IMG/VR virus record: IMGVR_UViG_3300035156_000171
Span: 1 to 45,573 of that record
Length of the DNA stretch: 45,573 nucleotides
DNA from: a virus
Reading direction: 5' to 3' (one strand)
Part shown: positions 1 through 45,573 of the stretch, in pieces
Numbering within the stretch: position 1 is the stretch's first letter
Layout of the letters: each line of letters starts with the position of its first letter
Made by a program: the position numbers and the translations under genes
The notes under the pieces: model-generated
Databases searched by the model: none
What the model was told of the DNA's origin: nothing
Seen by the model: only the letters and a program-made list of their open reading frames with translations

Positions 1-127
1 CGAGCTGGCCGTAAAGCTGACGAAGGACGGACAGAACGTCATCTCCGGCGAGGGCGTCGAGGGGCGGCTCGTCGCCAAGCGTGCGGCCGAACTCGCGGGC
101 TACACGTTCGGGTTGCCGCTGGGGCAG
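1..127. repeat. Terminal direct repeat copy A (identical to 45447..45573)
   Basis: Base-by-base identity of cgagctggccgtaaagctgacg...ggttgccgctggggcag at both window ends. Confidence 0.95.
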
Positions 128-235
128 GCGGTGGGCATCGGCTCGAATGTGTGGCAAGGGATGGAGCAAGGCGACTTGAAGGCGAAAGACATTTTGTTCA
201 GTCGCCGGTCGTTTGGTGACACGCGCGACCAATAG
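1..235 (+). CDS. C-terminal end of the same giant ORF (reading frame starts at nt 2; non-redundant part is 128..235)
   Basis: Frame 2 translates ELAVKLTKDGQNVISGEGVEGRLVAKRAAELAGYTFGLPLGQAVGIGSNVWQGMEQGDLKAKDILFSRRSFGDTRDQ* with TAG at 233..235. It is in phase with the frame at the window end. Confidence 0.85.
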   Translation, partial: ELAVKLTKDGQNVISGEGVEGRLVAKRAAELAGYTFGLPLGQAVGIGSNVWQGMEQGDLKAKDILFSRRSFGDTRDQ

Positions 236-1511
236 CGGGGACGACATGCTGCGATACGAAGTTACTCCAGCCGCTCGGAAACTGCTCGACTTCATCGGCA
301 AGACCGAAGCGCCACGCGGGTTCGACACGGTGTTTGGCAACAAGCCGATGCCGCGCCCGCTTACGACGATGACGTTCGACGAAGTGGTGAGAGATGGCCC
401 GCGCCGGACCCGAGAGTATGGGTCTTCGGCGGCGGGGCGTTTCCAGTTCATGCGAGACACGCTCGACGCCAAGTCGACGACTGCCGACCTCAAGGGCGAA
501 ATGGGCCTAACCGGGTCCGAGCTTTTCAACGCGGATTTGCAGACGCAGATGGGAATTCATCTGCTCAAGCGGCGCGGGTTCGACAAGTTTATGTCGGGCC
601 GCATGGGCGTGAACGCTTTTGCCCTGAACCTCGCGAAGGAGTGGGCGTCGTTCCCGGTCCTGGCGAATTGCAAGGGCGCGCACCGTCAGGTGAAGCGCGG
701 GCAGAGCTACTATGTCGGCGACGGCCAGAACAAGGCCCTGGTGAAGCCGGAGGCGGTCGAGGCGCTGCTTAACTCGATCCGACCGGCGTCGGCCGCGCCG
801 ACCGTCTCCCCGGTGCCGATCGCGATCCCGAGTGAGCCCGCCGATTTGCCCAGTGTGCAAACTGTGTCCGTGGACACCAACCCTCCTGCGCTGCCCTGGT
901 GGGCTCGCTGGGTCGGGATCGAACCGGCCCGGCCGGTTGGCGCGGAACGGCCCGGCCTTGCCCCTGACGGCGATCCTGCGCTGTGGGATGCGCAAGCGGC
1001 GCTCGACCGGCTCGGCTACGGCCCCGGCCTTCTCGACGGCCTGATGGGCAAGCGGACTAAGACAGCCATATGGGAGGCTCGCGAGCGGAACGGCCTGCCC
1101 GAGGGCAACCACTTCGACGAAGCGTTCAAGGCGGCGCTTCCCGGAATGAAGCCCGCTGTGGTTTCCATTCAGCGGGCCGAGGCCAAGAGGCCCGAGGTGA
1201 AGCAACGCGCGCCCGAAACCGTCAAGCAGCTCGACGGCATCGGCCTAATCGGCAAGGTGATCCTTGGCGCGTCGGGGGTTGGTGCCGTTGACGCGGCCGG
1301 AGCGTTGGACCAGTTCAAGGCCGTTGCTTCGCAGGCTTCCGAAACCCTCGACAGTATTCAGACGGTGTTCTCCGTCATCACAAGGTTCGTCTCATGGTCG
1401 ATCGCGCATTGGTGGGTGTACGGCATCCTCGCGGGAATTTGGATTATCTGGAAAGCCTTTCTGGCATACCTTCGGGTTCAGGCGCTGGTGCGACAAGGGA
1501 GGCTCGGCTAA
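213..1511 (+). CDS. Endolysin: lambda-R-like lytic transglycosylase domain, Pro-rich linker, PG_binding_1-like domain and a C-terminal hydrophobic anchor
   Basis: GKTEAPRGFDTVFG, SSAAGRFQFM and KEWASFP resemble lambda R WSEGTDNG, STGAGRYQLL and NIWASLP. LDRLGYGPGLLDGLMGKRTKTAIWEARERNGL is PG-binding-like. The C-terminus is HWWVYGILAGIWIIWKAFLAYL. The start is ambiguous (TTG 213 or ATG 246). Confidence 0.8.
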   Translation: MVTRATNSGDDMLRYEVTPAARKLLDFIGKTEAPRGFDTVFGNKPMPRPLTTMTFDEVVRDGPRRTREYGSSAAGRFQFMRDTLDAKSTTADLKGEMGLTGSELFNADLQTQMGIHLLKRRGFDKFMSGRMGVNAFALNLAKEWASFPVLANCKGAHRQVKRGQSYYVGDGQNKALVKPEAVEALLNSIRPASAAPTVSPVPIAIPSEPADLPSVQTVSVDTNPPALPWWARWVGIEPARPVGAERPGLAPDGDPALWDAQAALDRLGYGPGLLDGLMGKRTKTAIWEARERNGLPEGNHFDEAFKAALPGMKPAVVSIQRAEAKRPEVKQRAPETVKQLDGIGLIGKVILGASGVGAVDAAGALDQFKAVASQASETLDSIQTVFSVITRFVSWSIAHWWVYGILAGIWIIWKAFLAYLRVQALVRQGRLG

Positions 1512-1969
1512 TGGAAAATGGGTACGGACCATTCGCGCTGAGGAACACTCGGTGGCTTGAGCTTAATTATGGTCTGTGCCTGTTTGGCTGGGGCGGAAAT
1601 ATGTTGTTCTCTCAGAACAACATTGCTGCTTATCAGTTGATGTCGACCGTCATGCCCGAAAGCAGGTGGGGGCTTCTGGCGGTATCAATATCTCTTCTTC
1701 GCATAATCGGTCTCTGGATCAACGGATGGTGGAGGAGAACACCGATCCTTCGCCTTGTCGGCTCCCTACTTAGCGCGATGATGTGGGCTGCGATTGCCGG
1801 CATGATGTGGACGGCGGCTGCGGCGACGGGCGCGGCTCTGCCGGGCGGCTTCGTGTGGTATGCGGTTTTCCTAGCCGGCGAGGTGGTTTGCTGCCTCGCT
1901 ACGGGATACGATATGCACAGGCTTGGTTCGCTATCGGCGGGAGTACCGCGTAAGCATGTCACCCGTTGA
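1511..1969 (+). CDS. Holin-like membrane protein (152 aa, about 4 predicted TM segments)
   Basis: ATG 1511 overlaps the endolysin TAA (TAATG). Hydrophobic segments include LLAVSISLLRIIGLWI, LVGSLLSAMMWAAIAGMMW and FVWYAVFLAGEVVCCL. It sits immediately after the endolysin. Confidence 0.55.
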   Translation: MENGYGPFALRNTRWLELNYGLCLFGWGGNMLFSQNNIAAYQLMSTVMPESRWGLLAVSISLLRIIGLWINGWWRRTPILRLVGSLLSAMMWAAIAGMMWTAAAATGAALPGGFVWYAVFLAGEVVCCLATGYDMHRLGSLSAGVPRKHVTR

Positions 1970-2372
1970 AGCGAAGGCCTGGGCCGATATCGTTATAAGC
2001 ATCGTTGTCGCCGTTGGCGGCGGCGGCACAGTCGCGGCCGTAATCGGCTACATGAAGTCGAAGCGCGAGCCTCCAGCGCATATCGCTCCCCCGACGCCTG
2101 CGGGCGGGATCGCGCAACAGATCGGCGGAATGGTCCTTTCGCAGACGGCCGTCGAGGGGATCACGGCGGCCCTCAATGCCCTTGCGGTGGCGTACACCGC
2201 TCACACCCTCCAGTGCGCGGCCGACAACAAGTCCAGGCGCGAGGAGATGGAAGCGCAGCGCAAGCATGAGCGCGATCTTGCGAGCGACGCGCAGCGCGAG
2301 ATGAAGACGTTAAACGACCATCTCGACACGCTCGGAACCCGCATCAAGAATATGCCGGGGTGCGGTGCCTAG
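1956..2372 (+). CDS. N-terminal TM plus coiled-coil protein (138 aa), i-spanin/Rz-like or holin accessory
   Basis: ATG 1956. TM segment WADIVISIVVAVGGGGTVAAVIGY followed by charged helical REEMEAQRKHERDLASDAQREMKTLNDHLDTL. Last gene of the rightward block. Confidence 0.45.
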   Translation: MSPVEAKAWADIVISIVVAVGGGGTVAAVIGYMKSKREPPAHIAPPTPAGGIAQQIGGMVLSQTAVEGITAALNALAVAYTAHTLQCAADNKSRREEMEAQRKHERDLASDAQREMKTLNDHLDTLGTRIKNMPGCGA

Positions 2373-2752
2373 TTCCGCAGGCTGCGCGCGGCGATCCCGT
2401 TCTCGACAGCGGCGCGGTGTGCGTCTATTTTGCCGCCCATGATCTCGACGCGAAGTGGCAGCAGGCCATCGTGGATCGCGGCGTATTCGCGCCAGGACTT
2501 GCGGCCCGCGCGCTGCCTCTCGTCTTCCTGACGCCATTCGAGGGCGAGGCGGCAGACGATCGTCCAGAGCCCGCGCGCCTTGGCAAGGCCGCGCTCGTAC
2601 CGCACCATCATGAACAGGTCGTATAGCTGAGCGCCGCGCGTCATGCGCCGATTGTTGAACGCCTTGCGGCACTCGACGGCGCAGAATGAATTCGTGTCGC
2701 GGTCGCGCTTGGCGGTGAAAGGCAGGCCGCATTCCCGGCAGTTCGTGCACAT
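2369..2752 (-). CDS. Zinc-ribbon protein (127 aa), function unknown
   Basis: Internal ATG 2752 with GGGGACGGA upstream. N-terminus is MCTNCRECG...FCAVECRK (CxxC...CxxxC). It lies 57 bp downstream of palindrome copy 1. Confidence 0.6.
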   Translation of the reverse strand: MCTNCRECGLPFTAKRDRDTNSFCAVECRKAFNNRRMTRGAQLYDLFMMVRYERGLAKARGLWTIVCRLALEWRQEDERQRAGRKSWREYAAIHDGLLPLRVEIMGGKIDAHRAAVENGIAARSLRN

Positions 2753-2808
2753 TGATCCGTCCCCACGGTATCGGCTAGTCGCCAGCCGCGGGGACGGTGT
2801 AGGTGGTA

Positions 2809-2825
2809 GTTGACAGCGTGTCAAC
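2809..2825 (-). promoter_or_regulatory. Palindrome copy 1, GTTGACAGCGTGTCAAC (TTGACA -35-like on both strands): putative promoter/operator
   Basis: Perfect 7-N3-7 inverted repeat between the stop at 2828 and the start at 2752. On the minus strand, TACACC lies 17 nt after TTGACA. Confidence 0.55.
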
Positions 2826-2827
2826 AG

Positions 2828-3250
2828 CTACGCGACGCGACGGCTCCGGCGGCCGGTGGCGACCTCCTCGATCGCTTCGGACTGCTGATCTCCCTCGGAC
2901 TGAACCTCGATCACGGCGTCATCGGCTTCTTCGCCGATCCGGTCATGATGCGTGCCGTTCACGCTTACGCGCGATGGCTCCTCCTCGGTCGCGCCACCGC
3001 TGCCCGGCCCGGTGGACTGCGTGTCGACCGTCTCGGGCATGGTCGCCGGGGTCTCGGGCTTCTCGCGGCTCGTGTAGCGGTGGTCGACGCCGATCACGAC
3101 AGCGCCGGCCGTCGCCAGCTTGTCGAGCGTGCCGTAATCCTTGGCCGCCTGGATCGCGGTCGCCTTCGCCGTAGTGTCGTTCAAGTCCTTCGGGTTCACG
3201 GGAAGAAACATCTTCACCGTGAGGGCGTACCCCTGTTCGCGCTTTGCCAT
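2828..3250 (-). CDS. Hypothetical protein (140 aa, acidic C-terminal half)
   Basis: ORF in the track, GC3-rich, in the leftward gene array. Confidence 0.6.
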   Translation of the reverse strand: MAKREQGYALTVKMFLPVNPKDLNDTTAKATAIQAAKDYGTLDKLATAGAVVIGVDHRYTSREKPETPATMPETVDTQSTGPGSGGATEEEPSRVSVNGTHHDRIGEEADDAVIEVQSEGDQQSEAIEEVATGRRSRRVA

Positions 3251-3280
3251 GTCATCGGTTCCTGTGCTGATTTGCGGTGA

Positions 3281-3457
3281 TTACGAGCGCGCGGTGCGCG
3301 TCCGATTGAACTGTTCTTTTTCGCCCTCCGGCTGGTAGCCCTCGCGCTTGTCGCGCCAGTATTTCCAGCCTTGATTGGCGTGAGGACGGCCCATGCGGGC
3401 CTCTTTCCTGTACGCGGGCCTATACGATCCGGCCCGGCGCGGGTTTTTCTCTCCCAT
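3281..3457 (-). CDS. Small basic protein (58 aa), below the ORF-track cut-off
   Basis: ATG 3457 overlaps the upstream TGA (TGATG). Translates MGEKNPRRAGSYRPAYRKEARMGRPHANQGWKYWRDKREGYQPEGEKEQFNRTRTARS*. Confidence 0.45.
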   Translation of the reverse strand: MGEKNPRRAGSYRPAYRKEARMGRPHANQGWKYWRDKREGYQPEGEKEQFNRTRTARS

Positions 3458-4098
3458 CAAATGTACTCCTTTTCGGCCGGACTATCCGCGCCGTTCTCTC
3501 CTCTGACCTCGCCCGGCTCCGGGTCGCGATCGGGATTTCCATCGACGGCCTGGGCCGCCTGATTAAGTTCGTGCGAGATGGCGTCGAGCGCCGTGTTCGC
3601 GCGAGGGTCTAGGCCAGACCGGAATGCGACAAGAGCCGCGACCCCCTTGCCGGCCTCTGCCCTAGCGGCGGCGAACAAGCGATCCCGGCTGCTCGTCTTC
3701 GCCTCGGCAGCGATGGGCTTGACCGTGTACGGCGAGCGCTTGGCCCGCGTCACGGTCAGGGCCATCGTCACGTCGCGCTCGATGTCTGAGACGTGGCTGA
3801 TCCGAATGCCGCCGACTTTCATGCCGCCGAACATCACGTCTTTATCGCAATACAGCGTCATGCGCCGCCCGGCATAGGACGCGCCGTCCGCGCCCCACAC
3901 CGATATGAGAACGCGCCGCATCGACTTGCACGGCTTGTAGGGCTTGCCGTTGTCGCCCTCGAAACTGATCGCGACAGGCTGATCGGGGTCAGAGGCGCGA
4001 GAGACCTTTACGACCTTGATCGTGCGCGGGCCGGCGATCAAGTCGTCGGCGTTGAGTTGGTCGCTCTTGGGAGCGATGGTTTGGGATAGATCAGTCAT
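3457..4098 (-). CDS. Conserved-looking phage protein (213 aa), candidate single-strand annealing or ssDNA-binding partner of the exonuclease
   Basis: Overlaps the exonuclease stop. Core sequence is KPCKSMRRVLISVWG...MFGGMKVGGIRISHV. I cannot name a family. Confidence 0.6.
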   Translation of the reverse strand: MTDLSQTIAPKSDQLNADDLIAGPRTIKVVKVSRASDPDQPVAISFEGDNGKPYKPCKSMRRVLISVWGADGASYAGRRMTLYCDKDVMFGGMKVGGIRISHVSDIERDVTMALTVTRAKRSPYTVKPIAAEAKTSSRDRLFAAARAEAGKGVAALVAFRSGLDPRANTALDAISHELNQAAQAVDGNPDRDPEPGEVRGENGADSPAEKEYI

Positions 4099-4790
4099 AC
4101 GACGATGTCCTGAATTTTGCGCTCGGTCGGCACGGCTTTCGACGAAAGGACGGCTTCTTCATATTTTAAACGGGCAAGATGAAGCCTCTCCTCGAAACCT
4201 GCGGCAGCGTGTAGGATCGCCGACTGCACATTGTCATCGGGATACGCGCGTATCACGGCCATCGGCAGGCCGCCGGAATACGAGACCACGTCGCACCACG
4301 CCCGCTCTGTGACAAGCAGTCCGGTCTGAACCTGAAGCATGAATTCAGCAGGAACGGTGCCGTCGTACACGTCGACAACGAACGTCTCGACCTGATACTT
4401 TTGCCGCCGTGACTTGGCCTCGACAAGGCCGTCCTCGCTCACGATCGCGTCCGGCGAATAGCCGATCGTGAAGCCCCATTGGTCGTTCGTGATGAAACCG
4501 ACCCGCTCGATTGGGCTGTGGCGTTCGGAGTAGATGCGAAGCGCCTCGACCTCGTCCTCGATACCGCGAAGCATGTCGAAACTGACGTAATGCGGCTCGA
4601 CATATTTCGTAATCCGCTGGGCCAGCAACTCATACAGGTGCGAACGCTCCTTTTCGTTGCTCGCAATCTTGAGCGTTGGCGTAAGGATCAAATTCATTTC
4701 GCTCGCCGTGAGCAATCCGCAACGCGCGGCAAGCCATTCGTCCGACCCCTGCACTAGGTCGGCGTGAATCGTGATGTGAGAGCCGTTCAT
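4095..4790 (-). CDS. YqaJ / lambda-exonuclease-like PD-(D/E)xK recombination exonuclease (231 aa)
   Basis: GSDEWLAARCGLLTASE (YqaJ N-terminal signature) and YSPDAIV..DGLVEAKS..Q (D...ExK). Internal ATG 4790 overlaps the upstream stop. Confidence 0.8.
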   Translation of the reverse strand: MNGSHITIHADLVQGSDEWLAARCGLLTASEMNLILTPTLKIASNEKERSHLYELLAQRITKYVEPHYVSFDMLRGIEDEVEALRIYSERHSPIERVGFITNDQWGFTIGYSPDAIVSEDGLVEAKSRRQKYQVETFVVDVYDGTVPAEFMLQVQTGLLVTERAWCDVVSYSGGLPMAVIRAYPDDNVQSAILHAAAGFEERLHLARLKYEEAVLSSKAVPTERKIQDIVV

Positions 4791-5047
4791 CACAGGCCCT
4801 CCACAGGCGCGTATTCTATAGACAAGGAAAACTTGAAGCCACCTTCCATCATGGCAGACCACGCCTCGCGAAGCGCATCGACGGCGGTTGGCCCTCGACC
4901 CGTCGCTTTGACCTCAAGCGCGCGATCCCGGAACGACACCGCCGCAGACCACCTTATCTCAGGCGAGATGTAGCTTTCGCTATGTCGCATAAGGGCGAAG
5001 TCGCCGCCGTGACGGTCGATCGTATCGAAAATTTCCTCAAAGTTCAT
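4790..5047 (-). CDS. Hypothetical protein (85 aa), first gene of the leftward recombination block
   Basis: ATG 5047, 42 bp from palindrome copy 2. GC3-rich. Confidence 0.6.
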   Translation of the reverse strand: MNFEEIFDTIDRHGGDFALMRHSESYISPEIRWSAAVSFRDRALEVKATGRGPTAVDALREAWSAMMEGGFKFSLSIEYAPVEGL

Positions 5048-5088
5048 GGCCTTGCCTTTCAGTGTCCCCGCCGCCATTTGCACCGATA

Positions 5089-5105
5089 GTTGACAGCGTG
5101 TCAAC
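5089..5105. promoter_or_regulatory. Palindrome copy 2, GTTGACAGCGTGTCAAC, in the 78-bp divergent intergenic region: shared back-to-back -35 elements / operator
   Basis: Lies between leftward ATG 5047 and rightward ATG 5126. Minus strand: TTGACA-17 nt-GCAAAT. Plus strand: TTGACA-16 to 18 nt-GATATGCG, ending 6-8 nt before ATG 5126. Confidence 0.6.
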
Positions 5106-5125
5106 GCGCTTGATATGCGTGGCTC

Positions 5126-5437
5126 ATGAGCATCGAGAACACCCCAGCCGGTCGGCTTGTCGCCCTGTTCGCGGAACCCGGAGCCGGTGGGCAGCACGGC
5201 CACGGCCTGGCTAGATTTTGCGAAGCTTCCGGTCTGCACAAGTCGACCGTATCGCGGTGGCTCTCGACGACAGCCAAGCGTGCGACGGCGGGGCAAATAC
5301 CCGATCGGTTCCACGCGGACGTGATTGCCGCCGTCGACAAGGCGGGTATGCCTCGATCCGTGCTGCGCCCGATCCTGCCGGCCGTGTCGACCTGCCCACG
5401 GTGTGGGTCGGCTATCGCGCCGGGGCAGCGGGCGTGA
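5126..5437 (+). CDS. Cro/YdaS-like helix-turn-helix regulator (103 aa)
   Basis: GLHKSTVSRWL HTH-like segment. No Shine-Dalgarno upstream, so possibly leaderless. First gene of the rightward island, next to the palindrome. Confidence 0.6.
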   Translation: MSIENTPAGRLVALFAEPGAGGQHGHGLARFCEASGLHKSTVSRWLSTTAKRATAGQIPDRFHADVIAAVDKAGMPRSVLRPILPAVSTCPRCGSAIAPGQRA

Positions 5438-6177
5438 TCCATTACCACGGGACGCCCATCTCACCGGCTGATGTTTTTCTGACGCTCCGAGGCCGTCATT
5501 TCTGCGTGTCGCATGCGCAGCCGCAGGACATCGAGCGCGCGCACAAGGTTGGGCAAGGCGTCATGCTCGACAACGGGGCTTTTACGAAGTGGAAGAAAAA
5601 CCGGCCGACCGATTGGCCGTCGTTCTACGAGTGGTGCGATAGATGGCTCGCGCACCCGAACACATGGGCTGTGATCCCTGACGTCATCGACGCTGGGGCG
5701 CAGCTACAGGACGCTCTTTTGCGCGAATGGCCGTTCGGGCATCGGGGCGCACCCGTCTGGCATATGGACGAGCCGCTTGGCCGGCTGTCCAAGCTCACCC
5801 TCGAATGGCCGCGCGTGTGCATCGGATCGACTGCGGAATTCGCTCGCGTGTTGTCTGATCCTTGGCGCGGCCGGATGGATGAATGTTGGAACGAGCTGGC
5901 CCGGCATCATCGACGCACGCCTCCGGTTCACATGCTCCGGGGGATGCAGTGCTCTGGCCGCGAGTGGCCGTTCGCGAGTGTCGACAGCTCTGACATCGCG
6001 CAAAATCACAACCGCCCGTACAACACCGCGCTCGACATGGCGAACCGCTGGGACGCGATGCAATGCCCTGGCGCGTGGTTGCCGCCGGAGGATCGCAAGC
6101 TGTTCGCCCTCGGGCGCGCGCCTCGATCGGCGAAAGAGCGCTTCGATCATTATGCAGCGATGGCTTCCGAGATATGA
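5434..6177 (+). CDS. DpdA-like (TGT-fold) putative 7-deazaguanine DNA transglycosylase (247 aa)
   Basis: GTG 5434 overlaps the upstream TGA. The blocks HYHGTP, VMLDNGAFTKW, FYEW, AVIPDVIDAG and APVWHMDE resemble the DSGAFS, LDVIGD and PVFH blocks I recall from phage DpdA proteins. This rests on recollection only. Confidence 0.45.
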   Translation: MIHYHGTPISPADVFLTLRGRHFCVSHAQPQDIERAHKVGQGVMLDNGAFTKWKKNRPTDWPSFYEWCDRWLAHPNTWAVIPDVIDAGAQLQDALLREWPFGHRGAPVWHMDEPLGRLSKLTLEWPRVCIGSTAEFARVLSDPWRGRMDECWNELARHHRRTPPVHMLRGMQCSGREWPFASVDSSDIAQNHNRPYNTALDMANRWDAMQCPGAWLPPEDRKLFALGRAPRSAKERFDHYAAMASEI

Positions 6178-7652
6178 ACCTCCTCTCGCCGACGCCTCGC
6201 CCGATCGAGCTGCGCCCGTTCCAGTCGGACATGATCGATCAGACCCGCGCGGCGCTCCAGCGGCACAAAGCGGTCATGGTCCAGATGCCGACCGGCGCTG
6301 GGAAGACTGTCACGGCGGCTGCGATGATGCAGGGCGCGGTCCAGCGCGGCGGGCGGCCCTGGTTCGTCTGCCATCGCGATTTTCTCGTAGATCAAACGAG
6401 CCTAACCCTGGAGCGGTTCGGCCTCGATCACGCTTTCATCTCTGCCGGTCGACGCTGGAACCCGTACCTGCCCGCTCAGGTCTGCTCGATCGACACGCTC
6501 CGCAATCGGCTCGGGCGCGTCCCTGACGCCTGCCGGCCGACTGTGTTGTTCGTGGACGAGGCCAAGCATTCGAGTGCGGCGTCGTGGTCCGGCGTGATCC
6601 GCTGGGCGATCGAGAACGGAGCGAAGGTGGTTGGCCTCGACGCAACGCCCAAGCGACTAGACGGAAAGGGTCTCGACGACTTGTACGGGGCGATGATCCT
6701 GGGGCCGTCCGTCGAGTGGCTGATCGAGCAAGGCTACCTGTCGCGCTACCGCGCGTTCGCGCCGACCATGCCGGACCTGTCTGGCGTCGGCACGCGGGCC
6801 GGAGACTACAACGCCGAACAGCTCGGCGAGGTGATGGATCGCGACAGCCTGACCGGGAACCTCGTCGAGCATTACCTGCGGCTCGCGCCCGGCAAACGGG
6901 CGATCTATTTCTGTGTGAGCGTCATGCATTCGCAGCACGTCGCGGCGGCTTTCCGCGCGGCCGGCGTTTCTGCCGTCCACCTCGACGCGGCCTCGCCCTC
7001 AGACGAGCGCCGGTCGGCCGCGCGTGGCATGGCGATCGGCGAGATTGACGTGATCTGCAACGTCGCACTGTTTGGTGAGGGATACGATCTTGCGGCGCAA
7101 GCCGGCATGGATGTCACGGTGGAGTGCGTGGGCCTCGCTCGCCCGACGAAGTCGCTCGCGATGGCAATGCAGCAAATGGGGCGGGCTCTGCGGCCGAAGC
7201 CCGATGCGGCGATCATCCTCGATCATGCCGGCATCCTCACGGACCCGGCGATTGGCCTGCCGGATGCCGATCGGGAATGGACCCTGGAAGGCACGGCGCG
7301 CAAGTCGAAGAAATCCGCGCCGACCGCACCGCCCGTTCGCGTGTGCCCGAAATGCTTTGCGACGTGCGGCGCGTCCTCGCGGGCGTGCGTCGAGTGCGGC
7401 GAGCCGTTCCCGATCGACGCGCGGATGATGGCAGAGAACGACGATACGCTCGTCGAGATAGACCCGGCCGAACTCAAGCGCGTGCGGAAGATGCAGGAGC
7501 ATCAAGCGACGACGCTCGACGATCTGGTCGCTGTCGGTCAGGCGAGGGGGTATGCCAAACCGAAAATTTGGGCGGCCAATTTGTGGGCTGCGCGCGAGCG
7601 AACCCGGCATGCTCGGACTGAGCAGGCTGCGGCTCAACAGAAGTTGTGGTGA
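6174..7652 (+). CDS. Superfamily-2 DEAD/DEAH-type DNA helicase with a C-terminal zinc ribbon (492 aa)
   Basis: MPTGAGKT (Walker A), VDEAKH (Walker B), LDATP (motif III), QQMGRALR (motif VI), CPKCFATCG...CVECG. ATGA overlap with the upstream gene. Confidence 0.85.
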   Translation: MNLLSPTPRPIELRPFQSDMIDQTRAALQRHKAVMVQMPTGAGKTVTAAAMMQGAVQRGGRPWFVCHRDFLVDQTSLTLERFGLDHAFISAGRRWNPYLPAQVCSIDTLRNRLGRVPDACRPTVLFVDEAKHSSAASWSGVIRWAIENGAKVVGLDATPKRLDGKGLDDLYGAMILGPSVEWLIEQGYLSRYRAFAPTMPDLSGVGTRAGDYNAEQLGEVMDRDSLTGNLVEHYLRLAPGKRAIYFCVSVMHSQHVAAAFRAAGVSAVHLDAASPSDERRSAARGMAIGEIDVICNVALFGEGYDLAAQAGMDVTVECVGLARPTKSLAMAMQQMGRALRPKPDAAIILDHAGILTDPAIGLPDADREWTLEGTARKSKKSAPTAPPVRVCPKCFATCGASSRACVECGEPFPIDARMMAENDDTLVEIDPAELKRVRKMQEHQATTLDDLVAVGQARGYAKPKIWAANLWAARERTRHARTEQAAAQQKLW

Positions 7653-7654
7653 CA

Positions 7655-7903
7655 ATGGACCAGTGGCGACCAATCGAGACCGCGCCGAAGGACGGGACCA
7701 TTGTTCTGCTGGGCGGCGGAACCTGGGGTGATGACGAATTGGCCGAGGCTCCGCGCTCGATGTCGGCGCGGTATTACGAGCGCCGGTGGGATGGCCGGCT
7801 ATTTAGCTATTGGGTCGTTTTTTCCGCAGAAGCGGGGCATAGTCTTTTTCCATATGAAAACCCGACGCATTGGCAACCCATGCCGTCCGGCCCTGTCGCA
7901 TGA
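7655..7903 (+). CDS. Small conserved phage protein (82 aa) with a WxPIETAPKDGT motif
   Basis: MDQWRPIETAPKDGTIVLLGG is a motif common in proteobacterial prophage small proteins. I do not recall the family name. Confidence 0.55.
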   Translation: MDQWRPIETAPKDGTIVLLGGGTWGDDELAEAPRSMSARYYERRWDGRLFSYWVVFSAEAGHSLFPYENPTHWQPMPSGPVA

Positions 7904-8160
7904 ACCCGGACGACACTTGGATCGCGCGGTACATGCTGCGCGACGGCCTGACGGAGGGCGCGGTAGCGCGCATCCTGGGTGTCTCGATCGAGGCTGTGAT
8001 GCTTGTGGTCCCGTTGCGCGACAGGTTGGGCAAGCGCATATCGCCGGCCTACGTCGCGGCGGCGGATCGCAGCGCGGCGAAACAACGGCAGGGGCGCAGA
8101 GATGCACGAGCGCGACTTAATCAACCCGATCCTGCTCAAGGCGTCGAAGATCGGGTGTAG
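7900..8160 (+). CDS. Small HTH-like protein (86 aa)
   Basis: ATGA overlap at 7900. LTEGAVARILGVSIEAV is HTH-like. Overlaps the next gene by 59 nt, so the 3' end or the call is uncertain. Confidence 0.45.
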   Translation: MNPDDTWIARYMLRDGLTEGAVARILGVSIEAVMLVVPLRDRLGKRISPAYVAAADRSAAKQRQGRRDARARLNQPDPAQGVEDRV

Positions 8161-8491
8161 GTTGTTCCGGGTGAACACCGGCGTCGGGTGGGTCGGCCGG
8201 GTCATCTCCAAGACGACGGGCCGGATTATACTCGGCGACCCGCGCCCGCTCCATGCCGGCCTATGCGCTGGCGGGTCTGATATCATTGGCTTGCGGCGCG
8301 TCACGATCACGCCGGACATGGTCGGCACGGTCATCGCTCAGTTCGTGGCGATCGAGGTCAAGACGCCCGGCGACAAGCAGAGCGACGAGCAAGAGCGGTT
8401 CCTAGAAATGGTTCGGGCCTCCGGCGGTTTCGCGCTGGAGGCCCGTGACGTTGATTCGGTCTTGGCAGCGTTAAGCGAGCGTGCGGGATAG
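8102..8491 (+). CDS. VRR-NUC domain nuclease (129 aa)
   Basis: GGSDIIGL...VAIEVKTPGDKQSDEQERFLEMV matches the VRR-NUC D...ExK...Q pattern. Confidence 0.75.
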   Translation: MHERDLINPILLKASKIGCRLFRVNTGVGWVGRVISKTTGRIILGDPRPLHAGLCAGGSDIIGLRRVTITPDMVGTVIAQFVAIEVKTPGDKQSDEQERFLEMVRASGGFALEARDVDSVLAALSERAG

Positions 8492-8644
8492 GACCGCCTC
8501 GACCATCGCGCGGTGCGCCTCCAGCGCGAGATGCAGGCCGTAGGCCGCACTCGCGATCCCGAAGTTGACGCGACCGCCGCCAGCCTCGGATGTCTGCCGG
8601 TCAAGCTCGCGCCAGAAGCGGAGGAATTCGGTTTCCTGTTTCAT
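8471..8644 (-). CDS. Small hypothetical protein (57 aa), below the ORF-track cut-off
   Basis: GGGGA Shine-Dalgarno 6 nt before ATG 8644. MKQETEFLRFWRELDRQTSEAGGGRVNFGIASAAYGLHLALEAHRAMVEAVLSRTLA*. GC3-rich. Its 3' end overlaps the convergent VRR-NUC gene by 21 nt. Confidence 0.4.
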   Translation of the reverse strand: MKQETEFLRFWRELDRQTSEAGGGRVNFGIASAAYGLHLALEAHRAMVEAVLSRTLA

Positions 8645-8668
8645 GATGCGTCCCCGTGTTGCGGTTGT

Positions 8669-8690
8669 GGCCGCGCCGGGTGGCGCGGCC
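8669..8690 (-). other. GC hairpin (9-bp perfect stem GGCCGCGCC/GGCGCGGCC, 4-nt loop) without a U-tract
   Basis: Lies between the stop at 8699 and the start at 8644. Possible attenuator, processing or stability element. Confidence 0.35.
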
Positions 8691-8698
8691 GGCGGTGG

Positions 8699-9097
8699 TT
8701 AGAAGCTGTAATCGTGATATGCGCGGCGCTCGCCGAGCCGGAGCCCCTTGCCCCCGGTCTTGTTCCAGCGGTTCGTTTCGGGGTTCTTGCGGACTGGAGC
8801 CCATTTACCAGAAACTTCGCGCTTGTACGTGGAGCGGTATCCGTCCGGGTTCGATGTGTAGCTGTATTCCTGACACTCGCTCATACCGTTGCTGTCGGTG
8901 CGGGTCGCGGTGTCGTCTGTTACTTCGATGAACGTAGACTTCCCTACCGTGAATACGCGCTGGATCGTCCCGGCGCTGCGGTCCGTCCAGCCGAGCATGG
9001 TGACACCCATGCCGGCTTCCGGCTCGGGCTGGCGCACAACCATACGGCTGTAAAGGTGGTTCTGAAGGCTGTTTGTCTCGGTGCCGATACGCATCAT
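8699..9097 (-). CDS. Hypothetical protein (132 aa)
   Basis: ORF in the track. Start is 54 bp downstream of palindrome copy 3. Confidence 0.6.
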   Translation of the reverse strand: MMRIGTETNSLQNHLYSRMVVRQPEPEAGMGVTMLGWTDRSAGTIQRVFTVGKSTFIEVTDDTATRTDSNGMSECQEYSYTSNPDGYRSTYKREVSGKWAPVRKNPETNRWNKTGGKGLRLGERRAYHDYSF

Positions 9098-9150
9098 TTT
9101 TCCCCGTTTTATCGTCTAGTCGCGAGCCGCCCGACTTCTCTACACGTCGA

Positions 9151-9167
9151 GTTGACACGCTGTCAAC
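9151..9167 (-). promoter_or_regulatory. Palindrome copy 3, GTTGACACGCTGTCAAC: putative promoter/operator
   Basis: Perfect 7-N3-7 palindrome in the 169-bp intergenic region. On the minus strand, TTGACA is followed 17-18 nt later by GTAGAGA. Confidence 0.55.
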
Positions 9168-9188
9168 CCGGTACGCGGCGCAACGCGA

Positions 9189-9220
9189 AACGCCCGCCAG
9201 GGGCGAACCTGACGGGCGTT
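9189..9220 (-). terminator. Putative terminator hairpin for the upstream leftward genes
   Basis: 8-bp stem AACGCCCG/CGGGCGTT, followed on the minus strand by TCGCGTTG. Lies between the stop at 9267 and palindrome copy 3. Confidence 0.4.
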
Positions 9221-9266
9221 CCTCAAGCGCGGGGACGCTGATAGGCGGTGAAGCCCGGTCAGATTT

Positions 9267-9503
9267 CTAGCCGTGCGTCGCTACAGCGTCAAGCGTGCGC
9301 TGCGCGGCGATGGCTTCCCGGATCGTCTGCTCGTGATCCTGCATGAACGCGAGCGTGTTCCTGACGCTCCGCAGCACGGCCATGTGGTATTCGACCTGAC
9401 CTTCCGGCACCTTGGCCTTGCGCAACGTGGCGCGCATGTGGATCGTAACCGTGTCGAGCGTCAACATCTGCATCGACAGGCTGTGCCGCGTCTTAGTTTC
9501 CAT
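9267..9503 (-). CDS. Hypothetical protein (78 aa)
   Basis: ORF in the track. Overlaps the primase stop by 11 nt. Confidence 0.55.
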   Translation of the reverse strand: METKTRHSLSMQMLTLDTVTIHMRATLRKAKVPEGQVEYHMAVLRSVRNTLAFMQDHEQTIREAIAAQRTLDAVATHG

Positions 9504-11973
9504 CGTCCCCTCCCTCGATCACGTAACACGGTATCAGCCGGCCATCGACCCGGCGGCGAACGCGCACATACCCGCGCGACTTGAGGTGCGACGCGATCCG
9601 CCGCTCATGCTGGTCATTCCGCAGGTGCTTCGGGATATCAAGGAAGGTGAACAGCGCGCCCATCGTAAGCGGCATCGTCCCGACCATCGAGTTCAGGTAG
9701 GCGTCAAGGTCTCCGGCCCAAGCGTCCTCGACGTAGCGTGCCGCCTGCACCTCGGACGCGTGGTCGTTTTCTTCGCCCTCAAGCCACCACTTCATGCCGG
9801 CCCGGTAGAGGTGGACCGCCTCGGCCCAAAGCTGGTCGCGATCGGCGGCCAGTCCGTCGATGTCCATTGGGCGCGTCACGCGGACGGGCCAGAAGCGTCG
9901 AGCCCCAGTCGGATCGCGTAGGTATCCCCGGCCACCTGGGTTGACGGTTCCGGCAAGCACGCACCGCCTGGGAATGTTCACGACGATCTTGCCGTATGGG
10001 AGGCGGATGCGGTCAACCTTCGTCGAGACCCACCGCTTGATCCCGTCCGGGTCCGATTTTCCGAAGCCGTTCAGCTCGGCAATTTCGACTATGACTGTAC
10101 CCTGCATCTGCATCACTGCGTCTTTGCTTGATATGTCGTCGATGCTGTCGACGAAATATCTGCGCCCGTTCATGGTCGCCAAGGTTTCAAGCGCAGTAGA
10201 CTTATGCTTTCCTTGCGTTCCCTCGAAGATCAACATCGTATCGACCTTCTCGCCGTCCGGGTTCGTCGACAGGTTCCGAGCCACGGCGGCGAGGAGCCAT
10301 TTTGCACCAAACACGCGCTCGATACCGTTCGCAGTCGGCGTGACGCCCATATACCGCTCAAGCCATGACACTTCGCCCATCACGCGCGAGACGCCGTCCC
10401 ATTTCAGCGCCTCAAGGTAGTCTCGTATCGGGTCGAACGCGGCGCTCTCGGCGACCGTCATGATTGCCGTGCCGGCCTCATTCGTCTTCGGCGTCATGCC
10501 GCACTTTTCTAGGAAGGTTTGGCAGAGCGTGATGTCGTTATCCCGGAGCGTGCGCGGCACCCACGGCGCGGATGACTTTTCCCACGGCGGGCGCTTCGCA
10601 AGCACGACCTCGGCGGTGAAAGTGTTCTTCACGAATACGCCGCGCGTCAGCTCGTGGTGCCGGAGGGTCGCGACGAAATTGTACATGAGCCGTTTGCGCG
10701 GCCCATTGTTCTCGTCGAGCAACCAATACGCCTGAATAGGCGTGCGATCGACGTGATCCTCCTCCGGGTGGGCTGTCGGGAATTTTACGACATTTCCCTT
10801 GCCCGGCGGGCTCTCGGCCGCTGACGGTGCCTTCTTGGCGATTTCCGGCTTTGGCTTCGGTTGCCCGGTCTGGATCAAGGCCGGCGTCGGCTCTGGCGCT
10901 GGCGGCTCGGGGTCGGGCTCGGGTTCGGGTTCGGGGATGCCCGGAGGAGCGTCCCTGAGGTGAGCCCGCGCCCATTTCATCGCCCGCTTGGCGTCCCACC
11001 CCTCAGCCTCGGCGTCGGCCAGGTCCCATCCCTTCGGCATGTCTGCCGGCGGATCAACGATCTTTACCTGCGCCGCGCCGGCCCGCTCGATCATTTCGGC
11101 GAGCCCGAGTTTGTGGTTCGCGCCCTCGCCCCATCCGTCGACCGTTTTTAGACCCTCTTCGTCGGCGTCCCGCCAGATGACGACGCGCCGGCCGGCAAGA
11201 GGCGTCCAATCCGTCTTGCTCGCCGCTTTCCCGCCGCCGCACCACGTCACGGTCGCGAACGACTTGAGCATCCTTTCGCCCGCGTCGGCGCACTTCTCGC
11301 CCTCGACGACTAGCACCTGGGCGTCTGGTCTCAGCGCGAGGCGGTCTAGGCCGTACATGCGACGGGGCTCGCGCATCGGCCGGTGCGTCCATCCTTGCTC
11401 GCCGGTCCTCACGTTGCGGCACCACAGAATGCAAGGTGTGACCTTGGAGCCGTCGATGTCGACCCGGAGCACGTATCCGAACGTCCGGCCGGTGACGAGC
11501 CGGTACGGGTGAACGAGTGTCGGCGTGTAACTCGTAATGGGTTTGTCGGGGCGCTTCGGATTGAATAATGCTGGCGTGCGCTGCCCGGCTTTCAGCGGGG
11601 GCGCGTCGTCAGGCGGCATCGAGGCGACCCAATCCGCATATGGGTCGAACTGCTCGATCGGCGGGCTCGCCGGTTGCCGAAACCCGTCCGGTTTGCGGTC
11701 GCCGTTCAAGATTTCGCACGCGCCCTGAAAGTCGACGCCGTCGAACAGCTCGACGAACTTGACCACATCGCCGTTCTTGCCACAGCCGAAGCAATGGAAC
11801 CGCTGCCCGTCCTCTCGGGCCGGGTAGATCGTGAACGACGGCGTCGTCTCGCTGTGGAGCGGGCAACAGGCGCGCCATTCCGCGCCGTCCCGCTTGATCG
11901 AGATGCCTCTTAGCGGCAGGTAATCCGACAGGTTGTTCGCCTGCCGAATTCCTTGCGTGTCGAATTTTGCCAC
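9493..11973 (-). CDS. Bifunctional primase/helicase: CHC2 zinc finger, Toprim domain, Pro-rich linker and VirE-like P-loop NTPase (826 aa)
   Basis: CCPLHSETTPSFTIY...FHCFGCGKNGDVVKF (DnaG CHC2). VLVVEGEKCADAG and VIWRDADEEG (Toprim E, DxD). PEPEPEPDPEPPAPEP linker. MLIFEGTQGKHKSTALETLA (VirE-type Walker A). Confidence 0.9.
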   Translation of the reverse strand: MAKFDTQGIRQANNLSDYLPLRGISIKRDGAEWRACCPLHSETTPSFTIYPAREDGQRFHCFGCGKNGDVVKFVELFDGVDFQGACEILNGDRKPDGFRQPASPPIEQFDPYADWVASMPPDDAPPLKAGQRTPALFNPKRPDKPITSYTPTLVHPYRLVTGRTFGYVLRVDIDGSKVTPCILWCRNVRTGEQGWTHRPMREPRRMYGLDRLALRPDAQVLVVEGEKCADAGERMLKSFATVTWCGGGKAASKTDWTPLAGRRVVIWRDADEEGLKTVDGWGEGANHKLGLAEMIERAGAAQVKIVDPPADMPKGWDLADAEAEGWDAKRAMKWARAHLRDAPPGIPEPEPEPDPEPPAPEPTPALIQTGQPKPKPEIAKKAPSAAESPPGKGNVVKFPTAHPEEDHVDRTPIQAYWLLDENNGPRKRLMYNFVATLRHHELTRGVFVKNTFTAEVVLAKRPPWEKSSAPWVPRTLRDNDITLCQTFLEKCGMTPKTNEAGTAIMTVAESAAFDPIRDYLEALKWDGVSRVMGEVSWLERYMGVTPTANGIERVFGAKWLLAAVARNLSTNPDGEKVDTMLIFEGTQGKHKSTALETLATMNGRRYFVDSIDDISSKDAVMQMQGTVIVEIAELNGFGKSDPDGIKRWVSTKVDRIRLPYGKIVVNIPRRCVLAGTVNPGGRGYLRDPTGARRFWPVRVTRPMDIDGLAADRDQLWAEAVHLYRAGMKWWLEGEENDHASEVQAARYVEDAWAGDLDAYLNSMVGTMPLTMGALFTFLDIPKHLRNDQHERRIASHLKSRGYVRVRRRVDGRLIPCYVIEGGDDGN

Positions 11974-12010
11974 CGGTCCCCCGAGCGCTAATCGTCCGGT
12001 ATATCCCGGC

Positions 12011-12127
12011 TTAGGCCGGCAAGGCGACCCATGCGAAAGCGGCAGCGAGCCACATGATCGAGATGCCGATGATGTCGAGGATCATCGCGCGTCGGTAGGC
12101 GCGGTCGGTATGTTCGTTCGTTGTCAT
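12011..12127 (-). CDS. Small membrane protein (38 aa)
   Basis: GGGGGA Shine-Dalgarno before ATG 12127. MTTNEHTDRAYRRAMILDIIGISIMWLAAAFAWVALPA. Lies 44 bp downstream of palindrome copy 4. Confidence 0.4.
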   Translation of the reverse strand: MTTNEHTDRAYRRAMILDIIGISIMWLAAAFAWVALPA

Positions 12128-12170
12128 GGCAAGCGTCCCCCTGGTTGCCGATTGATCGTGATCGCAATAA

Positions 12171-12187
12171 GTTGACAGAGTGTCAAC
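12171..12187 (-). promoter_or_regulatory. Palindrome copy 4, GTTGACAGAGTGTCAAC: putative promoter/operator
   Basis: Perfect 7-N3-7 palindrome. It contains the TGA stop of the 12183..12452 gene. An A/T-containing hexamer (GATCAC) lies 17 nt after the minus-strand TTGACA. Confidence 0.55.
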
Positions 12188-12452
12188 CGGACTGGGGATT
12201 ACCCCCGGCTTCAATGATTTTCGGGGCAACAGGCCGACAGAGAATGCAGGCCTTCAGCCCGGAGCCGCACGCGAGGTGGACGTTGCCGTTTGTTCTGAGA
12301 TTGCCGCGGCACTCGATCGCGTAGCCGTTGCGCCCGCCAACCTCGACGTTCGCTATATACGGGGCTTGGCCGACGAGCCGGTTGATGAGCCAGAAACGGG
12401 CGGCCTCGCCACGGCTCTCTATTAGGGCGATTATTTGTTTACCGATCAGCAT
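12183..12452 (-). CDS. Hypothetical protein (89 aa)
   Basis: GC3-rich codons. Overlaps the upstream gene by 14 nt. Confidence 0.5.
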   Translation of the reverse strand: MLIGKQIIALIESRGEAARFWLINRLVGQAPYIANVEVGGRNGYAIECRGNLRTNGNVHLACGSGLKACILCRPVAPKIIEAGGNPQSG

Positions 12453-12678
12453 TACTTGTCCCTTGTTTATGCGATAGGGAGGAATTACCGGCGTCTGTAA
12501 TGCGGACGATGCCTTTGAGGGGCGCTACTTCGGCCCATCCTCTAGCGACTAGCGAAGAAACGAACAAATCATCATCGTCGTCGAGTAATTTAAGATGCGC
12601 CAACTCGACCTGATGGACCCACTGCCCGCTGCGGGCGAGGTGCGTCAGGAGGCGCGTCTGCTCTGGCGTTGGCTTCAC
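12439..12678 (-). CDS. Hypothetical protein (79 aa), possibly winged-helix
   Basis: AAGGAGG Shine-Dalgarno 6 nt before GTG 12678, which overlaps the upstream TGA (GTGA). Contains an acidic DDDDD run. Confidence 0.5.
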   Translation of the reverse strand: MKPTPEQTRLLTHLARSGQWVHQVELAHLKLLDDDDDLFVSSLVARGWAEVAPLKGIVRITDAGNSSLSHKQGTSNADR

Positions 12679-12965
12679 GGCGTTCCTCCTTCGGAACGTG
12701 GTGTGAGGGCGTCCAGGTCGGCGGCAACGCCAGGGCACGCGCACGCGCCGGGGATCGGGCAACCGGGCGGCTCAATCTGTCCGGGCGCGCGCTCAATCGT
12801 GGCGCGAAGGGCGGTGATCTCGCGTGCTTGTCGCCCAATCTCGGCCTCAAGCTCGGCGAGGAGGCGTTCGGCAGCTTCGGCGCGGGTGCGCCACGCCAAT
12901 CCGATGCGCTTGATCTCTCGTAGGTCCCATTCCTGGGGGCTGAGGAACTCGTCATCGTCCGGCAT
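12675..12965 (-). CDS. Coiled-coil protein with a Cys-rich tail (96 aa)
   Basis: ATG 12965 overlaps the upstream TAA (TAATG). AEAAERLLAELEAEIGRQAREITALRATIE, then CPIPGACACPG. Confidence 0.55.
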   Translation of the reverse strand: MPDDDEFLSPQEWDLREIKRIGLAWRTRAEAAERLLAELEAEIGRQAREITALRATIERAPGQIEPPGCPIPGACACPGVAADLDALTPRSEGGTP

Positions 12966-13198
12966 TACGTCGGCTCCCCGTTGTCGAAAGTGCCCGCCAC
13001 GCCGAACGGCATGTTGAGGCCCCATTTCCTGGCAAACCGCCGTGCGCCCTGTGCGTCTGTCAGTCGGCTGTAGTTCGTGGGATACCGAAGCCGGCTCCCG
13101 GAGTAATAGCGGTCGACCATCCAAGTCAGGCGGTAGTCACCCGCGCCCAAGCGCTGGATGCGGTGGCCGTAGCTGCCGGCCGAGCTGTGCCGGCTCAT
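12965..13198 (-). CDS. Hypothetical protein (77 aa)
   Basis: ORF in the track. Start/stop-coupled on both sides. Confidence 0.55.
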   Translation of the reverse strand: MSRHSSAGSYGHRIQRLGAGDYRLTWMVDRYYSGSRLRYPTNYSRLTDAQGARRFARKWGLNMPFGVAGTFDNGEPT

Positions 13199-13521
13199 CG
13201 CGACTGCCCTCCGAACGGCATGCCGCCGTGGGGCTCGGGCGACGGGTCGGTGGGTGTTGGTACTGGGGCCGCCTTCGCCTCACGCTTGCGGATTTCCTCG
13301 CCCGCGCGGTAGCAGGCCCACGCGATCATCTTCCGAGACGCGGCGTCCCACCGATCGCGACCCGCGCCGTCGAAACCTTGCCAGAAGAAGTTGGCGACGG
13401 CGTTCCCTGTGTGGCGTCCGCCGTCAGCGCGGATCAGGTCGCGGTGCTTCGTGTCGTAGCAGTGGATGCAGGCGTCGAACTGCCGACGCATCACGGCGTC
13501 CTTGAACGGGTTGCAGATCAT
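13195..13521 (-). CDS. Hypothetical protein (108 aa)
   Basis: Internal ATG 13521 overlaps the upstream TGA (ATGA). MICNPFKDAVMRRQFDACIHCYDTKHRD... Confidence 0.55.
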   Translation of the reverse strand: MICNPFKDAVMRRQFDACIHCYDTKHRDLIRADGGRHTGNAVANFFWQGFDGAGRDRWDAASRKMIAWACYRAGEEIRKREAKAAPVPTPTDPSPEPHGGMPFGGQSR

Positions 13522-14723
13522 GACTGCGCCTCCCGGCCCGCGCCCGCTGGCGGGGTGACGCGCGCGGAGAGGAGGGAGAGGACGGCGCGAGCCTTCGAGA
13601 CCGACAGAGTGATGAAGCCTTCCGCGCTGCCCCATCCTCGTGCGGACGGGTTCGTCAGGCCACTGCGGATTTCCTCTGCGATCTCCTCCCGCATCGTGTC
13701 CGCGCCCGCTGTAAGGCCGCCTTCGGTGGGTGGGGTGCGGAGAGCGGCGAGCGATAGGATGCAGTAGCCCTCCTGCAAGCCGAACTCGCCGGGGCGCAGG
13801 ATGTTTGTGATGCGTCGATCAACCGGCGGGTCGTCGCTGTAGCCGGTCTCGGGCGCGTAGCACCGCAGCCGGATCGTCTGCCCAACCTCGTAGCCGCTCC
13901 GGTCGTCCTTGCGGAACTCGAATGTCTTCAGGCCATCGCGGCACTGATAGAAGACGCTCGGGTGCGCCTTAAACTCGTGGGCGATCTTCTGCTCCTTGGC
14001 CGCCGTCTCGTGAGCAGCGCTCCTCACGACAGGGAACTCGGCAAACGGCCCGATGCGGTCGTTGCGGGGCGGGAGGGGTGGCGCCTCGGGTTGAGAGGGA
14101 TGAAGGATGTACCGGACAAGGGCGAACGTGGACTTGAAGCATCGGCCGTGGCCGCTGTCGTCGAGCATGCCGTTGAGGCGTGCCCAGTCCTTGTCGTCGA
14201 AGGCTTCGAACAGGCTCCGCAGCTTGTCCGAGCACGGGGCCGGCGTCTCGGGCTGGGTGCGGACGAGAGCGTGGCTGATCTCGCGAACGGCAGTGAAGTG
14301 CTCGGGCCTCAACCACTTTAGAACTTCGACATAGCCCTCCCCCGCGCCGCGCTGATCCAGTTCGTCAGCAACCGCAACGAACGGCTTCAGCGCACCTGAC
14401 AGTACTTGCAGGCGCCCTGCCAAGCCGTCTACCTCTTCCGATCCGGGAACCAGCCTCGGCCCTGCTGCCAGATCGTGCCCGTGATTTTGTAGTTCCAAGC
14501 CCACTTCAGGGCCGCCCATATCCGGCGCATTGGCTTTCGTCCTTTCGTGTGCGGGTGAGATGGAGGCGATAACATCCTCGATCTTCGTCAGCGTCTGCTT
14601 GCCCAAGCTGTCGGGCGGGCCTTCCCCGTATTGATCCTCAACGGCGAGTAAGCATTCGCGGGCGGCCTTCAACGCCTCGATTGCGGAGCTGCGATGTTCT
14701 TCTAGGATTTCCTGTGCCATCAC
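13518..14723 (-). CDS. Two-part protein (401 aa): unknown N-terminal region plus a DUF3850/ASCH (PUA-like) domain
   Basis: HEFKAHPSVFYQCRDGLKTFEFRKDDRSGYEVGQTIRLRCY...QEGYCILSL fits the DUF3850 pattern HELK..P..F..G.K.FE.R.NDR.Y.VGD.L.L. Confidence 0.65.
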   Translation of the reverse strand: MMAQEILEEHRSSAIEALKAARECLLAVEDQYGEGPPDSLGKQTLTKIEDVIASISPAHERTKANAPDMGGPEVGLELQNHGHDLAAGPRLVPGSEEVDGLAGRLQVLSGALKPFVAVADELDQRGAGEGYVEVLKWLRPEHFTAVREISHALVRTQPETPAPCSDKLRSLFEAFDDKDWARLNGMLDDSGHGRCFKSTFALVRYILHPSQPEAPPLPPRNDRIGPFAEFPVVRSAAHETAAKEQKIAHEFKAHPSVFYQCRDGLKTFEFRKDDRSGYEVGQTIRLRCYAPETGYSDDPPVDRRITNILRPGEFGLQEGYCILSLAALRTPPTEGGLTAGADTMREEIAEEIRSGLTNPSARGWGSAEGFITLSVSKARAVLSLLSARVTPPAGAGREAQS

Positions 14724-14735
14724 TATTACTCGCTT

Positions 14736-15647
14736 CTATTCTTCGTTTTCGGCAAGAAACGACACAACGTCGTCCCATCGATCCGAGCATGTGATTAGCA
14801 TTTCCTTGTTTTTGGCTTCTTCGGCCATGTCCTTTTCCCATTGATCCTCGTCGATCAACTCGCGAACCGCGTTCTTTATCAAATCGTCGAGCATCCTAGG
14901 ATCGAGCGCGTCAAGCTCCCAACTCTCGTCGCCGTGCTCGGCCGCATATCCGGCGTGCCGGCTGTCGGTTTCCTTCGCCGGGTTGGGCGGCGGGCTGTGC
15001 TCCTCGATCTGCGCCATATTCAGCGCCAGCCGCTCGACCTCGACGCCGAACCGCGAGAACATCTCTAGTCGATCCCGGTTGTCGCGCGTCATGTCCACGC
15101 CGGACGGATCATGGTCGCCGAGGTGAAACACGACGACACGTTTTCGCTGGCCCTTGCCTATCGCGCCCAGCCTCTTGCCGGCCGCCCACTGTTCGCTCTG
15201 GCTGACGTAGCCACGACAGGAGAAGAACGGCACGCGCAACGGCTGACACGCCCGTTCGATCACGCCGGCAAGGGCCTCCTTCTCGACCCATACCTCGCAG
15301 TAGGCTTCCTGATTTCGCCATGGGTTTTCCATGTACTGATCCGCGACAGCGCTGATGATCGCTTCGGGTGAACTCCAGACGTTGGGCGATGTCAGGTTCC
15401 GGGTCCGGTCTACGATCGCGGACCAGTCGATCAGCCCGGCCATGCGGCCGTCGTTCACGATCTGCCCAAGGCGCTTGTATTCGGACTGCTTGTTCTCAAT
15501 CAACGCGCGACTAACGAACTGATAATACAATTGCCGCAACGTTAGCTCGTAACCCTGTCTTTGGTATTCGAGAATAATCGAATTCGCCTGCGCGATTACC
15601 TCCAAGCTCGATCGCCGAAAATTCTTTAATTCGAACTGCTCTTTCAT
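14736..15647 (-). CDS. Spo11 / topoisomerase-VI-A-like Mini-A protein (5Y-CAP plus Toprim, 303 aa)
   Basis: LTLRQLYYQFVSR (Tyr41/42 at 15522..15527), EVWVEKEAL (Toprim Glu122), FHLGDHDPSGVDM (DxD, Asp178/180). ATGA-coupled to DUF4031. Confidence 0.8.
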   Translation of the reverse strand: MKEQFELKNFRRSSLEVIAQANSIILEYQRQGYELTLRQLYYQFVSRALIENKQSEYKRLGQIVNDGRMAGLIDWSAIVDRTRNLTSPNVWSSPEAIISAVADQYMENPWRNQEAYCEVWVEKEALAGVIERACQPLRVPFFSCRGYVSQSEQWAAGKRLGAIGKGQRKRVVVFHLGDHDPSGVDMTRDNRDRLEMFSRFGVEVERLALNMAQIEEHSPPPNPAKETDSRHAGYAAEHGDESWELDALDPRMLDDLIKNAVRELIDEDQWEKDMAEEAKNKEMLITCSDRWDDVVSFLAENEE

Positions 15648-16015
15648 TTCGCGTCCCCTTGTTTCGTTCGCTTCAGCGTCTCATGATTTACCCGGCCATC
15701 GTTCCGCATCCCGAATTTTTCACGCACGCGGCGAATTCTGTCGACGACCTCCTGCCGGCCTGCGATCCTCGCCGCGTGCTCGGCTGGGGCGTATTTGTCC
15801 ATCAACACAGCGCCCATCGCGATCGCCCGCGCGCGGTATCCCTTCGAGATGTCGTAGTGCTCCCACGAAGCCTTGGGCGGGCACTGGAACCAACGCCGCA
15901 GCCTGGGATCGAGCCGGCCCGCGAACTCGTGCAACTCCTCAACGCTGTCGGCCCAGAGGTGGCACATCTTCATCCGGCCAAACCGATGTTCGACGTTGTC
16001 GACGTACACGGTCAT
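15644..16015 (-). CDS. DUF4031 family protein (123 aa)
   Basis: MTVYVDNVEHRFGRMKMCHLWADSVEELHEFAGRL...WEHYDIS matches the DUF4031 pattern, including the HYD motif. Confidence 0.7.
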   Translation of the reverse strand: MTVYVDNVEHRFGRMKMCHLWADSVEELHEFAGRLDPRLRRWFQCPPKASWEHYDISKGYRARAIAMGAVLMDKYAPAEHAARIAGRQEVVDRIRRVREKFGMRNDGRVNHETLKRTKQGDAK

Positions 16016-16515
16016 ATCACCACATCTTCCTCAACGTCCCGCGGCACGCAGACCGTGATGAACCGGCGCTTCCGGCGCAATCCCGTCACGGCGTCGATCT
16101 TGGATCGGCTCACGAATTCCTCGCCCGATCTCAGCCCGAAAACCGTCCCCATGTCGACAAGACGTTCAGCCGCCTCGTAGACGGACGGGTGGTCGTCCGT
16201 GACCTTCACGATCCCCGAGGGGCTCGCCGCGCATCGCTCGACGATACGGTTCATGGCCGCCTGAACCATTCCCCGGTGCGAAGCCATGATCCTATCGAGT
16301 TCAGGACCCTCCGCATTCGAAGCGAGCTTGATCCTGCCGACCGATACGCCGCGGATTTTCTCGTAGGCGAACTTCGCCCGCGCCCTGGTGCTGTCGGTGA
16401 CGTGCGATGACGGGTGCAACAGCTTCTTGAGGGTCCGCAGAGCGACGCTCGTATCAGCTTGGCTGTACGGAGGGGGGTGTTTGTCGATAAGTTTCTCGAT
16501 GGCCTTTAAATCCAT
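16012..16515 (-). CDS. Hypothetical protein (167 aa), first gene of the leftward early operon
   Basis: AAGAGG Shine-Dalgarno before ATG 16515. ATGA-coupled to DUF4031. The 5' end is lower in GC. Confidence 0.65.
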   Translation of the reverse strand: MDLKAIEKLIDKHPPPYSQADTSVALRTLKKLLHPSSHVTDSTRARAKFAYEKIRGVSVGRIKLASNAEGPELDRIMASHRGMVQAAMNRIVERCAASPSGIVKVTDDHPSVYEAAERLVDMGTVFGLRSGEEFVSRSKIDAVTGLRRKRRFITVCVPRDVEEDVVI

Positions 16516-16825
16516 AATCTTTTCAACCTCTTACCCCTGATCTTAAGAGACATAGATAGAAAGTGAGATTAAATATTAGAGGGGAAAGGTACAACCTTTT
16601 GAAATTTATCGCAATAGGTTTACCAAACGGGCTCTATCTGCCATAGCTTGTACGTAACAGCATGGAACTGCGGGAGGTGAACCTATGGGGCCAAATATCA
16701 ACTTTGTTTTCGGGTCCGACATGAACACGCGACGCGTACTTAAACCCATATAAACACACGCAAACGAGTGTGTACGTGCGATTTTTTTGTGCGAAAACGC
16801 ACACGTTCATATTTGAGGGAAATCC
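16516..16825. promoter_or_regulatory. AT-rich divergent control region between the leftward and rightward operons
   Basis: About 310 bp, clearly less GC-rich than the rest of the genome. Contains sigma70-like hexamers, a short ORF with a strong Shine-Dalgarno (16685..16753), two short inverted repeats and a T7 run (16782..16788). Confidence 0.6.
16566..16594 (-). promoter_or_regulatory. Candidate early-left promoter (TTGTAC-17 nt-TAATCT)
   Basis: On the minus strand, -35 is at 16594..16589 and -10 at 16571..16566, about 45 nt upstream of ATG 16515. Confidence 0.3.
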
Positions 16826-17011
16826 ATGAAGGGCGAAGAAAAAGTTTTGCACGTCGTTCCAACGTTGCACCCCGACAACACTCGGTCAGTCGAGGGGGTA
16901 TCATGGCCCCGAAAGCGGCTTACGGAGCGGTCCCCGGAGGCTGTAAAACGGATCGCGGAATTGATGCGGCAATCCAGGGTTCGGCGGGATTTCGGAGGGG
17001 TCGAGGAATGA
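16826..17011 (+). CDS. Hypothetical protein (61 aa), first rightward ORF
   Basis: GAGGGA before ATG 16826. Stop overlaps the next ATG (ATGA). Confidence 0.4.
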   Translation: MKGEEKVLHVVPTLHPDNTRSVEGVSWPRKRLTERSPEAVKRIAELMRQSRVRRDFGGVEE

Positions 17012-17238
17012 CCGCGGAGGAACGTAGATCGATCCTTGAGACGGCGCATCGGCTCGATGCGGAGGGCGAGGCCATGCGGAAAGAGGCGAGGCGGTTGCGA
17101 GCTATGGTCAGCCGCTCCCGTCCATTCGCTACCGGCACTGACCTGTCTTTCGGCCGTGATCTGTGCGCCGAAGCGGTCGGCGAGGTGATGCCGGATGGCA
17201 AGTTGCGGATCACGTCGCTTCGGTGGGTGAAGCCATGA
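17008..17238 (+). CDS. Hypothetical protein (76 aa)
   Basis: GGAGGGG before ATG 17008. MTAEERRSILETAHRLDAEGEAMRKEARRLRAM... Confidence 0.5.
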   Translation: MTAEERRSILETAHRLDAEGEAMRKEARRLRAMVSRSRPFATGTDLSFGRDLCAEAVGEVMPDGKLRITSLRWVKP

Positions 17239-17414
17239 GCGGGGCGGCGTGGATCGCCGTTCTCCTGTTCTTCGTCAACATTGGCTCTGGCGTGCTGTGC
17301 GTGGTCGATGGTCGTATCTGGCGAGCGTGGGCCAGCTTCATTGCCGCTTGGCTGCTGGCGATTTCTCTGGCGTTTCGTCTAGTCGCCTGGATGGGAGGGT
17401 TCGATGCGGTTTGA
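17235..17414 (+). CDS. Small 2-TM membrane protein (59 aa)
   Basis: ATGA overlap. AAWIAVLLFFVNIGSGVLCVV and ASFIAAWLLAISLAFRLVAW. Confidence 0.5.
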   Translation: MSGAAWIAVLLFFVNIGSGVLCVVDGRIWRAWASFIAAWLLAISLAFRLVAWMGGFDAV

Positions 17415-17568
17415 ATATCGGATAGCGAGGGCTCGGGCCTGTGAGCCAATCGACATTGAGGAAGCTGGCTTGAAAATCCGTCAACACGGCATGGACGGCT
17501 GGCGCGTGACCTGTTGCGTTGCGACTGAGGGGTGGGTTCTGTGGACACTTGAGAGGGAGGTGAAATGA
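17404..17568 (+). CDS. Small protein (54 aa), paralog A of a tandem pair (DUF4177-like GW..V...WTLEREVK)
   Basis: Not in the ORF track. MRFEYRIARARACEPIDIEEAGLKIRQHGMDGWRVTCCVATEGWVLWTLEREVK*. Confidence 0.5.
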   Translation: MRFEYRIARARACEPIDIEEAGLKIRQHGMDGWRVTCCVATEGWVLWTLEREVK

Positions 17569-17741
17569 TGGTGTTCGATTATTGCGCTGTGCGCGCTCGT
17601 CTCGACTGGCCGGGAAGTTTCGAGGACGGCGTCGAGACGGTGAAGGCTCTCGCCAAGGAGGGGTGGCGCGTCGCGCATTGCGTCGGCGTTCTGAGCCAAG
17701 TCGTTTGGACGCTTGAGCGGGAGGTGAAGCGCGATGGATGA
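17565..17741 (+). CDS. Small protein (58 aa), paralog B of the tandem pair
   Basis: Not in the ORF track. GGGAGGTGA Shine-Dalgarno. MMVFDYCAVRARLDWPGSFEDGVETVKALAKEGWRVAHCVGVLSQVVWTLEREVKRDG*. Confidence 0.5.
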   Translation: MMVFDYCAVRARLDWPGSFEDGVETVKALAKEGWRVAHCVGVLSQVVWTLEREVKRDG

Positions 17742-17946
17742 AGATATCCCCCGCCGCGTGACCGCGCTCCCATCTGGCGCACTCTGCCTGTTCTTCGGCG
17801 AGAACGCCGTCCGCCTTATGCTCAAGGGCTCGGGTCTAGTCGCCAAGCCCGGAGAAATCTTTTTCGCCCGCCTGCCTTGGGGTGGGGTCGGCTATGTGAT
17901 GCGGCATCACGAACTGAATTGGGGGAAGCGCGATGCCTTGGGCTGA
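17734..17946 (+). CDS. Hypothetical protein (70 aa)
   Basis: ORF in the track. GGGAGGTGA Shine-Dalgarno upstream. Overlaps its neighbours. Confidence 0.45.
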   Translation: MDEDIPRRVTALPSGALCLFFGENAVRLMLKGSGLVAKPGEIFFARLPWGGVGYVMRHHELNWGKRDALG

Positions 17947-18040
17947 AATCGCGGGCATTCTGACGCTTATTTCTGGCGCGTGGCTTTTGGCCGAAGCGGT
18001 GCGGCTGGTTTGGAACCGGTGGGGTGCTGGTGATGCGTGA
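17933..18040 (+). CDS. Small membrane protein (35 aa)
   Basis: MPWAEIAGILTLISGAWLLAEAVRLVWNRWGAGDA*. Overlaps both neighbours. Confidence 0.35.
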   Translation: MPWAEIAGILTLISGAWLLAEAVRLVWNRWGAGDA

Positions 18041-18395
18041 GTGCTGGGTGAACGTGTATCGGGCGACCGATGGGATGTCCGTGGCGGGGGTCGCCGTTCG
18101 AAGTCGGGAAGCATGCTTGTGGTTGGCGACGCTGGGGGCTGTTCCCGTCTGTCGCCTCCACGTCAAGCTCAAGCCTGAGGGCTCGCCGAAACGGTATCGC
18201 GACGATTTCGAGCGGTCTGCCTATGAGAACGCGGAGGCGCGTGGGCATGTGATCTACGCCAGCATAGCGAATACGCCGCCTGGAACGCGCGAATACCGGT
18301 CAAGGCCGAAGGGCTATACTGAGGCGGTCGGCCGCATCGTGAGTACGTTCGAGGGCGATCCGTCCGCTCCAATGGTGCCGCGTTTCTCGACGTGA
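18033..18395 (+). CDS. Hypothetical protein (120 aa)
   Basis: ATG 18033 within the track ORF. GC3-rich. Confidence 0.55.
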   Translation: MRECWVNVYRATDGMSVAGVAVRSREACLWLATLGAVPVCRLHVKLKPEGSPKRYRDDFERSAYENAEARGHVIYASIANTPPGTREYRSRPKGYTEAVGRIVSTFEGDPSAPMVPRFST

Positions 18396-18862
18396 ACTGC
18401 CTCGACCCGAGCCTCCTGTCGGCCGATCCCTTCGACCCGACGCATTGGGCCGAAGACGACGCGGAAGACGTGGCGTACCTGCACCTGTCCGATCGAACCG
18501 ATTGTTACGCGATCCTCGATCGGCAGGATTACGAGTGGGCGCGGTCGTTTCGATCGGGCCTATGGTGCCATACCTACGGCTCGGGCGACATGGACCCGGA
18601 GACGGGCGTCATGTCCCGGCCGGACGGCATCTACGCGCGCAAGACGGTCGACGGTAAGACGCTGTTCCTGCACCGGCTGATCTGCGAGCGAGCGAATGGC
18701 CCGGCTCCAATCCTGTGCCCGATCGCCGATCACATGAACGGCCACACGCTCGACTGCCGCCGCGTGAACCTGCGGTGGGTGACGCGGTCGCAGAACGCGA
18801 TCAACCGGCCGAAGTCGAAAACGCGCGAGGCATTCTTGCGCGCGATCGGTCGAGCGTATTAA
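18392..18862 (+). CDS. HNH endonuclease (156 aa)
   Basis: FLHRLI...ADHMNGHTLDCRRVNLRWVTRSQN is HNH_3-like. Lies just upstream of the terminase genes. Confidence 0.8.
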   Translation: MNCLDPSLLSADPFDPTHWAEDDAEDVAYLHLSDRTDCYAILDRQDYEWARSFRSGLWCHTYGSGDMDPETGVMSRPDGIYARKTVDGKTLFLHRLICERANGPAPILCPIADHMNGHTLDCRRVNLRWVTRSQNAINRPKSKTREAFLRAIGRAY

Positions 18863-18893
18863 ACCGGTTGTCCATTTAAGCAGAGGGCATGAC

Positions 18894-19094
18894 ATGACCA
18901 CGAAGCCGGAGGGGCTGATCGGATCGGCCGTGACGTTCAAGAGCGGGCGCAGCGGCACCACGTACCGGGGCGTCGTCCGCAAGGCGCTCGATAAGGGTCG
19001 CGTGCTCGTGGAGAGTTTCGAGGATGGTTCGACCGTCGAGCGCCGTGTGTTCGCCAGCGCTTGCACGGTTGCTCCGGCTACGGCTAGCGCGTAG
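18894..19094 (+). CDS. Hypothetical protein (66 aa)
   Basis: ORF in the track, followed by two hairpins. Confidence 0.5.
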   Translation: MTTKPEGLIGSAVTFKSGRSGTTYRGVVRKALDKGRVLVESFEDGSTVERRVFASACTVAPATASA

Positions 19095-19097
19095 GAT

Positions 19098-19120
19098 CGC
19101 CTCGCGGGTCGGCCGAGGCG
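19098..19120 (+). other. Hairpin (7-bp stem CGCCTCG/CGAGGCG, 9-nt loop)
   Basis: First of two stem-loops in the 135-bp gap before terS. Confidence 0.35.
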
Positions 19121-19167
19121 TCGGCGGTCTCGCTGCCCACCCCTGGGCGTTTCTTCCCTAGCTCTTG

Positions 19168-19205
19168 GCCCGCCGGGTTCGTCCTGGCGGGCTCTTTCAT
19201 TTCAT
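19168..19205 (+). terminator. Rho-independent terminator between the small-gene cluster and the packaging/structural genes
   Basis: Stem GCCCGCC/GGCGGGC followed by TCTTTCATTTCAT. No obvious promoter fits in the 25 nt before ATG 19230. Confidence 0.6.
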
Positions 19206-19229
19206 CCGCCACGCCGCTACCTCTGAGCC

Positions 19230-19865
19230 ATGACATCGCGCGCACCACAGGCCCTCGACGGGATCGAGGACGAAGACGCCTTCACGCTCGAAAACTCGGG
19301 CCTGGACGATCGCGAGAAGATTTTCGTGATGGCGTACCTGCGGCGGCGCAATTTCCAGGCGGCGGGGCGCGCGGCTGGTCTCATCTCGCCGGACGACGAT
19401 TACGGCTCCCGCGACGGACGGCGGGTCTATGAACGCCCGCTTGTCAAAGCAGCGGTCGACACCCTACTGCGCTCCAGGCTCAAGCGACTAGCCGTCACGC
19501 CCGCCCGTATCGAGCAAGAGCTTGCCAAGGTGGCTTTCGCGACGCCGGGCACGTTCATGAAGCTCCAAGAGGACGGAACCGCGTATATCGATTTCAGCGA
19601 GGCCGAGCCCGAAGACCTTGCCGGCCTGCACTCGTTCAAGTGCGATGTCGCAAACGAGCCCGGAGCGGATCGCGACGCTCCGCGCACCGTGACCAAGATG
19701 GAGGTGCGCATGCTCGACAAGGTGAACGCCTTGACCAAGCTCGCGCAAATTCACAAGATGATCGGCGGCGACGGCGAGGTGACGGTTGTCGTCGATGTTG
19801 CCGATGAAATCCGCGAGGCACGCAGGCGCGCGCGGCTGAAGGTGAAAGACGGGGACGTAGAATGA
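19230..19865 (+). CDS. terS: Terminase small subunit (211 aa)
   Basis: LDDREKIFVMAYLRRRNFQAAGRAAGL...YERPLVKAAVDTLL fits the Terminase_2 N-terminal HTH pattern. Lies upstream of terL. Confidence 0.8.
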   Translation: MTSRAPQALDGIEDEDAFTLENSGLDDREKIFVMAYLRRRNFQAAGRAAGLISPDDDYGSRDGRRVYERPLVKAAVDTLLRSRLKRLAVTPARIEQELAKVAFATPGTFMKLQEDGTAYIDFSEAEPEDLAGLHSFKCDVANEPGADRDAPRTVTKMEVRMLDKVNALTKLAQIHKMIGGDGEVTVVVDVADEIREARRRARLKVKDGDVE

Positions 19866-20056
19866 AGTTCGTTTGGCACAAGAACGGGACGGCTATGTTC
19901 GGGCCGTGCCTGTCGTATGAGCGCGTCGCGTCCGGGATCGTGTTGCAGATTGCAGCCGTCGTCGGCCCCGGCGTCTCGACGGTCCTATTGCATGGTCCTG
20001 GCGACGCCGCGTTTACCCTGCCCTGCGGTCGGCAGGTTATCGAGGTTCTGTCGTGA
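19862..20056 (+). CDS. Hypothetical protein (64 aa)
   Basis: ORF in the track, ATGA-coupled. Confidence 0.45.
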   Translation: MKFVWHKNGTAMFGPCLSYERVASGIVLQIAAVVGPGVSTVLLHGPGDAAFTLPCGRQVIEVLS

Positions 20057-20370
20057 TAGCAGACCAGGGCGTGACAGCTCGCGCGATCAACCTTGAGGCC
20101 GGGCAAGTTCTTGTCGAGGCCCCCGACGGAAAGACGCAAATCTGCGACATCCTCGGGTGGTTCGCGATGGGCGGGATCAAGGTCTCGACGTATCAGCTCG
20201 CGCACTCGTTCGCGTTCGAGGTCGAGGGCTTCGATCGAAACGGGGTGCCGGTTTCCCAGCGATACGACGCGATCCTCGAAGGGCTCGGGGAGCCCCTGGA
20301 GCGGGACGCGGACGGCACGTTCAGGGCGAAGGCCGCGCGACGGCTGGATGCGCAAGTGGGGAAATCATGA
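20053..20370 (+). CDS. Hypothetical protein (105 aa)
   Basis: GTG start overlapping the upstream stop. GC3-rich. Confidence 0.5.
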   Translation: MIADQGVTARAINLEAGQVLVEAPDGKTQICDILGWFAMGGIKVSTYQLAHSFAFEVEGFDRNGVPVSQRYDAILEGLGEPLERDADGTFRAKAARRLDAQVGKS

Positions 20371-20630
20371 AGTATTACCTTGCCGACAAGCCGGTGAAGG
20401 CCGCGCCGCTGATCCGTGTCGAGCGTGTCCCGGAGATGGACGGGCGCGCGCATCTCTTCGTCGTCTTCAATGAAAACACGCTCCACTGCGAACGGGCGAT
20501 CCACCTCGACGATGGGCCGATGCCGGACGACTGCCCGAACGTCGGCGACTTCATCATCGATCACGGTACGCATCTGACGTGGCAGAGCCCGGAAGAATTC
20601 GCCGAGAATTATCTTGAGGTGGCGGAATGA
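20367..20630 (+). CDS. Hypothetical protein (87 aa)
   Basis: Internal ATG 20367 (ATGA overlap). MKYYLADKPVKAAPLIRVERVPEMDGRAHLFVVF... Confidence 0.55.
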   Translation: MKYYLADKPVKAAPLIRVERVPEMDGRAHLFVVFNENTLHCERAIHLDDGPMPDDCPNVGDFIIDHGTHLTWQSPEEFAENYLEVAE

Positions 20631-20815
20631 CCTACCAGGGCGCGTCGATGTCTCAGAGCCGCATCGTCTGCGTATATTTGTGCGACGGCAGCGGGCGTCA
20701 GATGACGCATAGGTTCACGTTCGACGAGCCGGCCGCGATCGAGGACATCGGCCTGATCAAGCCCGGCATCGAGTGGGATCACGCGAAACACAAGGGCAAA
20801 CTCGAAAATCTATGA
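20627..20815 (+). CDS. Hypothetical protein (62 aa)
   Basis: ORF in the track, coupled on both sides. Confidence 0.45.
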   Translation: MTYQGASMSQSRIVCVYLCDGSGRQMTHRFTFDEPAAIEDIGLIKPGIEWDHAKHKGKLENL

Positions 20816-22344
20816 GCGTCGAGGATCGCCAGCTTGCGCGCGACATGGCCGAGCTGTGGGACAACCCGCTTGGCTTCGTCCTCTACAATTACCGATGGGG
20901 ACAGGGCGATCTGGCGCACTTCCTCGGGCCGGACCTGTGGCAGGTCGACTTCCTCGACGAATGGGGCCAGGACATCCGCCAGCGCGGGTTTACCGGCGCA
21001 GCCTCGGTATTGCCGATGCGCTACAGCGTCCGGGCCGGGCACGGTGTTGGCAAGTCGGGTCTAGTCGCTTGGATCATCGACTTTATCCAGTCGACCCGGC
21101 CGCACTCGAAAGGCGTCGTCACGGCCAATAGCTCGCCGCAGCTTGAGACGAAGACGTGGGCGGAAGTCGGCAAGTGGCATGCGCGCGGGATCACGTCTCG
21201 GTGGTTCCGCTACACGGCGTCGCGGGGCTCGATGCGGCGCGTTCACGTTCAGCACCCGGTGACGTGGCGTTGCGATGCGATCCCGTGGCGGAAGGAGACG
21301 CCGGAAGCCTTCGCCGGCCAGCATGCCGTCGACAGCACTTCGTACTACATCAACGACGAAGCATCGGCGATCGAGCGCAACATATTCGAGACGCAGGACG
21401 GCGGCCTGACCGATGGCGAGCCGATGCAATTCCTGTTCGGCAACGCGACCCGAAACTCGGGATACTTTTACGATACGCACATGAACACGAACTTGCGGCG
21501 ACTATACCGCTGTAAGCGTGTCGACAGCCGCGACGCCTTGATCCCGAACAAGGAAAAGCTTGCTCAAGACGTTGCGACCTACGGCGAGGACAGCGACTAT
21601 ATTCGCGTCAAGGTGCGCGGCGAATTTCCGAAGCAATCGACCGATCAATTCATCTCGACGGAAATTGTCGAACAGGCCCGCAAACGCGAAGGATCGTCGA
21701 ACATCACGGACCCGGTCATCTACGGCGTCGACATTGGGGGAGGATCGAGCGACGAAACCACGATCTACCGCAGGCGCGGGCGCGATGCGAAGTCCCTGCC
21801 GCCGATCATCATGCGCGCGACCGGGCCGCGCAAGGACTGGCTGATGCACGTCGCGGGCAAGATTGCAGAGCTGGCCCTGAAAGACATGCCGGACGCGATC
21901 AACATCGACGGTGGCGGCCTTGGTCAGGGCGTGCCGGATCGGCTCGAACAGCTCAACGTCCCGAACGTCAACAGGATATTCTTCGGCGGCCATACCCTCG
22001 ACGCGAAGTACCACAATCGCGGATCGTATATGTACGGCATGACGCGCGATTGGCTGGAAGACGGCGGCGCTATACCGGACGACGACGTGTTGCAAGTCCA
22101 GTTGACCACGCGCCAATATTTCTTTCATGCGACGCGCAACGCGATAATGCTCGAAAGCAAGGAAGACATGAAGGCGCGAGAGGGAACCGCCAGCGTGGGA
22201 AATGCCTCGCCGGATCGGGCGGATGGGCTGGCGTTGACGTTCGCCCTCCCTGTCGGCCCTCGCGAGATCGCAAAGACCCGCGCGGAATTGCGCGGAGAGA
22301 CCGTTCAGGATACGGAGGATGCCGTCTATCGGCCCGGAGTGTAG
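20812..22344 (+). CDS. terL: Terminase large subunit (510 aa)
   Basis: Walker A RAGHGVGKSG, then YYINDEAS (Walker B-like), with a C-terminal nuclease-like half. Size and position are typical. Confidence 0.88.
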   Translation: MSVEDRQLARDMAELWDNPLGFVLYNYRWGQGDLAHFLGPDLWQVDFLDEWGQDIRQRGFTGAASVLPMRYSVRAGHGVGKSGLVAWIIDFIQSTRPHSKGVVTANSSPQLETKTWAEVGKWHARGITSRWFRYTASRGSMRRVHVQHPVTWRCDAIPWRKETPEAFAGQHAVDSTSYYINDEASAIERNIFETQDGGLTDGEPMQFLFGNATRNSGYFYDTHMNTNLRRLYRCKRVDSRDALIPNKEKLAQDVATYGEDSDYIRVKVRGEFPKQSTDQFISTEIVEQARKREGSSNITDPVIYGVDIGGGSSDETTIYRRRGRDAKSLPPIIMRATGPRKDWLMHVAGKIAELALKDMPDAINIDGGGLGQGVPDRLEQLNVPNVNRIFFGGHTLDAKYHNRGSYMYGMTRDWLEDGGAIPDDDVLQVQLTTRQYFFHATRNAIMLESKEDMKAREGTASVGNASPDRADGLALTFALPVGPREIAKTRAELRGETVQDTEDAVYRPGV

Positions 22345-22347
22345 GAC

Positions 22348-23211
22348 GTGGCGCGCATAACCGACTGGATTTTTGGCACCTCGGCCGCGCCGAATACTGG
22401 CGACCAAGTGCCGGCGTTCGTGGCTTTGGGCTCGAACGGCCTTCCCATTGCAGGGGGAGGAGCGTCGAACGCCAATCCGGGCGCGGATTACGCCAAGGAC
22501 ACGAAGCAGGACGCCGGGAACGCGGCACTCGGAACCACTGCCGACGCGGCTTATTCCGGCACCGGATCGTCCTCGATAGTCGCGGCACTCAAAGGTGTCT
22601 ACGCAAGGCTCGCCGGTACGCTCACTGCGACGCTTGCGGCCGGGTCCGCTGTCATCGGGGCGGTGACACAGTCTGGCTCGTGGAACATTACAAACGTCAC
22701 GGGTACGGTAAGCCTACCGACTGGTGCGGCCACGAGCGCGGCGCAGACGACCGGCAACACATCCGCCGCGACGACGGCGACGGCGGCGGGCGCTCCGGCC
22801 GATGCCACATGGACCGGCACGGGCTCCGGCTCGATTATTTCTGTGATCAAGGCGGTATGGTCGGCCGTGCGCGGTCGACATCTTTATGTGGCGGAAAGCT
22901 CGTTCGCCCTCGCGGCGTCGGGACAGCTTTCCGGCGGGAATTATGTGGCAAACCCACCAAGCCCCAGCCCGTATCGCCGCCTCTTGGCGACAGCTTACAG
23001 CAACGTAGCGGGCACGACCTACATCATCGACATGAACGACGGGCTCGGTCATTTCGCGCAAATTCAATCTGCCGTCCTCGCTGCCGGCGTCGTCACGTCG
23101 ATCGACATTCCATTGCCGCTCATGAGCGCGGATACTCGATTTCGCATTTATCTTGTCAACGGGGCTACGCCGGCAACTCTGGCGTTTACATCGATCGGGC
23201 TCACGGTGTGA
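22348..23211 (+). CDS. Ala/Thr/Gly-rich virion-module protein with an internal duplicated motif (287 aa), fibre-like
   Basis: GTG start. TADAAYSGTGSSSIVAALKGVYARLAG and PADATWTGTGSGSIISVIKAVWSAVRG are repeated. Also LPTGAATSAAQTTGNTSA. Confidence 0.55.
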   Translation: MARITDWIFGTSAAPNTGDQVPAFVALGSNGLPIAGGGASNANPGADYAKDTKQDAGNAALGTTADAAYSGTGSSSIVAALKGVYARLAGTLTATLAAGSAVIGAVTQSGSWNITNVTGTVSLPTGAATSAAQTTGNTSAATTATAAGAPADATWTGTGSGSIISVIKAVWSAVRGRHLYVAESSFALAASGQLSGGNYVANPPSPSPYRRLLATAYSNVAGTTYIIDMNDGLGHFAQIQSAVLAAGVVTSIDIPLPLMSADTRFRIYLVNGATPATLAFTSIGLTV

Positions 23212-23217
23212 GGTGCC

Positions 23218-23721
23218 ATGCCTATATTCTACAATGGTCGCGAGTTAATCGAGGGCGTCCCGCGCCCAGCGACTAGCGTCCCGCCAGAGGCGGGCACGGT
23301 CGGCGGCATTGGTGAAAGCGACCTTTACGCACGGGGAGACCACACGCACGAAGTCCGTGCCCGGCGCAGGCGGGTGACGCTCACTTTGGCTGTCGCGCCG
23401 TCGCCATATGCAGGACAAGACGTGGCGCGGTGGGTGTTCGGGAAACCGTTCCTTACGAAACCCATTATCGTGTGCTCGCCAGAGGACGATGGCGGCCAGC
23501 CGGTATTCGCCGGGGCCATCAAATCCTCTTTCGAGCAAGACGCCAACGGATTGTGGACCGCCGTCACCGTGAGAGGGCAGAGATCACGTCCGCTTCCGAG
23601 CCTCGGCATCCTCGCGATCCCGGCGCTTAACAACGCTCTTGCGCTGTTCAATGTCTTCGGCGCGTCTGCGGCCGGCGTGGTCGTGGGCTTGACGGCGGCG
23701 GAAGAAACGCCGACGACGTGA
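23218..23721 (+). CDS. Fibre/receptor-binding-associated protein (167 aa)
   Basis: GIGESDLYARGDHTHEV resembles the G.S..YARADHVH motif seen at tail-fibre N-termini. Confidence 0.5.
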   Translation: MPIFYNGRELIEGVPRPATSVPPEAGTVGGIGESDLYARGDHTHEVRARRRRVTLTLAVAPSPYAGQDVARWVFGKPFLTKPIIVCSPEDDGGQPVFAGAIKSSFEQDANGLWTAVTVRGQRSRPLPSLGILAIPALNNALALFNVFGASAAGVVVGLTAAEETPTT

Positions 23722-23744
23722 GGGCATCTTAGGAGACGCTTGGT

Positions 23745-23963
23745 ATGTGCATTTTCGGCGGCGGTGCCCGCGCTCGTCCTCCGGCTCTCCCACCGCCGCC
23801 TGCCGCCCCGCCGTCCGCTGGCGATGCGGACGTGAACCGGGCGCGTGCGGACGAACAGGCGCGCATCCGGGCACTGTCCGGCTCCGGGTCGACCATGCTC
23901 ACGACGGGCAAGTCGCTCGACGATGCGGGCATGATGGGCAACAAGGCAAAGCTGGGGCAGTGA
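23745..23963 (+). CDS. Small Met-Cys-initiated Pro-rich protein (72 aa), T7 gp6.7-like by position and composition
   Basis: MCIFGGGARARPPALPPPPAAPP...TMLTTGKSLDDAGMMGNKAKLGQ. Lies just upstream of the portal. Confidence 0.4.
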   Translation: MCIFGGGARARPPALPPPPAAPPSAGDADVNRARADEQARIRALSGSGSTMLTTGKSLDDAGMMGNKAKLGQ

Positions 23964-24235
23964 TGGACCACGATCATTTCTGGCAGGCGATCATCGTCGG
24001 CCTCGCGATTGCCCTGGTAGCGATCGGCCTCAACGCCGCGTGCGTGTTCCTGAACAGTGACAAGTGGGCCATGATCGGCGTCGCGGCCGGGGTTCTCGCC
24101 CTCGTCGTTGCGTGGTGGTCGGCGAGCGCGCAGGCGAACGGGGCGGATTGGGACATCGATCTGCTGTCTCTGTCCGTTTCGGGGCTCGTCCTCGTCTCCT
24201 ACCTGTCGGCGTTCGCCTCGATTCTGCTCGCGTAA
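23963..24235 (+). CDS. Three-TM membrane protein (90 aa)
   Basis: ATG 23963 overlaps the TGA. FWQAIIVGLAIALVAIGL, MIGVAAGVLALVVAWW and LSVSGLVLVSYLSAFASILLA. Confidence 0.5.
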   Translation: MDHDHFWQAIIVGLAIALVAIGLNAACVFLNSDKWAMIGVAAGVLALVVAWWSASAQANGADWDIDLLSLSVSGLVLVSYLSAFASILLA

Positions 24236-24246
24236 GGCATCCTCGA

Positions 24247-26004
24247 ATGGTCATGGTCCAATCGGCTGACGAACGGCGTGCGCCGCTCCCGAAGCCGAAA
24301 TTCATGCTCTTGGACCTGCCTAAAGCGCCGTTCGAAAAGCGACGCGCGCTTCTGCGAACCGAGCGCTCGTATTACGACAGCGAGTGGTATGAAATCAGCC
24401 GGTTTATCCGGCCGCGTCGGTCGAAGTTCATCAACGGTCGGCCGGGGCACGGCACGACCGGGCGGGCCGACGACAACCGGCTCGCCGTGGACATCATCAA
24501 CACCACGGCGACGATCGCCAGCCGCACGCTCAAGAGCGGCATGCACTCCGGCCTCTCGTCTCCGGCACGTCCTTGGTTCCGACTGACGCTGGAAGACAAG
24601 GACTTGGCCGAAAGCGGCGACGTCAAGGAATATCTCACGGCGGTCGCGCGGCGCATGTCGGCGGTGTTCGGTCGGGGAAACTTCTACAACTGCCTGCATA
24701 CCGGGTACGGTGACATCGGCGATTTCGGAACATCGGTCATGATGATCGACGAGAATTACAAAGACGTTATCCGGTGTCATACCTATTCGCCCGGTACGTA
24801 CATGCTGGCGACGGACGACGAAGGCCGGGTGAATACGGTGTATCGCGAGTTCACGCGCACGGTCTTGGCGTGTGTTCAGAAATGGGGAATGCGCGTCTCT
24901 CCTACCGTGATGAATATGTACCACAACGGAAATCTCGACGCCTATGTCGATTTGACCGAAGTGATTGAACCGAACATGCAACAGGTACGCGATGTGCTTG
25001 GGCCGCGCGGAGCGCCGTTCCTGCGGCTGCATTACGAGACCAAGGGCGACGGCGACCGGCTCCTCGACTGCAAGGGGTGCTTCGAATTCCCCGGCTGCGT
25101 TCCCCGGTGGGAAGTGCGAGACGACGACGTGTACGGGTACGGGCCGGGGCTGGAAGCTCTGGCGGACGCGCGCGGCCTACAGGTCATGGAGCTGCGCAAG
25201 CAGATCATGATCGACAAGATGGCGACGCCGCCGACGCAAGGCGGGTCGAAAGGGACGCAAGTCAAGCATCGGGCGGGCGCGCACACGTTCACGCCGGACA
25301 GCCTCGGCGCGCGCAAGACGATCGACACGCTCTATGACATCAATCCCGGCGCGCTCCAGGCGCTCGGCGCGGAAATTCAGCGCGGCGAGGGGCGCGTCCG
25401 GGAGAGCTACTTCTACGACCTGTTCCTGATGTTCGCCGAAAGCGACCGGCGCGAGATTACCGCGCGCGAAGTCGACGAACGCAGCTCGGAAAAGCTACTC
25501 GCGCTCGGGCCGATGCTTGAGCGCCAGTTCGACGAAAACCTGAACCCAGCGATCGAGCGCGTGTTCAACATCATGAACCGAGCGCGCGGGCCGAACGGCG
25601 AAAGCATGTTCCCGGACCCGCCGGACGAAATCGACGGGATGGAGCTCAAGGTTCAGTTCGTTTCGCCGCTTGCCCAGGCGCAGCGTGCGGTCGCGATCGG
25701 CGGCATCGAAAACCTGTGGCGGTTTGCCGGTGGTGTCGCCTCGGCCGCTCCGTCCGTCCTCGACAAGCTCGACGCGGATCAGGCGCTCGACGAATACGCC
25801 GATGCGACCGGCGTGCCTCCGGGGCTGGTGCTGTCGGATGACAAGGTCGCCAAGGTCCGTGCGGACAAGGCGAAGGCGGCTGAAGGCGCGGCGATGGCAG
25901 CGGCGGCGGGGCAGGCGGCAGAAATCGGCAAGACGCTGTCTCAGACAGAAGTGTCCGACGAAAACGCCCTCGGCCTCATCACCGGCGGCGTGGGGGCTTA
26001 CTAG
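24247..26004 (+). CDS. Portal (head-tail connector) protein (585 aa)
   Basis: RSYYDSEWYEISRFIRPRRSKF...TIASRTLKSGMHSGLSSPARPWFRL is typical of podovirus connector proteins. Lies upstream of the scaffold and capsid genes. Confidence 0.85.
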   Translation: MVMVQSADERRAPLPKPKFMLLDLPKAPFEKRRALLRTERSYYDSEWYEISRFIRPRRSKFINGRPGHGTTGRADDNRLAVDIINTTATIASRTLKSGMHSGLSSPARPWFRLTLEDKDLAESGDVKEYLTAVARRMSAVFGRGNFYNCLHTGYGDIGDFGTSVMMIDENYKDVIRCHTYSPGTYMLATDDEGRVNTVYREFTRTVLACVQKWGMRVSPTVMNMYHNGNLDAYVDLTEVIEPNMQQVRDVLGPRGAPFLRLHYETKGDGDRLLDCKGCFEFPGCVPRWEVRDDDVYGYGPGLEALADARGLQVMELRKQIMIDKMATPPTQGGSKGTQVKHRAGAHTFTPDSLGARKTIDTLYDINPGALQALGAEIQRGEGRVRESYFYDLFLMFAESDRREITAREVDERSSEKLLALGPMLERQFDENLNPAIERVFNIMNRARGPNGESMFPDPPDEIDGMELKVQFVSPLAQAQRAVAIGGIENLWRFAGGVASAAPSVLDKLDADQALDEYADATGVPPGLVLSDDKVAKVRADKAKAAEGAAMAAAAGQAAEIGKTLSQTEVSDENALGLITGGVGAY

Positions 26005-26303
26005 TGATCGACGACGGCCTTTCGGACGGCGCTGCCGCTGTCGCAGAACAAGAGGCGGCGCAGAAAGCCGCCAAGCGATCCGCCCATGATACAGCCGTCG
26101 TCATGTCGACGCGCGAGGGTCGGCGGTTCGTGTATGAAATCCTGTCGGGCCTCGGGGTGTTCGTGCCGGTCTATACCGCGCGACAAGCCGGAGCGCAGGA
26201 GGGCGGCATGATCCTGATCGCCGATCGGGTTAAACGCGCCGGCCACGATTTTTACCATGTCATGCTGCGGGAGAACGAGAGAGATGACGACGTTTCGGAA
26301 TAG
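26004..26303 (+). CDS. Hypothetical head-module protein (99 aa)
   Basis: GTG start overlapping the portal stop. Confidence 0.5.
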   Translation: MIDDGLSDGAAAVAEQEAAQKAAKRSAHDTAVVMSTREGRRFVYEILSGLGVFVPVYTARQAGAQEGGMILIADRVKRAGHDFYHVMLRENERDDDVSE

Positions 26304-27162
26304 ACTGGGCGCAGGTTCGGCGGCTTTCCTGTTTGCCGGCCTGCTCGGGCCTCGGATCATGCTCGCGCCGGAAGGCGAAGGGGGAAGCGGTGGCGAAGGA
26401 TCAACGGGCAGCGATCAAAGCGGTGCTGGCGGTGGGGCTGGCGGCGGCGCTGGCGGTGATCCTCCCGCCGGAACCGCCGGGAAGGAAGGCGAGGCCGCCA
26501 GGCCCTCCATCCTCGCGGAAGCCGTCGCGAAACCGGCGGGAGAAGCGGCCAAGCCCGCCGAAGGGGAAGCCGAGCCCGAAGGTGAAGGCGATCAGGCCAA
26601 GCCGGAGGGAGCCAAGGACACGGGCGACAAAGAGCTAGGCGACAAGGCGAAGGCGAAGGACGGCGAGACGCCGGCCGACGACACGCCGAAGGATGTCGAC
26701 GGCAATCCGATCCCGGAGACCTACGAAGTCAAGATGCCGGACGGCATGAAGATGGACGAGGCTTTGATGGAAAAAGCCGCGCCGATCTTCAAGGATAAAA
26801 AGATGTCGCCGGATCAGGTACAAGCGGCGGTCGACCTTTATACCGAAATCACCAAGGAACAACTCGGAAAGTATGCCGAGCAAGTCGCGCAATGGGCGAT
26901 CGACACGAAGAAAGACCCGGAAATCGGCGGCGCGAACTACGAGCGTAACCTTGGCCTCGCGAAGACTGCGTTCACGGCGTTCGGAAACGAGCGAGCGATG
27001 CAGATTTTCGACACTTACGGGCTCGGGAACAACCCGGACATCCTGCGAATTTTCGTGCGCATGGGCGAGGCGATCGGCGAGGGAGCGACGGTTCTGCCAG
27101 GATCGGCTACGGGCGGGCGCATTTCCGACGCCGAAGCTATGTACCCCAGCATGAAGACCTGA
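26284..27162 (+). CDS. Scaffolding protein (292 aa; alternative start ATG 26359)
   Basis: Low-complexity G/E/A/K/P-rich N-terminal half and a helical C-terminal half. Lies between the portal and major capsid genes. Confidence 0.65.
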   Translation: MTTFRNRLGAGSAAFLFAGLLGPRIMLAPEGEGGSGGEGSTGSDQSGAGGGAGGGAGGDPPAGTAGKEGEAARPSILAEAVAKPAGEAAKPAEGEAEPEGEGDQAKPEGAKDTGDKELGDKAKAKDGETPADDTPKDVDGNPIPETYEVKMPDGMKMDEALMEKAAPIFKDKKMSPDQVQAAVDLYTEITKEQLGKYAEQVAQWAIDTKKDPEIGGANYERNLGLAKTAFTAFGNERAMQIFDTYGLGNNPDILRIFVRMGEAIGEGATVLPGSATGGRISDAEAMYPSMKT

Positions 27163-27208
27163 TACAGCGATTTGCGGGGACCGCTGAAACTTGGGAGGTG
27201 AAGCAAAC

Positions 27209-27222
27209 CGTTTTGCAAAACG
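27209..27222 (+). other. 14-bp perfect palindrome CGTTTTGCAAAACG in the capsid-gene 5' UTR
   Basis: Flanked by two SD-like elements (GGGAGGTGA and GTGAGG) in the 72-nt gap before ATG 27235. Confidence 0.25.
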
Positions 27223-27234
27223 TGAGGCTTTGAA

Positions 27235-28224
27235 ATGGCGGTCGTTGGCTCCCTTGTCACCACGCTTACGGACATCGGCAAGGGGCTCGATCCCAATGGC
27301 GCCGTGGCCCGCGTGATCGAAATCCTCAATCAGCAGAACGAGATGCTGGAGGATATGCTCTGGATGCAGTGCAACGACGGCACCTCGCACAAGTCGAGCA
27401 TCCGCACCGGCCTACCCTTCGGTACGTGGCGCATGCTGTACCAGGGCGTCCAGCCCGCGAAGACCACGCGAGCCCAGGTCGTCGACACGGTCGGCATGCT
27501 GGAGAACTACTCCGAGCCCGACAAGGACGCCGTCGACATTCAGTCGAACCCCGGCGCGTACCGCCTCTCCGAAGCCAAGGGCATCATGGAGGGGATGAAC
27601 CAGCAGATGCAGCAGGCCGTTCTCTACGGGAACCAGAACGTGGTCCCGCAGATGTTCACGGGCCTCTCGCCCCGCTACAACTCCCTAGCAGCCGGCACCG
27701 GCGCGAACATCATCGACGCGGGCGGGACCGGCGTCGACAACACCTCGATCTGGTACGTGACGTGGGGCGAGGACACCTGCCACGGCATCTATCCGAGGGG
27801 CCTGCCCGGCGGCCTCACGCACCGCGACCTCGGCGAGGACACGAAGACGCTCGCGGACGGCGGCATGTATCAGGTCTACCGCGACCACTTCAAATGGTCG
27901 GCGGGCATGGTCATCCGCGACTGGCGCTATGTCGTCCGCATCGCCAACATCGACGTGTCCGACCTGACCACGGACGTGAACAAGCTCAAGGCGCTCGTCG
28001 GCCTGATGATCCAGGCGGCCGAGATGATGCGCACCACCGGCATGGGTCGCGCCGCGTGGTACATGAACCGGAACACGGCCTCGAAGCTGCGAACCGCGAT
28101 CCTCGAAAAGGTCGGCCTGAACCTGACCTGGGAAACGGTCGCCGGGAAGAAAGTCATGATGTTCGACGGCATCCCGGTTCGCCGCGTCGAACAGCTCCTC
28201 AACACGGAAGCGCGCGTCGTCTAG
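27235..28224 (+). CDS. Major capsid protein (329 aa, HK97-fold type as in BPP-1-like podoviruses)
   Basis: Size and position after the scaffold. Strong codon bias. By-eye resemblance to podovirus coat proteins. Confidence 0.8.
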   Translation: MAVVGSLVTTLTDIGKGLDPNGAVARVIEILNQQNEMLEDMLWMQCNDGTSHKSSIRTGLPFGTWRMLYQGVQPAKTTRAQVVDTVGMLENYSEPDKDAVDIQSNPGAYRLSEAKGIMEGMNQQMQQAVLYGNQNVVPQMFTGLSPRYNSLAAGTGANIIDAGGTGVDNTSIWYVTWGEDTCHGIYPRGLPGGLTHRDLGEDTKTLADGGMYQVYRDHFKWSAGMVIRDWRYVVRIANIDVSDLTTDVNKLKALVGLMIQAAEMMRTTGMGRAAWYMNRNTASKLRTAILEKVGLNLTWETVAGKKVMMFDGIPVRRVEQLLNTEARVV

Positions 28225-28328
28225 CGCCACAAGGCGGGCTCGTCCCGGCGGTCAGGACCGACCGCGTATTGGGTTCCGGCGACCTGCGAGGGCCGCACCA
28301 GATTTCACAGTCGCGAGGCTCGCCCGTC

Positions 28329-28757
28329 ATGATCCTGTCCAAGCAAGACGAACTCTCCAACGCCCAGGCCGTAACGGTCTCGGCCGCGTCCACGAACCAG
28401 CAGGATTTCGGCCCGGCGGCCTACACTGGCAACTCTGCCGGCAAGAGCGTCGGGACTGTGTTCTTCAACGTGGACACCGATTTCACGGCGGCCGGCGCGG
28501 CGACGTTGCAGATGGGTCTGCGGTCCTCGGTCAACGCGGATATGTCCGGGTCCGTGACGCACCTCCTGACGCCCGCGATACCGGTGGCTTCGCTCAAGCG
28601 CGGCAACAGCCTCCGGGCCGCAGGCCTGATGCTGCCGATCCCGGACAACGTCCAGCGGTATGTCGACGTGTTCTATACCGTCGCGACCGGCCCGTTCACC
28701 GCCGGAGCCATCTCGGCGCGGATCACGCTGGCGCAGCCGAACAACGTCGGCGCGTAA
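28329..28757 (+). CDS. Capsid cement/decoration protein (142 aa), Bbp16-like
   Basis: MILSKQDELSNAQAVTVSAASTNQQDFG...YVDVFYTVATGPFTAGAISARI. Lies immediately after the capsid gene, as in BPP-1. Confidence 0.5.
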   Translation: MILSKQDELSNAQAVTVSAASTNQQDFGPAAYTGNSAGKSVGTVFFNVDTDFTAAGAATLQMGLRSSVNADMSGSVTHLLTPAIPVASLKRGNSLRAAGLMLPIPDNVQRYVDVFYTVATGPFTAGAISARITLAQPNNVGA

Positions 28758-28796
28758 TCGCGGCGGCCCACCTCGTAGAGCGGAGAGTTTCGAACA

Positions 28797-29540
28797 ATGA
28801 GCGAACAGGCAGACAAGGCGCGCGAGGCGGCCCGCAAGCAGCGCGATGCGGCCGACGCGGCGGCAGACAGGGCTGACAAGGCCGAAGGCACGGACGCCGC
28901 CAAGGCGGCTCAGGCGCGGCGTGAGGCCGAGCAGCGTGCGGAGGAGGTCAAGCTTGCGGCCGAGAACGCCGGCAAGTCGGATGCGGACAAGGCGAGCCTG
29001 CGGGCGGCCGACGCCGCGAAGGCCGAAGGTCTCGACGCTCGCGAGCTGGCGATCGACGCCCGCGAGAAGGACTTCGAAGCGCGCCTCAAGAGAATGGAAG
29101 ACGCGCTTCTCGGCGGCGCGACCGGCCTCCAGGGCGCACCCCTCGACCAGCCGAAGTCGACACACGTTCTCTCGCCCGGCTCTCAGAACGATCCAGCGGC
29201 GGTCGGCGTTGCCGGGGCGATGTCGGGGGTTACGTCCGGCCCGAAGCTCCAGCCGCACCCGCTGGCCGGGACGGACGCCTCGGCCCGTCCCATGTTCGAC
29301 TGGGTCGACGGCGAAGTGACCGTGTGGGGCCGGGACCAGCACGGCCGGGTGATCCGTCCGACCGAATATCCGCAGCTCACCGAGCAGGACGTGCGCCTGA
29401 CGAAGACGATCTACATCGACGATGCGATCCGCAACGCCGGGGAGATCATGCGTCAGTACACGGGGCCGCTGGGGTCCGGCATGATCCCGATCGGCCCGGA
29501 CGGCAAGGACTTGCCCCGGAGCCAGTACGACAAGCGCTGA
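28797..29540 (+). CDS. Virion-module protein (247 aa) with an Ala/Asp/Lys/Glu-rich coiled-coil N-terminus
   Basis: ORF in the track. The long opposite-strand ORF across it is Arg-rich and was rejected. Confidence 0.6.
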   Translation: MSEQADKAREAARKQRDAADAAADRADKAEGTDAAKAAQARREAEQRAEEVKLAAENAGKSDADKASLRAADAAKAEGLDARELAIDAREKDFEARLKRMEDALLGGATGLQGAPLDQPKSTHVLSPGSQNDPAAVGVAGAMSGVTSGPKLQPHPLAGTDASARPMFDWVDGEVTVWGRDQHGRVIRPTEYPQLTEQDVRLTKTIYIDDAIRNAGEIMRQYTGPLGSGMIPIGPDGKDLPRSQYDKR

Positions 29541-29562
29541 TCGCTTGCGCCTAGTCGCTAAC

Positions 29563-29587
29563 GCGCCGGCCGTGTGGTGGCCGGCGC
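29563..29587 (+). other. GC hairpin (9-bp perfect stem GCGCCGGCC/GGCCGGCGC, 7-nt loop) without a U-tract
   Basis: Lies in the 66-nt gap between 29540 and ATG 29607. Confidence 0.35.
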
Positions 29588-29606
29588 GAACTCTCTCGGG
29601 GTGGAC

Positions 29607-29930
29607 ATGGCCGCTGAACTCGTCTCGCTCAAGCGCACGCCCTCCGAGAAGAAAGAGGAAATGCCCTCCGAGTACACGCCGCCCGACTACGGGTACGGCA
29701 CGCGCCTGTCGCTGAACGAAGACGACATGGCGAAGCTCGGCATCGAGCGTGGGACGATCGGCGATACGATGATGCTCAACGCGAAGGTCCGCGTCTGCGG
29801 ATACAGCGAGGGCAGTCATGAGACGCATTCGCACAAGACGCTCGAACTCCAGATCACGGACGCCGCGCTCGCGCCGGCCGCGGACCCGAACAAGGTCGAC
29901 GACGCGACGGCCCTCTACGGGAAGCGCTGA
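29607..29930 (+). CDS. Small head-module protein (107 aa)
   Basis: GGGGTGGAC before ATG 29607. PPDYGYGTRLSLNEDDMAKLG...LELQITD is a pattern I have seen in small capsid-associated phage proteins. Confidence 0.5.
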   Translation: MAAELVSLKRTPSEKKEEMPSEYTPPDYGYGTRLSLNEDDMAKLGIERGTIGDTMMLNAKVRVCGYSEGSHETHSHKTLELQITDAALAPAADPNKVDDATALYGKR

Positions 29931-29932
29931 GA

Positions 29933-30892
29933 ATGGCCTCGTCCGACATCGCGATCGTCAATCTCGCGCTCGGCCACCTTCGCCAGCGGACCATCGCCAG
30001 CTTCGCCGACAGGTCGCCGGAAGCCGCGCGCGCAAGCGAGTATTACCCCCAGGCGATCGACACGGCTTTGCGCGCGTTCGATTGGACGTGGGCGCGCTCC
30101 TACGCGCCGGGTGTCCTGATCGAGGATGCGGCGATCCCTGGTTTCGCTTACGGGTTCGAATACCCGGCCGACTGCCTGATGCTGCGCGGGATCGCGAACC
30201 CGAACGCCCTCGATCCGCCCATCCCCTACAAGCTGGCCCGGTTCGGCGGCGATCAGGTCGTGTTCGCCAACGTGCTCGCGCCGACTTTCGTCTACACGGC
30301 GCGCGTGACGGACGTTCCGGACTACGACCCGCATTTCGTGCAGCTCGCGAGCTACCATCTTGCGGCCATGCTGGCGATGCCGTTGACGGGAAAGCGACAG
30401 CTCCTCGACGACATGCGCAAGATGGCCGAGGCCGCGCGCGATGGCGCATGGACGGACGCGGCAAATGAGGAGCCGAACACGATAGGCGAGGACCCAACTC
30501 CCGATTGGCTCCAGGCGAGGGGAGTGCCCAACCGAACGCGACAGGAGCGGTCGGCGCTAGCCTGGGGCTCCGACTGCGCACCGACGACGGGCGGTACGAT
30601 CCTCCCGAATTCGCAGAGCGCGGTCGCTCCGATCATGGTCACGTTGCCAGGGCCTCAAATCCTGCCGGCCTACATCCCCGGCCTGACCGCGCCCGTGCCG
30701 GAAATCATCGGCGAGGTGATCGAGGGCGTCTCGATCTACCTCGATGGCGGCCGGCTGCAAAATCGGAACCGGCGACCTGGCTCTTTCGACACGTCCGTTC
30801 TCTGCGACGGAGGCCGGCTTAACGGGGACGGCACGCGACAGCCGGAAGCTCCGGTTTACAATTACGTTGTCGCCGACATGGGAAGGCTCTGA
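29933..30892 (+). CDS. Head-to-tail adaptor / tail tubular protein A-like (319 aa)
   Basis: IAIVNLALGHLRQRTIASFADRSPEAARASEYYPQAIDTALRAFDWTWA is typical of the N-terminus of podovirus adaptor proteins. Confidence 0.6.
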   Translation: MASSDIAIVNLALGHLRQRTIASFADRSPEAARASEYYPQAIDTALRAFDWTWARSYAPGVLIEDAAIPGFAYGFEYPADCLMLRGIANPNALDPPIPYKLARFGGDQVVFANVLAPTFVYTARVTDVPDYDPHFVQLASYHLAAMLAMPLTGKRQLLDDMRKMAEAARDGAWTDAANEEPNTIGEDPTPDWLQARGVPNRTRQERSALAWGSDCAPTTGGTILPNSQSAVAPIMVTLPGPQILPAYIPGLTAPVPEIIGEVIEGVSIYLDGGRLQNRNRRPGSFDTSVLCDGGRLNGDGTRQPEAPVYNYVVADMGRL

Positions 30893-30894
30893 CC

Positions 30895-32766
30895 GTGGCT
30901 ATTGATCGCGTCGCACTGATCCAGCACGTTCGTTCGTTCGTTCCGGGCGAGCGTCCGGCCGCCATGTACGAAGGGGAAATTTTCTTCAACTTCGGCGATA
31001 AGATCATGCTCGTCGGCGACGGCGGCGCGGTCGATGATCTTCTGCCGATCGGGATTGGCGGGTCGTTTTTCTCCGAGCTTTTCCCGAACCTTATTAGCTT
31101 CAGCCCGGTCAAGGCGAACGGCACGAACAACGACGCCGTGCCGCTCGCGGCGTTTGCCGCGACTGTTCCGTCGATCCATTTCGACAGGGGGGTGGTGCGG
31201 ATTGCGACCGCGATGACGATCAGCAAGCCGATCAAGGTCAGCCCTGGCGCTCGCATCCGCATCGACGGCGTCGTGCTGACGGTCAACGCCGATGTGGAGG
31301 CGATCCCCTACGTTATTTTCGAGTGCGTCAATGGTGGCTCGGTCGTTTTCACCGAAAAGGGGCCGCGCGCCTCCCACGTCGAATGGTGGGGCGCGATCGT
31401 CTCGACCAGCCCGAGCGTGAACGATGGTGCTTCTCCGGCCGCGAATGCCGTCGCGATCAATGCCGCGATCCAGTCCGCGCCCCCGCAAGGCATGATTATC
31501 TACATGCAGCCGGGCTTCTATTGGGTCGATGATACAATCCGCCTGAATAAAAAGAAAGTCGAGCTAATCGGCCAGGGCTATCAATCGACCTATCTTTGGC
31601 ACACGACGAACGATAAGACGATGGTCTTAATCGGAACGGATGTCGCCACCGCGCCGTCGACTTATCCCAACTTCGATAATATCCGCATGACTGACATCTC
31701 GGCGCAGCGCGCAAGCGGCACCGCTATGTTCAACGCGGACTTTCTTCTCGGATCGAAAGGCATTCATATCCAGGGGACGGTGCGGGTTATCTTGACGCGC
31801 GTCGGTTCGGTGTTTTCGCAGTCCTGTTATTATTGGACCCGCACGACAAATTTTACCCCGATCGATTGCAGCGCTGTTTCTACGCCGACGACAGGGCAAA
31901 CGGCATATCTCTGGATGTGCGATTGCCGGCCTGATCCGCTTACGGACGTTCTGCTCGCGGGGCAAAGCTCGAATGCCTCGACGAAGTCGAGCGGCTGTAC
32001 AGCCTCGGCGAACAATAGCGCTGCCGGGGCTGGTACTTCGATTGCGCTCGCGGTGTATGGCCCGTGGTCCGACCAATTCTTCGAGGACTTCGAAAGCGCC
32101 GCCTGCGATTATGGCATGGACATCAACGGTCTTGATGGGACAAACAATCCGATCCGCGTCGATCTGATGTTCTACAATCCCGTATTCGATGGAGTGAAAA
32201 TTGCCGCTCACCGCTGGGGGCAGATGGGCACCCGATCGTCAGCCCGCATAGTTGGCGGGTGGACAGCCTTTCTCGGGTCGGCGGTCGGCCCTGTCGCTGT
32301 CGAAATGAACGCCGCCTTCAACGTGACTTACACCGCGCACGAGGTGACGGGGTGGACGAACGCGACATGCATCGGCTTGAAGCTCGATGCGAATTCCACG
32401 GGCATCATGTTCGGCAATACAAACCTGTTGAGCGATTTGTTCAGCCCCGTCATCGTGAATGCGGCGAACCTCTGTGACATCTCTCCTTGCATCACTGGAT
32501 ATGCTGGCACCAAGGCCACGGCGCAGGCCGCTATCGCGATCTACGCTGGGGCTCGCAACAAGTTCGAGCCGTTCATTCATGGCGTTACCGGGGCGTTCGG
32601 CAACGGCATCGTCGGCGTCGCGGCGGCTCCGACGCACTCCGAATTTAACTTGACCGGCATAAGCCCTGGAGCTCTTGTGGCGTCCAAGCTTTTGCTCAAC
32701 GGCGTCGCCATCCCGACGCGCGGCGATTACGGAACGGCAAACTATGTCACGGGGGTCATGACGTGA
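30895..32766 (+). CDS. Tailspike / receptor-binding protein with a pectate-lyase-like beta-helix (623 aa)
   Basis: GTG start. VKANGTNNDAVPLAAFAA resembles the GDGVTDDTAAIQAA start of Pectate_lyase_3 domains. Followed by many short G/N/T/V-rich repeat-like strands. Confidence 0.65.
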   Translation: MAIDRVALIQHVRSFVPGERPAAMYEGEIFFNFGDKIMLVGDGGAVDDLLPIGIGGSFFSELFPNLISFSPVKANGTNNDAVPLAAFAATVPSIHFDRGVVRIATAMTISKPIKVSPGARIRIDGVVLTVNADVEAIPYVIFECVNGGSVVFTEKGPRASHVEWWGAIVSTSPSVNDGASPAANAVAINAAIQSAPPQGMIIYMQPGFYWVDDTIRLNKKKVELIGQGYQSTYLWHTTNDKTMVLIGTDVATAPSTYPNFDNIRMTDISAQRASGTAMFNADFLLGSKGIHIQGTVRVILTRVGSVFSQSCYYWTRTTNFTPIDCSAVSTPTTGQTAYLWMCDCRPDPLTDVLLAGQSSNASTKSSGCTASANNSAAGAGTSIALAVYGPWSDQFFEDFESAACDYGMDINGLDGTNNPIRVDLMFYNPVFDGVKIAAHRWGQMGTRSSARIVGGWTAFLGSAVGPVAVEMNAAFNVTYTAHEVTGWTNATCIGLKLDANSTGIMFGNTNLLSDLFSPVIVNAANLCDISPCITGYAGTKATAQAAIAIYAGARNKFEPFIHGVTGAFGNGIVGVAAAPTHSEFNLTGISPGALVASKLLLNGVAIPTRGDYGTANYVTGVMT

Positions 32767-32954
32767 TGGCGAAGAAACCGCGCGACCCGGCTCACATCTA
32801 CAGCGAGCCCGCTTCGGATCGAGGAAAGACGCTCAGCGCTCGACCTGGGACGATCGTCGAGAAACACCGGCCGGCTCTGGAGCGCGCAATCGCCATGTCG
32901 GCCGCCTACCGCGAGGCGAACGATCCGCCAGTCGAGAAAGACCCGGATGCCTAA
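32763..32954 (+). CDS. Hypothetical protein (63 aa)
   Basis: ORF in the track, overlapping both neighbours. Confidence 0.4.
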   Translation: MMAKKPRDPAHIYSEPASDRGKTLSARPGTIVEKHRPALERAIAMSAAYREANDPPVEKDPDA

Positions 32955-35046
32955 AAAGCTCCAGGCGTCGTTCACAGGCGGCGAACTCGATCCTAAGCTA
33001 CACGCGCGCGTCGATCTCGCGAAGTATGGCACGGGCGCTGCCCGCATGCTGAACTGGATCGTACACCCCTTCGGGGGCGCGTCGAACCGGCCGGGCCTGG
33101 AATTCGTGGGCCGGGCGTTTGGCGATCAAGACGTTGTTCGACTTGTTGAATTCGAGTTGTCGAACAACGATACGTGCGTGCTGGAATTTTCGAATTTTGC
33201 AATGCGCGTGATCCGTCGCGGCGTGTACGTTCGCACGACCGGCAACGTGATCTATACGCTTGTGACCCCCTATCCAGCGTCAATGTTGTTCGACCTTTCT
33301 TTCCAGCAATCGAACGACGTTCTAACGATTACGACCGTATTTCATCCGCCGACTAGGTTTTCGCGCTTTGCGAACGACAACTGGGTTATCGATCAAACAC
33401 TAGTCGAGGCCCTGGAGGTTGGGCCGATTGGTTTAGTTGGTTCAAACACGCAGAACATCCCACTGCCTCCCGACGTGTATTACGGCGAGACCGAGAACAT
33501 TTACACGGTTACGTTTATCAGTGGCACGACCGGGCGCGAAAGCGTTCCGAGCGGTTCATTGAATATTCTTAACGACATGAACCTTTCCGGGTTTGAGAAT
33601 AACATAGAATGGGACCCTCAGGCCGGCGCGTCCTCTTATCGAATTTATAAACTAAAAGGCGGCGCTTACGGGCTGATAGGCTATCACGATCGACCTATTG
33701 CACCGGGAGATAAAGGTAAATTCGTCGACAAGAACTTTATTCCTGATACGACGCAAGGTTTGCCGCAAGCTAAAGACCCTTACGCGGGGGATGGGAACTA
33801 CCCGAAAACCTCGACGATATTCCAGCAACGCGCGGCGTTCGGCGGGTCTTTGCTCAAACCGAACCGGATTAATCTTTCTCAATCCGGAGATTACAACAAC
33901 TTCAACACGTCTTTTCCGACCCGAGACGGGGATGCGATCGAATTCGCGCTGGCCGCGCGGAAGCGACAGGACGTGCAATTCTTCGTTTCCGTCGAAGACC
34001 TTATCGTGTTCACGACCGGCGGCGAGTGGCGCGTGCGCGGTACAGACGACGGGAGCCTGACGCCGGCCTCGATCGATGCGAAACAACAGTCGTCTTATGG
34101 GTGCGACCCGCGCATTCAGCCGATGATCGTTCAGGACGATATCATTTTCGTCGAGGCCAAGGGCGGGACGGCGCGCTCCATCGCCTATGATTTCGGGTCC
34201 AACAAATACAAGGGCGTGAACCTGTCTCTCCTGGCGGCCCATTTGTTCGAAGGGCGCACGGTCGTGCAAATGGCTTACGCCGGCACGCCGAATTCCACGG
34301 TGCTTCTTGTGATGAGCGACGGCGCAGTGCTGTCTTTCACGTACCTGAAGGAAGAGGAAGTGTTCGCGTGGTGCGAGCATCGGACTGACGGTGTTTTCGA
34401 AAGCGTCGCCGTCGTCGCCGAAGACGATGAAGACGTGCCGTACTTCGTAGTCCGGCGGGTGATCGGTGGCGTCGAGGTGAAGTACGTCGAGCGTCGTCGC
34501 TCGCGTCGCATTTACCGGGCCGACGATGCGTTCTTCATCGACAGCGGGCTTACGTATGAAGGCGCGGCGACGACGACGATTTCCGGGCTCGACCACCTTG
34601 CCGGCAGGTTGGTATCAGGCACGATCGACGGCGTTCCGGTGCGCGACCTTCCGGTTTCCGGCGGCGGCGGCGTCACACTTCCGTTTGCCGGGACGCTCGT
34701 CTCGCTCGGCCTGCCCTATGTCTCCGAGTTGGAAACGCTCGACCTCGACGTTGGGAATGTGGCGCTGAACGGCGAGCTGCGGAACCTGCAAAAGTGCATC
34801 GTCCATGTCGAGCGCTCGTCCGGCCTAGAGTACGGGCCGGGGCGCACGGCCGAGCGGTTCGAATACACGCCGCGCGAGCTGGAGGGAGAAGTCGTGACGG
34901 ACGGCTTGTTCACGGGGAAATTCGAGGCGAAGTTCGACGGCGATTGGAATACGAACGGCCGGATGTTCTTCCAGTGCTCCCTGCTGCCTGTCACAATCCT
35001 CGCCGTAGTGCCGACGTTCGACGCAGGTGGCGACAGTGAGGGATAG
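32947..35046 (+). CDS. Tail tubular protein B / nozzle (699 aa)
   Basis: LQASFTGGELDPKLHARVDLAKYGTGAARMLNWIVHPFGGASNRPGLEFVG is the characteristic N-terminus of podovirus nozzle proteins. Confidence 0.7.
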   Translation: MPKKLQASFTGGELDPKLHARVDLAKYGTGAARMLNWIVHPFGGASNRPGLEFVGRAFGDQDVVRLVEFELSNNDTCVLEFSNFAMRVIRRGVYVRTTGNVIYTLVTPYPASMLFDLSFQQSNDVLTITTVFHPPTRFSRFANDNWVIDQTLVEALEVGPIGLVGSNTQNIPLPPDVYYGETENIYTVTFISGTTGRESVPSGSLNILNDMNLSGFENNIEWDPQAGASSYRIYKLKGGAYGLIGYHDRPIAPGDKGKFVDKNFIPDTTQGLPQAKDPYAGDGNYPKTSTIFQQRAAFGGSLLKPNRINLSQSGDYNNFNTSFPTRDGDAIEFALAARKRQDVQFFVSVEDLIVFTTGGEWRVRGTDDGSLTPASIDAKQQSSYGCDPRIQPMIVQDDIIFVEAKGGTARSIAYDFGSNKYKGVNLSLLAAHLFEGRTVVQMAYAGTPNSTVLLVMSDGAVLSFTYLKEEEVFAWCEHRTDGVFESVAVVAEDDEDVPYFVVRRVIGGVEVKYVERRRSRRIYRADDAFFIDSGLTYEGAATTTISGLDHLAGRLVSGTIDGVPVRDLPVSGGGGVTLPFAGTLVSLGLPYVSELETLDLDVGNVALNGELRNLQKCIVHVERSSGLEYGPGRTAERFEYTPRELEGEVVTDGLFTGKFEAKFDGDWNTNGRMFFQCSLLPVTILAVVPTFDAGGDSEG

Positions 35047-35506
35047 CGGGTTCGTGGTTCGTCGCGCCATCGAGGGCGATGCGGAGGCCCTGGCGGCGAA
35101 CCTGCGGGATGTCGACAGGCGCGAGATAGCCGCGACCTCGCTTGCCGACCCGCTCGCCGCAATCCGGCGGTGTCTCGCGAATTCCGAGAAAACGTGGGTG
35201 GGCGAACTCGACGGCGAGCTGATGTTCGTTTCCGGGATTTCGGATCGCAACTTCATGTCGGCTCGGCGCGCGCCCTGGCTGCTCGGAACGCCGCTGATCG
35301 AGACGCGGCCTTGGCCGTTCCTTCGCTACACAAAGGCGAAGATGCCGGAGCTGATCGCCGCGTATCCACACATGGAGAACCATATCGACGCGCGCTCTAC
35401 GCGCACGATCGCGTGGCTCGCGTGGCTGGGATTTACGATCCATCCGGCGATGCCCTATGGTGCGCTGTCGAGACCGTTTCATCGGTTCACGCTCGGGGGC
35501 CGGTGA
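35027..35506 (+). CDS. T7 gp13-position protein, GNAT-like (159 aa)
   Basis: FVVRRAIEGDAEALAANLRDVDRREI is acetyltransferase-like. Lies between the nozzle and the internal proteins, as T7 gene 13 does. Confidence 0.45.
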   Translation: MATVRDSGFVVRRAIEGDAEALAANLRDVDRREIAATSLADPLAAIRRCLANSEKTWVGELDGELMFVSGISDRNFMSARRAPWLLGTPLIETRPWPFLRYTKAKMPELIAAYPHMENHIDARSTRTIAWLAWLGFTIHPAMPYGALSRPFHRFTLGGR

Positions 35507-35598
35507 TGTCGCGTGACGCTTGGTTGTGGGCGACCATCATCGAAACCGCTCTCGACCTTCTCTTGATCGCCGTCGCGCTGTGGTGGGCCTATGTGTGA
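35506..35598 (+). CDS. Small TM protein (30 aa)
   Basis: ATG overlaps the TGA. MSRDAWLWATIIETALDLLLIAVALWWAYV*. Confidence 0.35.
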   Translation: MSRDAWLWATIIETALDLLLIAVALWWAYV

Positions 35599-36103
35599 AA
35601 TCGCGACACTCTCCCTTGCGGCCGGGCTCCTCGGAACGGGCGTCTCGGCGATTGGCTCGATCCAGCAAGGAAACGCAGCGCGCGACGCGGCCGAATATCA
35701 GGAAGTCGTCGACCGCAACAACTCGATCCTCGGTATACGAGCGGCCAACGATGCGCGGGCGCGCGGCGCGGAGGCCGAGCAAACGCAGCGCCGGAAGAAT
35801 GCCGCAGTGCTCAGTCGCCAGCGGGTGGCGTTCGCCTCGCGCGGCGTCGAACTCGACAGCGGCTCGCCCCTCGACATTCTCGGCGACACGGCGCAATTCG
35901 GCGAACTCGACGCCCTGACGGTGCGCGAGAACGCGGACCGCGAGGCGCGAGGCAGCGAGGCGCAGGCCCGGAATTTCCGGGCGTCCGGCGATCTAGCGCG
36001 GATGCGAGGCGAAAGCGCCGCGTCGGCCGGCGTCACCTCGGCGTTCTCGACGGCGTTGTCCGGCGGGTCGTCCGTGGCCTCGAACTGGTATCGGATGAGG
36101 TGA
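35591..36103 (+). CDS. Internal virion protein, gp14-like (170 aa)
   Basis: MCEIATLSLAAGLLGTGVSAIGSIQQGNAA hydrophobic N-terminus plus an Ala/Arg-rich helical body. Lies before the SLT protein. Confidence 0.6.
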   Translation: MCEIATLSLAAGLLGTGVSAIGSIQQGNAARDAAEYQEVVDRNNSILGIRAANDARARGAEAEQTQRRKNAAVLSRQRVAFASRGVELDSGSPLDILGDTAQFGELDALTVRENADREARGSEAQARNFRASGDLARMRGESAASAGVTSAFSTALSGGSSVASNWYRMR

Positions 36104-36107
36104 ACGG

Positions 36108-39100
36108 GTGGCGATCCAAGTCCAATCCAATGTGAACCGCACGGTCGAAACCGCGCGCGCTCCGAACGAATTTCAGAGCGACGCCGGGGCGATGCCGGAG
36201 GCATTCGGCGCGCTTGAAGGCCGGGCGCTGGCCGGGGCCGGCAACGCGCTCCAGGGTGTCGGCAACGAACTCGCCGCGACCGCGTTCCGCCAGCGCGAGG
36301 AAGACGAAGCGCGCGGCGTTCTCGATGCGAACAACAAGCTCCAGGATGCGAGCCGCCGGTTCAAGTTCGGCGAGGACGGTAACGGCGGCGTGCTGGCCCG
36401 GCAGGGCGAGGCCGCGATCGGGATCACGAAGGACACGCAAGCGTTCTATGCCGAACAGGTGAAGACGCTCGGTTCCGAACTCAAGAGCCCGAAAGCCAAG
36501 CTGCAATTCGACCGGGTCGTGTCGCAACAGCGTGACGCGGACCTCGACGCGACGGCGCGGCGCGAGGCGGACAACCGGCTCAAGGCCGGAGCGGACGTGG
36601 CGAAGGCCACCGTCGAGCGGGCGACGCAGAACGCGATCGACGCGGCCAACGATGACAAGGTCGCGCAAGCGAGCATGAACGTCGGGCTGGCCGCAATACG
36701 TTCGAACATCGCCGGTTCGCCGAAAGAGGTGGTCGACGCCGCTGCGGAAGCGTTCAAGTCCGACCTCCAGACGAAGCGGATCGAGCGCATCGCCGTCGAC
36801 AGCCCTGCTAAGGCAGAGGAGATGTACGGCCGGCTGAAGGGCGACATTCGTGGCGCGGATCACGTCAAGGTCGAGCGGCTCCTGCGCCCGTTGCAGGATC
36901 GTCGCGACGGTCTTGCCGTGGCTGCGGAATACACCGGAAGCCCTGGCCCGGCCGTCCAGCGGCTTGGCGAGGCGGCGACCGCTCCGCAGCCTGTGCGGGT
37001 CTCTGGCGCGAACCTGCCGGCCCTCGTGACCTCGACGGCTTCGGCGGAAAGCAACTTCCGGCCTGGGGCGGTCTCGCCGAAGGGCGCGGCCGGCATCTTC
37101 CAAGTCATGCCGGAGACGGCGCGCGAAATTTCGGCGAAGCTCGGCGACGGCCTGATCGGGCCGAATACGTCGCAAGCGGAAATCAAGCGCATCCTGGCCG
37201 ACAGGGACACGGGCCTCCGGTACGGAACGTCCTATCTGCGGGATCAGCTGGTGCGGTTCGGCGGGGACATTCCGGCTGCGCTCGTCGCATACAACGCCGG
37301 GCCAGCCCGTGCGGAAGAATGGCTCAAGGTTCGCAAGTCGCCGAACGACCTCTCGTCGCTGCCGAAAGAAACCAGGGATTACGTTCCGAAGGTGATGACG
37401 CGGTATGCCGATCTCGACGGTGGATCGCCGGACGTGATCGGCGGCGAGCCGGACGCTTACAGCCTGGTCCGAATGGGCGCGCTGCCGAAGGCCGGCGAGC
37501 GCATGACGCGGCAGAATTGGTCGCTTAAATTTTACAAGGCGGGTGACATGCTGCCGCCGTCCGGCGATGTGGCGGTCGACGCGCGCGCGGCGGTCATGGC
37601 CGATACGCTGGGATCGCGGTTCTTCGAAGCGACCGGAATTCGCGTCCCGATCAACGACGACCGCGAGGGGCCGGGCACTCACGGCAAGCGGCGGGGCGTG
37701 CGCGACCCGCACGACAACCCCGGCGCGAAGGGATCGCAGCATCTTCACGGGCGCGCCTTTGATTTTCAGGTTCAGGCGCTCGACGAAGGGCAGAAAGCCC
37801 TGTTCCTCAAGATGGCGCGCAAGACGGGGTTTTCGGGGGTTGGCTTCTATGACGACGGACCTGGGCATTTGCACTTGGATACGGGCCGCGCGCGGTCGTG
37901 GGGTACGCAGCCCAAATGGGCCGGCGGCGCGATGGGTATCCCGGCGCTCGGGCAATCGGACATGGCCGTACCGGCAACCGTCGGCGGGCTACCTGTCCCC
38001 GCCTCGATGCGTGCTGGAGCGGGCGGCAGAGAAACGGCGGCTCTACGTGCTGTCGCAGCTCGCCCTGCTGGAACGGGCACAAGCTTCCTGCCTCCTGCAC
38101 TGACGCCGGAGGCGCGCGACCTGATCGGCACGCCCGCGCCCACCGTCTCGTCCGTTGCGGCGGGCGCATCGTTCGGCGTCGTGCCGCCGGCCGTGTCGTC
38201 CGCGCTCCGGCTCGGCGATGATTTCGATCCGCAGGCGTGGCGCGATGCGGTGGCGAACGATCCGCGCCTCGACACACCAACGAAGCTGTCGAGCGCGAAG
38301 GCGGCCGTGGAGCGGGAAATCCGGGCGCGTGAGGGCTCGCGAAAGTCGGCGACGCGCGAGCTGCGGAACGAAGGCATCCGGCACGTCCAGGCCGGCGGGT
38401 CGGCCGACGACCTCAAGCCGGAGATTTACAGCGCGCTCGTCGAGCTCGATCCGAAGTTCGTGACTGACACCCTGCCGGCGATGGAAGAACGCATCCGCAA
38501 GCGCAAGGACACGACGGACGAGACGGTGATGTACGGCCTGTCGCAAATGTCGAAAGACGAGCTGGCCGACCTCGACCTGACGAACTATGCGCACAGGCTG
38601 TCGCGCTCGGATTTCGAGAAGTTCGCCGACCGCCAGAACGCGGCTCGATCAGGACGCGCGGCCGACGCCCTCAAGTGGGAGGGGATCGACACGCAAAAGG
38701 CCATCGCGACGAACGCGCTCACGGCGGCCGGGATCGTGGTCGACAAGGACAAGCCGGAGACGGCCGCGCGGGCCGGGCTGTTCATGCAGCGACTGGAGAC
38801 GCGCGTGGCGGCGTTCTCGGCGGAGAACAAACGGGTGATGAAGCCGGCTGAGCTGAGCGAGACGATCGCGAACCTCCTGACGCCTCTGAACCAAGGGGAT
38901 TACACCGGCAAGATGAAATACCTTTTCGAGGCCGGCACGCCGGAGGAAAACGATTTCCGCCGCCGGAACTCGCTGCCGCTGCCGGATGTGGGCCGGACGT
39001 TTCAGCCGGCGCGCAAGCTGGAGGAAGTCCCGCAGGCTTCTCTGCAAACGCTGGTCGACAACCACGCGACGTTGCGCGGGACGACGCCGAACGCGGCGCA

Positions 39101-39344
39101 GTCGATGCAGTATTTCAATGATTACACGGCGCTCTCGGTCGGCCGTGACATCGAACCGTCCGTCGCCGATCGCCGTGAAATCATCGAAGGTTTGCGGAAG
39201 AAGTTCGGGCCGGGTATCCAGAACGATGCGGGTCGACGCGAGGAGCTAGAAGCGAAGGTGCGCGACGTGTACGCTCGCACGCTGCGGGTACTCCTGACGC
39301 CCAAGCCAGCCGCCGCGCCAGCGAGCCCGGCCATACCCTTCTAG
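36108..39344 (+). CDS. Internal virion protein with a lytic transglycosylase (SLT) domain and a peptidase M15-like domain (1,078 aa)
   Basis: GTG start. SAESNFRPGAVSPKGAAGIFQVMPETA (catalytic Glu314 codon at 37047..37049) and YNAGP. GSQHLHGRAFDFQV...GVGFYDDGPGHLHLD (HxxGxAxD...HxH zinc-peptidase pattern). Confidence 0.85.
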   Translation: MAIQVQSNVNRTVETARAPNEFQSDAGAMPEAFGALEGRALAGAGNALQGVGNELAATAFRQREEDEARGVLDANNKLQDASRRFKFGEDGNGGVLARQGEAAIGITKDTQAFYAEQVKTLGSELKSPKAKLQFDRVVSQQRDADLDATARREADNRLKAGADVAKATVERATQNAIDAANDDKVAQASMNVGLAAIRSNIAGSPKEVVDAAAEAFKSDLQTKRIERIAVDSPAKAEEMYGRLKGDIRGADHVKVERLLRPLQDRRDGLAVAAEYTGSPGPAVQRLGEAATAPQPVRVSGANLPALVTSTASAESNFRPGAVSPKGAAGIFQVMPETAREISAKLGDGLIGPNTSQAEIKRILADRDTGLRYGTSYLRDQLVRFGGDIPAALVAYNAGPARAEEWLKVRKSPNDLSSLPKETRDYVPKVMTRYADLDGGSPDVIGGEPDAYSLVRMGALPKAGERMTRQNWSLKFYKAGDMLPPSGDVAVDARAAVMADTLGSRFFEATGIRVPINDDREGPGTHGKRRGVRDPHDNPGAKGSQHLHGRAFDFQVQALDEGQKALFLKMARKTGFSGVGFYDDGPGHLHLDTGRARSWGTQPKWAGGAMGIPALGQSDMAVPATVGGLPVPASMRAGAGGRETAALRAVAARPAGTGTSFLPPALTPEARDLIGTPAPTVSSVAAGASFGVVPPAVSSALRLGDDFDPQAWRDAVANDPRLDTPTKLSSAKAAVEREIRAREGSRKSATRELRNEGIRHVQAGGSADDLKPEIYSALVELDPKFVTDTLPAMEERIRKRKDTTDETVMYGLSQMSKDELADLDLTNYAHRLSRSDFEKFADRQNAARSGRAADALKWEGIDTQKAIATNALTAAGIVVDKDKPETAARAGLFMQRLETRVAAFSAENKRVMKPAELSETIANLLTPLNQGDYTGKMKYLFEAGTPEENDFRRRNSLPLPDVGRTFQPARKLEEVPQASLQTLVDNHATLRGTTPNAAQSMQYFNDYTALSVGRDIEPSVADRREIIEGLRKKFGPGIQNDAGRREELEAKVRDVYARTLRVLLTPKPAAAPASPAIPF

Positions 39345-39357
39345 GATCGGATCGCAC

Positions 39358-42300
39358 ATGGCCGGATTGTTCGACGCTGCCGTTGAGGATGTCGCGGCAA
39401 GCGAGGACATGACGGCCCGCGCGGCGACGCCGGGTTCGACGCTGGCACCTCCCGCGCCGGCCTCCTCCGGCTCGCCGCTGGGCTCGACCGGGTTCGAAGA
39501 ATTGCCGGACCCGGCGAACGCGCCGGCCGCGACGCCTGCCCGCTCGATGTTCTCGGCCGCGGTCGATGACGTGGCGAACGACGACAACGCCCGTCTGTCC
39601 GGGGCGCTGGAGATGGCGCGCGCGTCCGACCCGGCGAAGTATGCGGAGGCGCGGGCAATTGCCGATCGCGACGCCCTGCCGATGGAATTCGTGACGGCTA
39701 ACCTCGATGATCTGAAATCGAGGCAGACGGCGAACGACATGCGCCGCGTTCTCGAAGACACGCCCGCGCTCAAGCAATGGTTCCTGACCGGCGACAACGC
39801 AAACGTCGTGAAGCGCGACGACTTGCACAAGCTTTCGGGCCTCGATCACCTGCTCGCGTCGAGCGCGGCCGGCTGGTCTGAGGGCTGGGATCAGCGGCAG
39901 TCGGCGGACATCCGATACCGCCAGATTTTCGGACGCGCATCGGCGGCCGAGATTGCCAGGGCGGACGCGGCGGACAAGCAAGAGGCGCGAGACTTCGGCG
40001 CGGAAGGGTTCTTCCAGGGCGCACCGGCCGCATTCTCCAAGATGCTGCCCGGCTTGCTGGGGTCGACCTCTGCCGGCCTCGCGCGCGCGTCTCAGACGGC
40101 ACCGGCCGGCGCGGCGCTCGGGGCGCTCGGCGCTGGCCCGGCGGGGGCGGCGGCGGGGTTCGCGACAGGCGCGGCGGTGGGCGTCACGGCCGGACGCCTG
40201 GAGGATAATTTTCGGCAGGAAGCCGGCGGGGCCTACTCCGAATTCCTGCGGATAAAGACGGACGACGGCGCGGGCCTCGACCCGGACATCGCCAAGGCGG
40301 CAGCGCTGATCGCGGGCATGGCGTCGGCCGGTCTGGAAACGATCGGCGAGGCGGCGATCGAGCGGATGGTTCCGGGCCTCGACAAGATCGGCGTGGCCTC
40401 GCTGCTCAAGGGCGGATCGCGCGAGGCGCTGAAAGAGGCGATCAAGCAACCATCGATTCGCGCAGCGCTCAAGGCGTTCGGCGGCGGGATCGCCGGAGCG
40501 ATGGGAACCGAGATTGGCACAGAAGTAGCTCAGGAGGGCGTCACGCTCCTTGCCGGGCTTGTGGCGCAGCGAGTGGACGGAGGCGAGTTTCAGGCCGTGG
40601 AAGGCCGAGAGGTGCGCGAGCGTCTAGTCGCTACGGCGACCGAGACGGCGCAGGCGATGCTGATCCTCGCGCCCGCGCTCGGGTCGACCCGGCTCGGTCG
40701 CGACCTTGCCGTTGCCAAGCGGTCGGTCGACATGCGCGAGATGTATCAGCAAGCGCACGACATGGCTGGAGAGACCGAGCTGCGAAAGGTTGCGCCGGAA
40801 CGCTACCTCGACGCGGTCAAGTCGTTCCTGGGCCAGGGCAAGGCAGCGGACACGGTCTACGTGCCGGCCGGCAAGATGACAGAGCTGTTCCAAGAGATGG
40901 GCCTGTCGCCGTCCGACCTCGACGCTCGGATCGACGGGTTCTCCGGTCGGTATGCGGAGGCGGTTGCGACCGGTTCGGATGTGCATATCGACATGGCCGC
41001 ATATCAGACGCACATCGCCGGCACGCCGCTCGGCGAGGCGCTGATCGAGCATCAACGGTGGCACCCGGAGCTTGAGACGGTCGACGAAGCGCGGCGGGCA
41101 TTCGAGGCCGCGCGCGAGCAAACGGACGCCATGCTTGAGGACGCCGTGAACGCGGCGCGCGAGGACGCGGCGAAGGCGGCTCCTCGCCAGCAAGTCGAAA
41201 CGAAGGTCTATGAACTGCTCGTCAACATCGGCGAAAGCCCGGAGGCCGCGCGGACCCAGGCGGCGTTGTACGGCGCGACGTTCGGGACGCTCGGCGAGCG
41301 GGCCGGCGTGTCTCCGCTGGAGCTGTTCGAGGCGCAAGGTCTCGACGTGCGTCGCGCTATGCCGGATGGCCTGGATTATCGCAAGGTCGATGAACTCGAA
41401 ATCGCCATCGACGCGGTGCGCAAGGGCGATGGAGAGCGGGCGCGCAGGGCCCGTGCAAGAGGCCAGGGACAAAGCCTCGCGTCGTTCCTGGCTTCGCGCG
41501 GCGGGCTCGTCGAGACGGATAGCTTCAAGGGCGAGCTGTCTTCGCGTGATTTGCCGAAGGGGCTGATCGGCAAGCCGGACAAGGGGCTCGACCTCGACAG
41601 CGCCGCGTTGGCCGCGCTTGAGGCCGGGTACTTCCCGGACGCTGTGACGGAAGACGGCGGGTTCGATCGAACAGGGTCCGTCGAGGCGTTGCTTGCTGCG
41701 ATCGACGACGAAGTTGCGGGACGCCCGCGTTACACGATCGAGGCGGAAGCGGTGAACATCGATCCGTCGCTTGCGCGGATCGAGGCGCTTGCGGATGAAA
41801 TGGCGATCCTCGGCCTAGACCCGGCGTCGATGACGAACGACGAAATTCGCGCTGAACTCATGAGATCGTCGAGCCCGGACGCTCTGAATGGAGCGCTGTT
41901 TCAGACGGCGGGCCGTCCCGACCTTGCCGGCGACCGTGGCGACAAGCGCGGCTCGATCCAGTTCGGCGACGGCTCGACCATCATCAACCTGTTCCGTGCC
42001 GCGAACCTGTCGACGTTCCTGCACGAAAGCGGCCACCTGTTTTACGAGGTGATGCAGCAAGTCGGCGGGCGCGAGGGTGCGCCGGATCAGCTCGCGACCG
42101 ACCTCGCGACGCTGCACGCCTTCACGGGTGCGGAGGTGGGCAAGCCCATCTCACGCGAGGCGCATGAGAAGTTCGCCAAGGCGTTCGAAACCTACCTCTC
42201 TGAGGGCCGCGCCCCATCCCCTGACCTTGCCGGCGTTTTCGAGCGGTTCAAGTCCTGGCTGATGTTCGTCTACCGCGGCGCGGCCCGCGCGATCGGCCTG

Positions 42301-45300
42301 CCTGCGATCCCGGCTGAAATCCGCGACGTGTTCGATCGCATGCTCGCGACGGACGAGGAAATCGCGGACATCGCGAAAGACCCGTCGTTCCGGCCTGTGT
42401 TCAAGGATGCTGCTGCGGCCGGCATGACTGAGCTGCAATGGTCTCGGTATCAGGCGTCGGCGCAGAACGCGACTGACGCGGCCAAAGGCGAACTCCTGGC
42501 GAAGCTCGTCGGCGAGAAAAAGCGCGAGCAAACGCGCGAGTGGAAGGCGGCCAAGGAAGCCACGCGCGAGGAAGTGTTCGCCGACCTCGCGACGCGGCCG
42601 GTCTATCAGGTCCAGCACTACATCCGCACGGGCGAAATACTGAACGGCGACGGCGTCGTGCCGATCGACTTGGCTGTGCGCCGGCTCGACCGCCAGTGGC
42701 TCGTGAACCGTTTCGGCGCGGGCGTCCTCTCGCGCCTGCCGCGACAAGTTCCGCCGGTCTACACGGACAAGGGCGGCCTCGACCCGGACGAAGTCGCCGA
42801 GTGGTTCGGGTTCACGTCCGGCGAGCACATGGTCGGCGAGATGCTGTCCGCGCCGTCGTTCGCCCGCGCCTTGAACGCTCGGGTCGACGAGCTGATGCGC
42901 GAGCGCAACGGCGACCTGATGTCGAACCAAGCCGCGATGACGGAAGCGGCGACCCAGGCGTTCAACAACGACGAGCGGGGCGTCTTCCTCGAAACCGAGC
43001 TGAAGGCGCTCGCGTCCAAGGCCAAGGGTTCGCCCGGAAACCCAATGCCGAGGCAACAGGCACGCGCCACGGCCCGCGAGCTGATCCGGGGTAAGGTTGC
43101 CGCCGAAGCCGGCCGCGTGGCCGTGTACGCCCGCGCTAGGGACAAGGCGGCGCGCGAGGCAGAGCGGGCCGTCCTGACGGGGGACTTCGCGGCGGCCACG
43201 GATGCCAAGCGCCGCCAGTTGTTCCACCATTTCATGACGCAAGAGGCGACCGCCGCGCGCGACGAGGCAGAGGCGACGCGCCGCTACCTCGACAAATTCG
43301 CCAGCCGGAAGCGTCCGCCGGGCGTCGACCCGGAATACCTCGACCAAATCGAAGGGTTGCTGGAGCGGTTCGAATTCAAGCGGTCGACAAGCCTCACGGC
43401 GATCAACCGGCGCAAGTCCCTGTCGGCGTTCGTGCGCGAGCGTGAGGACGCAGGCGACGCCTTCGCGATCCCGGAAGACCTTCTGACGGACGCCCGTTTG
43501 GTCTCGTACAAGGACATGACCATGCTCGATCTCGCGGCGCTCCGCGACGTGGTCAAAAATCTCGAACACCTGGGCCGCCTCAAGGGACAGCTCCTCAACA
43601 AGGGGCGGCGCATCTCCTTCGAAAAGGCGCGCGACGAACTCGTACTACAGGCGCGACGGACGCCGAAGAAAAAGGGGATCAAGGGGCGCAACCCCACGGA
43701 CTGGGAGCGCATGAAAGGCACGGTCGCCGGCCTCGATGCATGGTTGCTCAAGATGCAGACCGTGTTCGATTGGTTGGACCTGGGCGATGTTAACGGCCCG
43801 TTCCAGCGCTTGATCTGGCAGAAGTTCGTCGACGCTCAGAACAAAAAGGGCGAGTTGCAAAAGGAATTCGCGGACAAAATCCAGGCGATCATGACCGGGA
43901 TGCCAAAGGGGTATCTTGCCGAGAAGAAGTCTGTGCCGGCCCGGCCCGAGTTGATGTTCACGCGCTCCGAGCTGTTCGCGATCGCGCTGAACCAAGGCAC
44001 GGAAAGCAACCGGAACAAGCTTCTCAAGGGCGAGACCGTGTCGCGCCTGGAGGGGCGTTCGTTCAACAACGAAGTCGAGATGAATTCTGCGCTGTCACTC
44101 CTGTCGAAGGAAGATTGGGACCGCGTGCAATCCTTGTGGGATTTACTGGAGGGCATGTGGCCGGAGACGGCGGCGCTGGAGAAGCGCATCTCCGGCGTCG
44201 AGCCGCCGCGCCTGGAGCGCCGCGAAGTCATCACGGCGTTCGGCACCTATCGCGGCGGGTATTACCCGATGGTCTACGATCCGCTGGTGTCGGGCGACGT
44301 GGCTCGGCGTGCGGAGGAGGAGGCGGACAAAAAGTTCGACAATGTCTATTCCCGCCCGGCCGTCGCGCACGGTTTCACGAAAGCCCGCGTCGAGGGTTAC
44401 AGCCGGCCGGTGCTGCTCGACCTTCGCGCGCTCACGTCCCACATCGACGGCGTGATTCACAACCTCACGCACCGCGAGGCCGTGCGTGACACGCTCAAGC
44501 TCATAGCGGACCCGACGCTCGAACTCGCTCTGACGGAGACGATGGGGCGCGAGGTGTACGGCGAGATGAACAAGTGGCTCGACCGGATCGCGAAGGATCG
44601 CGGCGACCCGCCGGCCGATACTGTGGCGGCAAATATCCTCCGGCAAGCGAAGACGAATATCAGCGTCTACGCGATGGGGTTCCGGCTCACGACGGCGCTA
44701 TCGCAGTTCGCCGGGTTCGCGAACTCCGTCGAGGTGGTCAAGCCGTCATTCCTGGGCGCGGCGATGATCCATTCGACCCGGCATCCGCGCGAGGCGTGGG
44801 CGCTCGTCCAATCGAAGTCGGGCCAGATGCGCGACCGTGTCAACAATATGGACCGAGACATCCGTGCCGCACTTCGCGCTCTGGAGGGCAAGGACGGCAT
44901 GCTCGACGGGGCGAAGCGTTACGCCTTCATCCTCGTCGCGATGGCCGACAGGGTGGTGACGGTGCCGACTTGGCTCGGGGCCTACAACCAGCACATGGCG
45001 ACGTATCCGGGCGACGAAGCCGGCGGCGTGCGCGCGGGCGATCGGGCCGTCGACCTGTCGCAAGGATCTGGCGCGACCAAAGACCTGTCCTCGATCATGG
45101 GTAATCAGGGCGGCGCGTTTCAGTTCATGACGTTGTTCTATTCGTATTTCAACACGTACTACAATCGGCTGCGGTCTCTCGGCAGAGATACGCGGACGAT
45201 GTTCGCGGACGGAGAATACGAAGACTTGCCGCATCTCCTTGCGCGCTCGGTCGCGCTCGTGATCCTGCCGGCCCTCATGGCGGATTTGCTCGTGGGCAAG

Positions 45301-45573
45301 TGGCCGGAGGAAGACGAGAACGTGGCGTGGTGGGCGCTGCGAAAGTCGGCGCTGTACCCGTTCATGTCCGTTCCGCTGGCGCGCGACATCGCGTCGTCGC
45401 TAGATAGCGGGATGGATTACAGCCTGTCGCCGATCGCCCGGTTCGGCGAGCTGGCCGTAAAGCTGACGAAGGACGGACAGAACGTCATCTCCGGCGAGGG
45501 CGTCGAGGGGCGGCTCGTCGCCAAGCGTGCGGCCGAACTCGCGGGCTACACGTTCGGGTTGCCGCTGGGGCAG
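39358..45573 (+). CDS. Giant internal virion / ejection protein, first 2,072 codons. It continues across the junction to a stop at 233..235 (2,107 aa total) and carries an HExxH zincin-like motif.
   Basis: ATG 39358 lies 14 nt after the upstream stop. The frame stays open to the last base, so with no stop it is missing from the ORF track. GC3-rich codons. Gly/Ala-rich hydrophobic stretch (GAALGALGAGPAGAAAGFATGAAVGVTAG). HESGH at 42022..42036. It follows the gp14-like and SLT/M15 internal proteins. Confidence 0.85.
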   Translation, partial: MAGLFDAAVEDVAASEDMTARAATPGSTLAPPAPASSGSPLGSTGFEELPDPANAPAATPARSMFSAAVDDVANDDNARLSGALEMARASDPAKYAEARAIADRDALPMEFVTANLDDLKSRQTANDMRRVLEDTPALKQWFLTGDNANVVKRDDLHKLSGLDHLLASSAAGWSEGWDQRQSADIRYRQIFGRASAAEIARADAADKQEARDFGAEGFFQGAPAAFSKMLPGLLGSTSAGLARASQTAPAGAALGALGAGPAGAAAGFATGAAVGVTAGRLEDNFRQEAGGAYSEFLRIKTDDGAGLDPDIAKAAALIAGMASAGLETIGEAAIERMVPGLDKIGVASLLKGGSREALKEAIKQPSIRAALKAFGGGIAGAMGTEIGTEVAQEGVTLLAGLVAQRVDGGEFQAVEGREVRERLVATATETAQAMLILAPALGSTRLGRDLAVAKRSVDMREMYQQAHDMAGETELRKVAPERYLDAVKSFLGQGKAADTVYVPAGKMTELFQEMGLSPSDLDARIDGFSGRYAEAVATGSDVHIDMAAYQTHIAGTPLGEALIEHQRWHPELETVDEARRAFEAAREQTDAMLEDAVNAAREDAAKAAPRQQVETKVYELLVNIGESPEAARTQAALYGATFGTLGERAGVSPLELFEAQGLDVRRAMPDGLDYRKVDELEIAIDAVRKGDGERARRARARGQGQSLASFLASRGGLVETDSFKGELSSRDLPKGLIGKPDKGLDLDSAALAALEAGYFPDAVTEDGGFDRTGSVEALLAAIDDEVAGRPRYTIEAEAVNIDPSLARIEALADEMAILGLDPASMTNDEIRAELMRSSSPDALNGALFQTAGRPDLAGDRGDKRGSIQFGDGSTIINLFRAANLSTFLHESGHLFYEVMQQVGGREGAPDQLATDLATLHAFTGAEVGKPISREAHEKFAKAFETYLSEGRAPSPDLAGVFERFKSWLMFVYRGAARAIGLPAIPAEIRDVFDRMLATDEEIADIAKDPSFRPVFKDAAAAGMTELQWSRYQASAQNATDAAKGELLAKLVGEKKREQTREWKAAKEATREEVFADLATRPVYQVQHYIRTGEILNGDGVVPIDLAVRRLDRQWLVNRFGAGVLSRLPRQVPPVYTDKGGLDPDEVAEWFGFTSGEHMVGEMLSAPSFARALNARVDELMRERNGDLMSNQAAMTEAATQAFNNDERGVFLETELKALASKAKGSPGNPMPRQQARATARELIRGKVAAEAGRVAVYARARDKAAREAERAVLTGDFAAATDAKRRQLFHHFMTQEATAARDEAEATRRYLDKFASRKRPPGVDPEYLDQIEGLLERFEFKRSTSLTAINRRKSLSAFVREREDAGDAFAIPEDLLTDARLVSYKDMTMLDLAALRDVVKNLEHLGRLKGQLLNKGRRISFEKARDELVLQARRTPKKKGIKGRNPTDWERMKGTVAGLDAWLLKMQTVFDWLDLGDVNGPFQRLIWQKFVDAQNKKGELQKEFADKIQAIMTGMPKGYLAEKKSVPARPELMFTRSELFAIALNQGTESNRNKLLKGETVSRLEGRSFNNEVEMNSALSLLSKEDWDRVQSLWDLLEGMWPETAALEKRISGVEPPRLERREVITAFGTYRGGYYPMVYDPLVSGDVARRAEEEADKKFDNVYSRPAVAHGFTKARVEGYSRPVLLDLRALTSHIDGVIHNLTHREAVRDTLKLIADPTLELALTETMGREVYGEMNKWLDRIAKDRGDPPADTVAANILRQAKTNISVYAMGFRLTTALSQFAGFANSVEVVKPSFLGAAMIHSTRHPREAWALVQSKSGQMRDRVNNMDRDIRAALRALEGKDGMLDGAKRYAFILVAMADRVVTVPTWLGAYNQHMATYPGDEAGGVRAGDRAVDLSQGSGATKDLSSIMGNQGGAFQFMTLFYSYFNTYYNRLRSLGRDTRTMFADGEYEDLPHLLARSVALVILPALMADLLVGKWPEEDENVAWWALRKSALYPFMSVPLARDIASSLDSGMDYSLSPIARFGELAVKLTKDGQNVISGEGVEGRLVAKRAAELAGYTFGLPLGQ
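45447..45573. repeat. Terminal direct repeat copy B (identical to 1..127)
   Basis: Same 127-nt string as 1..127. It lies inside a coding frame, which fits an assembly overlap of a circular or circularly permuted molecule. Confidence 0.95.

Follow-up and report, generated by a model that had tools for sequence, protein, structure and literature searches.

Why does a phage genome carry four perfect copies of one palindrome, each a short distance upstream of a leftward gene and each with a consensus −35 hexamer in both of its halves? The DNA analyzed here (the window, 45,573 nucleotides) is a complete genome, closed as a circle, and belongs to a podovirus of the epsilon15/BPP-1 type that has no cultured close relative. 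A preliminary description of the locus had proposed that the palindromes mark a phage-specific class of promoter whose −35 element is embedded in an operator. We examined this proposal by motif searches, by comparison with about 10 related genomes of about 45 kb, some of them from Microvirga isolates, and by analysis of the neighboring genes.

Four perfect palindromes lie at early gene boundaries

A motif search of the whole 45.6-kb sequence returned exactly four perfect matches to GTTGACA-N3-TGTCAAC, a perfect 7-3-7 dyad of 17 bp, and no match across 100 dinucleotide-preserving shuffles, in agreement with the earlier count of four copies and no others. Allowing up to three mismatches added only two weak matches, one within a coding region at 3012 and one at 17469, and the relaxed core TTGAC-N5-GTCAA with at most one mismatch was found six times against 0.95 expected. 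Eight of the 11 TTGACA hexamers in the genome sit in the four palindromes. All four copies are intergenic and fall within the early-gene part of the genome (2.8-12.2 kb), at 57, 42, 54 and 44 bp from the leftward ATGs at 2752, 5047, 9097 and 12127, which reproduces both the placement at gene boundaries and the distances first reported. Copy 1 occupies the 75 bp that separate the ATG at 2752 from the stop of ORF 2828-3250, and the TGA stop of ORF 12183-12452 falls within a TTGACA of copy 4. Copy 3 has the sequence of copies 1 and 2 in inverse orientation, and in all four cases a T directly follows the palindrome in the direction of the gene. The AT-rich divergent main control region (16516-16826) holds no copy.

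Table 1 Features of the palindrome loci and their predicted promoters.
Feature	Position	Strand	Remarks
Palindrome copy 1, GTTGACAGCGTGTCAAC	2809..2825	.	Proposed operator and −35, leftward promoter of gene 2369-2752
Palindrome copy 2	5089..5105	.	In 78-bp divergent region; proposed operator and −35 in both directions
Palindrome copy 3	9151..9167	.	Proposed operator and −35, gene 8699-9097
Palindrome copy 4, GTTGACAGAGTGTCAAC	12171..12187	.	Proposed operator and −35, leftward primase operon
Predicted weak −10 TACACC, copy 1 promoter	2796..2801	-	Placed solely by 17-nt spacing; predicted +1 at about 2789
Predicted weak −10 GCAAAT, leftward promoter at copy 2	5076..5081	-	Placed by spacing
Predicted −10 ATATGC, rightward promoter at copy 2	5113..5118	+	TTGACA-N17-ATATGC
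Predicted weak −10 GTAGAG, copy 3 promoter	9138..9143	-	Placed by spacing
Predicted weak −10 GATCAC, copy 4 promoter	12158..12163	-	Placed by spacing
Leader block GCGGCTGGCGACTAGCCGATA	2769..2789	-	Starts exactly at predicted +1; common to copy 3 leader
Leader block GCGGCTCGCGACTAGACGATA	9110..9130	-	Starts 1 nt past predicted +1 (9131); common to copy 1 leader
127-aa gene below copy 1	2369..2752	-	N-terminal CxxC, PHROG 20494
Recombination operon below copy 2	2828..5047	-	85-aa ORF, YqaJ-type exonuclease, 213-aa protein, 140-aa protein
Cro-like helix-turn-helix protein, 103 aa	5126..5437	+	Candidate regulator; weak HTH_IclR Pfam match
132-aa gene below copy 3	8699..9097	-	
G+C-rich hairpin, 15-bp stem	9187..9222	-	Closes primase operon, just before copy 3
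Operon below copy 4	9267..12127	-	38-aa ORF, primase/VapE helicase (9493-11973), 78-aa ORF

Copy 2 is common to two predicted promoters, a leftward one for the operon running from 5047 to 2828 and a rightward one for the Cro-like gene. Downstream of copy 4, the ORF that begins with the ATG at 12127 is hydrophobic and just 38 codons long (12011-12127), and the primase itself starts at GTG 11973. The 127-aa gene below copy 1 is 56-61% identical in five relatives (L122, L125, L208, L210 and L211), and none of the fetched loci gave a tblastn match to gene 8699-9097. The terminator-like hairpin that had been noticed before copy 3 is real; it was missing from the list produced by our terminator scan because it lacks a U tract. 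Together with the promoter and gene 8699-9097, it forms a self-contained cassette.

A host-type −35 consensus is embedded in each dyad

The predicted −10 elements of Table 1, which follow at 17 nt when each copy is read toward its gene, are the hexamers that had been listed for copies 1-4. In the opposite direction the corresponding hexamers are CGACGC, ATATGC, GCGGCG and GGGATT, and the statement that three of the four copies have GC-only sequence there was mistaken, as this holds for one of the four. The −10 hexamers are so poor that a sigma-70 consensus scan, even on lenient settings, accepted none of the four copies. Copies 1 and 3 have unrelated spacers and −10 hexamers, and the likeness between them returns at the predicted start of transcription as a 21-nt leader block.

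Among the window ORFs that we scanned, none encodes a recognizable RNA polymerase or sigma factor. To judge by its sequence, the palindrome is not a class of promoter that needs a special polymerase or sigma factor, and its −35 is the ordinary host consensus. The other half of the original proposal, that the −35 lies within a dyad-symmetric site, stood up to comparison with relatives.

Relatives keep the symmetry and the polarity of the dyad

The proteins of the related genomes are 40-55% identical to those of the window and the gene order is common to them. A search of related phages for the motif had been suggested at the outset, and it revealed that about nine of these diverged genomes keep TTGAC-N5-GTCAA at equivalent sites. 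The dyad reads TTGACG-N3-CGTCAA in L121 and L124 and TTGACAC-N2-TGTCAC in L122, with further variants in L125, L208, L209, L210 and L211. Equivalents of copy 1 are present in L122 (18541), L124 (8955), L125 (20012) and L208 (15650), and equivalents of copy 4 precede the primase operon in L121, L122, L124, L208 and L209. The divergent region of copy 2 contains a dyad or a TTGACA box in every relative.

Across the 24 family sites, symmetry holds at 22-24 sites for four of the five core base pairs and at 18 sites for the outermost pair. The five-base core (TTGAC/GTCAA) is invariant apart from mismatches that we counted by half-site. At the 11 sites that serve a gene in one direction only, all six core mismatches fall in the downstream, gene-proximal half and none in the upstream TTGAC; an inverted site in L122 (8602) serves a gene on the opposite strand. 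The unchanged upstream half and an orientation that tracks the gene point to a double constraint on that half, the more constrained of the two, as would be expected for a −35 element inside an operator. Symmetry is preserved even where the second half has no −35 or promoter role. In L121 and L124 both halves have been altered together (A to G and T to C), and the L122, L125, L208 and L210 group has added outer symmetric arms, CACG...CGTG, with non-complementary filler, which argues for protein contacts rather than base pairing. We detected no compensatory base changes among the 24 sites, and mismatches are frequent at the sixth pair.

In more distant relatives the multi-copy dyads are different ones, 15-18 bp long, and two of them share a 6-3-6 or 6-5-6 layout. 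These dyads include AGCACA-N3-TGTGCT in L146 and GTTGCG-N5-CGCAAC in L168, where a leaderless Cro-like gene has one copy placed between its TTGACA −35 and its −10. Two Microvirga relatives have, in the same place, a single GTTGACA followed by a good −10 (TATTTT), which suggests that TTGACA is the early −35 of the family. Collectively, the comparison supports the view that the palindrome combines a −35 box with a dyad-symmetric site for a protein, the former set within the latter.

The Cro-like protein is the leading candidate for the binder

The preliminary description had named the protein encoded at 5126, whose promoter was thought to share copy 2, as the candidate regulator. Alignment places an XRE-type "..VSRW" helix in this protein together with a C-terminal CxxC, and an AlphaFold2 model is all-helical with a pLDDT of 80. 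Foldseek searches returned phage-repressor matches that all had E values above 1, none of them significant, and a search of cultured phages gave no match. The gene is kept in the same place in all relatives and is the only helix-turn-helix gene kept beside the central site in every one of them. Its start codon was confirmed by N-terminal alignment with the relatives. The idea that copy 2 provides the gene's own promoter fits the predicted rightward elements: the ATG at 5126, 20 bp beyond the end of copy 2, coincides with the predicted +1 and lacks an upstream Shine-Dalgarno sequence, which makes a leaderless mRNA probable. The gene opposite is an 85-aa ORF that heads the recombination operon and is not a repressor gene. 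Of the candidates, the 103-aa Cro-like protein would be the most likely to bind the palindrome. Relatives L123, L126 and L127 keep this protein and are without the dyad, and the recognition helix does not sort with operator type across the relatives.

A model for coordinated early control and its alternatives

In the model that we favor, to which we assign a probability of roughly 60%, each palindrome would be an early promoter-operator unit whose −35 lies inside the binding site of a single phage regulator. The upstream TTGACA would be read as a −35 by the host housekeeping RNA polymerase in combination with the weak −10 located 17 nt downstream, and the whole 17-bp dyad would be the site for a phage-encoded dimeric DNA-binding protein. 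A bound dimer would lie over the −35 together with some 10 bp of the spacer, which would place five units under joint control: the recombination operon, the primase operon, the gene for the 127-aa protein, the cassette gene for the 132-aa protein and the divergent Cro-like/helicase operon. Accumulation of the Cro-like protein would then silence the promoter of its gene and bring early transcription to a stop. That the promoters are active, that a protein binds the sites, which protein this is and whether it represses or activates are all points that we infer from the sequence and its conservation.

The sign of regulation could be the reverse. The dyad may be an activator site at which an early protein, possibly the Cro-like protein itself, recruits host polymerase to delayed-early or middle promoters that would be too weak to work unaided. 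The very weak −10 hexamers would suit this reading, as would the lack of a dyad in the largest early control region (16516-16826), from which a first wave of transcription could supply the activator. Activator-dependent promoters usually have a poor −35, whereas the −35 of these units matches the consensus perfectly, the 17-nt spacing is optimal and a bound protein would sit atop the hexamer; moreover, the L168 dyad, flanked by the two promoter hexamers of the Cro-like gene, is in a repressor position, and a site in that gene's own promoter fits negative autoregulation. We therefore consider activation unlikely. It is also conceivable that the sites are simply duplicated promoters that no dedicated regulator controls, their symmetry a relic of back-to-back −35 elements at copy 2, where one TTGACA per strand serves two divergent genes; copies 1, 2 and 3 are indeed one 17-mer or its inverse. 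Yet sites that work in one direction have stayed symmetric in about nine genomes at 40-55% protein identity, the symmetry has changed in concert in L121 and L124, and another group has extended it with outer arms. Symmetry that is kept, co-changed and extended is not explained by recent copying, and this reading appears quite improbable.

Could the dyad act instead as a nucleic-acid hairpin, either as an RNA stem-loop in read-through transcripts with a role in processing, stability or translational control, or as an extruded DNA promoter of the N4 type? It has a 7-bp stem and a 3-nt loop, a geometry akin to that of N4 early promoters, RNA folding gives −7.5 to −13.5 kcal/mol, three copies separate genes that share a strand, and an unrelated contig (L007) carries the same dyad just ahead of ribosome-binding sites. 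Against this, the stem is invariant with no compensatory change, its sixth pair is often mismatched, the outer arms do not pair and the asymmetry tracks gene direction. The ORFs scanned include no RNA polymerase: the giant ORF has an LPD22 polyvalent-protein domain as its only domain match, and phmmer matched it to no solved structure in the PDB, N4 vRNAP included. An Rfam search was likewise negative, and we regard a hairpin role as very improbable. Still harder to sustain is the suggestion that the dyads are sites for a host factor or dispersed centromere-like partition sites of a plasmid-prophage, as in coliphage N15, which is a plasmid-prophage with dispersed partition sites. Several relatives have ParA genes and are found in Microvirga isolates as separate contigs of 45 kb, a ParB-like protein is encoded in the window (14736-15647), and the identical dyad recurs in unrelated phage contigs. 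However, the window ORFs scanned include no ParA, relatives without ParA still carry dyads, the ParB-like protein is missing from all dyad-bearing relatives fetched through the primase, and phage Mica encodes a ParB-family protein but has no dyad. As regards a host factor, the variation of the dyad by lineage is a better fit to phage-encoded factors, and the spacing of TTGAC-N5-GTCAA does not match the FNR/FixK box, which is TTGA-N6-TCAA.

The same dyad in an unrelated phage contig

L007, a 9-kb phage contig unrelated to the window, contains seven copies of GTTGACA-N3-TGTCAAC and three of GTTGAC-N5-GTCAAC. These 10 sites lie 19-63 nt before start codons and four of them leave little or no room for a promoter, suggesting that the motif may have another role in L007. 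There is a slim chance that the dyad is a portable element, answering to a factor common to unrelated phages of high-G+C hosts or recognized by the host. It might then act at the level of RNA or translation, or in the production of serial leaderless transcripts, a logic unlike that of a Cro-type switch.

Relation to known phage control systems

The proposed arrangement resembles the Cro/CI operators of lambda and P22 (PR, PRM and PL), which are likewise 17-bp dyads that overlap promoter hexamers, with one operator in a divergent region beside a small, potentially autoregulating Cro-like helix-turn-helix gene. Those operators are tandem triplets of imperfect sites, whereas the sites here are single, perfectly symmetric and spread over four promoter regions. 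In addition, no CI-like gene faces the Cro-like gene, its divergent partner being the recombination operon. The Cro-like protein carries an additional CxxC segment at its C terminus, and homology to Cro of lambda or P22 was not detectable; among the relatives, P22_Cro gave a faint match in L127 only.

A second parallel is the Streptomyces phage phiC31, whose repressor reportedly acts with conserved inverted repeats. These too are 17 bp long, with highly conserved intergenic copies in the early region. One copy lies at the regulator's own promoter and one protein governs many early units, and both features are putative in the phage described here. The two systems differ in host phylum and in protein. 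The early promoters of phiC31 are not known to be of the ordinary −35/−10 type; in the phage described here, by contrast, the repeat itself holds a consensus −35.

The C1 repressor of phage P1 and gp71 of mycobacteriophage L5 each act, as is proposed here, as one protein on many near-identical short sites dispersed through the genome at or between transcription units, and the gp71 site at Pleft of L5 overlaps the −35. The sites of P1 (17 bp) and L5 (13 bp) are asymmetric and far more numerous than the four found here. L5 stoperators block elongation in an orientation-dependent manner; they are asymmetric sites in one orientation, whereas those of the window are perfect dyads at promoter distance, with copy 3 inverted. 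The hairpin promoters of the N4 vRNAP are also inverted repeats upstream of early genes, with a stem of 5-7 bp and a 3-nt loop, but in the window the center of the loop shows no conserved purine, the stem corresponds to the −35 consensus of the host, the ORFs scanned include no virion RNA polymerase and the phage is of the epsilon15/BPP-1 type rather than N4-like.

This kind of switch is thus familiar from phages and the finding leaves the general picture of phage regulation unchanged; the family of alphaproteobacterial phages that would carry it here is an undescribed one. If our model is correct, it would yield a first map of regulation in an uncultured family of podoviruses of Rhizobiales with genomes of ~45 kb, in which one Cro-like protein and a −35-embedded dyad coordinate four promoter regions and five early transcription units. 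It would also offer a clean natural case of an operator that is a mirrored −35 box, and ready-made promoter-operator parts for alphaproteobacteria. Some members of the family look like plasmid-prophages.

The palindrome is a conserved element of putative early promoter regions

The palindrome GTTGACA-N3-TGTCAAC is a real, conserved regulatory element, best read as an operator with an embedded −35, common to four early promoter regions and five transcription units. The window contains exactly four matches, at 2809, 5089, 9151 and 12171, confirming the four perfect copies, and no others, of the preliminary description. No occurrence was found in 100 dinucleotide-preserving shuffles of the window, and tolerating up to three mismatches added just two weak sites. 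All four copies are intergenic, and together they hold 8 of the 11 TTGACA hexamers in the genome. The distances reported from each palindrome to its leftward ATG and the hexamers listed 17 nt downstream were reproduced, and the hairpin noted before copy 3 is real, with a 15-bp G+C-rich stem (9187-9222) and no U tract. By contrast, the opposite direction is not GC-only at three of the four copies, as had been stated: the hexamers there are CGACGC, ATATGC, GCGGCG and GGGATT. The start assigned at 12127 is indeed an ATG, but it opens only a 38-codon ORF ahead of the primase gene, which starts at GTG 11973. None of the four copies passed a lenient sigma-70 consensus scan because their −10 hexamers are poor. 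In both the window and the relative L208, very tight packing of an ORF against the promoter that follows it is evident from its TGA stop, which is formed by the TGA of a TTGACA half-site (window 12183-12185; L208 5632-5634).

A spacing of 17 nt predicts transcription starts at 2789 for copy 1 and 9131 for copy 3. The leaders of these two copies have in common a 21-nt block, GCGGCT(G/C)GCGACTAG(C/A)CGATA, that begins exactly at 2789 in the former and at 9130 in the latter, while their spacers and −10 regions are unrelated. The location of this block at the predicted starts supports the promoter reading in the window. So does copy 2, which had been proposed to serve also as promoter of the gene for a Cro-like helix-turn-helix protein: it provides a rightward TTGACA-N17-ATATGC with ATG 5126 at the predicted start. 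Because the ATG lies at this position and no Shine-Dalgarno sequence precedes it (window 5113-5128), the Cro-like mRNA is probably leaderless. The Cro-like genes of relatives, unlike that of the window, have leaders of 17-20 nt with a Shine-Dalgarno sequence. GGGGAC/GGGACC repeats at a fixed distance from TTGAC were considered as a promoter element and rejected; in the window they are a ribosome-binding motif, found 5-7 nt before many ATGs. A longer motif, (g)gttGGGACC(A/G)aac, precedes many start codons in the related genomes L122, L125, L208 and L210 (for example at 4494, 5667, 8735 and 11231 in L208), in some cases directly after terminator hairpins, whereas just the short GGGGAC form is present in the window.

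Dyads in related genomes

Many homologues of the primase, with 40-54% identity, lie on 45-47 kb contigs, among them contigs that stand alone in the assemblies of two Microvirga isolates, and we compared eleven such loci. A related-locus search with the primase in viral and genome collections returned none, as did one with the helicase profile in genomes. Gene order is kept in the relatives, with the Cro-like gene first in the helicase operon and divergent from the recombination operon, and with the primase operon further on. Conservation of the motif at equivalent positions, on which the original proposal depended, was borne out by TTGAC-N5-GTCAA dyads at sites equivalent to copies 1, 2 and 4. 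The dyad is missing from three relatives: L123 carries another, GAACTTG-N10-CAAGTTC, overlapping a CTTGACA box, and the two Microvirga elements (L126 and L127) have one GTTGACA, with TATTTT following at a distance of 16 nt. Other multi-copy dyads, 15-18 bp long, are found in helicase-bearing IMG/VR contigs that are more distantly related. Sites in the window are single; at 7490-7590 of L122, four or five tandem TGACA-N3-TGTCA dyads form an operator array ahead of a leftward operon with a dATP/dGTP pyrophosphohydrolase gene among its members.

Dyads, octamers and genes of the window and of related or more distant genomes
Feature	Genome	Position	Strand	Details
Giant LPD22 polyvalent-protein ORF	window, late	39358-45573 continuing to 1-219		>2100 aa (~2144 aa); spans contig ends in frame
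Major capsid protein	window, late			PF20911
Portal	window, late			PF12236
Small and large terminase subunits	window, late
Lytic transglycosylase/peptidase	window, late			1078 aa
Cro-like helix-turn-helix protein, then ResIII helicase	window, early half		+
YqaJ exonuclease and partners	window, early half		leftward operons
CHC2-primase/VapE helicase	window, early half
ParB-like protein, DUF3850, DUF4031	window, early half
Octamer CTAGTCGC	window	2775, 9116, 17379, 17836, 21061, 29551, 40624	+
Octamer CTAGTCGC	window	6660, 12552, 19491, 23276	−
Dyad variant	L121, L124			TTGACG-N3-CGTCAA
Dyad variant	L122			TTGACAC-N2-TGTCAC
Dyad variants	L125, L208, L209, L210, L211			further TTGAC-N5-GTCAA variants
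Dyad, distant contig	L168			GTTGCG-N5-CGCAAC
Dyad, distant contig	L146			AGCACA-N3-TGTGCT
Dyad, distant contig	L131			TATTTA-N6-TAAATA

Symmetry argues for a dimeric protein, a probable repressor

Each of four of the five TTGAC/GTCAA core pairs keeps its symmetry in 22-24 of the 24 family sites compared; for the outermost pair this number is 18. At the sixth pair, 11 sites have A-T, 4 have G-C and 9 have a mismatch. Eleven sites serve one direction only; their six core mismatches all fall within the half nearer the gene, leaving the upstream TTGAC intact. The sole inverted site, in L122, has its gene on the opposite strand. An asymmetry of this kind is expected of a −35 hexamer lying within an operator: the upstream half would answer to polymerase and regulator, the downstream half to the regulator only. 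Dyad symmetry is nevertheless retained at one-directional sites across diverged genomes, is changed in both half-sites at once in L121 and L124, and, in the L122/L125/L208/L210 group, extends into outer arms, CACG...CGTG, whose filler is not complementary. Collectively, this pattern argues for a dimeric protein, and against a hairpin or a relic of promoter duplication. An RNA element would be compatible with the modest stability of the stems; it is disfavored by the lack of compensatory changes or covariation in the core pairs of the 24 sites and of any Rfam match. Hairpin promoters of the N4 type were rejected, since no RNA polymerase was found among the window ORFs scanned, a part of the total, which also yielded no sigma factor, integrase or ParA.

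For the dimeric protein, repression is favored over activation: the −35 is a perfect consensus that would lie under the bound protein, the promoter of the putative regulator itself bears a site, and in the distant contig L168 a leaderless Cro-like gene has one dyad copy in its promoter spacer, downstream of the TTGACA −35 and upstream of the −10. Activation is a live rival, consistent with the weak −10 hexamers. Binding by a host factor fits poorly with a dyad whose sequence varies between lineages, and ParB/parS or N15-like partition sites were rejected on the phyletic pattern, as the wrong genomes carry the protein. An FNR/FixK-type box was also set aside; its spacing is unlike that of the dyad. 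On the favored reading, the element works like the dispersed operators of phiC31 or P1 and the Cro operators of lambdoid phages. The window system belongs to none of their protein families. The literature on the motif yielded only incidental −35 sequences in oligonucleotides.

The Cro-like protein is a candidate regulator

Among helix-turn-helix genes, only that of the Cro-like protein is kept beside the central site in all relatives. The protein combines an XRE-like helix ('..VSRW') with a C-terminal CxxC; its AlphaFold2 model is helical, with a confident pLDDT of 80. Foldseek returned nothing significant for this model, with phage repressors and XRE proteins only at E >1. The family is small, and its alignment proved too divergent for seeding a scan: a word-indexed search found no homologues, a full scan of 1.8 billion representatives gave only 17 weak matches, and cultured phages had none. 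Against a role as binder, the protein is also present in L123, L126 and L127, all of which lack the dyad, and operator types are not matched by differences in its recognition helix; accordingly, it is only a candidate for the binder of the palindrome.

The exact dyad was also sought across IMG/VR. An unrelated 9.2-kb phage contig, L007 (IMGVR_UViG_3300043399_001014), has ten (TT)GTTGAC-N5-GTCAAC(AA) dyads between 2811 and 8240, seven identical to the window motif and three GTTGAC-N5-GTCAAC variants, located 19-63 nt before the ATGs of successive same-strand genes. At four of them just 35-39 nt separate the start of TTGAC from the ATG, too little for a normal promoter and leader. Terminase-bearing contigs related to L007 (L026, L045 and L114) carry the dyad too. 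L007 and the early region of the window have no proteins in common, and a regulator shared with the other exact-dyad loci was rejected when blastp found no common small protein. With a mirrored −35 consensus accounting for 12 of the 14 specified bases, independent convergence is plausible; alternatively, L007 and the window may share a factor.

Genome organization

The window is an entire metagenomic contig, and the giant ORF leaving its right end stays in frame across the contig ends, with its stop at 217-219. The genome is therefore complete and circularly closed. It has late genes of the epsilon15/BPP-1/BcepC6B podovirus type and represents a new family of podoviruses of alphaproteobacteria. 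Among cultured phages, none is close in DNA sequence, and Megablast with the early half gave no match; plasmids yielded distant helicases only. ParA-type ATPases are encoded in L125 (13918-14592), L208 (9286-9957), L126 (18586-19272) and L127 (19983-20669), and the two Microvirga elements are stand-alone contigs of 45.0 and 45.2 kb in isolate assemblies; part of the family is thus probably maintained as plasmid-prophages. The element of Microvirga mediterraneensis, L126, has an ECF-type sigma factor gene (14776-15255) inside its Cro-like/helicase operon that is absent from the window's.

Between the leftward early operon and rightward small genes of the window lies a 310-bp AT-rich divergent region (16516-16826) that lacks the palindrome, contains the dyads TGTGCG-N4-CGCACA (16788-16803) and ACACAC-N8-GTGTGT, and is probably a separate control region or origin. 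The equivalent region of L126 has six GGGGGAACGG repeats. Finally, the octamer CTAGTCGC occurs 11 times in the window against about one expected, a count reached in 0 of 100 shuffles. Its copies, which lie on both strands and in coding as well as non-coding DNA, follow the extended consensus cG(T/G)CTAGTCGC(T/C); three copies are present in each of L122, L123 and L211 and none in L121 or L124-L127. Two of the window's copies lie within the leaders downstream of palindromes 1 and 3.

Follow-up and report, generated by a model that had tools for sequence, protein, structure and literature searches.

Gene arrangement at the locus

An open reading frame on the + strand (5434..6177) of the window, by which we mean the whole analysed stretch of 45,573 nucleotides, translates into 247 amino acids followed by a stop codon. 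We annotate it as a dpdA-like gene for a protein of the phage DpdA family with predicted DNA guanine transglycosylase activity, on the grounds of its translation, a match to the PHROG family phrog_887, profile alignments by hhalign, conserved columns, an AF2 model and structural matches in BFVD. The ORF is a real gene, and its GC content by codon position (0.64/0.50/0.74) matches the coding pattern of the genome. Because homologues start with MIHYHGTPITP, position 5434 is favoured as the start; an automatic gene call, which begins at an internal GTG and yields 223 aa, falls short of the full gene. All sequence blocks picked out in the original prediction, namely GVMLDNGAFTKW, FYEW, AVIPDVIDAG and APVWHMDE, are found exactly in the translation. 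The protein ends in a C-terminal extension of ~22 aa, which is absent in homologues.

At its GTG start (5434), the dpdA-like gene shares the sequence GTGA with the TGA stop of the preceding ORF (5126..5437); at its TGA stop (6175-6177), it shares ATGA with the ATG of a helicase gene (6174). The predicted coupling to both neighbours can thus be read directly from the sequence. These genes belong to a + strand block (5126..8491) flanked by genes on the - strand (2369..4862 and 8471..16515), which is the inverted island of the original prediction. To the left, the block is separated from a YqaJ-like exonuclease gene (4095..4862, - strand, Pfam YqaJ match) by a divergent intergenic region of 263 bp in the ORF map (4863..5125). 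This region presumably holds the promoter of the + strand block; a promoter scan found no sigma-70 consensus site in it.

The first gene of the block (5126..5437, +) encodes 103 aa, probably an HTH protein with a CxxC zinc-ribbon-like C-terminal end. Its match to HTH_IclR (E 2.9e-4) does not reach the cut-off of Pfam, and it also weakly matches Zn_ribbon (E 0.13) and repressor families in PHROG (E 0.015-0.08). Its earlier description as Cro-like HTH is thus backed by weak HTH_IclR and PHROG repressor matches, but not at the level of the Pfam cut-off. Downstream of the dpdA-like gene lies the gene of a 492-aa SF2 DNA helicase (6174..7652, +) with ResIII (4.9e-17) and Helicase_C (1.4e-7) domains in Pfam, a C-terminal zinc ribbon and a phrog_16 match (4.4e-88); its similarity to the PADLOC model of DpdF is partial, weak and of generic SF2 kind (E 4.6e-6 over 87 residues). 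An 85-aa ORF follows (7646..7903, +), with a weak DUF551 match in Pfam (E 0.009, below cut-off) and no PHROG match. The last gene of the block encodes a VRR-NUC nuclease of 129 aa (8102..8491, +; Pfam VRR_NUC 6.7e-8).

The contig originates from metagenome assemblies (SRR10954965, ERZ27253086). It has an exact terminal direct repeat of 127 bp and is therefore a complete circular genome of 45.4 kb, in which the absence of a gene holds genome-wide. The carrier is a BcepC6B/BPP-1/epsilon15-like podovirus. The nearest relatives of its capsid protein are 50-58% identical and scattered over Burkholderia, Pseudomonas, Bordetella and enterobacterial podoviruses, and megablast found nothing among isolated phages that matches bases 1-25000.

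Membership in the phage DpdA family

The 247-aa protein is a member of the phage DpdA family. Its residues 1-191 match the PHROG profile phrog_887, annotated as queuine tRNA-ribosyltransferase, at E 7.4e-42. In tblastn searches it is 36-40% identical (E 1e-30 to 1e-36) to proteins of SfI, BTP1, SPN3UB and Athena1, four phages that Hutinet 2019 (PMC6884629, Supplementary Data 1) classes as DpdA-only. A profile built from 64 diverse homologues of the protein served as the query in hhalign. It aligned with DpdA of Salmonella phage 7-11 at a probability of 100% (E 2.6e-46), and the 247-aa protein itself is 31% identical to 7-11 DpdA in BLASTP (E 2e-27). With DpdA of phage 9g, the alignment extended over 155 columns at a probability of 98.1% (E 1.2e-13) and paired LDNGAFS with LDSGAFS, PVWH with PCFH and FASVDS with YSCDSS; in the region of D83 it is approximate only. 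The DpdA/TGT-like identity originally proposed is thus borne out by the PHROG profile, by hhalign to both 9g and 7-11 DpdA and by matches to model structures of viral DpdAs (see below). The DSGAFS and PVFH blocks named in the original prediction do align with LDNGAFT and PVWH.

The search against the TGT profile PF01702 that had been recommended turned out negative, as no Pfam family matched the 247-aa protein at E<=1. This does not refute its membership, because the published 7-11 DpdA is likewise without a Pfam match. An NCBIfam scan of the protein gave no match either, the PADLOC models of bacterial DpdA gave nothing at E<=0.1, and HMMER comparison with PDB sequences, by the single protein or by profiles A1 and A2, returned chance matches only. 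Between the family profile and E. coli TGT, hhalign reported a probability of 0.2%. No direct link to tRNA TGT was obtained in this way, and the assignment therefore relies on 9g DpdA.

Putative active site and fold

Five residues (D83, H110, G131, H166 and D184) are invariant in homologues down to 29% identity, and D46, G48 and A49 are conserved in at least 90% of the 64 homologues spanning the same range. The active site of Salmonella DpdA is formed by the series Asp95, Asp130, His181 and Asp256 (PMC10164549), and D46, D83, H110 and D184 run in the same D..D..H..D order. Judging from order and motif rather than from superposition, we infer that these four residues are the equivalents of the four in 7UI4.

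The AF2 model of the protein (pLDDT 95.8, pTM 0.88) is a TIM barrel of alternating beta and alpha elements, with D46, D83, H110 and D184 placed at or just past the C-terminal ends of beta-strands. Foldseek comparison with BFVD, for which the first model (pLDDT 80.4) was used, found the 'queuine tRNA-ribosyltransferase' model of Arthrobacter phage Mufasa8 (E 4.6e-8, TM 0.60); further matches with the same annotation belong to Arthrobacter phage Sonali, Dinoroseobacter phage R5C, Microbacterium phage Megan and a Mycobacterium phage. In Foldseek searches of PDB, performed with two models, the top ranks were occupied by generic TIM barrels, with tryptophan synthase alpha in the lead. TGT structures were present among the weak matches (6fso at rank 19 with E 0.027 and TMq 0.47, ArcTGT 1j2b at rank 26, 3bld at rank 47), and 7UI4 was absent from the top 50. 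There is no zinc site of the CxCxxC...H type in the protein: only H192 and C211 follow D184, with no cluster of cysteines, and no zinc-ligand columns are conserved among homologues.

Precursor and modification genes

Genome-wide Pfam annotation of the 55 called ORFs revealed no domain of GTP cyclohydrolase I, PTPS/QueD, QueC, radical-SAM QueE or Vut_1/YhhQ. Family HMMs of YhhQ, QueD and QueE, built from the proteins found in relatives, gave no match at E<=10 or better anywhere in the six-frame translation of the window. [quoted passage not shown] YhhQ is missing too, and the base would have to come from the queuosine-precursor pool of the host. Similarly, no DNA methyltransferase domain is present in the 55 ORFs according to Pfam, and PHROGs indicated no methyltransferase among 13 early-region proteins, in agreement with the original prediction. 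The further claim, that the gene is the only genome-protection function of this phage, holds as regards the missing methyltransferase, but protection as such is not established, since assayed DpdA-only phages had trace or no modification. ParB-like proteins, DpdB and DpdC were searched for by Pfam in the whole genome and by PADLOC among the neighbours, and none was found. Rfam families at gathering score, and with them a preQ1 riboswitch or any other known RNA, are absent from the whole window, as are tRNA genes.

Relatives and their neighbourhoods

The protein belongs to a clade whose members share 64-75% identity across many contigs. Their main sources are metagenomes and the phages and prophages of Alphaproteobacteria. 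Relatives are encoded on at least 590 contigs of IMG/VR, and a profile search for the wider family yields 832 clusters at 50% identity. Among the 103 hits by tblastn, Nonagvirus and Seuratvirus phages do not stand out.

In its relatives, this DpdA clade is tightly linked to 7-deazapurine genes. A gene for YhhQ, QueD, QueE or QueC directly adjoins the homologue in 71 of 113 related loci. Most often it is a Vut_1/YhhQ transporter gene, located on the same strand within ~470 bp and mostly touching or overlapping the homologue (43/113). Transporters of the YhhQ family take up preQ0 and preQ1. QueD adjoins the homologue in another 28 of the 113 loci, nine of which add a QueE-like radical-SAM gene, and QueC stands beside it in one of the 113. 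In nine relatives, QueD and QueE occur but no QueC lies within 8-10 kb; such a set leads no further than CDG. On the other hand, the homologue stands alone in 20 of the 54 relatives that have at least 4 kb on both flanks, mostly from genomes of Methylobacterium, Bosea and other Rhizobiales.

We also considered the helicase as a conserved partner of DpdA and rejected it, as a homologous helicase adjoins the dpdA homologue in only 6 of 113 loci (L050, L078 and L096-L099), three of which are near-identical contigs. The helicase is a neighbour from the replication module and not a conserved DpdA partner. Clustering of ORFs within 2.5 kb disclosed no other conserved partner of unknown kind; it yielded only YhhQ, QueD, a 92-aa family (12 loci), integrases and recombination genes.

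Comparison with known systems

Phage DpdAs put preQ0 into DNA, and deletion of dpdA in CAjan abolishes the modification (PMC6884629). A dpdA gene without preQ0 genes is nothing unusual in a phage: DpdA-only phages are the largest group in Hutinet 2019, with 76 of 182 viruses (PMC6884629). Only two of them, 7-11 and Orion, were assayed. The former contained 50 dADG per 10^6 nt, which is ~0.02% of G, and no dPreQ0, and the latter had no modification; functional divergence of singleton DpdAs was left open in that study (PMC6884629). A literature search of limited scope found no later experiments on singleton DpdAs.

The closest parallel is offered by the group 3 singletons of Hutinet 2019, which include those of 7-11 (YP_004782407), SfI, BTP1, SPN3UB, HK106 and Vibrio phage Athena1. 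They are of the same family as the window protein (31-40% identity, ~225-250 aa) and, like it, have neither a Pfam TGT match nor a zinc motif. Their phages also lack FolE, QueD, QueE and QueC, so that the host must supply the substrate. The window protein differs by falling into a separate clade and by its C-terminal extension of ~22 aa. Further, its carrier is the podovirus described above rather than a temperate phage of lambdoid or P22-like type, and 7-11 also encodes a DNA methyltransferase, which this phage does not.

Full-pathway DpdA1 proteins, such as those of Enterobacteria phage 9g (AHN84519), Escherichia phage CAjan and Mycobacterium phage Rosebush, have a homologous core and the motifs LD(N/S)GAFS, P(V/C)(W/F)H and (S/C)DS in common with the window protein. 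They exchange bases on DNA after replication, and we presume the same for the window protein. In contrast to it, they are ~317 aa long and clustered with FolE, QueD, QueE and QueC or Gat-QueC; their phages replace 25-32% of G. Their similarity to the window protein is too low to be picked up by BLAST directly.

Bacterial DpdA (Salmonella Montevideo, PDB 7UI4), which acts with DpdB and DpdC and needs an ATPase partner (PMC10164549), is a member of the TIM-barrel transglycosylase superfamily as well. It shares with the window protein the residue order of acid/base Asp, base-reading Asp and His, and nucleophile Asp. However, the window protein has no PADLOC model match, no zinc site and no DpdA-specific insertions, and its genome is devoid of the ParB-like ATPase DpdB, of DpdC and of the restriction genes dpdD-K. 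TGT (PF01702) belongs, according to the literature, distantly to the same superfamily; 6fso, 1j2b and 3bld are TGT structures among the weak Foldseek matches. Unlike TGT, the window protein has no PF01702 match and no profile similarity to the E. coli enzyme, is smaller by ~130 residues, contains neither a zinc subdomain nor elements for tRNA recognition and would be expected to act on DNA.

Proposed function

We suggest that the product of the gene is a phage DpdA of the stand-alone ('singleton') type, which exchanges guanine in phage DNA for a 7-deazaguanine base supplied by the host, and we regard this as probable, though well short of certain. Its likeliest function would be post-replicative exchange of guanine for host-made preQ0. 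In such a reaction, pictured after DpdAs and TGTs that have been characterized, Asp184 would be the nucleophile that attacks deoxyguanosine at C1' in double-stranded phage DNA and expels guanine. Asp46 would presumably serve as general acid/base, and base recognition would fall to Asp83 and His110. After replication, the place of guanine would be taken by a free 7-deazaguanine base. It would be drawn from the queuosine-precursor pool, which we assume to be available in the host, and would most likely be preQ0. The modified sites might be less cleavable by host restriction systems. The DNA substrate, preQ0 as the base, the roles of individual residues and any protective effect are what we infer. 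The fraction of modified guanines may be very low. In many relatives a transporter or QueD is found beside the gene, which hints at a reaction limited by the supply of its substrate; the phage described here has neither.

Low supply leads to the first alternative, in which the DpdA-family enzyme is effectively silent here: with no precursor supply from the phage it would produce no modification or only traces of it, confer no meaningful protection and persist as a passenger of the replication module that is neutral or almost so. The unmodified DNA of Orion and the 0.02% of G in 7-11 (PMC6884629) are in favour of this, as are the 71 of 113 relatives with an adjoining YhhQ, QueD, QueE or QueC gene, which suggest that the host pool is limiting, while the window contains none of these genes. 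However, the Orion result is explained by a host without the pathway. Identity of 64-75% over many contigs, a putative catalytic set that is invariant down to 29% identity and the 20 of 54 well-flanked relatives which also stand alone point to an active enzyme, maintained by selection and supplied by the host, and we consider the silent enzyme rather unlikely.

According to another possibility, the stand-alone clade has diverged: it would have kept transglycosylase or glycosylase chemistry and would use another 7-deazapurine (CDG, preQ1 or a salvaged base), or host tRNA or host DNA, as a substrate. It might also pair with the coupled SF2 helicase as an ATP-dependent module, like bacterial DpdA with DpdB. 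The absence of a tRNA-binding or zinc subdomain speaks against such divergence, and preQ0 and preQ1 as the cargo of YhhQ transporters fit the canonical substrates. The clade could nevertheless insert another 7-deazapurine, because relatives pair QueD alone or QueD and QueE without QueC (nine of the latter within 8-10 kb) and because 7-11 carries dADG and not dPreQ0; Hutinet 2019 left divergence of singletons open. As for the helicase, its ATGA overlap with dpdA, the same adjacency in L050, L078 and L096-L099 and the ATPase partner required by bacterial DpdA (PMC10164549) are matched against its presence in only six of 113 loci, three of them near-identical, and against ORF clustering, which revealed no other conserved partner family. 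Moreover, phage DpdA is a preQ0 inserter with no helper ATPase described in Hutinet 2019 (PMC6884629). Taken as a whole, divergence seems to us unlikely. Its most specific form, by which the clade would insert an earlier or different 7-deazapurine (CDG, or a base salvaged via the adjacent YhhQ) and the helicase coupled here would be an ATP-driven DNA-opening helper analogous to bacterial DpdB, is very unlikely.

That the protein is no DpdA at all but an unrelated TIM-barrel enzyme of superficial resemblance is hardly credible, for although Pfam, NCBIfam, PADLOC and PDB sequences gave no match, generic barrels headed by tryptophan synthase alpha led the PDB Foldseek results and E. coli TGT is not similar, the phrog_887 match, hhalign probabilities of 98-100% to two published DpdAs with motifs in register, direct tblastn relatives in published DpdA-only phages and 7-deazapurine genes neighbouring the homologues all contradict it, and the published 7-11 DpdA escapes Pfam as well.

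Significance

The stand-alone DpdA of this phage is an ordinary addition to an already known class, and it alone leaves current knowledge unchanged. If the enzyme is active, a single gene of 0.74 kb, with no biosynthetic investment, would let a small podovirus divert the host queuosine-precursor pool and disguise its DNA from restriction enzymes. Whether stand-alone DpdAs achieve modification at a useful level bears on forecasts of how well phages withstand restriction and CRISPR and on the reading of sequence data from environmental phage DNA. Should the clade truly use a different base or a helper, this would be a substrate specificity, or a mode of action by two proteins, that is new for phage DpdA. 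The large, well-conserved and mostly alphaproteobacterial clade, tied to a YhhQ-type transporter or QueD, forms a natural comparison set for the effect of substrate supply, with DpdA occurring alone, with the transporter, or with QueD/QueE.

Assignment to the phage DpdA family

The 247-aa protein encoded by ORF 5434..6177 (+) adds a member to the known class of stand-alone phage DpdAs, within a large, mostly Alphaproteobacteria-associated clade that has no representative among the characterised enzymes. It matches phrog_887, "queuine tRNA-ribosyltransferase", in PHROGs (E 7.4e-42). The profile of alignment A2, which comprises 64 diverse homologues with 29-72% identity to the window protein, aligns with DpdA of Salmonella phage 7-11 (hhalign probability 100%, E 2.6e-46) and with that of phage 9g (98.1%, E 1.2e-13, 155 columns), in the latter case with pairing of the motifs LDNGAFS/LDSGAFS, PVWH/PCFH and FASVDS/YSCDSS. 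Direct comparison with 7-11 DpdA gives 31% identity (BLASTP, E 2e-27). When the window protein was compared with 50,697 phage genomes by tblastn, 103 records were matched. The best matches, at 59-67% identity, were Pseudanabaena phage Pam5, Rhizobium phage RHph_N3_2, Microcystis phage Mae-JY30 and Caulobacter phage DMCA, followed at 36-40% by SfI, BTP1, SPN3UB, Athena1 and related enterobacterial and Vibrio phages. This second group carries DpdA and no other pathway gene, according to Supplementary Data 1 of Hutinet et al. 2019 (PMC6884629).

A TGT (PF01702) profile match, suggested as a check by the original prediction, was not obtained. The window protein has no match in Pfam, NCBIfam or PADLOC; nor did HMMER, with the single sequence or with profiles, match any PDB sequence, and no resemblance to E. 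coli TGT emerged with the family profile. By these tests it belongs neither to Pfam TGT nor to the bacterial Dpd system. Because the published 7-11 DpdA is likewise without a Pfam match, the negative PF01702 test is no argument against DpdA membership. The cautious DpdA/TGT-like interpretation is supported by the phrog_887 match, by the hhalign alignments to 9g and 7-11 DpdA and by linkage of the clade to 7-deazapurine genes.

All four sequence blocks on which that interpretation had been built (VMLDNGAFTKW, FYEW, AVIPDVIDAG and APVWHMDE) are present in the translation, and GC content by codon position (0.64/0.50/0.74) is that of coding sequence in this 64% GC genome. As homologues from other genomes begin with MIHYHGTPITP, the start at 5434 is correct and the automatic gene call of 223 aa is too short. 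That call, made on the public source contigs (protein P0001, window 5506-6177), uses an internal GTG start and loses the conserved N-terminal strand MIHYHGTPI, including the nearly invariant H5, G6 and P8.

Predicted active site and fold

In A2, residues D83, H110, G131, H166 and D184 are invariant, and H5, G6, P8, D46, G48, A49, P82, I85, V108, R169, P179 and S185 are conserved to at least 90%. In Salmonella DpdA (PDB 7UI4), Asp95 is the general acid/base and Asp256 the nucleophile, Phe99 stacks on the base, and Asp130 and His181 read it (PMC10164549). Judged by order and motif context, D46 (with F50), D83, H110 and D184 would fit as the counterparts of these residues; Asp184 would then act as nucleophile and Asp46 as acid/base. 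The Salmonella enzyme also has a structural zinc site (PMC10164549), whereas the window protein has none; downstream of D184 there is a single Cys and a single His. The sequence of phage 9g DpdA likewise has no Cys cluster in that region.

The AlphaFold2 model from a diverse alignment (pLDDT 95.8, pTM 0.88) alternates strands and helices, and its predicted TIM-barrel fold is clear. D46, D83, H110 and D184 lie in the model at or just past the C-terminal ends of strands 42-46, 77-80, 108-110 and 182-185, the placement expected for a TIM-barrel active site. Foldseek against predicted viral structures, run with a first model of pLDDT 80.4, returned "queuine tRNA-ribosyltransferase" models of Arthrobacter, Microbacterium, Mycobacterium and Dinoroseobacter phages and of a rudivirus, as well as a weak match to a protein of Cellulophaga phage phiST. 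Against PDB it returned generic TIM barrels, with TGT structures only at ranks 19, 26 and 47 (weak, E 0.03-0.12), and these searches brought out no specific structural link to TGT or 7UI4.

Relatives and their gene neighbours

This is a large family. In a 90%-clustered collection, 7,808 of the 8,000 candidates scored reached E<=1e-5; at 50% identity there are 832 clusters with E<=1e-3, and relatives are encoded on at least 590 IMG/VR contigs. Close relatives in bacterial genomes are mostly found in Alphaproteobacteria (Methylobacterium, Methylorubrum, Bosea and other Rhizobiales, Beijerinckiaceae, Brevundimonas, Devosia, Acetobacter, sphingomonads); in the Labrys locus examined, the homologue resides within a prophage region with RecT and integrase.

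We collected 113 related loci (numbered with the prefix L) and searched their six-frame ORFs with seeds from phages 9g, DMCA, Pam5 and RHph_N3_2, and then with family HMMs. The homologue is accompanied by a YhhQ/Vut_1 transporter only in 42 loci, by the transporter plus QueC in one, by QueD only in 19, by QueD plus a QueE-like radical-SAM gene in nine, and by none of YhhQ, QueD, QueE or QueC in 42; FolE was found in none of the 113. Every such neighbour shares the strand of the homologue, mostly abutting or overlapping it and at a distance of no more than about 500 bp, and Pfam bears out their identities (Vut_1, PTPS, Radical_SAM, QueC). As an independent line of evidence, this linkage argues strongly for the handling of 7-deazaguanine bases by the clade. 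The survey further reveals the stand-alone arrangement to be common and stable. Where at least 4 kb is available on both flanks, 20 of 54 loci have none of these genes, and these are mostly alphaproteobacterial genome loci, the closest relatives of the window protein.

Vut_1/YhhQ proteins form a family of preQ0/preQ1 importers. Their association with DpdA in this clade is obvious (43 of 113 loci: L002, L003, L015, L017, L021, L038 and about 37 more). Since Hutinet et al. 2019 reported that YhhQ correlated with none of the phage groups (PMC6884629), the clade-specific pairing appears to be previously undescribed. In the nine loci with QueD and the QueE-like gene (L029, L089, L090, L094-L099), no QueC or FolE occurs within 8-10 kb, and such a set would lead no further than 7-carboxy-7-deazaguanine if the host did not supply the remaining steps. 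In the Labrys portucalensis prophage (L006, 8016-10004), the gene of a 662-aa C5 DNA methyltransferase overlaps the start of the DpdA homologue; two different DNA-modification enzymes thus appear to be translationally coupled in one prophage.

Precursor supply and presumed activity

The lack of preQ0-pathway and methyltransferase genes, claimed by the original prediction, holds for the whole genome. Pfam identified no domain of GTP cyclohydrolase I, PTPS/QueD, QueC, QueE-type radical SAM, Vut_1/YhhQ or DNA methyltransferase in the 55 called ORFs that cover it, and PHROGs no methyltransferase among 13 early-region proteins. HMMs of YhhQ, QueD and QueE, built from genes adjoining relatives of the window protein, had no match at E<=10 in its six frames. 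The window contains no tRNA genes, and nothing in Rfam reached gathering thresholds, hence there is no preQ1 riboswitch.

In the best-supported reading, guanine in the phage DNA would be exchanged after replication for a host-made 7-deazaguanine, probably preQ0. Earlier work established that preQ0 is inserted into DNA by phage DpdA and that CAjan loses the modification when its dpdA is deleted (PMC6884629). A full queuosine pathway is generally present in the hosts of DpdA-only phages, Clostridium and Mycobacterium being the exceptions (PMC6884629). Two DpdA-only phages were assayed in the same study: 7-11, whose DpdA is a homologue of the window protein by hhalign and BLASTP, had 50 dADG per 10^6 nt (0.02% of G) and no dPreQ0, and Orion, whose host lacks the pathway, had no modification (PMC6884629). 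Given such trace or absent modification, real protection of the window phage DNA is putative and its modification may be sparse. Our literature search found no later experimental work on singleton DpdAs. The window gene extends the known class and leaves the known picture unchanged; its clade, with DpdA alone, with a transporter or with QueD/QueE, is a natural series for settling whether host-supplied precursor is sufficient.

The gene block and its genome

The predicted inverted island is real, as minus-strand genes flank on both sides a plus-strand block (5126..8491) of an HTH-like ORF, the dpdA-like gene, a helicase, a small ORF and a VRR-NUC nuclease. Upstream, a 103-aa ORF (5126..5437) ends in a TGA that overlaps the GTG start of the dpdA-like gene, whose own TGA overlaps the ATG of the 492-aa helicase ORF (6174..7652; phrog_16, ResIII plus Helicase_C). 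The latter ATGA overlap suggests co-translation, and bacterial DpdA requires the ATPase DpdB (PMC10164549). A conserved partnership with the helicase is nevertheless rejected, as a homologous helicase adjoins the DpdA homologue in only six of the 113 loci, three of them near-identical; clustering of all neighbouring ORFs yielded no other conserved partner. Most simply, helicase and VRR-NUC represent a replication/recombination module in which dpdA happens to sit. In loci L096-L099, an SF2 helicase directly follows DpdA, as in the window.

An exact 127-bp direct repeat at the window ends (1-127 and 45447-45573), an ORF that runs off the right end (39358..45573) and continues at the left (2..235), and two public assemblies of the same contig (45,476 and 45,587 bp) establish that this is a complete, circularly assembled genome of ~45.4 kb. 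Once joined, this ORF specifies 2107 aa, with an LPD22 "large polyvalent protein" domain at the N-terminus and a HESGH zincin-like motif. The product, in which no methyltransferase domain was detected, is probably a virion protein, either internal or ejected. The genome also encodes a T7-type portal, an epsilon15 GP7-type capsid protein, a nozzle protein, a small terminase subunit and an SLT/peptidase internal protein, together with a primase-VapE protein, YqaJ exonuclease and the VRR-NUC nuclease. Megablast of bases 1-25000 matched no isolated phage; the capsid protein shares 50-58% identity with its counterparts in Burkholderia phages KL4 and BcepC6B, Bordetella phage BPP-1 and related podoviruses.

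Two further genes may be mentioned. The 302-aa protein at 14736-15647 (-) has no Pfam match and aligns over its full length with phrog_6247, "DNA topoisomerase" (E 1e-110); an LRQLYYQ motif near the N-terminus may resemble the region around the catalytic tyrosine in Topo VI-A/Spo11-like "mini-A" proteins. The adjoining gene of the early minus-strand operon, 13518-14723 (-), encodes 401 aa, with 240 unannotated N-terminal residues followed by a C-terminal DUF3850 domain (ASCH/PUA-like; phrog_986, "RNA-binding protein").

Follow-up and report, generated by a model that had tools for sequence, protein, structure and literature searches.

We propose that the four tightly packed genes at the head of the leftward accessory/replication cluster of a metagenomic phage form a mosaic, and we favour, on balance, a reading in which they are four independently acquired accessory genes, one of them a stand-alone DNA-cleaving Mini-A protein that would serve as a replication aid. 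As judged from its sequence, this 303-aa protein is a true member of the already known Mini-A family, a sizeable branch, carried by viruses and without an ATPase partner, of the type IIB topoisomerase A-subunit/Spo11 lineage. An earlier sequence-only reading had proposed that DUF4031, Mini-A and an ASCH fusion, together with the first gene, make up one DNA-manipulation or takeover module. The absence of conserved synteny has largely disproved this proposal.

Genome and locus

The window (the whole stretch of DNA analysed, 45,573 nucleotides) represents a podovirus-like phage recovered from a metagenome. Its genome is complete, assembled as a 45.4-kb circle, and includes genes for terminase, portal and capsid; the host is probably an alphaproteobacterium. 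Identical gene order was found in a second assembly, Logan SRR10954965, and hence the locus is not a chimera. The features of the locus are collected in Table 1. As the sequence-only reading had described, the first three genes are tightly packed and coupled by two ATGA overlaps, one between the DUF4031 start and the g167 stop, the other between the Mini-A start and the DUF4031 stop, and 12 nt separate Mini-A from g401. All four ORFs have a GC3 of 0.74–0.79, matching the coding frames of this genome. The AT-rich region reported beside these genes was likewise confirmed; it separates the leftward cluster from a rightward one (small ORFs, HNH, terminase) and is presumed to be a divergent control region, its promoter function being inferred only. 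The ATG of g167 is preceded by a good RBS (AAGAGG), and no sigma-70-like consensus promoter was found upstream of it. Besides the primase-helicase, the same phage encodes a YqaJ exonuclease, a VRR-NUC nuclease and a ResIII helicase (gene calls, Pfam/PHROG), and also a probable annealing protein.

Table 1. Positions of the genes, motifs and flanking features of the Mini-A locus in the window
Feature	Position (nt)	Strand	Description
Four-gene group	13518-16515	minus	g167, DUF4031, Mini-A and g401, tightly packed
Intergenic region	16516..16900		AT-rich; 44% GC vs 63.6% in the whole window
g167	16012..16515	minus	167 aa; first gene of leftward cluster
DUF4031 protein	15644..16015	minus	123 aa; PF13223 and phrog_4887
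Mini-A	14736..15647	minus	303 aa; truncated tyrosine-bearing winged-helix domain (5Y-CAP) and Toprim
Y41-Y42 codons (TATTAT)	15522..15527	minus	In RQLYYQF, aa 38-44; Y42, predicted catalytic tyrosine
E122 codon	15282..15284	minus	In WVEKEAL, aa 120-126; predicted Toprim general acid/base and metal ligand
D178-H-D180 codons	15108..15116	minus	In GDHDPSG, aa 177-183; predicted Toprim DxD metal-binding motif
P219-PPNPAKETDS-R230 codons	14958..14993	minus	Nearly invariant, Mini-A-specific
W243-E-L-D-A-L248 codons	14904..14921	minus	Mini-A version of type IIB C-terminal box T2BI
g401	13518..14723	minus	401 aa (independent gene call: 400 aa)
DUF3850/ASCH-like domain of g401	13752-13979	minus	aa 249-324; PUA fold; PF12961, phrog_986
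Six small ORFs	12011-13521	minus	Downstream context, without known function (gene calls, Pfam, PHROG)
Primase-helicase	9493-11973	minus	DnaG zinc-ribbon and VapE-like domains (gene calls, Pfam, PHROG)

The Mini-A protein

Mini-A matched phrog_6247 'DNA topoisomerase' with E = 2.8e-111. Comparison by tblastn with gp49 of Pseudomonas phage NP1, the published Mini-A exemplar (PMC7671362), gave 45.2% identity at 96% coverage (E = 7e-73). The nearest homologues of the window protein are only about 64% identical to it, and the family is large, with 11,819 representatives at E <= 0.001. In order to assess residue conservation, we counted over 363 sequences, 150 of which represent clusters at 50% identity. 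The motifs RQLYYQF, WVEKEAL and GDHDPSG, which had been taken as hallmarks of a Spo11/Top6A cleavage subunit, are all present, and R38, Y42, E122, K123, D178, D180 and G183 were found to be nearly invariant: R38, E122, D178, D180 and G183 are each conserved at 100% and Y42 at 99%, and at position 41, 90% of the sequences have Y and 7% have F. Further towards the C-terminus, the WELDAL box, preceded by S242, is conserved at 97–99%; Takahashi et al. named the C-terminal box T2BI and described xWELDAL as a Mini-A signature (PMC7671362). The motif from P219 to R230 reached 91–99% in the Mini-A sequences, and no conserved equivalent of it is seen when Top6A is aligned. Two Mini-A homologues bear an intein three residues ahead of the Toprim Glu. 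Such a site is typical of motifs that are essential for catalysis.

Function of Mini-A

Mini-A is probably an active, stand-alone Tyr/Toprim DNA-cleaving accessory enzyme. It would act alone, as a homodimer, with Toprim Glu122 and Asp178/Asp180 holding Mg2+, and Tyr42 would attack a phosphodiester of the DNA, becoming joined to it through a 5'-phosphotyrosyl link; both strands (or a single one) might thereby be broken, reversibly or permanently. Its role may be auxiliary in phage DNA replication and recombination, where it could make ends to be processed by the phage's YqaJ-type exonuclease, VRR-NUC nuclease and probable annealing protein, or alternatively ease or undo topological links in DNA undergoing replication. 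No biochemical activity has been shown for any member of the family (PMC7671362), and our literature search found no later report of one.

In an alternative reading, Mini-A is a stand-alone effector against the host or its defences and no helper of replication or recombination; its target might be the host chromosome, which it would nick or break, or a defence element, which it would cut, or it might divert Toprim-based defence nucleases as a decoy. We compared seven sister phages (terminase 73–78% identical), and none carried Mini-A in the syntenic slot, although the flanking terminase and primase genes were kept. Mini-A is therefore dispensable for this lineage, which is as compatible with an accessory replication aid as with an effector directed against the host or its defences. 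Its absence from all seven, set beside its occurrence in widely differing viruses, an archaeal sphaerolipovirus among them, gives a patchy, accessory-like phyletic pattern that would suit an effector, as would the position at the cluster head beside the control region and the finding that related Toprim dimers serve as nucleases in Wadjet and Gabija systems (PMC13040014). However, temperate phages and prophages often carry Mini-A, as in Listeria LWP01, where it adjoins an excisionase, and on contigs from the bacterial genomes of Brucella, Mesorhizobium and Phyllobacterium, and in such elements indiscriminate cleavage of host DNA would be costly. Moreover, its neighbours of known function elsewhere belong overwhelmingly to replication, recombination and repair (RecT, Erf, Sak4, RecE/PDDEXK exonucleases, a Holliday-junction resolvase, ligase, polymerases, primases, helicases, repair glycosylases), and the protein has no PADLOC match. 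We thus regard an effector role as unlikely, though one to be kept in view.

Mini-A could also be a self-sufficient Spo11-like double-strand-break maker that is used on the phage's own DNA and feeds exonuclease/annealing recombination, a more specific idea that we hold to be doubtful. If it were true, the breaks would prime recombination-dependent replication or concatemer formation, and Mini-A would be a viral analogue, possibly the ancestor, of meiotic double-strand-break initiation. The present phage, in which Mini-A occurs together with YqaJ, the probable annealing protein and VRR-NUC, would then be a minimal test case.

That Mini-A does not cleave at all, and has kept ancestral motifs as a DNA-binding, topology-sensing or scaffold protein, appears very improbable. 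Such a role would agree with the silence of the literature on Mini-A activity, with the missing B subunit, which drives Top6A, and with the proposal that in structures of apo Topo VI the T2BI box lies over the catalytic tyrosine (PMC7671362). Nevertheless, a dead enzyme would not be expected to keep its catalytic residues at 99–100% conservation across thousands of diverged clusters, the Toprim Glu motif is a target of inteins, and SPO11 can cleave DNA by itself: purified mouse SPO11 dimers do so without a partner (PMC11922746). These points argue for the DNA-cleaving accessory enzyme.

The neighbouring genes

The first gene, g167, had no Pfam, PHROG, NCBIfam or PADLOC match. Its product is 24–28% identical to the C-terminal halves of proteins of L234, L237 and L231. 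In the sister phages the first gene encodes 324–346 aa, and g167 resembles its C-terminal half alone; the N-terminal half has the appearance of a DNA-binding domain of the helix-turn-helix (HTH) type, and no remnant of this half was detected upstream of g167. The gene is thus a shortened relative of one for a probable regulator.

The second gene indeed encodes a DUF4031 protein, as had been assigned before (PF13223, E = 2.8e-19, 69.6 bits against a gathering cut-off of 25.6 bits; phrog_4887, E = 2.3e-19). We found 153 homologues, and among the 120 listed almost all are stand-alone proteins of about 100–140 aa. Conserved residues are C18, H19, Q44, P46-W51, H53 and D55. The AF2 model (pLDDT 92) had no relative among solved structures (best Foldseek E = 0.33).

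The product of g401 had been described as having an ASCH/DUF3850 domain as its C-terminal half. The domain is present (PF12961, E = 9.1e-14, 51.9 bits against a 22.9-bit gathering cut-off; phrog_986, E = 2.3e-19), but it lies internally, between an orphan N-terminal region of about 240 aa and a 75-aa tail. Homologues exist for the DUF3850 segment only, namely nine proteins of 271–675 aa, three of them named from Methylobacterium genomes. RNA or modified nucleotides are the more likely targets of this DUF3850/ASCH-like protein. According to our reading, it would have a job separate from those of DUF4031 and g167, all three being merely physical neighbours of Mini-A.

We then surveyed 103 other Mini-A loci with 134 flanking ORFs. 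Essentially no synteny was conserved. DUF4031 occurred within 5 kb in only two loci, on near-identical contigs, where it lies 4 kb from Mini-A and never adjoins it, and neither DUF3850 nor g167 was found in any of the 103. No Pfam or PHROG family recurred in more than two of the flanking ORFs, and the largest cluster of neighbours comprised six loci. The sister phages carry DUF4031, DUF3850 or g167-like genes in other combinations, never with Mini-A, and homologues of DUF4031 and DUF3850 occur in unrelated contexts; those of DUF4031 have an integrase and a ParB-like gene as neighbours, or lie on the downstream side of a gene for a VapE-like primase. As there is no shared synteny in related phages, the four genes are a chance neighbourhood and no new DNA-takeover module. 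Joint action of the four as one co-evolving host-takeover module therefore deserves hardly any credence, despite the single strand, the position at the head of the cluster, the g167-like and DUF4031 genes that also adjoin in one sister phage (L234), the ASCH gene that Parabacteroides phage PDS1 carries 3 kb from its own Mini-A, and the tight packing with two ATGA overlaps, 4-nt overlaps being the norm in phage operons.

Comparison with known systems

Phage and prophage DUF3850/ASCH proteins share with g401 the segment of aa 249-324, which matches PF12961, and g401 also matches PDB 3IUW (E = 0.017). The domain is embedded mid-protein in g401, whereas it is N-terminal in a 675-aa sister-phage protein. 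DUF3850 is enriched among phage fusion proteins (PMC12704722), and other ASCH proteins have been examined as candidate tRNA N4-acetylcytidine erasers (bioRxiv 10.64898/2026.02.27.708502).

JetD/MksG, the Toprim-based dimeric DNA-cleaving nuclease of Wadjet/MksBEFG, is related to Top6A (PMC13040014), and being a Toprim-based Top6A relative is what it has in common with Mini-A. The analogy between the two that had been suggested for this locus gained no support: a PADLOC search returned 0 families at E <= 1, and the genome has no SMC-like gene. Mini-A is phage-encoded, lies outside a host defence island, and lacks JetABC/SMC partners.

Top6A and Spo11 have the same domain order as Mini-A, 5Y-CAP followed by Toprim, with T-x-R-x-L-Y-Y, VEK[DE]A and DxDPxG in colinear positions. 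When Mini-A was aligned by hhalign with Pfam-verified archaeal Top6A, the whole protein gave P = 0.0033, the N-terminal half alone P = 0.014 and the C-terminal half alone P = 0.0019, as against 0.09–0.64 for controls; the hhalign probability of the match was only 8–14%. This profile alignment bears out the kinship with Top6A that the motifs had suggested: R38/Y41/Y42 align with R103/Y106/Y107, E122 with E209, and D178/D180/G183 with D261/D263/G266. The window protein had no match to Pfam TP6A_N (PF04406) or TOP6A-Spo11_Toprim (PF21180) at E <= 1, and TP6A_N appeared in 6 of 60 Mini-A homologues at merely E = 0.1, in contrast to 1e-18 and 1e-58 for genuine Top6A sequences with the two models. 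An HMM search of PDB sequences with Mini-A found nothing, and Foldseek matched the AF2 model (pLDDT 90) to Toprim domains of RecR, topoisomerase IV and DnaG-type proteins (E >= 0.01), without Top6A or Spo11 in the top 50. The hhalign match begins at Top6A residue 68–88, so that the first 70–90 residues of Top6A, which bind Top6B, have no counterpart, and Mini-A has in addition a long helical tail at the C-terminus and the PPPNPAKxTDSR motif. A GHKL/transducer B subunit is missing as well, as had been noted before: no called gene in the whole 45.4-kb circle has a GHKL/HATPase Pfam match.

The closest known system is Mini-A itself (Takahashi et al., NAR Genom Bioinform 2020, PMC7671362). The window protein agrees with it in its size of about 300 aa, in the missing N-terminal stretch of 5Y-CAP that binds Top6B, in being virus-encoded without a B subunit, and in the RxxYY, Toprim E, DxDxxG and WELDAL elements. 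Compared with the subfamily, it showed no essential differences, and the window copy resides in a podovirus-like metagenomic phage.

Results

The first and last 127 nt of the window (1-127 and 45447-45573) are exactly identical, and hence the window is a circular assembly of a complete phage genome, 45,446 bp long once the repeat is counted only once. The ENA metagenome contig k141_1224668 matches it, and the gene order is identical in a second assembly (Logan run SRR10954965). Megablast of positions 1-25,000 against deposited phages gave no match, and Rfam and tRNA scans found no Rfam family and no tRNA. Two gene clusters diverge near 17 kb (see table). The T7-like structural module of the rightward cluster comprises portal, capsid, nozzle, a gp14-like protein, an SLT protein and a 2,107-aa protein, whose ORF spans the circle junction and carries an LPD22 'polyvalent protein' domain. 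Past the primase-helicase of the leftward cluster lie genes for a VRR-NUC nuclease, a ResIII helicase and a YqaJ exonuclease, the first two on the opposite strand, and the phage also encodes a probable annealing protein. Two tandem paralogous small genes in the rightward cluster both end in WTLEREVK; the pair originated by duplication with a 164-nt period, and the second copy has a weak DUF4177 match (E = 0.008).

Positions of the main features of the phage genome
Feature	Position	Strand	Remarks
Rightward cluster	from ~17.0 kb	+	small ORFs, HNH endonuclease, small and large terminase, T7-like structural module
Leftward cluster	from 16,515	-	the four genes below, six small ORFs, DnaG-zinc-ribbon/VapE primase-helicase
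g167	16012-16515	-	gene call
DUF4031 gene	15644-16015	-	gene call
Mini-A	14736-15647	-	gene call; 303 aa
g401	13518-14723	-	gene call
First WTLEREVK gene	17404-17568	+	54 aa
Second WTLEREVK gene	17565-17741	+	58 aa
2,107-aa ORF	39358-45573, continuing to 235		LPD22 domain

An independent gene call concurred with the four genes that the sequence-only reading had placed at the head of the leftward cluster. The ATGA overlaps it had described for the first three were found at the g167/DUF4031 and DUF4031/Mini-A junctions, and Mini-A and g401 are spaced by 12 nt. Its protein identifications were also right, as judged by profile matches and Mini-A signatures. All four genes have a GC3 of 0.74-0.79, and GC content falls to 44% in 16516-16900, compared with 63.6% overall. 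No sigma-70 site turned up ahead of g167 in a simple scan, so that the status of a first or early operon is a prediction from the layout.

The 303-aa protein matched phrog_6247 ('DNA topoisomerase') from end to end (E = 2.8e-111), and tblastn matched 78 phage records. Among these, gp49 of Pseudomonas phage NP1, one of the two Mini-A sequences displayed in the defining paper (PMC7671362), showed 45% identity over 96% coverage (E = 7e-73). The signatures given in that paper were all found, namely R38xxY41Y42, E122, D178xD180xxG183 and W243ELDAL248, of which the WELDAL box is described there as Mini-A-specific. Across 363 aligned members, 150 of which represent 50%-identity clusters, R38, E122, K123, D178, D180 and G183 were 100% conserved. 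Y42 was conserved in 99%, while position 41 was either Y or F, and Y42 is therefore the predicted catalytic tyrosine. A further motif, PPPNPAK(E)TDSR (aa 219-230, window 14958-14993), is 91-99% conserved across the family; it has no conserved counterpart in Top6A and is absent from the motifs listed in the available text of PMC7671362. The family is very large, with about 11,800 clusters at 50% identity (11,819 representatives at E <= 0.001; 2,722 at E <= 1e-30). The Mini-A family is one already described, to which the window protein adds another member in an ordinary mosaic context.

Longer homologues were screened for fusions; apart from inteins, the screen gave one fusion, to DUF1643, and C-terminal extensions that carry no annotation. 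In P0349 (712 aa) and P0379 (677 aa), a Hint/LAGLIDADG intein lies between ...RVE and CWVEKDA, three residues ahead of the Toprim catalytic Glu (E122 in the window). In P0365 (457 aa) a DUF1643 domain is fused N-terminally to Mini-A, and several homologues of 433-471 aa have a C-terminal extension of some 150 aa that matches nothing in Pfam. P0001 (415 aa), the top-scoring database entry, was rejected as a fusion: about 110 of its residues are repeated exactly within it, probably through an assembly artefact.

Direct tests of the relationship to Top6A/Spo11 were weak. Pfam gave neither a TP6A_N nor a Toprim match on the window protein, TP6A_N appeared in six of 60 homologues with E = 0.1 at best, and PDB sequence searches with the single sequence and with an HMM profile returned nothing. 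Foldseek of the AF2 model (pLDDT 90) against PDB and BFVD gave generic Toprim/Rossmann-like matches (RecR, topoisomerase IV, DnaG-type Toprim; E >= 0.01 for PDB), with a single BFVD match at E <= 0.001, a 152-aa protein. Top6A/Spo11 was not among the best 50 matches, and that a model of such confidence nevertheless missed it is a warning against relying on Foldseek alone with this fold.

Because of this weakness an independent Top6A profile was built. Top6A proteins were recovered by scanning GTDB genomes with the degenerate motif [LIV][VI]VEK[DE]A[AVTI]F, followed by a Pfam check. The scan gave a cluster of 66 ORFs, mostly on archaeal contigs and mostly of 360-475 aa, two representatives of which matched TP6A_N (1e-18 and 2e-22) and TOP6A-Spo11_Toprim (2e-58 and 4e-63). 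In hhalign, Mini-A and this profile gave a single colinear alignment, at P = 0.0046 when 21 sequences were used and P = 0.0033 when 215 were, as against P = 0.09 for an unrelated family from the same VEK scan and P = 0.64 for reversed Top6A. The Tyr, Glu and DxD hallmarks that had been read from the sequence were aligned in this comparison: LTLRQLYY with PTIRDLYY (T36/R38/Y41/Y42 on T101/R103/Y106/Y107 of Top6A), VWVEKEAL with VVEKDAV (E122 on E209), and GDHDPSG with SDSDPYG (D178/D180/G183 on D261/D263/G266). When aligned separately, both halves were placed correctly, the N-terminal one with P = 0.014 (controls: P = 0.13 for the VEK-scan family, P = 0.24 for reversed Top6A) and the C-terminal one with P = 0.0019. 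The probability reported by hhalign itself was only 8-14%, and the relationship is thus remote. Taken together, these comparisons support a distant kinship of Mini-A with Top6A/Spo11, in line with the literature. The stated lack of a Top6B partner was confirmed, with zero GHKL/HATPase Pfam matches among the called genes of the circle. Kinship with JetD of Wadjet was rejected, as PADLOC matched neither JetD nor any other defence profile on the four proteins.

In order to survey gene neighbourhoods, 103 further Mini-A loci from deposited phages and IMG/VR were inspected over 4-5 kb on each side, using single-sequence phmmer and family HMMs. DUF4031 occurred in two, the very similar L007 and L008, about 4.3 kb downstream of Mini-A; DUF3850, the N-terminal region of g401 and g167 occurred in none of the 103. 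BLAST clustering of 788 neighbouring ORFs gave a biggest cluster of six loci, relaxed phmmer clustering of ORFs one or two genes away a biggest cluster of four, and no Pfam or PHROG family occurred more than twice among the 134 immediately flanking ORFs. Mini-A therefore has no conserved partner gene. A 'Mini-B' was also sought among the flanking ORFs, and neither clustering gave one.

Where a neighbour could be given a name, it belongs to recombination, replication or repair. Such neighbours include RecT, Erf, Sak4, RecE/PDDEXK exonucleases and a Holliday-junction resolvase, as well as polymerases, primases, helicases, HNH endonucleases and a UV glycosylase. The order in NP1 is ligase, small ORF, Mini-A and Sak4, with a Cas4-type exonuclease farther downstream. 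Mini-A is followed by endonuclease V and DNA polymerase in RcSimone-Hastad and by a ThyX-like gene in BP12C, and it follows an excisionase in LWP01. In PDS1 the order is polymerase, split Mini-A, NinB and NinG, and an ASCH gene lies 3 kb off; its Mini-A (L316, 3914-4800) is annotated as adjacent 'DNA topoisomerase' and 'DNA primase' genes, which reflects either a real split or a wrong gene call. A Mini-A is also present in the archaeal sphaerolipovirus HCIV-1.

Seven contigs with a large terminase 73-78% identical to that of the window served as sister phages. All span the slot upstream of the small-terminase gene, and the primase-helicase is 45-58% identical in those whose sequence extends that far. 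None of the seven has Mini-A in this slot. DUF4031 is present in two, beside a g167-like gene in L234 and on the other strand near an HNH gene in L238, and DUF3850 in one (L231/L236). Given these differing gene sets, the head of the leftward operon is a place where accessory genes are swapped. The module of DUF4031, Mini-A and ASCH proposed by the sequence-only reading was not borne out as a conserved unit, either in the survey or in the sisters.

Among the matches listed, DUF4031 homologues are nearly always stand-alone proteins, some 100-140 aa long. Of two such loci examined, one has an integrase beside it and a ParB-like gene upstream, and the other lies downstream of a VapE-like primase gene. 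The model of the window's DUF4031 protein (pLDDT 92) found no solved structural relative in Foldseek (best E = 0.33), and the conserved pairs Cys18-His19 and His53-x-Asp55 may mark a metal or catalytic site. The protein g401 contains a PUA-like DUF3850 domain (aa 238-331), its sole part with homologues (nine proteins, three named from Methylobacterium genomes). In the sister the domain is N-terminal (aa 10-103 of a 675-aa protein, L231:7001-9028), and the two proteins are unrelated apart from it; the domain has been shuffled between lineages. The PUA-like superfamily is usually linked with RNA or modified nucleotides. DUF3850 is enriched among phage fusion proteins (PMC12704722), and ASCH proteins have been examined as candidate ac4C erasers (bioRxiv 10.64898/2026.02.27.708502). 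This background gives no particular reason for a link between g401 and Mini-A. Finally, g167 corresponds to the C-terminal half of a 324-346-aa first gene in three sisters (L231:5102-6142, L234:1956-2933, L237:5303-6277), and no trace of its helix-turn-helix-like N-terminal half is left at g167. By these comparisons, DUF4031 and g401 behave independently of Mini-A.

Discussion

We infer that Mini-A is an active enzyme with Top6A/Spo11 chemistry. The near-absolute conservation of the Tyr/Arg and Glu/DxD residues argues for activity, as do the inteins just before the Toprim Glu in two homologues and the cleavage of DNA by SPO11 dimers without partners (PMC11922746). Mini-A would act as a homodimer with one Tyr42 attacking each strand, aided by Mg2+ at the partner protomer's Toprim domain. 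As it has no ATPase gate, it would work as a nuclease or by breaking and rejoining DNA, and not as a strand-passage topoisomerase.

As to its role, we favour an auxiliary function in phage recombination and replication, which is suggested by the neighbours of Mini-A elsewhere and by YqaJ, the probable annealing protein and VRR-NUC in this phage. The main rival is an anti-host or anti-defence factor, with which the patchy, dispensable distribution of Mini-A would agree.

In summary, the locus at 13518-16515 adds little past one more Mini-A member, and its main value is negative: without a conserved partner, attention belongs to Mini-A alone or with host factors, and not to a complex with DUF4031 or ASCH. 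What is of interest is the function of Mini-A proteins at large, a matter of the family and not of this locus. Among phage protein families that bear a clear catalytic signature but have no demonstrated activity, Mini-A ranks with the largest, and its function bears on the origin of type IIB topoisomerases and Spo11, and on whether a lone A subunit is a working DNA-breaking enzyme.

Follow-up and report, generated by a model that had tools for sequence, protein, structure and literature searches.

The question raised by this locus is whether the long open reading frame at the right end of the 45,573 bp window (the whole stretch of DNA analysed) is a real gene, and if so what its product does. 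The frame starts with an ATG at position 39358 on the + strand (the nearest in-frame stop upstream is at 39295) and runs through 2,072 codons to base 45573 without an in-frame stop. The window begins and ends with the same 127 nt (the second copy at 45447..45573), and closing the circle so that the frame continues at base 128 adds codons 2073–2107 and a TAG stop at 233..235 (128..235, + strand), giving a product of 2,107 aa. The same protein (P0001, 100% identical) is called on the original ENA contig (ERZ27253086 k141_1224668; 45,587 bp), in which the gene is internal and uninterrupted, and the DNA of the gene and the surrounding 12,324 bp is identical to the circularised window. The overlap in that contig is 141 nt and is placed elsewhere. 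Removal of either overlap (45,587–141 or 45,573–127) leaves the same 45,446 bp, and the 127 nt repeat thus arose when a circular contig was assembled or linearised and is not a physical terminal repeat within the gene. These data confirm that the 2,107-residue gene spanning the window ends is real and intact, with the closure at 233..235 as originally predicted, and the ENA contig provides an independent check of the junction. The gene takes up 6,324 of the 45,446 nt (13.9%, where ~14% had been estimated) and, as was also pointed out earlier, it is missing from the six-frame track, in which ORFs that run off an end go unlisted.

The phage is a BPP-1-like podovirus, and the giant gene lies at the end of a cassette with the order tubular A/B, gp14-like protein, SLT protein, and giant protein; all features given from here on are on the + strand. 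Upstream are genes for a 159-aa internal virion protein (35027..35506; phrog_308, E=1.4e-32), a 170-aa T7 gp14-like internal virion protein (35591..36103; Pfam T7_gp14 E=2.3e-10, and phrog_418), and a 1,078-aa internal virion protein (36108..39344) with an SLT transglycosylase domain (aa 303–412) and an M15-type peptidase domain (aa 539–598). T7 gp14 forms an outer-membrane channel. Together the internal or ejection proteins span ~10.6 kb (35027..235), in line with the previous estimate of more than 10 kb, which omitted the 159-aa protein. The position of the giant gene matches those of Bordetella phage BPP-1 bbp10 and Pseudomonas phage AF gene 16, and the cassettes of N4 and epsilon15 have a matching order, each ending in its largest internal protein; N4 gp50 is likewise the last and largest gene of its ejection cassette. 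The giant protein is the largest, mainly alpha-helical, and last product of its internal virion protein cassette, as expected of an IVP-D. Its original designation as an ejection protein fits both this synteny and the listing of Bbp10 as an IVP-D and T7 gp16 homologue (Hardies 2016; PMC4819975, Table 2). IVP-D homologues host domains destined for the cytoplasm (PMC4819975), and a syntenic 2,300-aa protein, gp35, was taken as a core protein in the PhiXacm4-11 preprint.

A PHROGs search matches the giant protein to phrog_9880 with 1,178 bits over aa 859–2096, and tblastn identifies 51 phage records with 28–35% identity over aa ~815–2072 (90–100% coverage), such that the C-terminal ~1,200 aa show significant full-length homology to this Bbp10-like family. 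The closest known systems are Bbp10 itself (NP_958679; 2,052 aa) and AF gp16 (2,213 aa), which are true homologues (phmmer E=4e-146 and E=4e-214, respectively) although only ~32–35% identical to the giant protein. All three follow the SLT protein and share an N-terminal LPD22 domain, an HExxH module (HESGH at residue 797 in Bbp10 and HELGH at 1007 in AF gp16) and a long C-terminal block. Four parts can be recognised in the giant protein: an N-block, a variable cargo slot, the HExxH module, and the C-block, and relatives vary chiefly in the content of the slot. The earlier view that the remainder of the protein has no nameable domain is therefore not sustained, as it includes the conserved N-block, the slot, and a C-block present in more than 12,000 clusters. 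Resemblance to polyvalent proteins, also proposed earlier, is supported by the sequence comparisons; LPD22 scores above the curated Pfam cut-off and homologues carry effector modules at one fixed position. This interpretation is already published for the Bbp10-like family (Iyer 2017; Hardies 2016), and the giant protein adds one member to a very large known family and no new principle.

The N-block (aa ~50–670; 39505..41367) aligns colinearly in most homologues and begins with LPD22 (aa 83–171; 39604..39870; Pfam PF18834 E=1.2e-11; score 45.1 bits, cut-off 28.6). The Gly/Ala-rich stretch described in the original prediction is located at aa 251–279 (40108..40194), is glycine zipper-like, and is followed by an EAGGAY motif. 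Its G-rich pattern is retained in the family consensus, and the region has weak matches to a tape-measure PHROG and, in homologues, weak matches to DUF6861. We regard it as a candidate membrane-insertion element. In N4 gp50 the membrane-inserting helices were mapped experimentally to aa 224–278 (PMC13434306), and these too are followed by EAGGAY at nearly the same residue numbers.

The cargo slot (aa ~671–859, 194 aa; 41368..41934) varies in length from –31 to 1,326 aa across homologues, and it always lies directly upstream of the HExxH module. Modules at this fixed position in homologues include ART-PolyVal, GNAT, Zeta_toxin, PBECR1/3, MuF_C, and LPD3/23/37; the Bbp10 slot contains PBECR1 and that of AF gp16 contains LPD23 and a second HExxH. 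The 194-aa segment in the giant protein has no match in Pfam or NCBIfam searches, and this version of the slot is common to only 12 close homologues. Several disparate activities are thus evident among the homologues, whereas only the HExxH module and LPD22 can be named in the giant protein. Because its own cargo is small and has no domain assigned, nothing here indicates a role in countering host defences. Phage-type polyvalent proteins (PMC5512222) share with it their size, virion-gene setting, LPD, and HExxH hub, and relatives of the giant protein combine these with ART, GNAT, PBECR, and zeta toxin modules in one polypeptide; the giant protein itself has no recognisable effector enzyme other than the HExxH module. 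Neither this HExxH clade nor the C-block has a Pfam model.

The HExxH module (aa ~860–1010; 41935..42387) contains HESGH (H889, E890, H893) at 42022..42036, an interval to which LHESGH was previously assigned, its leading L being one codon too many. Simple arithmetic from the composition of the protein predicts ~0.02 HExxH motifs by chance, and 83 of 88 homologues have the motif. Among aligned homologues of ~30% identity, H889 is conserved in 76 of 76, E890 in 75 of 76, H893 in 75 of 76, and E937 in 79 of 79. The five homologues without HExxH have no degraded motif, and their alignments skip the entire module; the module is also found in further long proteins without a C-block. Two downstream glutamates, E937 and E944 (EKFAKAFE; 42166..42189), are candidates for the third zinc ligand, E944 being present in 76 of the 79 aligned homologues; in the tile alignment, E88 (tile numbering) is invariant. 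The AF2 model (pLDDT 86) predicts a beta-hairpin, the HExxH helix, an inserted helix, and then a helix with H936-E937 and E944 (strand-strand-helix-helix-helix), with HExxH and the downstream Glu both on helices with pLDDT >90, the arrangement of conserved ligands expected of a gluzincin. Variable inserts sit between the HExxH and Glu helices, as is also described for the metallopeptidases (MPTases) of polyvalent proteins (Iyer 2017; PMC5512222).

In 38 family members, Pfam did not detect the module, and profile matches are marginal, to Spartan SprT (E=0.033), DUF4344 (E=0.011, below the cut-off), and the N4 CTD-C1 domain (hhalign E=0.0028, probability 11%), all three of which align on the strand and HExxH. 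A Foldseek search of the PDB with the HExxH tile model returned no match, zincin or other (best E=0.98), and a zincin core was not recovered by this structure comparison, although the predicted order of a beta-hairpin and then a helix would be compatible with such a core. Because of the motif conservation, the predicted topology, and the marginal profile matches, we predict that the module is a zincin-like metallopeptidase of the kind described in polyvalent proteins. The HExxH zincin of the original prediction therefore stands as to the motif, which is real and essentially invariant in the family, but Foldseek against the PDB did not confirm the fold.

The C-block (aa ~1011–2107; 42388..45573, then 128..232) matches phrog_9880 and is found in 12,635 clusters (at 50% identity) at E≤1e-10. 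Its AF2 model is all-alpha (pLDDT 80, pTM 0.69) and there are ten invariant polar residues: Y1327, N1545, N1551, G1613, Y1635, P1637, D1641, R1677, S1821, and R1827. Of the hydrophobic helices at aa 1855–1875 (44920..44982) and aa 1956–1983 (45223..45306), only the second is predicted to be strongly hydrophobic, and membrane anchoring is thus weakly supported. Only other long phage polyvalent proteins are among the best 50 fold matches in BFVD, with none of T7 gp16, epsilon15 gp17, or the N4 CTD included, and no PDB entry was matched when the model was searched with Foldseek. HMM and hhalign comparisons did not establish homology between the C-block and T7 gp16, epsilon15 gp17, the N4 gp50 CTD, or A-4L gp27.

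For T7 gp16 and epsilon15 gp17 the similarity is in synteny and presumed role; HMM scores are <1 bit and hhalign gives non-significant E=0.025–0.1, with the best of these weak matches grouped colinearly in a single C-block segment at aa ~1630–1790, where GGYYPxxYD...KARV lines up with T7 KGTYVPHVYD...KARV. The published homology of Bbp10 as an IVP-D (PMC4819975, Table 2) is not reproduced here at the profile level. T7 gp16 also bears the SLT domain itself and has neither an HExxH module nor a cargo slot, whereas here the SLT domain is on the preceding protein. N4 gp50 has a matching layout, consisting of a membrane-inserting NTD, an RNAP cargo, C1 with HExxH, and a ~1,125-aa all-alpha C2 without structural homologue (PMC13434306); in both proteins a membrane-inserting N-terminal region (a candidate one in the giant protein) and cargo precede an HExxH domain of ~250 aa and an all-alpha domain of ~1,000–1,100 aa lacking structural relatives. 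The cargo differs, with no RNA polymerase in the giant protein, and homology between the two is claimed in the literature only; here the sequence similarity is not significant, with HMM scores ≤0 bits and hhalign values of E=0.0028 (strand and helix of HExxH) and E=0.037 (C-block). Cyanophage A-4L gp27 (1,717 aa) occupies the same place in its cassette, following a ~1,060-aa SLT and metallopeptidase protein, and is a protein of the pre-ejectosome outer layer that was located in the capsid core by cryo-EM (PMC12002296; PDB 9K2V), but it has no detectable sequence or profile similarity to the giant protein, and the C-block model did not retrieve it with Foldseek.

The giant protein is probably the largest of the internal (ejection) proteins in a BPP-1-like podophage, is of polyvalent type, and corresponds in position to T7 gp16 and N4 gp50. 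A few copies would be packed on the portal beside the other core proteins. Upon infection, the gp14-like protein would open the outer membrane and the SLT/M15 protein would cut the peptidoglycan and span the periplasm. The giant protein would then be threaded out mostly unfolded; for N4 gp50, a beads-on-a-string ejection with anchoring at the inner membrane has been described (PMC13434306). Its glycine zipper and hydrophobic helices could anchor it at the inner membrane and complete the DNA channel, with the cargo (here the 194-aa module) and the HExxH module reaching the cytoplasm. The HExxH module would most likely be an active Zn metallopeptidase that cleaves the polypeptide in cis beside the cargo slot and so releases or activates its content; for polyvalent proteins, processing by MPTases has been proposed (PMC5512222). 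Packaging of the giant protein in virions, its ejection, zinc binding, and proteolysis are predictions, as is any anti-defence role.

An alternative, which we consider unlikely, is that the giant protein is purely a structural ejection or core protein acting only as the inner-membrane and cytoplasmic end of the DNA channel, and that the HExxH module binds metal for structural reasons or has a regulatory role, with nothing being cleaved. N4 provides a precedent; its vRNAP, with an analogous HExxH domain, is reportedly packaged unprocessed (PMC5512222), no proteolysis is described, and the HExxH-bearing CTD regulates the RNAP intramolecularly, so the module here may not be a cis-protease. The very small cargo and the lack of a fold-level match to any peptidase are also consistent with a structural role. 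However, a structural site would not need the general-base Glu, which is retained together with both His and the downstream Glu, and the module always borders variable cargo, with nothing alignable to it in members lacking HExxH. Less probable still is that the module is itself the effector, an injected protease cutting host defence or envelope proteins in trans. Iyer 2017 names this option for polyvalent MPTases, and it would suit both the mobility of the module and its retention beside a minimal cargo, but we found no host target, substrate-binding feature, or resemblance to zincins known as toxins or effectors, and the constant place of the module, with cargo on one side and the C-block on the other in hundreds of architectures, favours a cis role. 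A lysis or tail function, suggested by the names 'lysin', 'lysis protein', and 'crystallin beta/gamma motif-containing protein' on tblastn-matched GenBank records and in two papers, is highly improbable, as the giant protein has no muralytic or crystallin domain (Pfam, PHROGs, NCBIfam), SLT and M15 belong to the 1,078-aa protein encoded upstream, its position and size fit internal virion proteins, and the names appear to be carried over from the BPP-1 record.

Returning to the polyvalent ejection protein as the preferred reading, we offer a broader and more tentative proposal. The N-block, slot, HExxH module, and C-block may constitute a general delivery chassis whose layout, and perhaps descent, is shared with N4 vRNAP, and in which the metallopeptidase would free the slot cargo in the cytoplasm by cis cleavage. 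Residues 671–859 could then constitute an injected effector of a new kind, and the invariant N/N/Y/D/R/S/R residues of the C-block would belong to a new all-alpha fold for translocation or membrane work. The pairing of a fixed cargo slot with an invariant metallopeptidase motif suggests a system in which injected effectors can be swapped, of relevance to phage–host arms races and to the engineering of protein-delivering phages. The C-block is common to at least 12,600 protein clusters (50% identity), and almost all BPP-1-like podophages devote ~14% of the genome to a gene of this kind; family members are labelled in GenBank as 'lysins' or 'crystallin-motif proteins'. We note that the giant protein, with almost no cargo, is a clean minimal member of the family and could be used as a scaffold-only reference.

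The original prediction described a 2,107-aa ORF concealed by the edge of the window, and this gene proved to be intact. Reading in frame from the ATG at 39358 on the plus strand (the closest upstream in-frame stop is a TGA at 39295) remains open up to base 45573. An end-to-end comparison shows that positions 1..127 and 45447..45573 are identical over all 127 nt, and when the frame is resumed at base 128 it reaches a TAG at 233..235, giving a product of 2,107 aa (hereafter the giant protein); it is absent from the mechanical ORF list because it runs off the end of the window. The identical 2,107-aa protein (P0001) is present in a public protein collection, encoded on a 45,587-bp ENA contig (MEGAHIT contig k141_1224668 of sample ERZ27253086) where the gene is internal, and the gene together with the surrounding 12.3-kb stretch is the same base for base in the circularised window and the contig. 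The contig has an overlap of 141 nt at a different place from the 127 nt of the window, and either linear form, once its overlap is removed, comes to 45,446 bp, so the repeat is an overlap produced when a circular assembly was linearised. The different overlap in the source contig and the intact gene there rule out a genuine direct terminal repeat of 127 bp. The window represents ERZ27253086 k141_1224668 linearised anew, at a cut point that happens to fall within its largest gene; the unit genome is 45,446 bp.

PHROG and Pfam scans of the window identify a gene set that is, by similarity, a podovirus morphogenesis module. It includes predicted genes for the small terminase (from 19230), large terminase (from 20773), portal (from 24064), protease/scaffold (from 26257), major capsid protein (from 27235) and tubular tail proteins A (from 29933) and B (from 32947), and ends with the giant gene at 39358. 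The original prediction counted a 170-aa T7-gp14-family protein (from 35591) and a 1,078-aa protein (36108..39344, plus strand) with the giant as internal proteins, but missed a 159-aa internal virion protein (35027..35506, plus strand; phrog_308, E=1.4e-32), with which the cassette has four genes. The 1,078-aa protein has two distinct wall-cutting domains by Pfam and NCBIfam, an SLT domain (aa 303–412) and an M15/MepK-like L,D-endopeptidase (aa 539–598); gp28 of cyanophage A-4L has the same SLT/metallopeptidase pairing, although sequence similarity between the two is undetectable.

Megablast gave no match to a near-identical cultured phage. A tblastn search with giant aa 815–2072 found 51 phage records at 28–35% identity and 90–100% coverage, including Bordetella phages BPP-1, BIP-1 and BMP-1, Pseudomonas phage AF, Xanthomonas CP2-like phages, the Caulobacter JessA group, and phages of Vibrio, Cobetia, Octadecabacter, Nostoc and Microcystis. 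The gene order in BPP-1 (Bbp10; 2,052 aa) and AF (gp16; 2,213 aa) is as here, with the large protein following an SLT ‘endolysin’ and small internal virion proteins, and N4 and epsilon15 have a matching order in which the largest internal protein is last. Searching 5.8 billion proteins yielded 88 homologues of 1,547–3,572 aa; the giant is 59–69% identical to 12 uncultured relatives and ~33% identical to its closest cultured phages. It has no sequence relatives in the PDB, either as a single sequence or as a family profile (low-complexity matches only), and no matches in an NCBIfam scan.

Mapping the 88 homologues onto the giant reveals a four-part layout: a conserved N-block (aa ~50–670), a variable cargo slot, an HExxH module (aa ~860–1010, reaching ~1100) and a conserved C-block extending to the C-terminus. 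The N-block contains a Pfam LPD22 domain (aa 83–171) that exceeds the curated cut-off, and a Gly/Ala stretch at aa 251–279. Between the end of the N-block and the HExxH module lie anywhere from about 0 to 1,326 aa, and with 194 aa the giant is among the shortest. Pfam domains in the slots of relatives include ART-PolyVal, GNAT, Zeta_toxin, DUF3293, LPD3, LPD23, LPD37, DUF7178, MuF_C and PBECR3; the slot holds PBECR1 in BPP-1 and LPD23 in AF. The version in the giant is common only to 12 close metagenomic homologues and has no Pfam or NCBIfam match. The predicted kinship with polyvalent proteins is thus borne out, by LPD22 and by the effector domains in the homologues’ slot. Published work already covers this family, including its polyvalent nature and its assignment as an ejection protein, and the giant is a new, cargo-poor member.

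The HExxH motif (HESGH, aa 889–893; 42022..42036) lies in a protein with no cysteine and only 1.1% histidine, such that ~0.02 occurrences are expected by chance. It is present in 83 of the 88 homologues, and for the other five the alignment to the giant omits aa ~860–1010 wholly, so the module appears to be absent rather than mutated. At roughly 30% identity, little or no variation is seen at H889, E890, H893, E937, G950, P953, F961 and R994, and RG864–865, ST885–886, D915, E944, Y946, W967, Y972 and D993 are highly conserved. An AlphaFold2 model of the module (pLDDT 86; 38-sequence alignment) predicts a beta-hairpin followed by the HExxH helix, then an inserted helix and one that bears H936-E937 and E944, and finally long helices. 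Large insertions in several relatives fall exactly between the HExxH and Glu helices, a pattern described by Iyer et al. for polyvalent-protein metallopeptidases (PMC5512222). The earlier claim of a zincin has motif conservation and the predicted topology in its favour but no fold match, with nothing below E=0.98 in a Foldseek search of the PDB and no recurring Pfam families over 38 members of the domain. Three marginal matches all align on the strand and HExxH: a Spartan SprT domain (E=0.033), DUF4344 (E=0.011, under the cut-off, in a single member), and the C1 region of the N4 gp50 C-terminal domain (CTD; hhalign E=0.0028, probability 11%). Conservation of three putative ligands as well as the general-base Glu makes it likely that the module has an active site of the gluzincin type. 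In the long proteins P0074, P0077, P0078, P0080, P0081, P0083–P0085 and P0087 (1,547–2,816 aa) it is the only part in common with the giant (36–46% identity) and the C-block is missing, so the module moves among different giant-protein scaffolds.

The C-block belongs to a very large family. A single PHROG (phrog_9880; 1,178 bits) covers giant aa 859–2096, and a C-block profile searched against 1.84 billion cluster representatives found 14,587 matches at E≤0.001, 12,635 at E≤1e-10 and 9,045 at E≤1e-30; in each of the 150 best matches, which are proteins of 962–3,543 aa, it lies at the C-terminus. AlphaFold2 predicts a nearly all alpha-helical structure for aa 1096–2072 (pLDDT 80, pTM 0.69), with no fold match in the PDB and no PDB sequence match, family profile included, which agrees with a preprint on PhiXacm4-11, whose syntenic 2,300-aa gp35 lacks PDB similarity. 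There are 87 matches to predicted viral structures at E≤0.001 (TM up to 0.74, identity down to about 12%), all of them C-terminal chunks of long phage proteins, with names referring to LPD, ART-PolyVal, MuF_C, GNAT, nuclease or ‘crystallin-motif’ content. Invariant polar residues (N1545, N1551, Y1635, D1641, R1677, S1821 and R1827) are found in the block, and the motifs ALNxGN, GGYYPxxYD and HTKxR point to a functional site; hydrophobic helices are located at aa 1855–1875 and 1956–1983. We note that the HExxH module and C-block (aa 860–2107; 41935..45573 plus 128..232) have no Pfam or NCBIfam model despite more than 12,000 C-block clusters, a gap that is common to the whole family and not peculiar to the window.

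Hardies et al. identified Bbp10 as the BPP-1 homologue of IVP-D (internal virion protein D; T7 gp16), and reported that IVP-D homologues carry cytoplasm-destined domains, including the N4 RNA polymerase (PMC4819975). Our hhalign and HMM comparisons of the giant’s family did not reproduce this homology. Alignments to epsilon15 gp17 (E=0.081 as a single sequence, E=0.025 with an 11-sequence profile) and T7 gp16 (E=0.099) are not significant, and that to the N4 CTD family (E=0.037) is marginal and uses a thin profile, the CTD-only search having given 14 partial homologues. HMM-to-sequence scores against the T7, epsilon15 and N4 ejection proteins are at or below 1 bit, and the N4 gp50 N-terminal domain (NTD) and CTD have no significant score against the family HMMs, with only a colinear, biased alignment and EAGGAY. 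No homology was detected to A-4L gp26, gp27 or gp28; gp27 is a solved pre-ejectosome protein at the giant’s cassette position. The best weak IVP-D alignments fall in a single colinear stretch (aa ~1630–1790) pairing GGYYPMVYD...KARV with KGTYVPHVYD...KARV of T7, which we regard as a lead only. The layout of N4 gp50, the virion RNA polymerase, is close to the four parts of the giant: NTD helices (aa 224–278) shown experimentally to insert in membranes are followed by cargo, by C1 with HExxH (~250 aa), and by an all-alpha C2 (~1,125 aa) with no structural homologue (PMC13434306). In each protein EAGGAY follows a segment rich in Gly and Ala, at almost matching residue numbers (aa ~224–305 in N4; aa 251–296, 40108..40245, in the giant), which may reflect remote homology or convergence, given a non-significant HMM score overall.

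For the giant, the identity and synteny of the gene, its architecture and the conservation of its motifs are shown, and a mechanism can be proposed in which each step is drawn from analogy to T7 and N4. The giant would be packed into the capsid core and leave after the gp14-like and SLT/M15 proteins, anchoring in the inner membrane via its glycine-zipper and hydrophobic helices, with the cargo slot and HExxH module reaching the cytoplasm. The metallopeptidase would then cut the giant polypeptide in cis, as proposed by Iyer et al. for polyvalent proteins (PMC5512222). N4 virion RNA polymerase is reported to be unprocessed, which favours an HExxH domain that has a structural or regulatory role and is not catalytic, but with the putative catalytic residues conserved this seems unlikely. 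That the module is instead an effector protease acting in trans is less probable still. A role as a ‘lysin’ is very improbable, since this database label has no sequence support and domains of the lysin or crystallin kind are absent by Pfam, PHROGs and NCBIfam. GenBank homologues are named ‘lysin’, ‘lysis protein’ or ‘crystallin beta/gamma motif-containing protein’, yet no such domain is present in them.

The window has a GC content of 63.6%, and a tRNA scan of its whole length found no tRNA genes. PHROG matches define a replication block on the minus strand with a RecE-like exonuclease (4095..4862), a primase-helicase (9493..11973) and a ‘topoisomerase’ (14736..15647). A 623-aa ORF (30895..32766, plus strand) has no PHROG matches and a Pfam match (PF12708, E=2.2e-6) to a pectate-lyase/rhamnogalacturonase-like beta-helix; it is a likely depolymerase or tailspike, unusually placed in that the genes for tubular tail proteins A and B flank it. 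Immediately downstream of the giant, a 421-aa ORF (246..1511, plus strand) begins 11 nt past the stop codon, has a weak Pfam PG_binding_1 match (E=5e-4) and resembles part of a large ‘endolysin’ PHROG; the BPP-1 gene at this position codes for a tail fibre.
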